Source of the DNA: Halomicronema hongdechloris C2206
GTDB taxonomy: Bacteria > Cyanobacteriota > Cyanobacteriia > Phormidesmidales > Phormidesmidaceae
Assembly (NCBI RefSeq): GCF_002075285.3
Contig: NZ_CP021983.2
Span: forward strand, 4,830,001 to 4,862,000
Length of the DNA stretch: 32,000 nt
Reading direction: 5' to 3'
Shown here: positions 1-32,000 of the stretch, in pieces
Position numbering within the stretch: position 1 is the stretch's first letter
How the letters are laid out: every line of letters starts with the position of its first letter
The notes under the pieces: generated by a model
Database searches by the model: none
The model's input: the letters and a program-made list of their open reading frames with translations, nothing else
Told to the model about the DNA's origin: nothing
Program-made: the position numbers and the translations under genes

Positions 1-2
1 AC

Positions 3-101
3 CTTTGGCACGCCGGTCGGGCTCGGGCTTCGGCAGCCGGGTTTGAGAAGGGCATCGAGCGTGAGACAGAACCCGTGCTGGCCATGGGCGATATCGACTA
101 A
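3..101 (+). CDS. 3' end of an unidentified gene truncated by the window edge
   Basis: Frame 3 is open from the window edge to TAA at 99-101 (...[22 protein letters not shown]). G+C is high like the core genome, and a terminator-like hairpin follows. With only 32 codons the product cannot be assigned. Confidence 0.3.
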
Positions 102-133
102 GCGCTAGCTTTGGTCCTGAAAATACCTTCGCA

Positions 134-168
134 CAGCCTCGGCCTAAGACGCCGGGGCTGTTTTCTTT
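134..168 (+). terminator. Rho-independent terminator-like hairpin
   Basis: CAGCCTCGGC (134-143) pairs with GCCGGGGCTG (151-160) with one mismatch and a 7-nt loop. It is followed by TTTTCTTT and sits about 30 nt after the TAA at 99-101. Confidence 0.5.
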
Positions 169-268
169 AGGCGGCTGTCAATAACTCCACTAAATCGGCT
201 TTCTTTAACTTTGATATTCCCTCTTGACTCAGTATTCTGGGCAAGGGCAGCATGACCCGGAATTAAAT

Positions 269-276
269 GCGATCGC
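269..276. repeat. HIP1 octamer GCGATCGC (one of at least 15 perfect copies)
   Basis: Perfect copies read by eye start at 269, 3608, 6809, 7273, 9359, 13520, 16250, 16723, 18543, 20620, 23148, 23789, 25218, 26291 and 31522. HIP1 over-representation is a known hallmark of many cyanobacterial genomes. Confidence 0.9.
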
Positions 277-351
277 ACTGTTAGCCGTCGACCAAGACCT
301 TGCTCTCTCAACCGATGGCCCTCCTTACAGCAGTTCTCGATCCAGTAGGCC

Positions 352-3300
352 CTAACTCATATGTAGACGAAAGAAAAGTTCTCTGATCAGATAGTTACGT
401 CTCGTCTCGATGGAGATGTCTGAATCATCAGAATTGCGGTAGCTCAATATTGTGTGTTTTGCCTGCTCTAAATAACCGGCGATATGTCCGTTATAACGCT
501 TCTGTCTACGGATAAGTGCTCTGAGGTGATTTGAGTCTTCTAGAAGTTGAGCACTGTACAGTTTAGCAAGCAGCACCTCAGCGTTATTATTCAGAGATAT
601 ACACTCTTCCGGCTCTGCCGTATAGGCACATAACACCATAGAGGCAGCTGCAAATACTTTTCCTAAATCAGCGATTTCGGTAATCCGACGCGGGTATAAG
701 TCACGAATAGACCTTACTTCTGGAGGAATATCCATAGAAACTTCCTCCTCGGCATCATCACTATTCAGCACTCGACTAATGTAAAATAGGCGTTCCCTAT
801 CTCGCTTGTCTTTTCGAATTCTGCACCCTTCTTCTGCAATTCCCCAAGCCATGTTGAATAAACGAATCGAATGCTGTAATTTGGCTCGCCAATCAATGTC
901 TTCTTCCGGTGACGAAATTTCCTCTTCTGTGGATGAGTTCTCTAAGCTAAACTCCTCAGAGTCGTTACTGCATAACATATATAGACCACGGGCAAAAAAT
1001 AAGTAGCATGCATTGCTTCCAAATAGATATATTGTCCGCTCAGGATGATTGGGAGATAACTTCGGTAAGCGTTCTGGATCAATGGCCAGCAATGACATAT
1101 CTAGTGCTAGCAACCCCTGCAAGTGGCGACTTGATGAATCTTGTTGATTTCCCCGAAATTCAAAGATGGCCGGGATCTTCTGTATAAGGTAGAAGCCAAA
1201 TTTATCCTGATCATCTCTAGGAAGTCCGCTTTTCTCTTTGATCTGATAATAGTATCGCCTACCAGCATCGGCATAGCTAATGAGGGCGTGATTTCTTAGT
1301 GTCCTAGCCCATTTGAGACAGCTCTCAGGCGAGAGATTGCCTAGCTGTCTAGACGATCTAAGGTCTTCTGGCTCAGCATAAGCCGCGATCAAATGCACCC
1401 AACATTGCATGGCGGCATAACAGGCATAGACCTCGCCTTCCCCATTGGCAGCCCCGTAGAGTCTAGCCTTTTCTGTCAGATAGATACGGCCCCAATGAAT
1501 CGAGGCTTCTATCCGGGTTCGGCCGAAGGTATTATCAGTGGGTAGGTGCTCATTATCTAGTGGCACAAGCTGAGGGAAAAATAACATCAGTTTGGCCCTC
1601 AGAGAGGCAATTTTTCCTAATAAAAGGTAGTGTGGGTGGAAAATTCCTTGAGAAACCTCATTAATAGCAACATATTTCCCCAAGCGGATACGAACGTGAG
1701 TGTGAGCCTGATTGAGTACTTCCCATGCTCGCAGAACAAGTCCTTCACGATTGACATTGCTAGGACAACCAGGCGGTAAATAATGATCTGAAGTATCCGC
1801 TGTGTCATACAGATAGTAATACTCTGCCAAGCACAACAAATAGCGAATGATTAATGCTCCTGAAAAAATCTCGAAGTTGTCGAGTTCAGGTCGATTAATG
1901 TTGAGCCCCTGATTGACAAAATCATCTAATACTCTTAAGCGTTTTAAGTGTCTATAGGCTTGACGATAAAGCCCTTCGGCAAGTAACGCTTCTGTAATCG
2001 ATAGGCAAGCATCAAAATAAATATAAGGGTCTGTTCTCTGAAGCAGAACATCACCAGAGTTGGGGGGTAATATTTGCTCATATATAAGCCCAATCATAGC
2101 CAAGGAGGAAAAAGGATAACCTCCCAACCGATTCCAAGCGTCTTTTAATGCAATATGACGTTCAGTACGTTGGCAAAGATGTTGAATATAAGTGTTGGGC
2201 GAAACCCCGGAATTACGAATGGCCTGTAGCCTAGCGTGCAAGGCCGATTGAGCCTGAGAGATAATAAAGTCGAAGCCGCAATAGTCCCCATGGCCTATAG
2301 GATCGGCGAAGGAAAACTCTTCATAGACCCCTAACTTTGTAGAGCTGCCGGATTGTAGTGCCTGAGCTACCGTTTCCTTTTTGCAGAGTTTGACTAAGCT
2401 GTGAGCCCACACAGGAGAAGCGACATCATCTTGAATAATTTTTTGGGTAGATATAATGTCATGGCCAATCGGAAAATAATCTTTTAGACATGGAATATCC
2501 GATAATAGAGCAGAATTAATGACTTTAATCACATGGGACAACGTGCCGCCAACACCAGTGCTGCGGATAGAAAAGTCGATGCGACGGCTATTCTGACTCG
2601 CCAACTTGCGGAAAATAGGTGCGACCGCCGGTGAGTAGTCCTTAGGCACCTTGACGTAGAATTCAGCAATGATTTCGGTGGCTTCTTGGGAGGCTAGTTC
2701 ATAGTCACCTGGCCCCGGCAGTTCTGAGGCCGCATTATGCAACAGGGTTTGGTCTAACTGGCGCAGGACTGGATGTAAGAGAGGAGGGTAGGGACCATCA
2801 AATTGCTGTAACCCCTCGAGTTCTCTGTCAGCAAAGGGTAGAGGACCACATGGCTTGATCGAAATACGTTTCAGATATACCGGAAACTGGTCGGTTAAGC
2901 GCTCATTGGCAACAACAGTTTGAGCAAGCTTGGTGACAAATGCAGGCTGCAAGTACTTACGCGCATAGGCGTTGACCACGATGTCGCTATTGGCGATCGG
3001 GCTTACTTGATTACCACTTCGAGTCAGTAGTCGGCGAATTTCCCGCTGGGCCTTTCGAGTCAAAGTCCTAACAGTACTTTCCTTTCCAGGTGAAATGTCA
3101 TTGTTAGTACCTCTATCCGATCGCTCTGGCAGGTATTCGAGTGTCTGCCTAACTACTCGAGCGACCAAATCATCCACCTTCTCGAGGGTATCTAACGGCT
3201 CATTACTATCTCCAAAGTTTAATCCAACGGCAGCTCTGTAGACCTGAAAGAGCATCTCATGATTTTCTAGATCTCCTGTGGTCTGTAAAATCAGCAGGGC

Positions 3301-3795
3301 CCTTCTCAATAGGGTGAGGCCGTCTGTTGAAGGAAGATTAAGGGCTTTGCGCTCATCAGGGGTAAGGTCAACAAGTTTGTATAGAACTGTCAGGACATCC
3401 TCTGGTGTCAGAGCTCGGTTGTAAGGCTCTTCGTGAGCCTGATAAGCTTCCCGTAGACTCTGATTAAGCGCATTCAGCATCTCGACTACACTACCTGTAG
3501 TGGCCTTGCCGAGTTTGCCGAGTTGTTCTTGCTTAATCTCCCAGGCCACTTCCTCCTGTAACAGCTGGCTGATTATTCTACGAAGATCTCTATTGCCCAA
3601 CCTGTTTGCGATCGCAGATGCATTAGGCTCTCCCCCAGCCTTTTGCTGCATGGCTAAACATGCACACAAGTGATGGAAAAGATAGACTAGACGCTGCTCA
3701 TCAGCGCATTGGCCTAGGGTCATTTCTAGTCGGTAACGAGAGTTTTCCAGAATTCTGAAGGAGATCTTGGATGAAAATGCCAGCATTCCCCCCAA
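352..3795 (-). CDS. Large (1147 aa) hypothetical protein, mostly alpha-helical with a repeat-like C-terminal half; no catalytic motif recognised
   Basis: A single 3.4-kb ORF in a region where AT-richness would otherwise give frequent stops. The start is TTG at 3795 or ATG at 3786. I saw no Walker A (GxxxxGK[ST]), HExxH or DDE motif. An acidic Ser/Glu patch is present (SEEFSLENSSTEEEISSPEEDIDW). The C-terminal half is rich in Y/L/A helix-like segments. Confidence 0.85.
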   Translation of the reverse strand: MGGMLAFSSKISFRILENSRYRLEMTLGQCADEQRLVYLFHHLCACLAMQQKAGGEPNASAIANRLGNRDLRRIISQLLQEEVAWEIKQEQLGKLGKATTGSVVEMLNALNQSLREAYQAHEEPYNRALTPEDVLTVLYKLVDLTPDERKALNLPSTDGLTLLRRALLILQTTGDLENHEMLFQVYRAAVGLNFGDSNEPLDTLEKVDDLVARVVRQTLEYLPERSDRGTNNDISPGKESTVRTLTRKAQREIRRLLTRSGNQVSPIANSDIVVNAYARKYLQPAFVTKLAQTVVANERLTDQFPVYLKRISIKPCGPLPFADRELEGLQQFDGPYPPLLHPVLRQLDQTLLHNAASELPGPGDYELASQEATEIIAEFYVKVPKDYSPAVAPIFRKLASQNSRRIDFSIRSTGVGGTLSHVIKVINSALLSDIPCLKDYFPIGHDIISTQKIIQDDVASPVWAHSLVKLCKKETVAQALQSGSSTKLGVYEEFSFADPIGHGDYCGFDFIISQAQSALHARLQAIRNSGVSPNTYIQHLCQRTERHIALKDAWNRLGGYPFSSLAMIGLIYEQILPPNSGDVLLQRTDPYIYFDACLSITEALLAEGLYRQAYRHLKRLRVLDDFVNQGLNINRPELDNFEIFSGALIIRYLLCLAEYYYLYDTADTSDHYLPPGCPSNVNREGLVLRAWEVLNQAHTHVRIRLGKYVAINEVSQGIFHPHYLLLGKIASLRAKLMLFFPQLVPLDNEHLPTDNTFGRTRIEASIHWGRIYLTEKARLYGAANGEGEVYACYAAMQCWVHLIAAYAEPEDLRSSRQLGNLSPESCLKWARTLRNHALISYADAGRRYYYQIKEKSGLPRDDQDKFGFYLIQKIPAIFEFRGNQQDSSSRHLQGLLALDMSLLAIDPERLPKLSPNHPERTIYLFGSNACYLFFARGLYMLCSNDSEEFSLENSSTEEEISSPEEDIDWRAKLQHSIRLFNMAWGIAEEGCRIRKDKRDRERLFYISRVLNSDDAEEEVSMDIPPEVRSIRDLYPRRITEIADLGKVFAAASMVLCAYTAEPEECISLNNNAEVLLAKLYSAQLLEDSNHLRALIRRQKRYNGHIAGYLEQAKHTILSYRNSDDSDISIETRRNYLIRELFFRLHMS

Positions 3796-3995
3796 AATCC
3801 TGATAAGAGTTTCTCACGTTTGCTGGGACTGGGTGTGCTTTAAATCACAAAAAATCGGAGAGATCTGAAATTTTGAATTATTCGATACAGAAATTTTGGT
3901 AAATTCTAGACCACCACCTTGAGGCGATGCCAGTGGTTGAGCTGCCATACCTTATCTGGCAAGAAAATGTGATTGCCCTAAGAATAAGGTTAGGA

Positions 3996-4031
3996 CTGAA
4001 GAAGCCAGCAATGCCGGGCCAGCTTCTTCAG
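3996..4031. other. 10-bp perfect inverted repeat (hairpin) inside the 667-bp divergent spacer
   Basis: CTGAAGAAGC (3996-4005) and GCTTCTTCAG (4022-4031) are separated by 16 nt. Confidence 0.4.
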
Positions 4032-4462
4032 TTTCCATTACACCGCCGGAGACTATGTCTCAACGGTTCTAAGAGTCTACCCAGAATCAGGGGAGAGTGT
4101 CACTAGTACACAGTAACTTTTGTCATCTCCTCATATGCCTGAGTCAGATCTTCAGAGCGTGATCATATTCTCCGGTGTTCATACTCCACACAGAACTCCA
4201 GGAGAGCAGGTCAATGAAACACCCGTTATGACCACGAGCTGATTGACTAACAGCACTCCAATAGCCAGTGGCTAGACGTCGCGCCTGTGCAGCTAGGTGA
4301 AAAACCTTGTGACCAATCATCTTGGCAAGTTGTTTTCAGAGTCTCCTGGGTTGACTCCAGGCCAGTTAGGCCATCTCTAGCACTCTTGCCTCTGTCATGG
4401 AGTCGCTCAACATCACAGGCTTGTGATGAACATTAGCCCTATTTGATTTTGGAGCCATTGCA

Positions 4463-4882
4463 ATGGTTATCAAACCCTATGACCATTTTGTCTTGAAAAG
4501 CCCTCGACATACCAAAAAAGTAGCAAAGAAACGTCTATTTACTGGGATGCTTTTAGGCTTTATAGTGGCAACTTTAGCCCTCACCAATCCCTACAGTAAG
4601 ACACAATATGTAAAAACGGTGTCTAGACGGGCCCATGACAGCTGGTGTAGTCATCCCGAGGGGGAGTTTTGCGAAATGATTGCCCCGATGACCCGCCCCC
4701 TCTTACAACAACTCCTCTATCACTCTACTCAAGTCCAGAACTATTGGGTTTTCAGCCGATTTCATACCCAGGTGGCGTGCTATGACGTTTTTGGAATTGG
4801 CCTAGGGGGACAGTACATCATTTGGGTGGTACCAGACAGAGATCCTCCCATTTGCCATCCTTTCCATGCCTTTCAACAATAG
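4463..4882 (+). CDS. Small N-terminally membrane-anchored protein, DUF4359-like (assignment from memory)
   Basis: ATG at 4463 has GGAG at 4451-4454 (8-nt spacing). A basic N-terminus is followed by one TM segment (LFTGMLLGFIVATLAL). The C-terminal motif NYWVFSRFHT...FGIGLGGQY resembles the cyanobacterial DUF4359 pattern. Confidence 0.6.
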   Translation: MVIKPYDHFVLKSPRHTKKVAKKRLFTGMLLGFIVATLALTNPYSKTQYVKTVSRRAHDSWCSHPEGEFCEMIAPMTRPLLQQLLYHSTQVQNYWVFSRFHTQVACYDVFGIGLGGQYIIWVVPDRDPPICHPFHAFQQ

Positions 4883-4955
4883 CCACGTCATCGCCATCGG
4901 GTGCAGCTTAAAGACTGATTGTCTCGGTTAATTACACCCTCGTAAACGGAGAACG

Positions 4956-6221
4956 TTGACGGTTATGCAATGTATCTTCAAACCTGCCCATCACTATAAA
5001 AGACTCCAGCTGCTGGGGAGAAAGTTGCAAGACAAGTCGGCGACCTACCTTGCCGTTGATGTCACTACTGACACCGTGGTTGTGCTGAAGCAACTGCAGC
5101 CATCGAGCCTATCCTTACTAGGGCCAGATAGTCCCAGATTAGAGACGTTGTTCAGCCTTAAGCATCCCGGAATCGCTGCCTATAAAGCCATTTGCAGAAA
5201 GGGAGAATATACCTATCTAGTGCGTGCTTATATAGACGCTAGGAGTTTAGCGAGTCGACGGAGCTTTCGCCCTGAGGAGATCAAAGCAGTTGCGATTAGC
5301 TTACTCGAAGTATTGGCAGATTTTCAGGTTCAAATACCAATGATTATTCATGGCAACATCAAACCTGAAAATATCTTCTTTCGACCGTTATCAAATGGCA
5401 AGTTGTCACTTATTTTGACCGACTTTGATCTGGCTGTATCGCACCGATATCCTTCCTCATTTGAACCGGCCAGGGCAGGAACCTTGGGATTCACCCCCCG
5501 TGAGCAAATGCTGGGAGAGCCTAGGCCTGCTTCCGATAACTATGCTGTGGGAGCGGTTTTGTTGAGTTTGCTAAGTGGGACGCCCACCCATCAAATGGAT
5601 ACCTTGACCGATGCCGACAACCCCTATCGGTATCGCAGTCAAGACATTCTATGGCAGCCGCATACAACGATTAGCTCGCAGTTTCTGTCTTGGTTAGATC
5701 GCATGCTAGATCCTAACCCAGACCATCGGTTTCCCGATGCTCGTACTGCGCTGCAGGCATTACTGCCGCTCAGACTGATTGCCAGAGCCCGAGCTAGCCT
5801 GAGTCATTCCCAAATTCGATTAGAGGCCCCGACATTAGGGGCCCAATTACAGGACGTCATTCGGGTCAGTAATTTAAGGCCTGATGCGGTTTTGCAAGGG
5901 CAATGGCACATAACCCCTCGGCCCTATGACCCCTGTGACTGGATTGATATCCATCCGACTTACTTGGCTGGCAATGAAACAACCACGGTGGTATCTGTAG
6001 ATACCCGGCGACTGCAGGCTAAGACAACCTACGTGCGAGAACTTATTCTTCAGTCTAATAGTGAGCAACCCATCATTGCCGTGTCGCTATGCATCACGAC
6101 GGCAGACCTAACACTGCCCTCACGACCGTTGCCACTCTGGCATCTGATTGGACTGCTGGTCAGTAGTACCTTTTTGCCAGTGACTATGGTGATTTTGCTT
6201 CGTGCACTGAACAAGGGATAG
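4956..6221 (+). CDS. Ser/Thr protein-kinase-fold protein with a degenerate catalytic loop (predicted pseudokinase), C-terminal TM anchor
   Basis: Hanks-type subdomains are recognisable: VVVLK (II), LETL..LKHPGI (III), IIHGNIKPENIFF (VIb, HGN instead of HRD, nt 5349-5357), LTDFDLA (VII, DFD instead of DFG, nt 5421-5429), GTLGFTPRE (VIII), SDNYAVGAVLLSLLSG (IX) and DPNPDHRFPDA (XI). The glycine loop is missing (LGRKLQDKSATY). A C-terminal TM segment is present (LWHLIGLLVSSTFLPVTMVILL). The start is TTG at 4956 or, more likely, ATG at 4965 (GGAGA at 4948-4952). Confidence 0.85.
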   Translation: MTVMQCIFKPAHHYKRLQLLGRKLQDKSATYLAVDVTTDTVVVLKQLQPSSLSLLGPDSPRLETLFSLKHPGIAAYKAICRKGEYTYLVRAYIDARSLASRRSFRPEEIKAVAISLLEVLADFQVQIPMIIHGNIKPENIFFRPLSNGKLSLILTDFDLAVSHRYPSSFEPARAGTLGFTPREQMLGEPRPASDNYAVGAVLLSLLSGTPTHQMDTLTDADNPYRYRSQDILWQPHTTISSQFLSWLDRMLDPNPDHRFPDARTALQALLPLRLIARARASLSHSQIRLEAPTLGAQLQDVIRVSNLRPDAVLQGQWHITPRPYDPCDWIDIHPTYLAGNETTTVVSVDTRRLQAKTTYVRELILQSNSEQPIIAVSLCITTADLTLPSRPLPLWHLIGLLVSSTFLPVTMVILLRALNKG

Positions 6222-6269
6222 TCACTGATGACATCTCTACTTTAGTGTTGCTAATCGGGAGATAAGCTA

Positions 6270-6623
6270 ATGCATCAAATTAGAACTTATTTCATAGGAA
6301 TGATGGTCTTGGCAAGTGGCATCATTATCTATAACCTTTGGCACTTTTTGCTGTTTACAGCTGTATTTGGAGTCACGCTATATCTTTGCACTGTAGTTGC
6401 TCATAAGATGAAGCAGAATAGCTTTGGCTACAGTCGTGCCGTATTAGTACCACTAGCGGTCGCATTTACGGGAGTCAGCCTTGGGATAGCTCTGTGCGGC
6501 TCGCCGATGCTCATTCCCGTGGGGGGCTTCCCCCTCTTAAGCTTGATTATCTACCCCAAAGTTCAGCACTGGCGGCTGGTTGCTAACTATAAGCGCAATG
6601 CTCCATATTTGATTCAACCCTAA
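6270..6623 (+). CDS. Small multi-pass membrane protein (117 aa), unknown family
   Basis: ATG at 6270 is preceded by GGGAGA at 6257-6262 (7-nt spacing). It has 3-4 hydrophobic helices and lies in the same orientation directly after the kinase-like gene. Confidence 0.6.
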   Translation: MHQIRTYFIGMMVLASGIIIYNLWHFLLFTAVFGVTLYLCTVVAHKMKQNSFGYSRAVLVPLAVAFTGVSLGIALCGSPMLIPVGGFPLLSLIIYPKVQHWRLVANYKRNAPYLIQP

Positions 6624-6844
6624 GGGGCATAATCCAGATGGTCACTACTCCAACGATGATTCAAGGATGATAAGAAATTTAAGGGCTTGAATCACTGAAC
6701 GTTGCGACTTCCTTCCTAGCTTCTCGTTTCTCTTTCCCCAAGCCCCGCTTGCCCCAACAGGTGTTGCATGGTCATGGTTAAATTGGTGAAATGCTCATTG
6801 GTAAGGGTGCGATCGCACATCAAGTTGCCAGAGTTCCATCGCAG

Positions 6845-7657
6845 TCACCACGACGACCGGTGGTTCCGCCCTCGACCATACTGGCGCTGATAGGCCCAGT
6901 AGAGGGCTTCTAAAAAGGTCTCGGCAGTCATCTCCTGGGGGAGGGTCTCTAGACAGATGCGCTGGCGCAGACTGCGAGCAAGTTCCATACTCAATTGGTT
7001 GCGAGCCGAAGTGACTAGGCCCTGGCGTCGTTGCAGAAACTCCCGCAGCAGGGCAAAGTCATCTGGATCTAGGCGTGCCAGATCCCCCTGTTGCATCAGG
7101 GCGGCGGCGATGGAACGGAGCTTATCAGTGAAGGGAATACCCGGCGGCGTTGTCGGCAGATCTGTTTGCACCACCAGGGTACCGGCTAGCCAGTCGCCCA
7201 GGCGTTTTTCCCGGGCCCCAAACATAATCAAAAAATAGCCCAGGAAGAGGACATCATCCACCGGGCGCAGCAGCGATCGCAACGTGGCTTGAAACAGTCG
7301 GGCCGGTTGGGCATCATCACGAATGACTCGAATATTGACCAGTCGCTTACCAGGAGACCGGCCATACCAAAGGGTCTCGAAGCCGACGAAATAACCGACA
7401 TAGAGGGCGAAGCTCACCACCAGAAAGATGGCGATCAGCCAAAGCTCCAACGTCTCGGTCTCGGTGCCCAGAAACACCCCCATCAGGGCCAGTTGATCGA
7501 TCAGCACCAGATAGATGAGCTGAAGTAGCAACAAGAATATCGCCAGCAGCAGGTAATCGACCAGTAGGGCAATGGCCCGATTGCCGATGCCAGCTAAGAC
7601 AAACTCCAACTCAACGCTTTCGGGGGTGGTGATAGTAACCGACTTGAGCAACTTCAT
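6845..7657 (-). CDS. RDD-family membrane protein
   Basis: N-terminal TM helices are followed by the signature ...GKRLVNIRVIRDDAQP... (RDD motif) and a soluble C-terminal tail. Confidence 0.85.
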   Translation of the reverse strand: MKLLKSVTITTPESVELEFVLAGIGNRAIALLVDYLLLAIFLLLLQLIYLVLIDQLALMGVFLGTETETLELWLIAIFLVVSFALYVGYFVGFETLWYGRSPGKRLVNIRVIRDDAQPARLFQATLRSLLRPVDDVLFLGYFLIMFGAREKRLGDWLAGTLVVQTDLPTTPPGIPFTDKLRSIAAALMQQGDLARLDPDDFALLREFLQRRQGLVTSARNQLSMELARSLRQRICLETLPQEMTAETFLEALYWAYQRQYGRGRNHRSSW

Positions 7658-7662
7658 TGACT

Positions 7663-8562
7663 TCAGCGACCCAGATCTTCAACAACGCCTGCTCTCAAGT
7701 TCTGTCGACCGGTGCGCAAGCCAAAGTCCAACCCCTCCCGGCGGCAGCGCAGATCGTAGTAAAGTACTGCCTTCATCGCCTGCCACAGGGGCGATAGCAG
7801 AATGTTCACCACGATTATGACGCCGATAAACCCAACCAGAGTGGCCAGAACCCAAAGGGCGAAGGGGATTGGATCGATGGGCAGGGTCTGTGCCGATTGG
7901 ATCAGCGAGGGCACCAGCACCAGCAAGGGCAAGCAAGCCAGGATAAACAGTGGCGTACTGATCAAGTAGGCGGCCAAAATCACTCCCTGAATCCGCAGGA
8001 TACTGCCCCGGGTCAGGGTCCAGCTGCGGCCGAAACATTGGGTAGCATCGGTGCTCCGCTCCATGGCCAGGGCAATATCGTAGACGAATAGTCGCGACTG
8101 CACCCAGATCTGTCCCACAAAGATGATCACTTGCGACAAGAACTGCAGCAGCAGGGCGAACACCCCGGCAATGGCACTGTCCCCAAACAGCCCCGCCAAC
8201 CCCATCAATACTGGCAAGAGACTCAGGGAAATTCCGAAGGAGAGGGTCATATTGACCGTCACCAACAGTAGGAAATGCAGAATCCCGGCTCCTAGGAAAC
8301 TCCACAGCCGCGGTTGCAGCACCCGAAAGGTCTCAGCGGGGCGCTCGGGTTGGTCGAGGAGATGTCGAAATCCCAGCCGGGATAGTTGCGCCAAGGTGGT
8401 TAAACTACGGGCCCAGCCATAGATCGGGATCAACCACCACAGAGCCGCCTGTAGGGCCAAGCCCAGATATTGCCGAAAATGAGTCCGGTACAGCTGCAAT
8501 GCCGCATTGATGACATTACCAATGCTAAGGGGACGGCGATAGAGACTGGCCAAGGAGGTCAT
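7663..8562 (-). CDS. Polytopic integral membrane protein (299 aa), family uncertain
   Basis: About 6 hydrophobic helices. It lies 5 nt upstream of the RDD gene on the same strand, so it is a likely operon partner. The alternative-frame ORF at 7679-8305 is judged spurious. Confidence 0.75.
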   Translation of the reverse strand: MTSLASLYRRPLSIGNVINAALQLYRTHFRQYLGLALQAALWWLIPIYGWARSLTTLAQLSRLGFRHLLDQPERPAETFRVLQPRLWSFLGAGILHFLLLVTVNMTLSFGISLSLLPVLMGLAGLFGDSAIAGVFALLLQFLSQVIIFVGQIWVQSRLFVYDIALAMERSTDATQCFGRSWTLTRGSILRIQGVILAAYLISTPLFILACLPLLVLVPSLIQSAQTLPIDPIPFALWVLATLVGFIGVIIVVNILLSPLWQAMKAVLYYDLRCRREGLDFGLRTGRQNLRAGVVEDLGR

Positions 8563-8623
8563 GGACTACACTGGGGAATCGCCCACCAGCCTATCCTAGG
8601 CATCCGACTCTGACCCAACATTT

Positions 8624-9637
8624 TTGGCAAATGTCATGAACATTCGGCGATGGATGGCGCGACGGGAAGGCAGTTGGCAACAATTGGCAGTGCTCTTGCA
8701 CCAGGCGGAACGGCGTGGGCTCAGGTCGCTCAGTGGTGAACAGGTGCGGCAGTTGGCCAGCCTCTACCGCTCGGTATCTGCCGATCTGGCTCGAGCCCGT
8801 AGCGAGGCCGGGGGGGAATCTCTGGTGCAGGAGCTGCAGCAGCTGACGAATCGGGCCTATAGCCAGATCTATCAGGGGTCACGGCGACAGGAGTGGCAAT
8901 CGGTGTGGGCCTTCTACAGCCATGGCTTTCCGGCCGTGGTGCGGCAGAGCTGGGCCTACCTTCTAGGGGCGGCTGGATTGCTGATCGGTGGCGGGCTCAT
9001 CGGCGGTTGGCTGGCTTGGTATGATCCTCGCTTCATGGGCCTGGTGCTGGGTCCCGACTTCGTGGCCCAGGTGAATGACAGCCAGGAACTCTGGACCGTT
9101 TCTATTCTTGGGGTAGAGCCGGTGGCCTCCAGTGCCATCATGGTGAACAACATCGCCGTCTCCCTGCGGGCCATCGTGGGGGGGGTGAGCATGCCCTGGC
9201 CGGGGAACGTCATTCCCATGCCACCGGGGCTGTTTACGATTTATTTGCTGGGCTTCAATGGCGTCATGTTAGGGGCGGTGGGAGCCTTGGTGGCCCAGGC
9301 CAATCTGGCCTATGAGCTCTGGGGATTCGTGTTTCCCCATGGGGCCTTGGAACTGCCTGCGATCGCATTGGCCGGAGCCGCCGGATTACTGTTGGCCCGT
9401 TCCATCCTGATGCCGGTTCCCTATCGTCGCATCGACGCCCTTAAGATCTACGGCCTACAGGCCGCCCAGCTGGTCTACGGTCTGGTGCCGATGCTGGTGA
9501 TCGCTGGCGTGATTGAGGGCTTCATTTCACCGCAACCCTGGATCGCCAACGAGATCAAATATCTGTTAGGCACGGGGATATTTGTTGGGTTTGTGCAGTA
9601 TTGTCGCCGGGCGGGAAGGGGGAAGGGGGAAGAGTGA
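8624..9637 (+). CDS. Stage II sporulation protein M-like (DUF95/SpoIIM family) membrane protein
   Basis: The N-terminal soluble helix bundle carries the typical W..L..LL...E...L..LS.EQ...L..LYR..S.DLA.AR pattern, followed by multiple TM helices. The start is TTG at 8624 or ATG at 8636. It is divergent from the 7663-8562 gene. Confidence 0.8.
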   Translation: MANVMNIRRWMARREGSWQQLAVLLHQAERRGLRSLSGEQVRQLASLYRSVSADLARARSEAGGESLVQELQQLTNRAYSQIYQGSRRQEWQSVWAFYSHGFPAVVRQSWAYLLGAAGLLIGGGLIGGWLAWYDPRFMGLVLGPDFVAQVNDSQELWTVSILGVEPVASSAIMVNNIAVSLRAIVGGVSMPWPGNVIPMPPGLFTIYLLGFNGVMLGAVGALVAQANLAYELWGFVFPHGALELPAIALAGAAGLLLARSILMPVPYRRIDALKIYGLQAAQLVYGLVPMLVIAGVIEGFISPQPWIANEIKYLLGTGIFVGFVQYCRRAGRGKGEE

Positions 9638-9675
9638 CGGGTGACGAGTGACGAGTGACGAGTGACGAGTGACGA
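9634..9675. repeat. Heptanucleotide tandem array (GTGACGA) x6, STRR-like
   Basis: GTGACGG followed by five perfect GTGACGA units. The TGA stop of the SpoIIM-like gene (9635-9637) lies inside unit 1. Confidence 0.95.
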
Positions 9676-9697
9676 GAAGGAAGGCCCCACGGGTTGA

Positions 9698-9729
9698 TGA
9701 GTTTTGAGTTTTGAGTTTTGAGTGAGTGA
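9698..9729. repeat. Second heptanucleotide tandem array (TGAGTTT) x3 plus degenerate TGAGTGAGTGA tail
   Basis: Three perfect units at 9698-9718 are followed by TGAGTGAGTGA. It lies 22 nt after the first array. Confidence 0.9.
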
Positions 9730-9807
9730 ATGTTTTGGCTCCCTGTCAAACGGTGGATGGGCGGGCGAGTAGGCCGATAGCGGATAGAGGGTAAGGGGAC
9801 AGGGTAG

Positions 9808-9826
9808 GGGCGCGGTTGCCGCGCCC
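9808..9826. terminator. GC-rich hairpin in a convergent intergenic region (possible bidirectional terminator, no U-tract)
   Basis: GGGCGCGG (9808-9815), TTG, CCGCGCCC (9819-9826) form a perfect 8-bp stem. It lies between the stop at 9637 (+) and the stop at 9843 (-). Confidence 0.35.
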
Positions 9827-9842
9827 AATGCAGAAAACTTCA

Positions 9843-11771
9843 TCACTCCTGACCTTTTCTTAAACAACGCGACTGATGCGACTGTAAGAATACCTCCGTG
9901 GCTGGAGCGTTCATCGGTCGGGCGAAGAGATATCCTTGCCCACATTCACAGCCCAGTTTCCGCAGATATTCCAACTGCTGAGGGGTTTCGATGCCTTCGG
10001 CGACGACGACTTTATTCAGGTTACGGGCCAGTAACAAGATAGTGCGGATGATTTCTAAGCTTTGTTGATCGTGGCCCAATCGACTGACAAAGGATTTGTC
10101 GATCTTGAGGGCGTCGAAGGGGAAGGTATGCAGATAGCTCAGGGATGAATAGCCAGTGCCGAAATCATCGACGGCTAGACTAATGCGGCGGGTTCGTAAT
10201 CTCCTGAGTACACTTATCATCCGAGGTGCATCTGCCATGGTGGCGGTTTCAGTGATCTCCAACTGCAGTTGCTGAGGATTGAGCTGAGTCTGCTGCAAGA
10301 TCCGATCGATGACGGCAAGCATTGTCATCTGGCGCAGCTGTACCACCGATAGATTGACACTTATGGACAAGGGCCCTTGAACGGCATAGTGTTGCCACTG
10401 CTGCAGCTGTTGGCAGGCTTGCTGCAGTACCCATTCCCCTAGGGGGACAATCAGGCCAGTTTGTTCGGCCAAGGGAATAAACTCGCTTGGTGCAATCAGC
10501 CCCCGTTCGGGATGATGCCAGCGCACCAGGGCCTCAAAGCCAAGCAGATGTTGATTGTCTAACGCCAGAATCGGTTGGTAGTGCAGTTGAAACTGCTGTT
10601 GTTCTAAGGCAGTCCGCAAATCGGCATCTAACTGGAGCTGTTGGGCTGCCTGCAGTTGCATGATACGGTCGAAGGTCTCATGGGTAGTGCTCATGGCCTT
10701 AGCTCGATTCATAGCAGTATCTGCTGCCGTCAATAGCTCCTCGGGGGTCATCCGTACCTGAGAACTGAGGACAATGCCAATCTGACTAGTGACAACAATG
10801 CGCAAGTCTTGGACCGTAAAGGACTGATTTAGGGCCTGATGTAAGGTATTGACAATTTGGTTGGCTTCGTAGTCATCTGCCACGGTTTCCAGCAGGATGG
10901 CAAATTCACTGCCCTCTACCCGGGCTAGCAGGCCGGGGGTGGCCAAGCAGGCTTCCAGCCGCTGGGCGACTTTTACCAGAAGAGTTTCAGCAATCTGACG
11001 CCCGAGGCTGTACTTAATCACTTGGAACTGTTCGATATTTAAATAAAGCAGGGCGAAGGGAGTCGTTCTGGGTTCCTGAAGCAATTGCTGCAGCCGTTGC
11101 AGTAGTAAATTGCTCTTGGGTAGCCCCGTTAAGTCATCGTAAAAGGCCAATCGCTGTAAATCTTCCTTGGCCCGCTGCCGGTCGGTGACATCTTGCACCA
11201 TGGAAAGCAGGCCGATGAATCGGCCCTGGTCGTCTTTTAGGGGAGTATTGGTCCACTCACAGATGATTAGGCGACCATCCTTGGTGATATTTTCGTTTAC
11301 ACTGTGGGCGGCCATATCTCCCTGGGCAATACGCTGGAAAATCTGGCTGACTTGAGGATATGCTGAGGAGGGGATAATCAGCTGGTGGGGCTGATAGCCG
11401 AGTATCTCGGATTTGCTATAGCCAAAGATGGCTTCGGCAGCAGGATTCCAGTCGATGATTTGGAGATCCTGATCGCACAGGACACAACCAATAGGCATGC
11501 GGTCAATCTGTAGCTGCAGCTGTTCCTGGAGTTGTTTGGTGCGCTCAAAGCTATGTTTCAAAGACTGCTGGCTGCGATCGATTAAGCCATATAATGCCAA
11601 GCTAGTTACTAAGACATAGCCCCAGCCCTTAATCGTCTGCAGGCGAGCGGCCATTGTCAGATCATCGGTAATTAGCTCGACTAGGTAATCAGAAAATAGA
11701 ATCCAGAGACTACCTGAGAAGGCATATCCCAAAACAATCAGCAGGACTTGCTGTCTAGAAGAGAGCTGCAT
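9843..11771 (-). CDS. Membrane-anchored PAS-GGDEF(degenerate)-EAL c-di-GMP signalling protein
   Basis: Two N-terminal TM helices and a coiled coil precede a PAS domain (MPIGCVLCD...[11 protein letters not shown]). The GGDEF domain has EGSEF in place of GG[DE]EF (nt 10902-10916). The EAL domain keeps all conserved motifs I know: [42 protein letters not shown]. Confidence 0.9.
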
Positions 11772-11910
11772 CAGTGTAAGAACTCCAAATATGCACGAGC
11801 TCAGTACTCGTAAGACTATCCATTAGCTAAATTCAGAGACTAGTACTATGCTCTACTAGGCAGCGAGCGGCCCATGAAGCTCGCCATCATATCTGAGTGA
11901 ACCTCTATGC

Positions 11911-11954
11911 TAAATTCTAAATTCAACATCTAAATTCAACATCTAAATTCAACA
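11911..11954. repeat. 13-nt tandem repeat TAAATTCAACATC (about 3.4 units)
   Basis: A partial TAAATTC at 11911-11917 is followed by perfect units at 11918-11930 and 11931-11943 and a truncated unit at 11944-11954. It lies 140-183 nt upstream of the GGDEF/EAL start codon (11771, minus strand). Confidence 0.95.
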
Positions 11955-12117
11955 GACAAACGAATCCAAGATGGCTAGGCGAGTTTTGATTGGGTCGATC
12001 TTTAAGTCAATTTAATGGGCAAGGCGTATAGGCAGCAGCGAGGCGCAGCCGTAGTTATTTGGCGGAAAACCCACAAGAATTTACACTCCTTAATATAATG
12101 CAATTGTTTTATATTCC

Positions 12118-12133
12118 GGTGATTTAAATCACC
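12118..12133. repeat. Perfect 16-bp palindrome GGTGATTTAAATCACC
   Basis: Read directly. It lies in an AT-rich 481-bp non-coding stretch next to a second AT palindrome, AATATAA-N10-TTATATT (about 12092-12115). Confidence 0.8.
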
Positions 12134-12252
12134 TCTAACCCATTGGCTGCTCCAGTCGTAGGTACTTGTGATAAGGCGTAGTGATAGTACGCATATACAT
12201 AGCATCCAGGCCAAGGCAGAGGAAATCGCCAGAACGAGCGGTCTCCCAGCTT

Positions 12253-13572
12253 CTATAGACGGCCTTTCGCCTTGATGCGCAGGTATTCATCCACCAGAGC
12301 CTCGCTGATCTGAGGAGCGGGGGCATCCAGCACCAGGGTTCCCCGTTGTCTTAACTGCACGAAGGCGGCCTGGCGTTGGGCCAGTAGATCTAGGGCCACG
12401 GCGCGCCCATAGGCGGCTATCACCTCGGTGGTGAAGGTGTGGGCTTGGCGATCTACCTGGGGGTCTCGCAGGGTGACGCAGAAGGGCAAATAGCGAGGCC
12501 GCAGGCGCATCAGGGCCGAGAGCAACTCCGCCGAGGCGGTGCTATCGACAATATCGGTGAGTAATACCACTAGGGCTCGCCGGGGCTGCTGCTGAACGAC
12601 GGTGGTGACGGCCCCCAAATAGTCGGATTCCTGCAACACGGGTTGCAGCGGCGTCAACTGTTCCAAAAAACGTGTCAGGCGAGACGAGCCCCCTTGGGGG
12701 GGCAGCCAAGTGGTGAGGGTGCGATGGAAGACGCCGATGCCGACCCGATCACCGCGGTGGAGGCCAGCCATGGCCAGGGCGAGGGTAGCGTTGAGGCCCC
12801 AATCGAAGCGGCTCAACCCGCCGACTCGGGAGGTCATCAGGCGACCTTGATCCAGCAGTACGATCAGAGTTTGCTCTCGCTCGGGCTCTAGTACCCGCAC
12901 CAAGGGCTGGTGATGACGAGCGGTGGCCTTCCAGTCGATCAGGCGGGGATCGTCGCCTATCCCGTAGTTCCGCAGCTCCGTAAATTCGGTGCCAACCCCT
13001 AATCGTCGGGCCTGGCGCAGGGTGCCGGTAGACTGCAGGGCCAGGCGCACTGAGAGGGCTCTGAGGCCTAACAAGTCGGGATATACGGCAACGGTAGTGG
13101 CGGCCGTGATGGTCCAATCTACCCAGGCCAGGCCCCAAGGACTGCGCTGGCGTACCTGGAGATCGCCCCAGGCAAATTCTCCCCGCTGGGTGGGATGCAC
13201 GTGGAAGCTAAGGGTTTGGTGCTGCCGAGGAGCTAGGCTGACCCGTAGCGGCATGGCAGTGCCGCCGCAGGTCGCAGGATAGTTGTCGTAGATTTGCATG
13301 TCGCCTCCCCAAGCGCCCGACTGCACCTCTAGGGTGATGATGTTGTCACGACCAATGGACAGGCGAGATAAGGGGGAACGAGTTACCTGTAACCGCTGCG
13401 ACCGGAGGCGGTGACCATCTACAATCATGAGCACCAGGAGCCCACTGTCTACGGCAAGCAGCATCAGGAAACCTAAACCCAGGGACTGACGGCTGGGGAT
13501 GAGGCCACTAACCAAGGGTGCGATCGCACCGACAATCAACAACCACCGATAGAGCCGGGTCGTCGGGATCAT
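12253..13572 (-). CDS. DUF58 family protein (vWA-like partner of MoxR ATPases)
   Basis: N-terminal TM helices are followed by the DUF58 signature ...FTELRNYGIGDDPRLIDWKATARHHQPLVRVLEPEREQTLIVLLDQGRLM.... The ORF track extends to GTG at 13596. ATG at 13572 lies 4 nt after the MoxR stop and avoids a 20-nt overlap. Confidence 0.85.
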   Translation of the reverse strand: MIPTTRLYRWLLIVGAIAPLVSGLIPSRQSLGLGFLMLLAVDSGLLVLMIVDGHRLRSQRLQVTRSPLSRLSIGRDNIITLEVQSGAWGGDMQIYDNYPATCGGTAMPLRVSLAPRQHQTLSFHVHPTQRGEFAWGDLQVRQRSPWGLAWVDWTITAATTVAVYPDLLGLRALSVRLALQSTGTLRQARRLGVGTEFTELRNYGIGDDPRLIDWKATARHHQPLVRVLEPEREQTLIVLLDQGRLMTSRVGGLSRFDWGLNATLALAMAGLHRGDRVGIGVFHRTLTTWLPPQGGSSRLTRFLEQLTPLQPVLQESDYLGAVTTVVQQQPRRALVVLLTDIVDSTASAELLSALMRLRPRYLPFCVTLRDPQVDRQAHTFTTEVIAAYGRAVALDLLAQRQAAFVQLRQRGTLVLDAPAPQISEALVDEYLRIKAKGRL

Positions 13573-13576
13573 CGCC

Positions 13577-14521
13577 TTACCGGGGCACCGGCACACTCTG
13601 CAGTATCCCCTGAATCACGGCTTCCGGGGTGAGGCCATCGAGCTGGGCCTCCGGCCCTAGCAGCAAGCGATGGCGCAACAGGGGTGGGGCCAGCCCCTTG
13701 ACATCATCGGGGGTGACATAGTCCCGCCCCTGCAGCCAGGCATGGGCCTTACTGGCCTGCAACCACAGCACCGCCGAGCGAGGGGATGTGCCCAGGGTCA
13801 GATCCCCATGCTGACGGGTCTTGTGGACTAAGGCCAGCACATAGTCCAACACCGATTCCTGCACCGTCACCTGCTGCACCCCTTGCCGGGCGGTCAAGAT
13901 CTCCTGGGCGGTGGCCAGGGGCTGCACCGACTGCAGCCGCCGGGCCTCGAAGCCAGCTTGGGCGTTTAGCAGCATCTGCTTCTCGGCCTGGGGATCTGGA
14001 TAGGCCACCTGTAACTTGAACAAAAACCGATCTAGCTGAGCCTCGGGGAGGGGATAGGTGCCCTCAAACTCCAGTGGATTCTGGGTGGCAATCACCCAAA
14101 ACAGATCCGATAAGGCATGGCGAGTCCCGTCTAGGGTAACCTGTTGTTCTTCCATGGCCTCCAGCAGGGCCGCCTGGGTCTTGGGCGGCGTGCGATTGAT
14201 CTCATCGGCCAACAGCACCTGGGTAAAGACCGGTCCCCGCTTCAGGGTAAAACGGCGGCTATTGAGGTCAAACACATTGGTGCCAATGATATCTGAGGGC
14301 AAAATGTCCGGCGTCAGCTGGATGCGGCAAAAGTCTGCCTGCATCAGCTGGGCCAGCACCTTGACCACCAGGGTCTTGCCAGTGCCCGGCACCCCTTCCA
14401 AAATCACGTGTCCCCCGGCCAACAAGGCCACCAGCAAGTGCTCCACCAAGGTGCCTTGGCCCACCACCACCCGGCTGAGCGCCTGGCCAACGCGATGTAA
14501 CGAAGTGTGGGACTCAGTCAT
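13577..14521 (-). CDS. moxR: MoxR-family AAA+ ATPase
   Basis: Walker A is GVPGTGKT and Walker B is LLADEINR, and the typical MoxR stretch [18 protein letters not shown] is present. At 314 aa the length fits the family. Confidence 0.93.
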
Positions 14522-15612
14522 AGATCACGGGAATGCAGGACATGGAGACGACGTAACCACTCTCGCAGAGTCATTGTATTCAAGCTAGTGGGCGGAGTCA
14601 GGGGATGTAGCTCGGTTGCCGCGCCCCCCGTGGCCTGATGCCAGGCCGTGGCCAGGGTAGCATCATCCACCGGCCCTGTTCCTAGGCCTAAGCGCTGCTG
14701 CAACTGCTGCCGCTCCGCCGCTGCTAGGGCATCGACCACGAACTGATGGCTATTGGCCTTGTATAGCACTTCCGCCAGGGCCTGAATATAGGCGGTGCTG
14801 TTATCCACCACTGGGGGATGGATTGCCTGGGGAGCCCCGAGATACCGGTTCTGGGCCCACCCGATCAGTAGGCAAATCACTACTATTTGGCCGCATACCA
14901 ACACCAGCGGGGTCTGGGCTAGGTAGGTGAGCCAGCTACTGGCCCCTGCTGTGGCCGAGGCTTCAGCCTCCCGGTAACCATGGAGATACTCATCTACCCA
15001 GATCGGTCCCCCGGCTTGGGTGACCAGGTCGGCCAGCCAGGGAAAGTTGCCCGCTGCCTGCTGGTAAGCATTGGCGGCCAAATGGGGTGTCACCGCTAGA
15101 ATCAGTTGACCGGCGGACTGGGGCTGTCGCCAGACAATCAGACCCTGATCGTCCTGCAGTAAGGGGGTCCCTTTCTCGGCGGCTTGCCGCCGTCGGGTGG
15201 CGATGGTGACGGGGCCCCGATCACTGGGGATCTGGGTCTCAAAGGGGGCCGCCGTGACCGGGTAGCTCAAGCCCAACACGACCAGGGTGTTGCCTCGGCG
15301 CAGCCAATCGTCCAACCAGGGCCGCTGGGCCCAACTGCCCTCGACCGACCAGAAAGTTGGATGAATCTGCACCAGGGTGGCTGGTTCTTGGTCGCGGCGC
15401 TGTTTCAGTAGATCAGCGACAGGCTGCTGCCAACGCTGAATCGCGACCCCTTGTGCTTCCATGTAGTCATACCAAGCGGCATAGCCATCGGGATTGCGAT
15501 TCCAGGTGGAGCCACTGGCCAGGGAGAAGGCACTGGGGGTCGATAGGGACAGCAGACCCAGGAGCAATAGCAGACCCATCCCGAATAGCAACCAGAGCCG
15601 TCGTTGCCTCAT
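14518..15612 (-). CDS. DUF4350-like membrane-anchored protein
   Basis: An N-terminal signal/TM segment is followed by the [16 protein letters not shown] motif typical of DUF4350, with a late TM helix. The stop overlaps the moxR ATG (ATGA at 14518-14521). Confidence 0.75.
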
Positions 15613-16190
15613 GGCCGCATGATCTCCTGAAAGGCGCGGCGACAGCGCTCGTAGGTGTCGGCCGCGGCGGGATGGTTGCCAAACTCCAGGCGCTCGTGGG
15701 TGCGAATTAAGAGTTGATAGGGGCGAGGCTGGGCCAGTTGGCTCACTTGGTCGAGGTAGTCGCCGTCGGTGTAACTGGGATTGGCGGGCAGGTGCTGCTG
15801 TTGGTGCAGATATTGCAGGGCAGCTAGATAGAGAATATGGCAGGCTTGTCGGTAGTCACCCTGTTGGGCCCAGTGCTGGGCCTGCTGCCATCTCACCGGG
15901 GAAGAGGCTGCCTGGGAGGTCGATACCGAGGTCGGCCGCCGCCGTTGCCACTGGCCCGGCTGGTGCCACCAATTGGCCCCCATCCTATAGAGCATCCAGG
16001 CCAACCATAGCCCTAGTCCGGCCAAGATTAGCCCCAGCAGCACTTGTCTCAGGGGCTCCGGCAACGTCCACTGGGGGGAATCAGCGGGCTGCCATTGCCA
16101 GCGAGACCAAAAAAATTCCCAGGCTTCCCCGAGTCGTTGCAGCAGGAGCCGCAGTTGCCAGCCCAGGTTGCTGGTTGCATAAGCATCCAT
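15609..16190 (-). CDS. DUF4129-like protein
   Basis: A TM segment is followed by the C-terminal motif WAQQGDYRQACHILYLAALQYL...PSYTDGDYL, characteristic of DUF4129. The stop overlaps the DUF4350 ATG (ATGA at 15609-15612). Confidence 0.75.
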   Translation of the reverse strand: MDAYATSNLGWQLRLLLQRLGEAWEFFWSRWQWQPADSPQWTLPEPLRQVLLGLILAGLGLWLAWMLYRMGANWWHQPGQWQRRRPTSVSTSQAASSPVRWQQAQHWAQQGDYRQACHILYLAALQYLHQQQHLPANPSYTDGDYLDQVSQLAQPRPYQLLIRTHERLEFGNHPAAADTYERCRRAFQEIMRP

Positions 16191-16291
16191 GGCATGATGG
16201 TGACCTGCGGCTCAATTATAGGCTCAATTCTGGGTTCCTTGGCACGGTTGCGATCGCACCGGCGTCTCTACCCTTCTGCAGCGACCTACCT

Positions 16292-16907
16292 ATGGCAAAT
16301 CATGCCTGCATCCTGGTCACGGGGCCCACCCGCTCAGGCAAGAGTGAGTGGGCCGAACAGCTGGCGCTCCAGTCGGCGCGACCGGTGATTTATGTGGCCA
16401 CAGCCCAACGGGATCCGCAGGATCTAGCGTGGCAGCAACGCATCGATCGGCATCGGCAGCGGCGTCCATCCCATTGGCAGACCCCGAGAGGTCCCTACCG
16501 ACTTGGCTGCCACCCTGCTCACCATTCCAGCCGACGCTTGTGTGCTAGTCGATTCCCTGGGCACCTGGCTGACGAATCTAGTAGACCTGCCCGAGGCCGA
16601 GTGGCGGCAACGGCAAACCCAGTTCTTGCAGAGTCTGGCCCAGGCTACCTGTCAGGTGATTCTGGTGGCAGAAGAGACGGGCTGGGGGGTGGTGCCGGCC
16701 TATCCCCTGGGGCGCACCTTTTGCGATCGCATGGGGCGGCTCACCCGGCAGGTGGGGCAATTAGCCGATCCGGTTTATCTGGTGGTGGCCGGCCCATGCC
16801 ATCGATCTGCGCACCTGGGGGCAAACCGTCCCCCACGGGTGGCCGATAATCTTAAGCTCAGCAAACATCTGACTGCCGCTAGAACCAGTCAGGCGCAACA
16901 GCGTTAG
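16292..16907 (+). pseudogene. cobU: Adenosylcobinamide kinase / adenosylcobinamide-phosphate guanylyltransferase (CobU/CobP type), frameshifted as assembled
   Basis: The N-terminal half runs from ATG 16292 (MANHACILVTGPTRSGKSEWAE...VIYVATAQ...RIDRHRQRRPSHWQT). The C-terminal half is in another frame (..VPTDLAATLLTIPADACVLVDSLGTWLTNL...VILVAEETGWGVVPAYPLGRTFCDRMGRLTRQVGQLADPVYLVVAG). The frames join if one C is removed from CCCC at 16482-16485, giving WQTREVPTDL (compare Salmonella CobU ...HWRTAECW...). The 3' end is uncertain: the third frame after VVAG reads HAIDLRTW..., which looks more CobU-like than the tail ending at 16907 and hints at a second shift near 16788-16796. Confidence 0.8.
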
Positions 16908-17035
16908 GATCGCAGTAGGCCGGCAATGCCGACGGCAAATTGCCGAGTGGCATCGAGTCCAGCTTGAAATTCAGCGCAGCGTCTTTTCTACAGCCAGCCT
17001 TCAGGCCTCTATTTTGGCGACACCGGAACTATCCT

Positions 17036-17533
17036 ATGGCTTCTCCCGAAAGTGTTCGAGACTACTTGGCCCACTGGTTTCAGCTGGGTAAGCCCGTCGT
17101 CATCCACAACGGCGATGAGACCCGGTTGCCCCAGCCCATTTTTCAGGGCAATCGCTATAGCCCTGCCTTCGAGGCGTGCTGGCAGCAGATTCTAGCCACC
17201 GATGGCCAGGGGTGTTATTTGGCAGGCAGCAACGAAAGTCTGGCCACCCTACTCTCATCGGCTTGGGACATTACCGACTGTGCCCGCTGCCGCATGCCAG
17301 TAACCACGCCAGTTCTAGGGGTCTCCACTGGTCCCTGTCCCTGCCACGACATCGTCGGTTGGCCCAATACCGAATTACCAGCGCCGCGCCTATCGGTCGA
17401 CACCCAGTCCCATCTTAAAGAGCTCCAAACTCGCCTGCAGCAGGTAAAAGGCCATCCTGACGCGGCCTGCCGCCAACCCTATGAGCCCGCCGATGTCGCC
17501 AAGGCCATCTCTGGCTGTCGCGGCACCGCATAG
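17036..17533 (+). CDS. Conserved hypothetical protein (Cys-rich CxxC...CPC region)
   Basis: The ORF at 16940-17533 is trimmed to ATG 17036 ([22 protein letters not shown]...). No domain was recognised. The 3' end overlaps the 3' end of rnz by 55 nt, in convergent orientation. Confidence 0.6.
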
Positions 17534-18444
17534 GTCAAGAAGTCATGGGCCATGATCGTGTTGGGAAAGATGGCCTGGGCTTCACTCAAGAGATCTGACA
17601 ATTGGATATCGTTGCCAGGGGCGTAGCGGGGACTGAAGTGGGTCATGATCAGCTGCTTCACTTGGGCTGCCAGGGCCACTTGAGCCGCCATGGTCGAGGT
17701 GGAATGCAATCGCTGGTAGGCCATCTCGGCATCCTGGTGAGAGAAGGTGGCCTCGTGGATCAAGACATCGGCCCCGTCGGCTAAGTCCACGGCGTTCTGG
17801 CAGAAGATGGTATCGGTGCAATACACCAACTTGCGACCGGGTCGGGGGGGACCACACAACTCGGCCCCATTGATGCGGCGACCATCGGCCAGGGTAACTA
17901 CCTCTCCCTGCTTCAACCGACCATAGATAGGGCCAGGGGGAATCCCCAGGGCTTGGGCCCGTTTGACGTCAAAGCGACCGGGTCGGTCCCGCTCTGCCAC
18001 TCGATAGCCGAAGGCGGGAACCCGGTGCTCCAGTTGAGTGCAGGAGACGACGAAGTCCTCATCGGCAAACACCTTTCCCGGCTCTACCCGGTGCACCTTG
18101 ATCGGCAGGGAGAAGCGGGTCTGGGAATAGCGGCGGCAGGCCTGTAGATAGTCATTCAGTTGCGGCGGCCCATAGATATCGATGCGCTGTTGGGGATTAC
18201 CAGCCAACCCGCAACTGGCCAACAGCCCCATTAGCCCAAAGATATGATCGCCGTGCATGTGGGTGATAAAGATACGGCGAATTTGACTCGACTTAAAGTC
18301 GCTCTTCAGGAACTGGTGCTGGGTACCTTCGCCGCAGTCAAACAGCCACACTTCTGCCCGTTGGGGCAGCCGTAGGGCCACGCTGGAGACGTTACGGGAG
18401 CGGGTCGGGACACCAGAACTGGTGCCGAGAAAGGTAATTTGCAA
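17479..18444 (-). CDS. rnz: Ribonuclease Z (tRNA 3' endonuclease, metallo-beta-lactamase fold)
   Basis: [22 protein letters not shown]...[12 protein letters not shown]...[16 protein letters not shown] (HxHxDH motif). Length is 321 aa. Confidence 0.93.
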
Positions 18445-18525
18445 GGCAAGTCATCACTGGCATCTCACCTATCTTGACATGGTCGATTCAGATGGGGGAG
18501 GGGGCCAGTTGGGGAGAAGGCCGCC

Positions 18526-19172
18526 CTAGGCCGCTGCCGGTTGCGATCGCATCAACCAAATTCCTCTAAGTCCAACGGCCTTAGCTCCTGCCACATCCTC
18601 GCGGCGGCTATCGCCCACGTGCCAGGCATCGGCAGCGGCATAACCATGCTTGCGCAGGGCGGCGTGAAAGATGGCCGGACTCGGCTTGGCCGCCCCCACT
18701 TCGGTGGAGATGGTCACCGATTGAAAAAAGGCGTCTAATTGCAAAGCCTGGAGCACCCCATAGAGGCGAGAGTCGAAATTAGAGAGCACCCCCAGCTCGA
18801 TCCCCAGAGAGCGCCACCGCTCTAGGGAAGAGCGGGTATCGGCATAGACCACCCAGGGCTCAGCGGTGGCGAAATAGGTGTACAGATCGGCAAAGAAGGC
18901 CTCGAAGTCAGCAAACTGAGCCAGTTGATCGACGGCGGCAAAGGTCTGCTGAGCTATCTGCCGCCACCAGGCATATTCCTGGCCCGGCACCTCGATGGGA
19001 TCGAGGCCGGGAAAGGCCATGGGGGCAGCGGCCTTGAAGGCCGCGCTCTAAAGGCTTGATCTAGGGCCGCGGCATCGGCAGAGACGCCGTGGCGCTGGGC
19101 TACCTGCCGATAGTGTTGCCCCACACTGTCCTGCACTCCAAACAGCGTGCCGACAGCATCGAGAAATATCAC
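18526..19172 (-). pseudogene. HAD-superfamily hydrolase (subfamily IA, REG-2-like), frameshifted as assembled
   Basis: The N-terminal 42 codons from GTG 19172 carry HAD motif I (IFLDAVGTLF). The rest is in another frame (..AAFKAAAPMAFPG...GVLSNFDSRL...GAAKPSPAIF...WHVGDSRREDVAGAKAVG). The frames join with a 1-nt gain or 2-nt loss in GCGCGG near 19041-19048. The internal Met at 19020 would give a protein lacking the catalytic Asp. Confidence 0.75.
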
Positions 19173-20399
19173 CTATAGGCTGCAAACATGCTTTCCTATA
19201 CCCGACCAACAGATCTTCTGCAGCGCGCCGACCCATACCAGTTGAGCACCCACTCGAATTTGGATGGGCTCGAGGGTGGGCATGCGATAGAGGTAGGCTA
19301 ACCGTCGGGCCAAGTGGGCTGGTAATCCCTCCAGGTTGAGCCCGAGACCGGTTAGCGTGGCCCGATCGGTGCCTAGGGTCATCATTTCACCCAAGTGTTG
19401 GTAACGGAAGGGCAACAGCGGCCGTTCCGTCAAAGTGGCCCAAATATTCCAGCCAGCGTAGTCGGCCTGCTGCAGGGCCGCCTGGGCCGTGGCTGGGATC
19501 TGCTGGCCCTCGGCGTCACGGCAGTCGGCTAAATCTCCCAGGGCATAGATCTGGTCATGATCGACCACTTGCAGCGTGGGGGTCACTTTGATCTGCTGCT
19601 GCTGGTTGCGCGGCAGGGGTAACGATTGCACCAGGGAATTGACGCAAGTACCCACGGTCCAGAGGACGATGTCGACGGGCAGGGTATCGACCTGATCGCG
19701 GTAGCGCAGGGACAGGGTATCGGCAGTGATGGCCTCGACGCTAGTCTCCAAGTCCAGCCAAACCCCTAGGTCGGAGAGGGCTTGGCGGGCCACCTGGCGA
19801 TTATAGTCTGGGGAACGCTTCAGGATCTCAGTGCCCCGCTCGATCAGGCGAATCCGACCGCGGGCTGGCAACCGTTCTGCCAGTTTGCAGGCCAGTTCTA
19901 CACCGCTGTAGCCGCCACCCACCACGGCGATGCGAATCTTGTCGGCATCGCTGCTCTCCAACTGTCGCAACCGTTCTTGCAGACGATAGGCATCGTCGAG
20001 GCTGCGAAAGGGAATGGCATGGTCTTTCACCCCAGGTGTGGTGTTGAGGGGGGTGTCGCCGCCTAGGGCCAAGACCAGCCGATCGTACGGCAAGATAGTG
20101 CCATCCCCTAGGGTGGCGCGCTGCTGGTCAATGGCAATGGCTTTAACGCCGCTCTGGTGGAAGTGAATGCCGGTATGGGCCAGCAGTTCTTCGAAGGGAG
20201 GGGCAATCTCCCAGGTTTGCAATTCACCGGTTAGGAGTTCGTAGAGTAGGGGGGTGAATAGGAAGCGATCCCCCTGATCGACTAGGGTAATGATCGGGGC
20301 GTCGGGGGTGGTCCAGGGCAGCTTACTCAGACGCAATGCGGTGTAGAGACCGCCAAAGCCACCTCCCAAGATACAGATGCGGGTACGAGGCTCAGTCAT
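19173..20399 (-). CDS. Type II NAD(P)H dehydrogenase (NDH-2), FAD-dependent pyridine nucleotide-disulfide oxidoreductase
   Basis: Two dinucleotide-binding folds are present: ICILGGGFGGLYTA at the N-terminus and RIAVVGGGYSGVELA in the middle. YALGDLA is also present. Length is 408 aa. Confidence 0.9.
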   Translation of the reverse strand: MTEPRTRICILGGGFGGLYTALRLSKLPWTTPDAPIITLVDQGDRFLFTPLLYELLTGELQTWEIAPPFEELLAHTGIHFHQSGVKAIAIDQQRATLGDGTILPYDRLVLALGGDTPLNTTPGVKDHAIPFRSLDDAYRLQERLRQLESSDADKIRIAVVGGGYSGVELACKLAERLPARGRIRLIERGTEILKRSPDYNRQVARQALSDLGVWLDLETSVEAITADTLSLRYRDQVDTLPVDIVLWTVGTCVNSLVQSLPLPRNQQQQIKVTPTLQVVDHDQIYALGDLADCRDAEGQQIPATAQAALQQADYAGWNIWATLTERPLLPFRYQHLGEMMTLGTDRATLTGLGLNLEGLPAHLARRLAYLYRMPTLEPIQIRVGAQLVWVGALQKICWSGIGKHVCSL

Positions 20400-20456
20400 A
20401 GGGGAGTCCAGACAAGGGATTGTCTACAGAATAAACAATTCTCTAGGGGCTTGGCT

Positions 20457-22181
20457 TCAGCTATCTTGGCTGTGGCGGTTGAAGCGACGGTCTTGCCAGG
20501 CGGTGCCGATGCCCTTGGCGATGCCGCGACCAATCAAACCGATGCCGCGGCCAATTACCTCGGTCAGTATGTAGACGAGGCCACTGCCCACCCAAGCCAC
20601 CACGGCCCGGAAACGCGGTGCGATCGCATCTCGCGCCTCCAAGAGTAGGGTAATGACCAATGGTAGCCCGGACAGCTGCTCTAATTCCTGGCGGCGGGGG
20701 GCATAGATGGAGCGGCTGACGAGGCCTGAGGGACCCAGGCCCCAGAGTGGGTAACGGCTTTCGAAGATGGCCGCCGGCTCGTGCCAGAAGCTGGCCCAGC
20801 GGTAGCGCCAGGCCAACTCGTTGCGGAACCGCTCGATCTCGCGGCTGCTGATCAGGCGGCGGTGATAGAGTTGCTGTTTCAGCGGCTCTACATCTGGGCA
20901 GCGGTTGAGCAGGGGCTGGATCACGGCGTTGGCCAGCTGAATCACTAGGTTTTCCAGCAGCCACTGGCTCCGGTCCAAGGCTGCCGGGGTGCTGGCCAGA
21001 TAGGGCGCTCCATCCACCGTGAGGCTGTCTTGAAACAGCAGATGGCGCAACAGATCAGGGCCATAGGGCAGGGTGGCCAGCATCCCTTGCTGCACCGTTT
21101 CTCGCTCCTGCGAGAGCACCTGAACCAGGGACTGGTCCTGTTGATCGATCTCCAGGGTGGTATAGCGACCCAAAAACTCAGTCATGATGTCCTGCCAGAG
21201 GTCGCCGAGCAGCGTTAGCCAGGTCTGCGTCACCTGCTCCGGAGACAGTTGGGCCCGTCGTAGCTGCCGCAGGGTCGCCTCTAGCTGCTGCAGACTCAGA
21301 TATAGCAGTTCCTGTCGCTTCTCTTGCCGCAGAATGTCGATCTCCAGCGGCACGCCACTGGTATTGGCCAAGGGACCTGTCAACTTCAGCGCCACTGCCT
21401 GCAACAGCGGCCGGGGCCAGCCCTGTAGCGTACCGCCTGGTGCTTGCACCAGTCCTGGCGATGGGAAGGGAGACGATGGTGCCTGGGGATCACCCTGTGG
21501 CCGCGACGGCTGGGGCTCCGGGGTCGGCGTCGCCAGCAACCAGCTAATCAGCCCCCGTGCCGCCCGTAACTCCCGTCGCCGTCCGGCTAACACCCACCGA
21601 TAGGGAGCAGAGGCCTGGTCTAGGTGTCCCTGGACCTGATCTAGGCTGGCTGCAATTTGCTGCAGACAGGACTGACGCAGCCGGCTGCGAAAGGTGGCCC
21701 CAGGGCCTGGGGTTGGCGGTGACTGACGATCAGCCGGCAGGGCAGAGGCTGTCTGGGAAGTAGGGGCCGTCGCTAGGGCCCCAATCAGATCAGCCAGCTG
21801 GTGTAGGGGCAGCCCCCGCCGCTGGTAAGCATCCGCCCCCATTTGATCGGCTGCCGCCCGCAACACCGGTTCGTCGCTAGCCCCCAGGACCAACACCGGC
21901 AGCGTCGGAAAGCGCGACTTTATCTGACCGCAGAGCTGCAGCCCTGGCAGTTGCTGGGGATCGCCCCGCCCCAACCCTAAATCTAAAATCACTAGATCCA
22001 ACGCTGGCTCAGTTGCCACCTCGGCCGCAGCAGCGCTTGGGGACAATTGGGTCCAGGCTTCTGAAGCATTACTGGCTTCCGCCACCACCTGAATATCTCC
22101 TAGTTGCTCCAGCCAGATCCGCAACCCCAATCGAAAGACGGGGTCGTCGTTGATCAGCATTAGCCGCAGCGGTGAGGTCAT
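20457..22181 (-). CDS. Atypical response regulator: receiver domain plus large non-DNA-binding C-terminal domain (DUF3685/Ycf55-like, from memory)
   Basis: The receiver reads LMLINDDPVFRLGL...DLVILDLGLG...LPVLVLGA, with an Ala-rich insertion before the phospho-acceptor Asp. A Pro/Ser/Gln-rich linker follows, then a conserved helical C-terminal region with two terminal hydrophobic segments. The ATG overlaps the upstream gene stop (ATGA at 22178-22181). Confidence 0.8.
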   Translation of the reverse strand: MTSPLRLMLINDDPVFRLGLRIWLEQLGDIQVVAEASNASEAWTQLSPSAAAAEVATEPALDLVILDLGLGRGDPQQLPGLQLCGQIKSRFPTLPVLVLGASDEPVLRAAADQMGADAYQRRGLPLHQLADLIGALATAPTSQTASALPADRQSPPTPGPGATFRSRLRQSCLQQIAASLDQVQGHLDQASAPYRWVLAGRRRELRAARGLISWLLATPTPEPQPSRPQGDPQAPSSPFPSPGLVQAPGGTLQGWPRPLLQAVALKLTGPLANTSGVPLEIDILRQEKRQELLYLSLQQLEATLRQLRRAQLSPEQVTQTWLTLLGDLWQDIMTEFLGRYTTLEIDQQDQSLVQVLSQERETVQQGMLATLPYGPDLLRHLLFQDSLTVDGAPYLASTPAALDRSQWLLENLVIQLANAVIQPLLNRCPDVEPLKQQLYHRRLISSREIERFRNELAWRYRWASFWHEPAAIFESRYPLWGLGPSGLVSRSIYAPRRQELEQLSGLPLVITLLLEARDAIAPRFRAVVAWVGSGLVYILTEVIGRGIGLIGRGIAKGIGTAWQDRRFNRHSQDS

Positions 22182-24025
22182 GGCTCGCTATCAGAGGACT
22201 CAGGAGCCGTCTCGTCAGTGGTCTCGGCCGCAGCGGCAGACTGCTCGGCCGCCGCTTCTCGCAGAGACCAAATATAGTCTCGCTCAGCCCGCCAGAGGGC
22301 GATGGCTCGTTGTGCCTCATCATACAGCGCCCGGCCCGCCCCAATCTGGGCGGCGGTATTAATCGCCGCCGTCAAACTACCCTCATAGGCCAGATCCTTG
22401 GCTTTTTGCAGGATTGGGCCATCTTCGGCAATTTGAATGGCCGTGGTCCATTCCTGAATTAAGCCCTGGGCGCGCTCGTGTAAGGCCCGCTCCGGCTGAA
22501 TCGTCCGGGCCGTTTCAATGGCTTGCCGCAGCTGGTTATCATCGGCCAGTTGCATGGCTTTATTCAGAATGGGCCGATCTTCGATGATTTGAATGTCTTG
22601 ACGCCACTGGGCGATCAGGGTCTGGGCTGGAATCCGCAGAGCGCGTCCCTGGGGGACTTGGGCGGCTTGGTCGATGGCCTGCTTCAGGGCGGCGATGGTG
22701 CCTGCCTGGGCCAGGGCTTCAGCCTGGCGTAAGATGGGCCGGTCGGCGATGCGTTCGATCTGCTTTTGCCAATGGGCAATCAGGGTCTGGGCTTGCTGAC
22801 GCTGGGGCCGCTCTGGGGCCACCTGATGGGCCTGCTGGATAGCGACTCGATAGGTGCCGATTTGCCCTAGGGCGGCTACACTCTGAGCAGCCCGCAGCTG
22901 CCCTAAGTCTTGCAATTGCTGCTGCCATTGCTGTAGCTGCTGCCGGGCGGAGTCATAGAAGGGGCTAGTGGTCGGGATCTGCTCTGCCGCCCGAATCGCC
23001 TCCATTAGCTGAAATAGCTGGCCGTAGGTGGGCTGAAAGCCTGCCTGCTGCTTGGCTTGGCTGGCTAGGCGTTGGGCATGGCCAAACTGGATCAGATCCT
23101 GGGCATCGGGGGCCAAGTTGAGATTGGGAGGTACGGCTTGCACCGCTGCGATCGCACCCTCGACGTCGCCCAATTCCCACCGCCGGAAGGCATGCATCAG
23201 CAACGACTCACTCCAGCGGTTAATCTCGACCTCCGCCGAGGTCCAAGCATGGCTGCGCAAGTCAATGGAGTGGGCCAAGCCGATCGCCTGTTTCAACTCC
23301 GCTGGGGTTCCCTGGTTAGCCAGACTACGGGCCTCTTGCAGCTGGGCCCAGGCCTGCTGTTCCAGATCAATAGACTCCACCCAGTACTGATAGCGATCCC
23401 GCAGCCAGTAGTCGCTACTCAGAGTTTTCAGCCGTTGCAGCGACTGCCGCGCCTGATCCCACTGTTGTCGTTGGATAGCCTGTTGCACCTCGGTCTCCAC
23501 CGTGGCCGCTGCCGCCCACTCCTGTCGCCAGCGATAAATGGCAGCCTGGGCGGCCGGCCGCAGCGGTGTGTCCAGGGGAATTTGGCTGGCCAGATCCACT
23601 GCAGCTTCTAGATCACCCGCTTGCATCCGTTGTTGGGCTTTGCTCAGCAGCCGTTCCGATGCCTGCCGCAGGGGCTCTAGGGCATCTTCGTAGCGGGGAT
23701 GGTCCTGGGACCAGGTCGCCACCAATTCAATCGCCCCCACTAGGGCTTGGGGGTCACTAGACTGGGCTTGGGCCTTGGCACAGTAGATGCGATCGCCGTC
23801 AGTGCTCTGGGGTGAAATGGTCGCACACTCCGGTAATGGAGGAATGCGCATCAGCCAGATCAGGGCCCATCCGCCGACGATCCCAGAGCCAATTAACAAT
23901 CCCAGCCACAGGATTGGCCATATCCAACCCAAGAGTTTCGACGAACGCGGTCGTTTTAAGGAGGTGGGTTCCTGATAGGAGTTTGCCGACGGAGACGCCA
24001 TGAATTGTACAGGCCCTAGTGCCAA
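22178..24025 (-). CDS. Membrane-anchored protein built of tandem degenerate helical repeats of about 50-55 aa, with an acidic C-terminal tail
   Basis: One N-terminal TM segment (LLGWIWPILWLGLLIGSGIVGGWALIWLM). At least 8 repeats have the pattern A..LA..G.l..AI..A..I......y..Aq..I..W. The last four add I.I.EDrPIL.kA. The DNA echoes this with ATGGGCC-type motifs near 22416, 22571 and 22736. Confidence 0.75.
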   Translation of the reverse strand: MALGPVQFMASPSANSYQEPTSLKRPRSSKLLGWIWPILWLGLLIGSGIVGGWALIWLMRIPPLPECATISPQSTDGDRIYCAKAQAQSSDPQALVGAIELVATWSQDHPRYEDALEPLRQASERLLSKAQQRMQAGDLEAAVDLASQIPLDTPLRPAAQAAIYRWRQEWAAAATVETEVQQAIQRQQWDQARQSLQRLKTLSSDYWLRDRYQYWVESIDLEQQAWAQLQEARSLANQGTPAELKQAIGLAHSIDLRSHAWTSAEVEINRWSESLLMHAFRRWELGDVEGAIAAVQAVPPNLNLAPDAQDLIQFGHAQRLASQAKQQAGFQPTYGQLFQLMEAIRAAEQIPTTSPFYDSARQQLQQWQQQLQDLGQLRAAQSVAALGQIGTYRVAIQQAHQVAPERPQRQQAQTLIAHWQKQIERIADRPILRQAEALAQAGTIAALKQAIDQAAQVPQGRALRIPAQTLIAQWRQDIQIIEDRPILNKAMQLADDNQLRQAIETARTIQPERALHERAQGLIQEWTTAIQIAEDGPILQKAKDLAYEGSLTAAINTAAQIGAGRALYDEAQRAIALWRAERDYIWSLREAAAEQSAAAAETTDETAPESSDSEP

Positions 24026-24187
24026 GGATGCTTAAACATAAACAGGTCTAAACGGATAGGTCCCAATCAAGACCACAGGTGGGTTCCGGGTAGGCTATTG
24101 TTCTCAAAAGATGCTGCCATTGTAGAAGTTATTTTTGTGATTCGGCAGATATTTCCGTAAAGTTTGGTCCTGAGTGCACTTAGATCT

Positions 24188-24940
24188 ATGAAATCATTGC
24201 TCTGGCTCGTCCCCGGTCTTCTAATCTCATGGATAGTGGGCAGTGGTCCAGCGGCCGATCTGACACAGCTGCAGCAACTGTTGATCACGAAGGCATGTCC
24301 CGCCTGTGATTTACGGCAGGCTGTCCTGGCGGGCGCTGAACTAGCCCAGGCGAATCTGGCCCAAGCCAATCTGCAAGGGGCCAATCTGCGGCAAGTCAAT
24401 TTGTCCGGGGCTAATCTGCAGGGGGCCGATCTGAGCCAGGCCATCCTCACGCAGGGACGCCTGCATCAGGTGAATCTGAGCCAGGCGACTCTAGTCCAAG
24501 CTCAATTGACGGCAACTGGCCTCAATCGCAGTGACTTGACGGGGGCTGACCTAACGGGGGCCGACCTGAGTCAAGCCCGTCTCATGGCAGCCACCCTCAC
24601 CGGAGCGACGCTAGAGCAGGCGACTCTCCGCCAAGCGGAGCTGCTGCAAGCTAACCTGTCGCGGGCGAATTTAGTGGATGCCGATCTCAGGGGAGCCGAT
24701 CTGTTTCGGGTACAACTGTTGCGCAGCAATCTGGAAGGTGCAAATCTCAGCGGTGCCAGCCTGGAAGGTGCTCGCCTTTACCGCACTAATCTAGACGGTG
24801 CCAACCTCACCGATGCCGATCTCAGCCATAGCACCTTGACCCAGGTCGATCTGGCCGAGGCGATTCTCTGCCGCACCCGTCTGCCCTCGGGGGATGTCAG
24901 TCAGCGGGATTGTCCTCCAGATAATCAACCCCATGAGTGA
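24188..24940 (+). CDS. Secreted pentapeptide-repeat protein
   Basis: A signal-like N-terminus (MKSLLWLVPGLLISWIVGSGPAA) is followed by about 35 A(D/N)LxX pentapeptides (ANLQGANLRQVNLSGANLQGADLSQAIL...). The ORF track start at 24164 is non-ATG, so ATG 24188 is preferred. Confidence 0.9.
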   Translation: MKSLLWLVPGLLISWIVGSGPAADLTQLQQLLITKACPACDLRQAVLAGAELAQANLAQANLQGANLRQVNLSGANLQGADLSQAILTQGRLHQVNLSQATLVQAQLTATGLNRSDLTGADLTGADLSQARLMAATLTGATLEQATLRQAELLQANLSRANLVDADLRGADLFRVQLLRSNLEGANLSGASLEGARLYRTNLDGANLTDADLSHSTLTQVDLAEAILCRTRLPSGDVSQRDCPPDNQPHE

Positions 24941-24941
24941 G

Positions 24942-24968
24942 CCCCCACTTCCGAGGTGGAAGCGGGGG
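24942..24968 (+). terminator. Stem-loop immediately after the pentapeptide gene stop (no U-tract)
   Basis: CCCCCaCTTCC, GAGGT, GGAAGcGGGGG: 10 paired bases with one internal mismatch, starting 2 nt after TGA (24938-24940). Confidence 0.35.
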
Positions 24969-25004
24969 CCGCTCTGCCCTAAACAGAGCCAGTTATCTCA
25001 GGTA

Positions 25005-25032
25005 AGTCCTAGTGAGTCCTAGTGAGTCCTAG
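25005..25032. repeat. 10-nt tandem repeat AGTCCTAGTG (about 2.8 units)
   Basis: Units at 25005-25014 and 25015-25024, plus a partial unit at 25025-25032. The last unit contains the stop codon (CTA on the plus strand, 25029-25031) of the M50 protease gene. Confidence 0.9.
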
Positions 25033-26156
25033 GCGGGGTTGGGAGTAGAGCCTTGCTGCAGTAGACGAATCACAGCCGATCGCTCCAGCAGGCCGACCAA
25101 CATACCATTGGCTTTCGTCACCACCAGGGCCGGAATTTGAGACTCTTCCAGCTTGCCTAAGACATCTAGCAAGGGGCGATCAGAGTCAACGGTTTCGATC
25201 CCTTCTAAGGGGTCCATGCGATCGCAAACTCGCACTTGGGCCCAGTCTTCTCGGGGGATCTGGCGTAAAATATCCACCGCCAGTGTGCCCACGAGCTGTC
25301 CTTCATCGTCAATGACCAGGAACTTGCGCCACTGGCTACCGGCGGACAGCACCGCCTCATCGGCAAACTCGCGCAGGGTAGCCGACTGAGCCACAACCGG
25401 GCTATCAGGGGTAACCACATCGGCGGCGGTCAGGCCGTCCAAGCGAGCCTGGACCTCAGCATACTGGGCCGACCGATTCGCATTCTGCAGCAGGAAGAAT
25501 CCAATCAGCAGCGTCCAGATACTGCCTACCTGGCTGATGCCCAGCACAGACAGGACTCCCAGGACAATGGCTGTCCAGCCAAAGAACTGACCCACGCGGC
25601 TGGCGATTTCCACTCCCTTGTAGGCGTTGCCGGTAAGCTTCCAGACGAGCGCCTTTAAGACATTGCCGCCGTCTAATGGTAAGCCTGGGATCAAGTTAAA
25701 GGCTGCCAGAATCAAGTTAATGTAGGCGAGCAATCCCAACACTGCAGACAAAGGGCCTGCCAGAGGCAACACGCTGTTCGTCAGCGAGAGGCCGAAGAAT
25801 AGGGCCAGACTCACCAAGGGTCCGGCAATGGCCACCCAAAACGCTCCGCTGGGGGTGTCCGATTCTTTCTCTAGGGCCGCTAAGCCACCAAACAAGAACA
25901 ACGTAATGGAACGGACACCGACACCTTGACGCCTGGCGGCGATGCTGTGTCCCAACTCGTGGGCCAACACAGAGGCAAACAACAACAGAGCGGCCACTAG
26001 CCCCATAATCCAGGGTGTTATCCCTGGCAAATTCGGGAACTCGAAAGCCAACCCGCTACCGTAGGACCAGGTCACCAGCGCTAGCACCAGAAACCACGAG
26101 ACATTGATATAAAAGGGAATACCTAACAGGCTTCCCACCCGAATATTGCCGTTCAT
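25029..26156 (-). CDS. Site-2 protease family (peptidase M50) membrane metalloprotease with C-terminal CBS pair
   Basis: HELGHSIAARRQG (HExxH) lies within a TM-rich N-terminal region, and the downstream NLIPGLPLDGG motif is present. The C-terminal 130 aa show a CBS-like pattern (VVTPDSPVV...LVIDDEGQLVGTL...ALVVTKANGMLVGLL). Confidence 0.9.
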   Translation of the reverse strand: MNGNIRVGSLLGIPFYINVSWFLVLALVTWSYGSGLAFEFPNLPGITPWIMGLVAALLLFASVLAHELGHSIAARRQGVGVRSITLFLFGGLAALEKESDTPSGAFWVAIAGPLVSLALFFGLSLTNSVLPLAGPLSAVLGLLAYINLILAAFNLIPGLPLDGGNVLKALVWKLTGNAYKGVEIASRVGQFFGWTAIVLGVLSVLGISQVGSIWTLLIGFFLLQNANRSAQYAEVQARLDGLTAADVVTPDSPVVAQSATLREFADEAVLSAGSQWRKFLVIDDEGQLVGTLAVDILRQIPREDWAQVRVCDRMDPLEGIETVDSDRPLLDVLGKLEESQIPALVVTKANGMLVGLLERSAVIRLLQQGSTPNPA

Positions 26157-26471
26157 AAGGGCACCTCATTACATACAGGGCTTTCCAACTCAGAGTTGAA
26201 TCGCCCACACATTTACAGTGTAACGAAATGTAAAAGTTGGCTCCGGTGGAGAACCGCCCTGGCTTGGTTCGGGTCTCCTCGGCTGCAGGTGCGATCGCAG
26301 CCGCGACGATATCGGGACAGGTGCCGGGCGACTATCTAGACAACCAAGACTGCGGCCACGACTAGGTTGCGCCTGCAGGCCGCTGCGCGCTCAGCCTGGC
26401 TGAAAAGCCATACAAGCTCGGCTCTAGCCCCTGCTCCGGGATGGCCAACGCTGAGGCCAAGGAACAACAAA

Positions 26472-26544
26472 CGGGCCCTGCAGGATTCGAACCTGCGACT
26501 TACCGCTTAGAAGGCGGTTGTTCTATCCCCTGAACTAAGGGCCC
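26472..26544 (-). tRNA. tRNA-Arg (anticodon UCU)
   Basis: Folded by hand into a perfect cloverleaf: acceptor GGGCCCT/AGGGCCC, D stem GTTC/GAAC, anticodon stem ACCGC/GCGGT with loop CT-TCT-AA, variable loop AAGTC, T stem GCAGG/CCTGC with loop TTCGAAT, discriminator G. CCA is not encoded. Length is 73 nt. Confidence 0.92.
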
Positions 26545-26670
26545 AATTTGGTTTCATGCTACCCTAAAGCCTCCCACTAGCCGCGATTGCCCCATCGATC
26601 CAGGGCATTGAGGCTGCTCATATCAATACGATGCCCAAACGGGAAGCCATTCGGCCTGCCATCGCCTCTA

Positions 26671-26700
26671 GTAGCGTGGCAAGGCTAATTTGCTGGGTTA
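26671..26700. repeat. IS630 left terminal inverted repeat
   Basis: See the mobile_element entry. The first 18 nt are identical to the right end except for one position. Confidence 0.85.
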
Positions 26701-26730
26701 GGATGGCAAGGCTAATTTGCTGGGTTAGGA
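26677..26730. repeat. Perfect 27-bp tandem duplication inside the IS left end
   Basis: TGGCAAGGCTAATTTGCTGGGTTAGGA occurs at 26677-26703 and again at 26704-26730. Copy 1 lies in the TIR. Copy 2 contains the transposase stop codon (26712-26714). Confidence 0.95.
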
Positions 26731-27856
26731 TAAAGGCGGCGCAGCTTGATTCTGGCATCTTGAGTGGTAAAGCGCCAAACAACGCCTGCTTGTTGTGAAT
26801 TACGCTGCTGTTGCCAAGCTGCTAACGCTTGCTCAAGCGTAATGGGATCGCCAATCCGACGGTCAAGACATTGCTGCTGTAAGACACTCAACTCAATTTC
26901 GGTGACATTCAGCCAGCTCCCATTGCGTGGGGTGTAGAACAGCTCTAATCGCCGGGCTAAACGATGGGCTTCATCCGCATCCAAGGCTTCATAGAGTGAG
27001 GCAATATGATGGGTGTTGAGGTTGTCACACAAGAGTTTGACCTTGCGAGCATGAGGATAATCTTCGTCTAACAATTGTTTGACTTCTTCGGCCCAATCGA
27101 TGCGGGTACGATGCTCTCGGCTACTCACCCGTCGCCAGCCGCGAATCGGGTCAAAGAACATGAACAACGCGCGTACCCCTTCGCGCTCGTAGTGGTAATC
27201 CTCTTTGGCATCTGAACCTGGCTGCATGGGTTGAGATGGATAGACATCCTTATGCAACTCAATCGCCGCTTCATCCATGCAGATGAGGGGCTCTTCAGGC
27301 GAGTGCTCCGCTGTGTACAGGTCCAGCACGACTTCCATTTGAGCTACAAAGCGGGCCGTGTCTTTCTCTGGGATGCAGTATCGTTGCTTTTTCCAAGGTC
27401 GTAATTCATTTTTTTAAGCGTCTGACGCACGGTTTCGCGACTAATTTCGGTGACAATGCTGCGGGCTTTCAAGGCATCGACTAATAAATTTAACGTCCAA
27501 CGAGCACGTCCCTCAGGGGGCGTAGAACAACAGATGGCAACCAGTTGAGCTTCAACTTCACCGTCTACTTTGGGGGCCACAGGCGGGGTGGTGCGAACTT
27601 TGCGATTGAGCGCTGGCGCTTCTCCTTGCGTGACAAACCGTTTGCGAATGCGAGCCACGCTGTAGGGATGGAGACCCATTGCTTCCCCAATGCGTTGGTC
27701 TGTCCAACCGCCCTCTTGATGAGTTTGGTCAGCCAAAAGCAAGATTCTGGCGTGGAGGATTTTCTTCGCAGGGGCTTTCCCGTTGCGACTAATGTCTTTG
27801 AGGCGCTCTCGCTCACTTTCGCTGAGATTGACAACGTACTTATCAGGGTGGGGCAT
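26712..27856 (-). CDS. IS630-family transposase (two overlapping frames joined by a -1 shift)
   Basis: OrfA (27344-27856) is the HTH part (...ERERLKDISRNGKAPAKKILHARILLLAD...). The downstream frame opens right at the A7 run and reads KNELRPWKKQRYCIPEKDTARFVAQMEVVLDLY. It continues with the DDE triad contexts ICMDEAA, LLCDNLNTHH and YTPRNGSWLNVTEIE. Confidence 0.85.
27409..27415 (-). promoter_or_regulatory. A7 slippery run: candidate programmed -1 ribosomal frameshift or transcriptional slippage site of the IS630 transposase
   Basis: The minus strand reads CTT AAA AAA ATG in the orfA frame. The -1 frame reads TAA AAA AAT GAA, so it is closed immediately 5' of the run and open after it. Confidence 0.7.
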
Positions 27857-27877
27857 AGCAGCATTCTTCTTGACCTT

Positions 27878-27907
27878 TTACCCAATATTTTAGCCTTGCC
27901 GCGCTAC
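27878..27907. repeat. IS630 right terminal inverted repeat
   Basis: The reverse complement is GTAGCGCGGCAAGGCTAAAATATTGGGTAA. Confidence 0.85.
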
Positions 27908-28070
27908 TAGGGTGAGATGGTTATCATACTTTTCCAACTGTACGCTAAAATCACCGCGGCCAAACAGGTTGACTGCGGTAGGGTAGTAGTAAACTGGCTC
28001 AATACCTAAGATGTAAGACGATCCGCCATGGGTTATGCATCCACCCCAATAGGAGTGAATTGGCAACATC

Positions 28071-28736
28071 ATGTTTATTCTGAAGCGACAAGATGTTGAC
28101 ATCAAAACAATTCAGCATCCCAAAAAGGAGCAGCAGATCCCGATTCTCTCCTATCAGGGTCAGACCTTTCGACTTCTCAGCGTTTTCACCATTGCTCAAG
28201 CAGACGATGCCCGGGCCCTCTGGCGTGATCTCACCGATAATCGAGGTAAGGCCTGTGTGCTGCTAGAAGAACCCGAACGCTTTAGCATTTGGGGAAAGAT
28301 TCGCTTGGAACAGTTAGCCGAAGCAGGAGGGGCTGAGGAGGCAAATACGTCCCCAGTGCTGATTCAAGGTTGCCTCGTCTTGTTACAAGCGGTCTATATC
28401 GACATCGAAGATTTATTGGGCAGCAAACAGGCCGGGTCATTTCAGCAGGAAGTTGAGACGGTCCTGACCTCGGGACCATTTCCCCGAGGTATCTCATCTA
28501 AAGTGGTTCAGGGGCTACTCACCATCGATCCCCTAGCAATGCCGCAAATGCCTGCCTGGACTGACCATCACCTGCAACAGTTGCTGCAAGACCTCCATCG
28601 CATTGGCAAGGATTACTTCGGCAACACCACCTTCACAGAGCGAGCCCTAGAAGCGTTGCAAGATATGCCTGACAATGACCGCAAGCTCTTCACTCGCTGG
28701 CTGCAGCAATCCCCGGTCGGGAAGCTCTGGAGCTAG
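28071..28736 (+). CDS. Conserved hypothetical protein (221 aa)
   Basis: Clean ORF with typical composition (…ILSYQGQTFRLLSVFTIAQADDARALWRDLTDNRGKACVLLEEPERFSIWGK…). No domain recognised with confidence. Confidence 0.7.
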   Translation: MFILKRQDVDIKTIQHPKKEQQIPILSYQGQTFRLLSVFTIAQADDARALWRDLTDNRGKACVLLEEPERFSIWGKIRLEQLAEAGGAEEANTSPVLIQGCLVLLQAVYIDIEDLLGSKQAGSFQQEVETVLTSGPFPRGISSKVVQGLLTIDPLAMPQMPAWTDHHLQQLLQDLHRIGKDYFGNTTFTERALEALQDMPDNDRKLFTRWLQQSPVGKLWS

Positions 28737-28877
28737 GTGGCAGATAGGCAGCAGAACCGGGTAAAGCAGAAATTACCGGCATATTAAACCGCCGTTTTTC
28801 CCGCAAAGACTATCGCGCTGGGCCTAAATCGGGTTTAGATTAAGGTGCTGATTTAGATTCAGATAAGGAGTGTTCCA

Positions 28878-29906
28878 TTGAGTAAACCCTCCTCCTCGTC
28901 TTCCACGACGACAATTATTCTCTTGGGCATCGTCTGGGCCGTCGTGGCAGTGCTATTTTTCCTGTTCTTCAGTGCGCCGACTCCCAGTGGTGATAAGCCG
29001 GGGTGGTTCTTTATTGGCATTACTGTGCTGGAAACCGGAGCATTTGCTGTCTCCTCAATTATCTGTGCCCGTAACTGGCAGAGTGAGCAAATCGTCAGTG
29101 GGCGTAACGTCTGGCTAGCGATTAGTTTGGGCCTGTTGTCCTATGTCTGTGGCAATATCTTCTTTTTTCTCTGGGGCAATGTCTGGGGATTAGACCCAGC
29201 GGTCTCCCTGGGGGATTTCTTTTACCTGATCAGTTATGTGTGTTTGGGGATTGGCATCATTCAAGCGGTATTGCCGCGGCGGCTTAATCTCGAACCGCCG
29301 CAGTGGTTGATTATTGCTGGGGTAGGCTTGGCGGGAATAGTGTTGGCTTATTTCCTGAACTACCAGGTCTTAGGTGATGAGGCTGCTCCGCCAGAGGCCT
29401 CGGTGCCCGTACAGGCGGAAGCGCCTGCTGCAACCGCCGAGACTCCGTTAGCCCCTACGGCGGCTGAGGCCAATGGTTCTCCGGCGGAGACGCCTACTCC
29501 AGAGGCTGCCACCTCCGAGGAGCCGGCAGCAGCTACCCCCGATGCTCCGGCCTGGGCGAAACAGTTTGACACGCTCATGGAGCCCTTAGCAAGCGTTGTC
29601 AGTTTGTTGTATGTCCTGGGCGACTGCCTGTTGGTGGTCTTAGCAACCACCCTGTTAGTGGCATTTTGGGGCGGTCGCTTTTCCCAGTCTTGGAAGCTGA
29701 TCGCTGTGGCGGTGTTCTTTCTCTACATCGCTGATATGTTCTTTGCCTACGCGGTAAATCGGGGCACTTACCAGGAAGGCAGTCTGTGGGAAGTCTTCTG
29801 GACCTTATCTGCTGTCTTTTTTGGCCTGGGTGCAGCCGTCGAGTATGGCATCTCGACCCGCTCTCGCCGGAGTGTGCGTCAACGCAGAGCCGCACCAGGG
29901 AACTAA
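28878..29906 (+). CDS. Polytopic membrane protein with a central Ala/Pro/Glu/Thr-rich low-complexity linker
   Basis: The TTG start has AAGGAG at 28865-28870 (7-nt spacing). About 5 TM helices are followed by a roughly 60-aa linker (EAAPPEASVPVQAEAPAATAETPLAPTAAEANGSPAETPTPEAATSEEPAAATPDAP) and about 4 more TM helices. Confidence 0.7.
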   Translation: MSKPSSSSSTTTIILLGIVWAVVAVLFFLFFSAPTPSGDKPGWFFIGITVLETGAFAVSSIICARNWQSEQIVSGRNVWLAISLGLLSYVCGNIFFFLWGNVWGLDPAVSLGDFFYLISYVCLGIGIIQAVLPRRLNLEPPQWLIIAGVGLAGIVLAYFLNYQVLGDEAAPPEASVPVQAEAPAATAETPLAPTAAEANGSPAETPTPEAATSEEPAAATPDAPAWAKQFDTLMEPLASVVSLLYVLGDCLLVVLATTLLVAFWGGRFSQSWKLIAVAVFFLYIADMFFAYAVNRGTYQEGSLWEVFWTLSAVFFGLGAAVEYGISTRSRRSVRQRRAAPGN

Positions 29907-29943
29907 GATATTAGTTGGCGCTCGCACGGCGGAGACAAGCGGT

Positions 29944-30903
29944 ATGGCACCCAAAAAGTTATCTGAGGCTGATAAGCAAGCAATTCTAGAACTCTATCGT
30001 CAGCCGGCAGAGACAACCTCGACTCTGGCAGAGCAATTTGGCGTCAGCAATAGCACCATTAGCCGCTTACTCAAGAGCCAGTTGCCTGCCAAGGAATATG
30101 GCAATCTGATTCAGCAGAAGCGAAGTGCTAGCGATAAGGGGGGAAGTACCAGCTCTGAAGTAACGACCGCCACTTCAGAGCCTGCCACTGAGGATGCTGC
30201 TTCATCTACAGGGACAGAGCCCTCGCCAACGGCAGACTCTGCGTCCCAGAAGCCATTACCTAAACGGAGACGGCGGTCTCGGCTAGCCGAGACCGCCGAT
30301 GGCGATGAAGACAATGGGACTCAGCTTTCCTTATCACCGGCCAAGGCGGCCGCTCCAGAATCCCAAGAGACCAAATCCACGGCTGCAGTCAAGCCCAAGT
30401 TGGCTGAGTTAGAAGTCGACCCGGCCGACGACTACATGATTGCAGCGGTATTGGGAGAAGACGCAGATCTAAGCTCAGATGATGACTATGACGATGAGGA
30501 CGATGAGTTAGAGGATGACTTTGATGAAGATGATGGGGACGACTGGGACGCTGGGAAGGATACCGATAAGCCTCACCTTCAGGGGATGGCCCTAGTTGAA
30601 ATCAATCCGTTGACCCAGGCAACGTTGCCAAAGCCCTGCTATTTGGTAGTTGATCGCCTGTCAGAGTTAATTACGTGTCCCCTCAAGGACTTCGGTGAAC
30701 TGGGGCAAATTCCCGAGGCTGAAGTCAATGCTCGCACCTTGCCAGTGTTTGACAATCATCGGGTAGCTCGGCGGTTTTCCCGCCGCAATCAGCGGGTCAT
30801 CAAGGTGCCTGATGGCTCGATGCTGCAAAAAACCCAACCCTATCTACAATCGAAGGGCATTACCCGCTTATTAGTAGATGGTCAGGTCTATTCTCTAACC
30901 TGA
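29944..30903 (+). CDS. HTH-domain protein with a long disordered polyacidic linker and a conserved C-terminal domain
   Basis: ATG at 29944 has GGAGA at 29931-29935. The N-terminus (LSEADKQAILELYRQPAETTSTLAEQFGVSNSTISRLLK) is a classic helix-turn-helix. It is followed by a basic patch (KRRRRSR), an acidic run (SSDDDYDDEDDELEDDFDEDDGDDWD, about nt 30460-30552) and a folded-looking C-terminal 100 aa. The ORF-track extension to 29821 overlaps the preceding gene and is rejected. Confidence 0.75.
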   Translation: MAPKKLSEADKQAILELYRQPAETTSTLAEQFGVSNSTISRLLKSQLPAKEYGNLIQQKRSASDKGGSTSSEVTTATSEPATEDAASSTGTEPSPTADSASQKPLPKRRRRSRLAETADGDEDNGTQLSLSPAKAAAPESQETKSTAAVKPKLAELEVDPADDYMIAAVLGEDADLSSDDDYDDEDDELEDDFDEDDGDDWDAGKDTDKPHLQGMALVEINPLTQATLPKPCYLVVDRLSELITCPLKDFGELGQIPEAEVNARTLPVFDNHRVARRFSRRNQRVIKVPDGSMLQKTQPYLQSKGITRLLVDGQVYSLT

Positions 30904-31044
30904 GGGGGTGCTGGCTGAGGTAGCCTATCGAATGTCCTCTAACTAGGGCAGTAGCTGGCCCCTGGGCCGCCCATATCCGTAACGGGCGAGCTGCTGTCAT
31001 CTGGGTTAAATCAATCAGGGATACATCGATTGGGAGCAGAGGCG

Positions 31045-32000
31045 ATGGATCAGGGAAGAACGAGAGTCTCCTCAAGACAAGCGGGGGCTGTGAGGGCCGA
31101 GCAGATACAACAACAGCTGATCAGCTGTGATCATTATCTAACTGCAGATCCGACCAATGTTGCTCTATGGAGCCGCAGAAGTTATCTCTTGGCTCAGTTG
31201 GGGCATTACCCGCAGGCCTTGGGTAGCTATCAGAAAACGTTGGCGTTGCAGGCTACGCATCCGAAGATCTGGTGTAACTATGCCACCACCCTGGTTCATT
31301 GCGGCCATCTAGAGGAGGCTGTCACGGCCTATGGGCAGGCTCTGGCCCTTCGGCCTGACTATGAGCGGGCCTGGTATCAGCTGGGAGAGACGCTACAGCG
31401 GTTGGGGTGCTTGCAGCAGGCTTTGGATAGCTATGATCGGGCCTTAGCTCTGGTTCCCCAAGGGGAGCGACTGTGGTGCCGCCGTGGGTTGGTCCTCTGT
31501 CAGTTGCAGCGGATCGATGATGCGATCGCAAGTTTTCGACAGGCCGTCACCCAGTGCCCCGACTTTAGCCGAGCCTGGGATTGCCTAGGGTACCTGCTGG
31601 CTAAACAGCAGCAATACGACGCTGCCGCCGAGTGCTTTCAGGCTTCCTTGGCTGCCAATCCCGCCAATGCTCACCTCTACCATTTCCAGAGCTGGATCCT
31701 GAGGCATCAGGGACAATTTGAAGCGGCCCTGAGTACCATCGAGCAAGCCTTGGCACTGGCGCCTGAACATCCCCAGTACTGGTACCACCATGGCCTCACC
31801 TTGGGGCATTTGCGCCGCTACGACGAGGCCCAGGCCAGCTTGACCAGAGCACTTAAGCGTCAGGCCTACCACAGCCAGGGGTGGCTGGCCCTAGGGTTAA
31901 CCCTGCGGCGTCTGCGACAATTCCAGGCCGCCATCGACGCCTTTAATCAAGCCCTCGCCATCGAGCCAGACCAGGCCTTCGCCTTCTACCACCAAGCCTG
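31045..32000 (+). CDS. TPR-repeat protein, 3'-truncated by the window end (absent from the ORF track because no stop is reached)
   Basis: I translated it by hand from ATG 31045 (GGGAG at 31032-36). The frame is open for 318 codons to the window edge. It contains successive 34-aa TPR units (…WSRRSYLLAQLGHYPQALGSYQKTLALQATHPKIWCNYATTLVHCGHLEEAVTAYGQALALRPDYERAWYQLGETLQRLGCLQQALDSYDRALAL…). The minus-strand ORFs at 31322-31531 and 31585-31872 are antisense artefacts. Confidence 0.85.
   Translation, partial: MDQGRTRVSSRQAGAVRAEQIQQQLISCDHYLTADPTNVALWSRRSYLLAQLGHYPQALGSYQKTLALQATHPKIWCNYATTLVHCGHLEEAVTAYGQALALRPDYERAWYQLGETLQRLGCLQQALDSYDRALALVPQGERLWCRRGLVLCQLQRIDDAIASFRQAVTQCPDFSRAWDCLGYLLAKQQQYDAAAECFQASLAANPANAHLYHFQSWILRHQGQFEAALSTIEQALALAPEHPQYWYHHGLTLGHLRRYDEAQASLTRALKRQAYHSQGWLALGLTLRRLRQFQAAIDAFNQALAIEPDQAFAFYHQA

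Follow-up and report, generated by a model that had tools for sequence, protein, structure and literature searches.

The question raised by this locus is whether a block of low G+C, lying between two GC-rich genes of the cyanobacterium Halomicronema hongdechloris C2206, is foreign DNA. The block occupies positions 102-6844 of the window, by which we mean the whole 32-kb stretch of DNA that was analysed. An earlier note, made from the letters alone, had read it as a HIP1-poor island of ~6.7 kb, being either an old acquisition from a lower-G+C donor or a fast-evolving accessory locus. The block and its immediate flanks comprise the following features.

1-101, forward strand: 3' end of psbC (photosystem II CP43; psbC2, XM38_045920), the GC-rich left flank (G+C 0.634).
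133-161, forward strand: terminator-like hairpin after psbC, with an 11-bp stem, 8 G-C pairs and the tail TTTCTTT; the low-GC left edge lies here.
352-3795, reverse strand: gene A (XM38_045930), longest ORF 1147 aa; the NCBI call is 1144 aa from the ATG at 3786.
4463-4882, forward strand: gene B, 139 aa, one N-terminal transmembrane segment, borderline DUF4359 (PF14271), divergent from gene A.
4956-6221, forward strand: gene C, 421 aa, kinase fold (Pkinase, E = 4e-18) followed by a C-terminal domain and a C-terminal hydrophobic (transmembrane-like) segment.
6270-6623, forward strand: gene D, a membrane protein of 117 aa in which four segments are hydrophobic, the final gene of the module.
6845-7657, reverse strand: RDD-family gene (Pfam RDD), the GC-rich right flank.

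The G+C content is 47.0 % in 102-6844, rises to 57.8 % in 6845-32000 and reaches ~60.6 % in the core stretch at 12300-26500. In 200-bp windows the edges are sharp, with G+C passing from 0.58 to 0.47 at ~200 and from 0.45 to 0.57 at ~6800. The four island genes have the lowest GC3 values among the 26 ORFs of the window (0.434, 0.475, 0.504 and 0.513), the next-lowest ORF being at 0.518 and core genes at 0.65-0.77; the probability of a given four ORFs ranking lowest among 26 is 1/14950. Tetranucleotide usage deviates mildly, the correlation of the island with the rest (0.76) being the lowest among 13 windows, compared with 0.79-0.87 for the 12 others of the same size. With the 32-kb window as the reference, the block departs from its host in G+C, GC3 and tetranucleotides as a genomic island would. 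The lower-G+C island estimated by eye in the earlier note, which was to be given up should sliding G+C, tetranucleotides and codon usage reveal no deviation, therefore stands, clearly for G+C and GC3 and mildly for tetranucleotides. That there is no real feature here, and that the difference is ordinary gene-to-gene scatter, seems to us scarcely credible: the lowest four of 26 ORFs are adjacent genes, and the 11-point drop has sharp edges at gene and synteny boundaries, even if other ORFs of the window are intermediate in GC3 (0.58 for a GGDEF-EAL gene, 0.52-0.54 for IS630 ORFs) and the genome mean of 54.6 % G+C implies many regions below 60 %.

Both edges lie where the earlier note had placed them, after the terminator of the upstream gene and at the RDD gene. 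The C-terminal 32 aa of the psbC product are 81-88 % identical to CP43 fragments, and the locus is tagged psbC2 in supplementary file 2 of PMC6416890. The RDD gene is the end of a conserved MoxR-DUF58-SpoIIM-RDD cluster (DUF4129, DUF4350, MoxR, DUF58, SpoIIM, a 299-aa membrane protein and RDD), which is kept in ~40 metagenome loci with a varying gene downstream of RDD. In H. hongdechloris synteny breaks at the block, which has the psbC terminator on one side and the end of this cluster on the other. Scans of the four island proteins with Pfam, NCBIfam and PADLOC revealed no integrase, transposase or conjugation genes; the sole transposase genes of the window are at 26.7-27.9 kb and its sole tRNA is at 26471-26545, outside the island. 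A repeat search of 1-7800 found just short two-copy matches, none bracketing the block, and the one repeat pair present at both island edges (arms 268-283 and 6802-6817) is formed by two HIP1 copies. The lack of integrase, tRNA and flanking direct repeats noticed earlier is borne out by these domain, tRNA and repeat scans, and no phage match was found for the block.

HIP1 (GCGATCGC) itself was recounted at 269, 3608 and 6809, with 12 copies in the remaining 25 kb, an exact match to the earlier count, yet the description 'HIP1-poor' fails. The three copies compare with 3.16 expected (binomial P = 0.61), and the interior, with the two edge copies set aside, holds one copy against ~3 expected (P = 0.16-0.18). 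Measured against the expectation from local composition, the motif is overrepresented 38-46-fold in the island and 18-23-fold in the remaining window, so that the island is enriched at least as strongly as the other DNA. The enrichment is native-like, and not the depletion that would mark non-native DNA.

Gene A, previously described as an orphan, belongs to a family. We found 97 homologs among cyanobacteria at 37-76 % identity; full-length homologs (~100) occur in Nodosilinea, Phormidesmis and Leptolyngbya-type cyanobacteria, and the family has 53 loci in species-representative genomes. The AF2 model of the protein (pTM 0.76) is mostly helical. It has no significant PDB counterpart, the matches being generic and HEAT/TPR-like with TM < 0.2, and Pfam, NCBIfam, PADLOC and a PDB sequence profile return no domain. 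On the strength of the model, the product is predicted to be a mostly α-helical, solenoid-like protein of a conserved cyanobacterial family.

A homology search for best matches in distant lineages, as proposed in the earlier note, returned for gene A related cyanobacterial groups throughout. In a neighbour-joining tree of gene A the clades agree with the taxon names of the named loci, the comparison being with names rather than with a core-genome tree. Identities to individual relatives run close to those of the flanking RDD protein (60 % for gene A and 61 % for RDD in Co-bin13, 56 % for both in N. nodulosa, 48 % and 54 % in Phormidesmis LEGE 11477). The low GC3 also recurs across the family: gene A lies below the median of its flanking ORFs in 28 of 35 loci (mean difference -0.076; Wilcoxon P = 4e-6, an optimistic value because the 35 loci are phylogenetically non-independent) and is the lowest-GC3 ORF in 16 of the 35, compared with a mean difference of +0.026 for control ORFs of at least 700 aa. 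Within the Nodosilinea clade of the tree, gene A GC3 spans 0.49-0.79 while that of the flanks is ~0.70.

This recurrence is evidence against a distant donor. An old acquisition from a distant lower-G+C source, cyanobacterial or not, would account for the deviating composition, mild as it is for tetranucleotides, and for the poorly characterised genes, but we regard it as very unlikely. The close gene A homologs all come from cyanobacteria that, by their names, belong with Halomicronema to the thin filamentous forms, at identities that parallel RDD; orthologs of genes B, C and D are confined to the same clade; HIP1 is enriched; the leader RNA described below is kept across the gene A family; and DNA acquired long ago should by now have drifted to the composition of its host. 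Given also the ~100 related cyanobacterial homologs and the taxon-matching tree, we set aside the old acquisition from a lower-G+C donor that the earlier note had put forward.

The remaining gene content, a DUF4359-like protein, a pseudokinase and a small membrane protein, was described correctly by the earlier note, which erred only in the 1147-aa 'orphan' with its 97 homologs. Gene B scores 28.0 bits against PF14271 (cut-off 27, profile positions 2-81 of 103), a pass of the threshold that is borderline; its orthologs, found in L054, L057, L001 and L013 only, are always divergent from gene A. Gene C matches PF00069 with 66 bits (cut-off 31.7). Where an active kinase would have an intact glycine loop, the VAIK Lys, the HRD Asp and DFG, gene C has the Lys, HGN for HRD and DFD for DFG, with the glycine loop missing. 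Two orthologs are equally degenerate (HGN; DFD, DFA or DFK for DFG; no glycine loop), and paralogs at 30-39 % identity retain HRD and DFG. Because the HRD, DFG and glycine-loop motifs are degenerate, and likewise so in two orthologs, gene C is by sequence likely a pseudokinase and probably catalytically dead. Orthologs of gene D are found next to gene C in L054 and L057 only. The anatomy of the module, in which a soluble A stands beside the membrane proteins B, C and D, suggests that the products may form a membrane-associated complex. In more distant relatives the partner of gene A is a zinc-ribbon/transmembrane miniprotein; among ORFs of at least 40 aa, the A-B spacer of the window contains no such zinc-ribbon ORF.

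The order A-B-C-D is also present in L054/L141, on a 499-kb contig, and in L057, with different outer neighbours each time, and the module was found only in a Halomicronema-like clade. DNA homology between the window and L054 is confined to 372-6622, where the genes are 66-80 % identical and the A-B spacer is ~84 % identical, and stops at 6622 with the stop of gene D. A cluster look-up at 90 % identity with L054 housekeeping proteins found no named member, which places L054 below 90 % identity to H. hongdechloris in these proteins. The homology unit is exactly the interval from the gene A stop to the gene D stop. The internal order is shared by the relatives and the outer neighbours differ. 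These neighbours include Uma2, type I restriction-modification (HsdM/HsdS), toxin-antitoxin (BrnT/CopG), nSTAND and ParA genes. A defence-system reading prompted by the Uma2, restriction-modification and toxin-antitoxin genes was rejected: among PADLOC defence components the gene C kinase domain gave generic matches to kinase models only (PD-T4-6, mad6 and MkoA), and genes A, B and D gave none.

At the protein level, divergence differs between the module and its flank. Identities to the best-matching relative are 57-77 % for the module proteins and 79-90 % for the flanking RDD, 299-aa and SpoIIM proteins, whose counterparts are encoded on a separate short contig of the same sample set that we infer to be from the same organism as the module contig. 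At the DNA level, module genes A-C are 74-80 % identical to the nearest relative and RDD-SpoIIM is 81 % identical to the closest. For the RDD protein the closest relative is 90 % identical and the DNA homology stops at the RDD stop codon; both RDD contigs of this nearest relative end 95-140 bp past that stop. A survey of RDD (80 metagenome loci, 1861 homologs) found its downstream neighbour to be variable, and a search with psbC found 1-kb contigs from unrelated samples only. Among close relatives, orthologous modules have GC3 values of 0.33-0.48, 0.43-0.51 and 0.56-0.70, and the flanking core is similar, at 0.67-0.73 in the window and 0.64-0.67 in the nearest relative.

These data bear on a reading in which related filamentous cyanobacteria exchange A-B-C-D horizontally as a cassette, taken up by transformation or conjugation and then recombined into the genome. 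The cassette would carry no mobility genes of its own and would have arrived fairly recently between psbC and RDD from a lower-G+C relative, so that its composition has not yet drifted to that of the host. The homology is limited exactly to the block, with other flanks in each of the three genomes; the neighbouring genes are of the kind usually met in variable or defence regions; homology to the nearest relative goes no further than the RDD stop codon; and RDD homologs fall from 90 % straight to 61 %, whereas gene A has homologs in between, at 64-76 %. The strong GC3 differences of 0.1-0.2 between orthologous modules beside a similar flanking core would also follow from transfer between hosts that differ in G+C, and one distant gene A homolog is carried by a conjugative plasmid, with IS21 and Uma2 as its neighbours. 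We consider such a cassette possible but distinctly the less probable account. It leaves no trace in repeats, integrase or tRNA; the gene A tree clades match taxon names; module identity of 74-80 % (A-C) is about that of the flanking core, as expected for co-inheritance; HIP1 enrichment is native-like; and the GC3 deficit in 28 of 35 loci would require many transfers, nearly all from lower-GC donors.

A further line of evidence comes from the presumed 5' leader of gene A, which contains the following elements.

4074-4103, reverse strand: sigma-70-like promoter from a consensus scan (-35 GTGACA, 18 nt, -10 TAGACT), just upstream of the RNA motif.
3976-4074, reverse strand: two-hairpin RNA motif (P1 ~4067-4042, P2 ~4031-3996), 59.7 bits with covariance model R1.
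3887-3916, reverse strand: third conserved hairpin (UGG...CCA) followed by a U-rich tract, terminator-like in Nodosilinea-type relatives and weak in the window.

Both promoter hexamers fall in conserved columns of a 23-sequence alignment. Covariance model R1 has a single same-strand match per locus, upstream of gene A, in ~40 of 56 sources (952 kb); one clade member, L146, does not have the motif. In an alignment that was fitted to the covariance model, and which hence favours structure, the motif has 22 pairs with 87.7 % of cells paired and compensatory changes in 20 of the 22, values reached by none of 500 shuffles and set against 33-53 % paired in slid controls. With the same proviso about the fitted alignment, the leader has the covariation-backed, structured and aptamer-like 5' UTR domain of a riboswitch or attenuation leader, and its G-U pairs fit the sense strand only. 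The UGG/CCA columns of the third hairpin are invariant in the 23 sequences. A hairpin with a T-run follows the motif at a fixed offset of ~60 nt in ~16 of 33 loci, by a criterion that the window copy fails. Searches of Rfam 15 (4227 families) gave no match at E up to 5 for positions 3780-4470 of the window and noise only for 9450-10050 of L008; judged against Rfam 15, the motif appears to be previously undescribed.

The retention of a promoter and a covarying leader upstream of gene A in ~40 loci points to long shared ancestry and regulated expression. More tentatively, and with a good deal of doubt, the promoter, the two hairpins and the downstream hairpin may form a new cis-regulatory RNA, either riboswitch-like or an attenuator responsive to a protein or sRNA, that silences the gene A solenoid protein, and in Halomicronema also the pseudokinase and membrane proteins that accompany it, until a specific signal is present. 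Such tight repression would also explain the AT-richness of the family at synonymous sites in most of its host genomes.

On balance, we think that 102-6844 is probably a lineage-restricted, long-resident and probably weakly expressed four-gene accessory module, rather than foreign DNA that was inserted recently. Nodosilinea, Phormidesmis and Leptolyngbya-type cyanobacteria have gene A and its leader in common. The second half of the earlier proposal, a fast-evolving accessory locus, fits a clade-restricted module whose proteins are less conserved than those of its flank and whose neighbours differ per genome. As a general rule of GC-rich bacteria, known from studies of core versus accessory composition and of GC-biased gene conversion, genes that are accessory or weakly expressed are richer in A+T than those of the core. 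For the long-resident module, low G+C would be a long-term property of the genes, whose expression is probably rare or tightly controlled. Their synonymous sites would in that case be only weakly exposed to selection or biased gene conversion, and AT-biased mutation would lower their GC3, with the same forces holding GC3 near 0.7 in core genes. The differing neighbours may simply be the outcome of the usual reshuffling of a variable region that holds many Uma2, restriction-modification and toxin-antitoxin genes.

Seen as an island of deviating composition, the block is nothing out of the ordinary, and it illustrates that an abrupt fall in G+C along a cyanobacterial genome is no sure sign of foreign DNA. 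Of wider interest is a family of ~100 members with no domain annotation that is persistently AT-richer than its neighbours despite a taxon-matching tree. It offers a natural test case for gene-specific drivers of GC3, be it expression, gene conversion or within-clade exchange, and the new covarying RNA motif tied to it provides an experimental handle on its regulation and function.

Several known systems can be compared with this locus. The leader resembles Rfam-type structured 5' leaders and riboswitch candidates in its conserved promoter, its two covarying hairpins with sense-strand-only G-U pairs, its fixed place upstream of one family, and the hairpin and U-run downstream of it in many relatives. 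It differs from them in having no Rfam 15 match and being known here from sequence comparison, in the weakness of the terminator-like hairpin in H. hongdechloris and in the absence of the motif from L146. Gene C shares its order of kinase fold, C-terminal domain and transmembrane segment with membrane-anchored Hanks-type Ser/Thr kinases, represented by its paralogs, whereas gene C and its orthologs are without HRD, DFG and the glycine loop. The rule that core and accessory genes differ in composition holds here as well, the accessory island genes lying below core GC3 as gene A does in 28 of 35 family loci. Unlike the general rule, the deficit tracks one conserved gene family across many genomes, down to -0.2 GC3, and a few lineages, such as N. 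nodulosa, show no deficit or the opposite. With classical genomic islands the block shares a sharp drop in G+C and GC3, accessory genes, a synteny breakpoint and the variable-region neighbours seen in relatives. It differs from them in having no integrase or other mobility genes, no transposase, no tRNA or tmRNA target with direct repeats and, going by taxon names, neither phylogenetic conflict nor distant best matches; gene A is instead widely conserved, with a tree that matches taxon names, a conserved leader RNA and native-like HIP1.

The fall in G+C at the left of the window, estimated by eye in the earlier note, is borne out by the computed profile. Positions 102–6844 have a G+C content of 47.0%, against 57.8% in the rest of the window and ∼60.6% in the core stretch at 12.3–26.5 kb (the published value for the H. 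hongdechloris C2206 genome is 54.6%; PMC6416890), with edges near 200 and near 6800–6850 in 200-bp windows. The four genes of this island have the lowest GC3 values (0.434, 0.475, 0.504 and 0.513) among the 26 open reading frames (ORFs) of the window, where core genes reach 0.65–0.77. With base composition normalised out, tetranucleotide usage is only mildly deviant (r = 0.76 to the rest, compared with 0.79–0.87 for other windows). The G+C island is real, yet an ordinary kind of feature. The island and its flanks contain the following features.

Ending at 101: 3′ end of psbC (CP43), the left flank; C-terminal peptide matches CP43 fragments
133–161: terminator-like hairpin after psbC
352–3795, − strand: gene A, 1147-residue ORF, 100% identical to XM38_045930
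4463–4882, + strand: gene B, borderline DUF4359
4956–6221, + strand: gene C, kinase fold
6270–6623, + strand: gene D, 117 residues, four hydrophobic segments
6845–7657, − strand: RDD gene, the right flank and final gene of a conserved cluster

The low-G+C block begins directly after a photosystem II core operon, psbD3–psbC2 (XM38_045910 and XM38_045920; PMC6416890), its neighbour on the left. The right-flank cluster (DUF4129, DUF4350, MoxR, DUF58, SpoIIM, a 299-residue membrane protein and RDD) is conserved in ∼40 metagenome loci. The gene following RDD varies between lineages, the largest group with common downstream neighbours being 7 of 44 loci. The island thus occupies a break in synteny, with a GC-rich core unit on either side. 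No tRNA, integrase or block-bracketing repeat was found in 102–6844, in agreement with the earlier note. The nearest relative of the flank, contigs L139 and L140, shares 90% identity in RDD, 79% in the 299-residue protein and 90% in SpoIIM (81% in nucleotides), with homology to the window ending at the RDD stop codon. Both contigs (L139, 2799–2893; L140, 2264–2403) break 95–140 bp past this codon, in sequence ending ...GGCCCCCTAGCCCCCAAACTTGGGGG, which looks like a dispersed repeat halting assembly at that junction.

Elsewhere in the window, a PAS-GGDEF-EAL gene (GC3 0.58) and an AT-rich spacer (∼41% G+C, 11.8–12.2 kb) occupy 9843–12252 between SpoIIM and DUF58, which are directly adjacent in many relatives (e.g. 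L059, L067 and L133); the pair resembles a further, smaller insertion of lower G+C in the conserved cluster. An IS630-type transposase, split into an HTH ORF (27344–27856) and a DDE_3 ORF (26712–27338), adjoins tRNA-Arg(TCT) at 26471–26545 in a stretch of ∼51.6% G+C (26.5–29 kb), and a further HTH, transposase-like ORF lies at 29821–30903.

Gene A had been described as an orphan, and scans against Pfam, NCBIfam and PADLOC gave no match. The label does not hold, as 97 homologs were found at 37–76% identity, nearly all full length, with named members in Nodosilinea, Tildeniella, Leptolyngbya, Phormidesmis, Trichocoleus and Elainellaceae; species-representative genomes contain 53 loci of the family. 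The AF2 model (pLDDT 72.7, pTM 0.76) predicts a mostly helical, solenoid-like protein, for which comparison with the PDB returned no significant neighbour.

The two closest A-bearing relatives, L054/L141 (A 76% identical; L141 belongs to a 499-kb contig) and L057 (70%), share the gene arrangement D-C-B<->A in both order and orientation. The window and L054 are homologous in DNA over 372–6622 only, a span bounded by the stop codons of A and D. Beyond it each genome has neighbours of its own: in L054, DUF4058, a pair of Uma2 genes and an nSTAND NTPase at one end, with DUF1295, aroC and ycf66 at the other; in L057, type I restriction-modification and BrnT/CopG genes at one end, with Uma2, ParA and DUF1016 at the other. 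In the window, L054 and L057 alike, the module has a higher A+T content than the sequence around it, but its GC3 differs (0.43–0.51, 0.56–0.70 and 0.33–0.48, respectively). Its proteins are 76, 77, 73 and 57% identical between the window and L054 (A–C, 74–80% in nucleotides); paired with L139 for the flank, on the assumption from the sample series that L054 and L139 are the same organism, these values suggest a module somewhat more diverged than the flank in protein and similar at the DNA level.

Orthologs of B, C and D were seen in the Halomicronema-like clade only; L146 of this clade (A 65%) lacks them, and B also adjoins A in L001 and L013, whose contigs end there. Gene C has HGN for HRD, DFD for DFG and no glycine loop, changes shared by two orthologs, and is probably a pseudokinase, as first proposed; its wider family (∼160 clusters, 30–39% identity, same C-terminal domain) retains both HRD and DFG. 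In most distant relatives (L003–L051), a conserved ORF of ∼70 residues (HPHHLECPxCG...CLxCxW, then a TM helix; a zinc-ribbon miniprotein) sits divergently ∼400–480 bp upstream of A on the opposite strand, the position held by B-C-D in the Halomicronema-like clade.

Low GC3 recurs across the A family. In the comparison set (L001–L057, L146 and window 352–3795), A lies below the median of its flanking ORFs in 28 of 35 loci (mean −0.076, Wilcoxon P = 4e-6) and is the lowest-GC3 ORF in 16; control ORFs of at least 700 residues from these loci lack the deficit (mean offset +0.026). The H. hongdechloris offset of −0.22 is thus the strong end of a recurrent pattern rather than a one-off. Within the Nodosilinea clade, the GC3 of A spans 0.49 (LEGE 07088) to 0.79 (N. 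nodulosa); these two proteins are 78% identical, and flanking GC3 is ∼0.70 in both genomes. The earlier note had also called the island HIP1-poor; all 15 HIP1 positions it gave are correct, but 3.16 copies are expected in the island and 3 occur (P = 0.61); without the two edge copies the count is 1 against ∼3 (P = 0.16–0.18). Relative to local composition, HIP1 is over-represented 38–46-fold in the island and 18–23-fold in the rest of the window. This native-like enrichment and the family-wide GC3 deficit argue against a distant donor, of which the island carries no sign, nor of mobility machinery.

The GC3 deficit fits either an equilibrium specific to the gene, which would be set by low expression or scarce gene conversion, or recurrent exchange within clades. 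In a neighbour-joining tree of A, the Nodosilinea, Phormidesmis and Halomicronema-like clades (the last comprising the window, L054, L057, L001 and L146) agree with the taxon names of named loci, and A and the core protein RDD have similar identities to named taxa (60/61% for Co-bin13, 56/56% for N. nodulosa, 48/54% for Phormidesmis LEGE 11477). In Pseudanabaena sp. PCC 7367, a distant homolog (34% identical) sits on a conjugative plasmid of 329 kb (L148; NC_019690.1, 204515–207946), so that plasmid carriage is possible; its neighbours there are an IS21 element and a gene for a Uma2 endonuclease, and Uma2 genes adjoin the module in L054 and L057 too. Phage comparison gave no match. On balance we lean towards a long-resident module whose synonymous sites have relaxed in composition; exchange of a cassette within the clade, which the differing outer flanks also fit, is the less likely reading.

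The 667-bp A–B spacer is ∼84% identical to that of L054, above the coding parts, and a profile search with the spacer recovered its element at 27 distinct loci, upstream of A. The alignment revealed the following.

4103–4074, − strand: predicted conserved sigma-70-like promoter
3976–4074, − strand: two hairpins, P1 (8 bp) and P2 (14 bp), from the alignment and covariance model
∼3887–3916, − strand: third hairpin, then a U-rich tract

The covariance model gave one same-strand match per locus in ∼40 of 56 sources (952 kb), usually 230–380 nt upstream of A, and its other matches were antisense at the same spot, mostly partial; L146 lacks the two-hairpin motif. Across 34 sequences, 87.7% of cells pair and 20 of 22 pairs show compensatory double changes (96 compensatory cells against 26 ± 6 in shuffles, none of 500 as high; 33–53% pairing in slid controls), figures to be read knowing that this alignment was fitted to the model and so favours the structure. 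The MAFFT seed alignment already has 15 of 22 pairs compensated, and frequent G-U pairs fit the gene A strand only. The third hairpin is terminator-like in ∼16 of 33 loci and weak in the window. Comparison with Rfam 15 found no match for the motif, a candidate cis-regulatory leader or sRNA. Overall, the island is an accessory module, conserved within its lineage and richer in A+T, that sits where synteny breaks; what merits following up is the leader motif and the low GC3 seen across the A family.

What the first reader, a model, noticed from the sequence alone, without database searches (positions are those of the whole stretch)
352..3795. 1147-aa orphan protein with no recognisable enzymatic motif
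This is the largest gene in the window, and I could not place any catalytic or nucleotide-binding signature in it (no P-loop, HExxH, DDE, HNH, GGDEF or kinase motifs). The C-terminal 600 aa read like irregular TPR/HEAT-type helical repeats (for example LAEGLYRQAYRHLKRL, CLAEYYYLYD, ACYAAMQCWVHLIAAYAE). A short hyper-acidic Ser/Glu patch is also present. Large repeat-containing proteins standing alone in compositionally foreign islands are typical of conflict or defence sensors and scaffolds. This one lacks the NTPase module such systems usually have. It may be a new family, or its effector may lie outside the window.
Basis: inference. Interest (0 to 1): 0.7.

Follow-up and report, generated by a model that had tools for sequence, protein, structure and literature searches.

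The report
Uncharacterised conserved cyanobacterial protein family
The big gene is real and matches no known protein family or solved fold, but it is not an orphan or a defence gene: it belongs to a conserved cyanobacteria-only family that nearly always sits beside a small membrane protein and downstream of a conserved RNA element and regulator-binding sites.

Summary
The ORF at 352-3795 (minus strand) exists and is XM38_045930 of Halomicronema hongdechloris C2206. Homologues place the real start at ATG 3723, giving 1123 aa rather than 1147. No Pfam, NCBIfam, PADLOC, PHROG, PDB-sequence or Foldseek match was found, so the "no recognisable motif" observation holds.

"Orphan" is wrong. There are 97 near-full-length homologues and 154 clusters at 50% identity, and every named one is cyanobacterial. 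The defence-sensor reading is not supported: 116 neighbours from 29 loci are mostly housekeeping genes, there are no viral relatives, and the gene's GC3 differs widely between host genomes (0.16-0.79).

Three things are conserved around the gene:
- A divergent, roughly 70-aa tail-anchored zinc-ribbon gene in about 46 loci. In the Halomicronema clade, including this window, a DUF4359/pseudokinase/TM block takes its place.
- A roughly 175-nt structured RNA element on the gene's own strand (window 3888-4060).
- NtcA-type GTA-N8-TAC boxes, about 40-fold enriched upstream. The window has only a degenerate copy.

AlphaFold gives a compact helical / novel alpha-beta / alpha-solenoid protein (pTM 0.84).

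Best guess, at low to moderate confidence: a regulated, membrane-recruited scaffold or adaptor. An enzyme of unknown chemistry is nearly as likely.

The parts
352..3723 (-). Coding sequence of the large protein from its most likely true start (ATG 3723, residue 25 of the maximal ORF) to the stop codon: 1123 aa. The maximal ORF runs to the TTG at 3795.
   Evidence: ORF. 100% identical to XM38_045930. 41 of 44 homologues start at the aligned Met. No TM segment: maximum KD19 = 1.4.
3136..3723 (-). N-terminal helical region (residues 25-220). It is the part that many distant homologues do not align over.
   Evidence: AF2 secondary structure and pLDDT 50-87. Many distant hits align only from residue ~95-250 onward. 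Per-region conservation.
2200..3135 (-). Central alpha/beta domain (residues 221-532). It has three long strands (306-316, 372-382, 405-416) and no fold match.
   Evidence: AF2. Foldseek against PDB found nothing at E<=1e-3, either for the whole chain or for the domain alone.
2515..2562 (-). Gly-rich motif S412-T-G-x-G-G-T-L-S-H-x-x-K-x-x-N427 at a strand-to-helix junction. G414 is invariant and S420 nearly invariant across the broad family.
   Evidence: Invariant columns in A1 and A2. Secondary structure.
355..2199 (-). C-terminal all-alpha solenoid (residues 533-1147) with beta-hairpin insertions at ~863-899 and 991-1008.
   Evidence: AF2 pLDDT mostly 80-97. Only weak, generic solenoid and TPR-like Foldseek matches. 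No sequence repeats.
889..972 (-). Acidic Ser/Glu-rich loop (residues 942-969), predicted disordered. The long insertion is lineage-specific.
3888..4060 (-). Conserved structured RNA-like element upstream of the gene on the same strand (5' hairpin P1, co-varying hairpin P2, a third hairpin, weak 3' stem). It is either a leader/attenuator or a small RNA.
   Evidence: Covariance model R1 hit of 32.8 bits, E = 4.5e-4. One hit per locus in 42 loci. P2 is 93% paired, 8 of 8 pairs have double changes, and 0 of 500 shuffles reach the covariation score. Window copy folds with z = -2.7. P1 forms in about 34 of 40 copies. No Rfam match.
4074..4103 (-). Sigma-70-like promoter (GTGACA-18-TAGACT) immediately 5' of the RNA element.
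   Evidence: Consensus scan, 9 of 12 matches. This is weak on its own, but a -10-like box sits at the same place in other loci.
3875..3888 (-). Degenerate NtcA/CRP-type operator GTATCGAATAATTC (GTA-N8-TTC) at -165 from the ATG. It lies at the position of the distal GTA-N8-TAC box of other lineages.
   Evidence: The same one-mismatch variant sits at exactly -165 in L062 and L003.
4463..4882 (+). Divergent neighbour 1: a 139-aa DUF4359 protein with an N-terminal TM anchor. It is part of the four-gene low-GC block.
   Evidence: Pfam DUF4359, 3.7e-6. Orthologues lie next to the big gene in L062, L064 and L003.
4956..6221 (+). Divergent neighbour 2: a protein-kinase-fold protein with HGN in place of HRD (catalytic Asp replaced by Asn), a degenerate Gly loop and a C-terminal TM helix. 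It is a predicted membrane pseudokinase.
   Evidence: Pkinase 4e-18. Motifs conserved in three orthologues.
6270..6623 (+). Divergent neighbour 3: a 117-aa multi-pass membrane protein, the last gene of the block.

Best explanation
XM38_045930 is a genuine gene for a soluble protein of about 1123 aa. It belongs to an uncharacterised family found only in cyanobacteria. The protein is compact and has three parts: a helical N-terminus, a new alpha/beta domain with a conserved Gly-rich loop, and a C-terminal alpha-solenoid.

My proposed mechanism is that it acts as a regulated scaffold or adaptor recruited to the membrane. Its only conserved genomic partners are small membrane-anchored proteins. 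In most lineages the partner is a divergently transcribed, tail-anchored zinc-ribbon protein. In the Halomicronema clade, including this window, it is a DUF4359 / pseudokinase / TM block.

I also propose that its expression is controlled by a conserved upstream unit. That unit is a structured RNA of about 175 nt on the same strand, followed by one or two NtcA/CRP-type GTA-N8-TAC operators. This points to control by nitrogen/carbon status or a related signal.

Shown here: the family and its distribution, the architecture, the partner linkage, the RNA element and the operator enrichment.

Inferred only: physical interaction with the partner, membrane recruitment, a scaffold role rather than a catalytic one, ligand binding by the Gly-rich loop, and the identity of the regulator.
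For: Family: 97 homologues of about 1100-1160 aa, 154 clusters at 50% identity, and 58 genomic loci that are all cyanobacterial. All named distant members are cyanobacterial too.

Architecture: AF2 pTM 0.84. No TM segment. No catalytic motifs.

Partner: the zinc-ribbon/TM gene lies 420-520 nt upstream, divergent, in about 46 loci, while nothing else in the neighbourhood is conserved. The partner family has 62 clusters in the same organisms and often on the same contigs.

Partner swap: the DUF4359/pseudokinase/TM block is linked to the gene in the window, L062, L064 and L003, although the outer flanks differ.

RNA element: one covariance-model hit per locus in 42 loci, including the window. Covariation in P2 and in P1.

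Operators: 46 perfect GTA-N8-TAC sites in 45 spacers against 6.2 expected from shuffles. Density is 4.9 per kb in the last 200 nt against 0.12 per kb elsewhere in the same loci. The window, L062 and L003 keep a one-mismatch variant at -165. The NtcA consensus GTAN8TAC is taken from PMC3898017 and PMC5714215.
Against: No interaction or localisation data exist. Conservation is high and even along all 1100 aa: 98 invariant columns among 45 sequences, many of them polar (H, D, E, K, R, S, Q, N). That pattern fits an enzyme or a multi-interface machine better than a simple scaffold.

The operators lack the canonical TAN3T box at 19-24 nt (4 of 44 sites against a 9% background), so these are not textbook NtcA-activated promoters. 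The window itself has only a degenerate box and no zinc-ribbon partner. The 3' stem of the RNA is weak in most loci, so whether it is a leader or a separate sRNA is unresolved.

The protein is not named in the held text of the H. hongdechloris proteome supplement. That text may be truncated. The isolated alpha/beta domain modelled poorly (pLDDT 60), and no AlphaFold DB search was possible.
Confidence: 0.38

Rival explanations
1. The protein is an enzyme of unknown chemistry. On this reading the compact alpha/beta-plus-solenoid body forms an active site. Candidate residues are the Gly-rich loop S412-H421, H445-D446, W463-x-H465, D504-x-C506-x-x-D509, Y560-P-F-S563 and Q1098-x-R-x-N-G-H1104. The small membrane partner would position it or supply or receive a substrate at the membrane.
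For: Unusually many invariant polar and aromatic residues are spread over the whole length. A subset survives down to about 21-25% identity: N297, G414, S563 and Q1098 are invariant, and S420, C506, D509, R522, E607, R778, R1008, R1037, N1102 and H1104 are at least 90% conserved. The high pTM of 0.84 indicates one compact body rather than a floppy solenoid. A Gly-rich loop at a strand-to-helix junction is a classic anion or phosphate-binding geometry (established knowledge).
Against: No known catalytic motif was found. No profile hit was found even at E<=1. No fold match to any enzyme in the PDB was found. H421, H445 and D446 are not conserved in the broad family.
Confidence: 0.3
2. The protein is a conflict or anti-phage sensor or scaffold in a horizontally acquired island, and its effector lies elsewhere.
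For: The four-gene block is 5-10 GC points below its flanks in the window, and is also lower in L062, L064 and L003. In L062 and L064 the block sits among Uma2, BrnT/CopG, type I R-M and nSTAND-like genes. One homologue is on a conjugative-type 328-kb plasmid next to IS21 and Uma2. The adjacent kinase-fold protein hits PADLOC kinase models (PD-T4-6, mad6) through its generic kinase domain.
Against: The protein itself has no PADLOC hit. The neighbour census shows no defence enrichment. In the window the flanks are psbC2 and ordinary chromosomal genes, with no integrase or transposase. The family is usually one copy per genome, has a fixed partner and upstream region in many species, and its GC3 ranges from 0.16 to 0.79 across hosts. 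There are no viral relatives. The kinase lacks its catalytic Asp.
Confidence: 0.07
3. The gene is a decaying or functionless remnant in Halomicronema. On this view it has lost its zinc-ribbon partner and its operators and survives only as hitch-hiking DNA in a low-GC patch.
For: The window lacks the zinc-ribbon gene and perfect GTA-N8-TAC boxes. The protein is not named in the held proteome supplement text. Occasional disrupted copies exist elsewhere: L053 is split and L060 is fragmented.
Against: The reading frame is intact over 1123 codons and keeps every residue that is invariant across the 45-sequence family alignment. The closest relatives (64-76% identity) are also intact and share the same replacement neighbours. 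The RNA element and the -165 box are retained.
Confidence: 0.05

Closest known systems
STAND-type NTPase sensors with C-terminal TPR or helical-repeat arrays (MalT, Avs/NLR-like defence proteins)
   Same: Large size (about 1100 aa) and a C-terminal all-alpha repeat-like region. There is a weak local Foldseek resemblance to MalT domain III (1hz4, probability 0.77, E 0.56).
   Different: No Walker A/B or any NTPase module. No effector domain. No PADLOC hit. Not enriched near defence genes.
Alpha-solenoid scaffolds (HEAT/importin-beta, TPR subunits of APC/C, separase N-terminal solenoid)
   Same: The predicted C-terminal superhelical all-alpha architecture, and these are the top (non-significant) Foldseek hits. 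A scaffold role is my working model.
   Different: TM-scores are 0.21 or below and E-values 0.01 or above. There are no Pfam HEAT, TPR or Sel1 hits and no internal sequence repeats. The solenoid is fused to, and probably packs around, an unmatched alpha/beta domain.
Small cyanobacterial TPR-type membrane-associated assembly factors (Ycf3, Ycf37, Pitt, PratA). This comparison is from my own knowledge.
   Same: They are restricted to cyanobacteria and plastids, are helical-repeat proteins, and act at membranes with partner proteins.
   Different: They are 3-6 times smaller and have recognisable TPR motifs. No homology to them was detected here, and the comparison is by analogy only.
HypX hydrogenase maturation factor (some database records label distant family members 'HypX (modular protein)')
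   Same: Only the label, carried by the Lusitaniella and Crocosphaera members.
   Different: The labelled member P0144 has no formyltransferase or enoyl-CoA hydratase domain, and no significant Pfam hit at all. The label is unsupported.
NtcA-dependent promoters and nitrogen-regulated sRNAs of cyanobacteria (for example NsrR1, PMC6166021)
   Same: GTA-N8-TAC palindromes that match the NtcA consensus (PMC3898017), next to a conserved structured RNA.
   Different: The boxes lie downstream of the RNA element. They often occur as a tandem pair 40-51 nt apart and lack the canonical -10 spacing. No Rfam family matches the RNA.

Membership tests
P-loop / STAND NTPase | Walker A GxxxxGK[ST] and an NTPase-domain profile match | tested here: not met
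   The regular-expression search found none. No Pfam or NCBIfam NTPase hit at E<=1.
TPR / HEAT / Sel1 repeat proteins | Profile match to the repeat families, or detectable internal sequence repeats | tested here: not met
   No Pfam hit. The hhalign self-comparison of residues 533-1147 gave no off-diagonal hit. Only the predicted all-alpha architecture agrees.
Known anti-phage defence systems (PADLOC-DB v2) | Match of the protein to a defence-system model, with co-localised system components | tested here: not met
   0 families for the protein. No PADLOC family was hit by more than 2 of 116 neighbours.
HypX | N-terminal formyltransferase-like domain and C-terminal enoyl-CoA hydratase-like domain | tested here: not met
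   Neither domain was found in the window protein or in P0144, which carries the label.
Any solved fold (PDB) | Foldseek E<=1e-3 or TM>0.5 to a PDB chain | tested here: not met
   Whole chain: best E 0.012, TM 0.21 or below. Domain alone: best E 0.15, but that model has pLDDT 60. AlphaFold DB was not available.
Active Hanks-type Ser/Thr kinase (neighbour at 4956-6221) | Kinase fold plus the catalytic HRD Asp, a Gly-rich loop and DFG | tested here: not met
   The fold is met (Pkinase 4e-18). The catalytic Asp is replaced by Asn (HGN) in all three orthologues, the Gly loop is degenerate, and DFG reads DFD, DFR or DFA.
Zinc-ribbon protein (partner gene in other lineages) | Two CxxC knuckles about 12-20 residues apart | tested here: met
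   C19, P20, C22, C37 and C40 are invariant. Pfam zinc-ribbon families match just below their thresholds. A C-terminal hydrophobic helix is visible in all members.
Canonical class II NtcA-activated promoter | GTAN8TAC centred near -41.5, with a TAN3T -10 box about 22 nt downstream | tested here: inconclusive
   GTAN8TAC is strongly enriched and positionally conserved. TAN3T at 19-24 nt is not enriched, at 4 of 44 sites. Transcription start sites are unknown, and the window has only a one-mismatch box.
Rfam RNA families | Covariance-model score above the gathering threshold | tested here: not met
   The window yielded only a tRNA at 26472-26544. Six other loci yielded nothing.

The most novel reading that the evidence does not exclude
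The large protein, its tail-anchored zinc-ribbon partner, the upstream structured RNA and the tandem NtcA-type operators together form a previously unrecognised acclimation module of thin filamentous and related cyanobacteria. The module would respond to nitrogen/carbon status. It would be built around a protein with a new fold whose Gly-rich loop binds a small anionic ligand. The RNA would act as a cis-acting attenuator or riboswitch-like leader.
Probability: 0.2. Interest if true: 0.7.

Novelty: categorically new. Interest (0 to 1): 0.45.

Why it matters
If the working model holds, this locus defines a cyanobacteria-specific protein family with no curated model and no solved structural relative. 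It comes with a dedicated membrane partner and its own conserved regulatory RNA and operator set. That gives a concrete, testable entry point into an unknown piece of cyanobacterial physiology, possibly linked to the NtcA nitrogen network.

In practical terms, it removes a false "defence orphan" lead and corrects the start codon. It flags an unsupported database label ('HypX (modular protein)'). It also supplies a covariance model for an RNA motif that is absent from Rfam.

A caveat on the novelty rating: "categorically new" means here that every membership test failed. It does not mean that a new mechanism has been demonstrated. Uncharacterised conserved families are common in cyanobacteria (44% of this genome is annotated as hypothetical, PMC6416890), so the interest score is moderate.

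Tried and rejected
- The weak Pfam Ppx-GppA hit (residues 72-172, E 0.12, 12 bits against a cutoff of 27) was rejected. It is below threshold and the region is predicted all-helical.
- The weak PDB-sequence hits (designed BCL-xL/MCL-1 inhibitors, SmtB, an ArfGAP) have E>=0.065 and are not credible.
- GHMP-kinase motif II and the PEP-utiliser phosphohistidine signature (GG-x-T-x-H) were considered for the S412-H421 loop from memory. Both were rejected: there is no profile or fold hit, the PROSITE-type pattern is not satisfied, and H421 is not conserved in the broad family.
- The profile search with the broad alignment A2 returned only the already known close homologues, so it was uninformative.
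- Modelling the alpha/beta domain alone gave a poor model (pLDDT 60) and no fold hits.
- BFVD fold search: nothing significant. One local TPR-like match to a Moumouvirus repeat protein.
- A small ORF on the opposite strand inside the RNA element (SD-N8-ATG) was considered. It was rejected because its length varies from 4 to more than 60 codons between loci (sequences, read by eye).
- An anti-sigma (ZAS, H-x3-C-x2-C) reading of the zinc-ribbon partner was considered. It was rejected because the cytoplasmic part, about 45 aa, is too short for an anti-sigma domain (inference).
- A possible link between the Ser/Glu insertion and the adjacent kinase was checked. The insertion is absent from P0002, which has the same kinase neighbour, and the kinase is predicted to be inactive.
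- The GGDEF-EAL genes convergent downstream in three distant loci and at 9843-11771 in the window were judged too common in cyanobacteria to count as evidence.
- The first attempt at the neighbour census failed because it exceeded the residue limit.


Full report
OBSERVATION. The window holds a 1147-codon ORF on the minus strand at 352..3795, starting at a TTG. It is the largest ORF in the window. The acidic Ser/Glu patch is at residues 942-969. A direct pattern search finds no Walker A, HExxH, GGDEF, HRD/DFG, GxGxxG, GxSxG or CxxC motif. Profile searches against Pfam, NCBIfam, PADLOC, PHROGs and PDB sequences give nothing credible. The factual core of the finding therefore holds.

Three details need correcting. 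First, 41 of 44 aligned homologues begin at the Met aligned with residue 25, so the real start is most likely the ATG at 3723, which gives 1123 aa. Second, the long Ser/Glu insertion is found only in this protein and in one relative. It is predicted to be disordered, and other homologues carry a short acidic loop there. Third, the C-terminal half is predicted to be all-alpha, but it has no TPR or HEAT profile hit and no internal sequence repeat.

IDENTITY AND DISTRIBUTION. The protein is 100% identical to XM38_045930 of Halomicronema hongdechloris C2206. That organism has a 5.58-Mb genome with 54.6% GC (PMC6416890). The protein is not an orphan. A word-indexed search found 97 homologues of about 1100-1160 aa at 37-76% identity. 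An exhaustive HMMER scan of 1.84 billion representatives found 154 clusters at 50% identity, reaching down to about 26% identity, and nearly all are 1040-1200 aa long. A scan of one genome per GTDB species returned 58 loci, all cyanobacterial. They include Nodosilinea, Phormidesmis/Phormidesmidales, Leptolyngbyaceae, Elainella, Thainema, Oculatellaceae, Trichocoleus, Tildeniella and Vacuolonema, plus more distant copies in Coleofasciculaceae and Prochloraceae MAGs. Named distant members come from Lusitaniella, Crocosphaera and Phormidesmis priestleyi. One copy lies on the 328-kb plasmid of Pseudanabaena sp. PCC 7367. None of these proteins has a Pfam domain on record. No relative was found in IMG/VR viral contigs. 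Some records label distant members 'HypX (modular protein)'. That label is unsupported, because the labelled protein has no HypX domain.

STRUCTURE. AlphaFold2 with a 45-sequence alignment gives a confident global model (pTM 0.84, mean pLDDT 78). It has a helical N-terminal region (about residues 30-220). It then has an alpha/beta domain (about residues 225-530) with three long strands, where a strictly conserved Gly-rich motif (S412-T-G-x-G-G-T-L-S-H..K..N427) sits at a strand-to-helix junction. The C-terminal part (533-1147) is an alpha-solenoid with two beta-hairpin insertions. Foldseek against the PDB and BFVD gave no hit at E<=1e-3. The best matches are generic solenoids at TM 0.21 or below: importins, FANCI, separase and MalT domain III. 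The alpha/beta domain modelled alone was less confident (pLDDT 60) and also had no match. This suggests it packs against the solenoid. No TM segment is predicted. Conservation is spread along the whole chain, with 98 invariant columns among 45 sequences. A core of invariant or near-invariant residues survives across the broad family: N297, G414, S420, C506, D509, R522, P561-F-S563, E607, R778, R1008, R1037, Q1098, N1102 and H1104.

GENOMIC CONTEXT. I called ORFs in all loci and clustered them. The only neighbour conserved across the family is a small gene of about 70 aa, transcribed divergently upstream. It encodes an often His-rich N-terminus (HPxHPHH), a four-cysteine zinc ribbon (CPxC...CxxC, invariant) and a C-terminal hydrophobic helix, so it is a tail-anchored membrane protein. 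tblastn finds it next to the big gene in about 46 loci. Its family has 62 clusters and occurs in the same organisms and often on the same contigs.

The small gene is absent from the window (tblastn), and no Halomicronema copy was retrieved. In the window, and in the closest relatives (64-76% identity), the divergent position is occupied by a three-gene block. The block consists of a DUF4359 protein with an N-terminal anchor, a kinase-fold protein with a C-terminal TM helix, and a 117-aa multi-pass membrane protein. The kinase-fold protein has HGN in place of HRD in all three orthologues, together with a degenerate Gly loop. It is therefore a predicted pseudokinase. Outside these four genes the flanks differ between relatives.

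DEFENCE-ISLAND TEST. In the window the four-gene block is 46-50% GC, against 57-64% in the adjacent genes. It is also 3-10 points below its flanks in L062, L064 and L003. The compositional step is therefore real. However, the window flanks are ordinary chromosomal genes. On the left is psbC2 (a CP43 C-terminus is encoded at 1-101). On the right are RDD, SpoIIM-like, PAS-GGDEF-EAL, MoxR/DUF58 and tRNase Z genes. There is no integrase or transposase.

Across the family, the gene's GC3 ranges from 0.16 to 0.79, in genomes whose flank GC ranges from 0.34 to 0.61. A census of the two nearest genes on each side in 29 loci (116 proteins) found 170 different Pfam families. None occurred more than three times, and most are housekeeping genes such as aminoacyl-tRNA synthetases, Mur ligase, PFK and glycosyltransferases. 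No PADLOC family was hit by more than two neighbours. The relatives L062 and L064 do lie among TA, R-M and Uma2 genes. The Halomicronema-type block may therefore sit in variable regions. The family as a whole does not behave like a defence gene.

UPSTREAM CONTROL REGION. This was found by following the context. The spacer between the zinc-ribbon gene and the big gene is 422-516 nt long in 41 of 45 loci, even though the proteins have diverged to about 45% identity. It contains two conserved features.

(a) GTA-N8-TAC palindromes, which match the NtcA consensus (PMC3898017, PMC5714215). There are 46 perfect sites in 45 spacers, against 6.2 expected from shuffles with a maximum of 13. They occur in 36 of 45 loci and cluster at -101..-127 and -137..-185 from the ATG. 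Their density is 4.9 per kb there, against 0.12 per kb in the rest of the same loci. The canonical TAN3T -10 box at 19-24 nt is not enriched, so these are NtcA/CRP-type operators of undetermined mode. The window, L062 and L003 carry a one-mismatch version (GTATC-N6-[A/G]ATTC) at exactly -165. In the window this is 3875-3888.

(b) A structured RNA-like element of about 175 nt on the big gene's strand. RNAalifold finds an 8-bp hairpin. A covariance model built from 24 sequences finds exactly one hit per locus in 42 loci within 1.04 Mb searched. The hits are always upstream of the big gene and on its strand, and about 15 of those loci were not used to build the model. They include the window at 3888-4060 (minus strand, 32.8 bits, E 4.5e-4), L003 (E 9e-6) and L062 (E 0.04). 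The hairpin is 93% paired, has double changes at all 8 pairs, and exceeds all 500 shuffles and all slid controls. That alignment was fitted to the model, which favours the structure. A 5' hairpin with clade-specific inner stems forms in about 34 of 40 copies. The 3' stem is terminator-like in some loci but has only a 3-bp conserved core overall. A sigma-70-like promoter lies just 5' of the element in the window. No Rfam family matches. A 2026 survey of cyanobacterial RNA structures screened only 931 widely shared orthologous groups (PMC12873609), so it probably did not cover this gene. Because the element is retained where the zinc-ribbon gene has been replaced, it belongs with the big gene.

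HOW IT MOST LIKELY WORKS. Three things are shown: a conserved soluble protein with no detectable relative, a conserved membrane-anchored partner, and a conserved regulatory region. From these I infer a regulated protein that is recruited to the membrane by its small partner and acts there as a scaffold or adaptor. Its expression would be gated by an NtcA/CRP-type regulator and by a leader RNA. My confidence is about 0.38.

The main rival, at about 0.30, is an enzyme of unknown chemistry. The large number of invariant polar residues and the compact predicted body favour it. The lack of any catalytic motif, profile match or fold match counts against it. The defence-sensor reading (about 0.07) and a decaying-remnant reading (about 0.05) are disfavoured for the reasons given above. 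The remaining probability covers functions I cannot formulate.

COMPARISON AND NOVELTY. The protein resembles STAND/TPR sensors and alpha-solenoid scaffolds only in its size and its helical C-terminal half. Every membership test I could run failed: NTPase, TPR/HEAT, PADLOC, HypX, PDB fold and Rfam. I therefore rate it as lying outside known kinds, with two caveats. AlphaFold DB could not be searched, and no function has been demonstrated. Uncharacterised conserved families are common in cyanobacteria, so overall interest is moderate (0.45). The most novel reading not excluded is a new nitrogen/carbon-responsive module made of the protein, its partner and the RNA. I give that a probability of 0.2.

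Noticed in passing
window 3888-4060 (minus strand); also for example L026:9654-9829, L010:9700-9868: A conserved structured RNA-like element of about 175 nt lies upstream of the big gene on its own strand. It was found in 42 loci by a covariance model built here (R1), it has two co-varying hairpins, and it has no Rfam match. It could be a leader/attenuator or an sRNA.
   Followed up: yes
window 3875-3888 (minus strand); other loci at -101..-185 from the big gene's ATG: NtcA-type GTA-N8-TAC palindromes, often as a tandem pair, are about 40-fold enriched upstream of the family's genes. The window has only a one-mismatch version (GTA-N8-TTC). The canonical -10 spacing is absent.
   Followed up: partly
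window 4956-6221 (+): A kinase-fold protein with HGN in place of HRD, a degenerate Gly loop and a variable DFG, conserved in three orthologues. It has an extra domain of about 130 aa and a C-terminal TM helix, and is a predicted membrane pseudokinase. Orthologues start near its residue 4, so the ATG at 4965 may be the real start.
   Followed up: partly
L010:9352-9564 and about 45 other loci; absent from window 3724-4462: A family of tail-anchored zinc-ribbon proteins of about 70 aa (HPxHPHH-LECPxC...CLxC-W-x-RD plus a TM helix) is always divergent from the big gene. It has 62 clusters and none from Halomicronema. Some sources mislabel members as ribosomal protein L37E, rubredoxin or RpoP.
   Followed up: yes
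window 1-101 (+): The 3' end of a gene encoding a CP43-type C-terminus (...[20 protein letters not shown]), which corresponds to XM38_045920 = psbC2. It is GC-rich (64%) and marks the sharp left boundary of the low-GC four-gene block.
   Followed up: partly
window 9843-11771 (-); L044:13280-15103, L046:13391-15181, L047:7932-9848: The window holds a PAS-GGDEF-EAL gene, itself lower in GC at 51%. In three distant-homologue loci, REC- or PAS-GGDEF-EAL genes lie convergently just downstream of the big gene. This may be chance, because such genes are abundant in cyanobacteria.
   Followed up: no
L053:8235-12820; L060:7851-9576: The big gene appears to be disrupted in two genomes. In L053 it is split into 270-aa and 978-aa pieces with an opposite-strand ORF between them. 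In L060 it is in fragments. This indicates occasional pseudogenisation or assembly errors.
   Followed up: no
L027 and L030 (same MAG, Phormidesmidales LS6_sbin.19): One genome carries two copies of the big gene. Each has its own zinc-ribbon partner and its own RNA element hit.
   Followed up: no
window 12253-16190 (-): A MoxR-type AAA ATPase, DUF58/vWA, DUF4350 and DUF4129 gene cluster. It is an ordinary chromosomal module unrelated to the finding.
   Followed up: no
P0144 (Lusitaniella), P0159 (Crocosphaera), P0249 (Leptolyngbya sp. Heron Island J): The database names 'HypX (modular protein)' or '(modular protein)' are attached to family members. The one member scanned (P0144) has no HypX domain or any other significant Pfam hit, so the annotation is probably an artefact that has been propagated.
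   Followed up: yes
L061 (Pseudanabaena sp. PCC 7367 plasmid pPSE7367.01, 204515-207946): A 34%-identical homologue lies on a 328-kb plasmid, flanked by IS21 and Uma2 genes. It is the only plasmid-borne copy among 72,556 PLSDB plasmids.
   Followed up: partly
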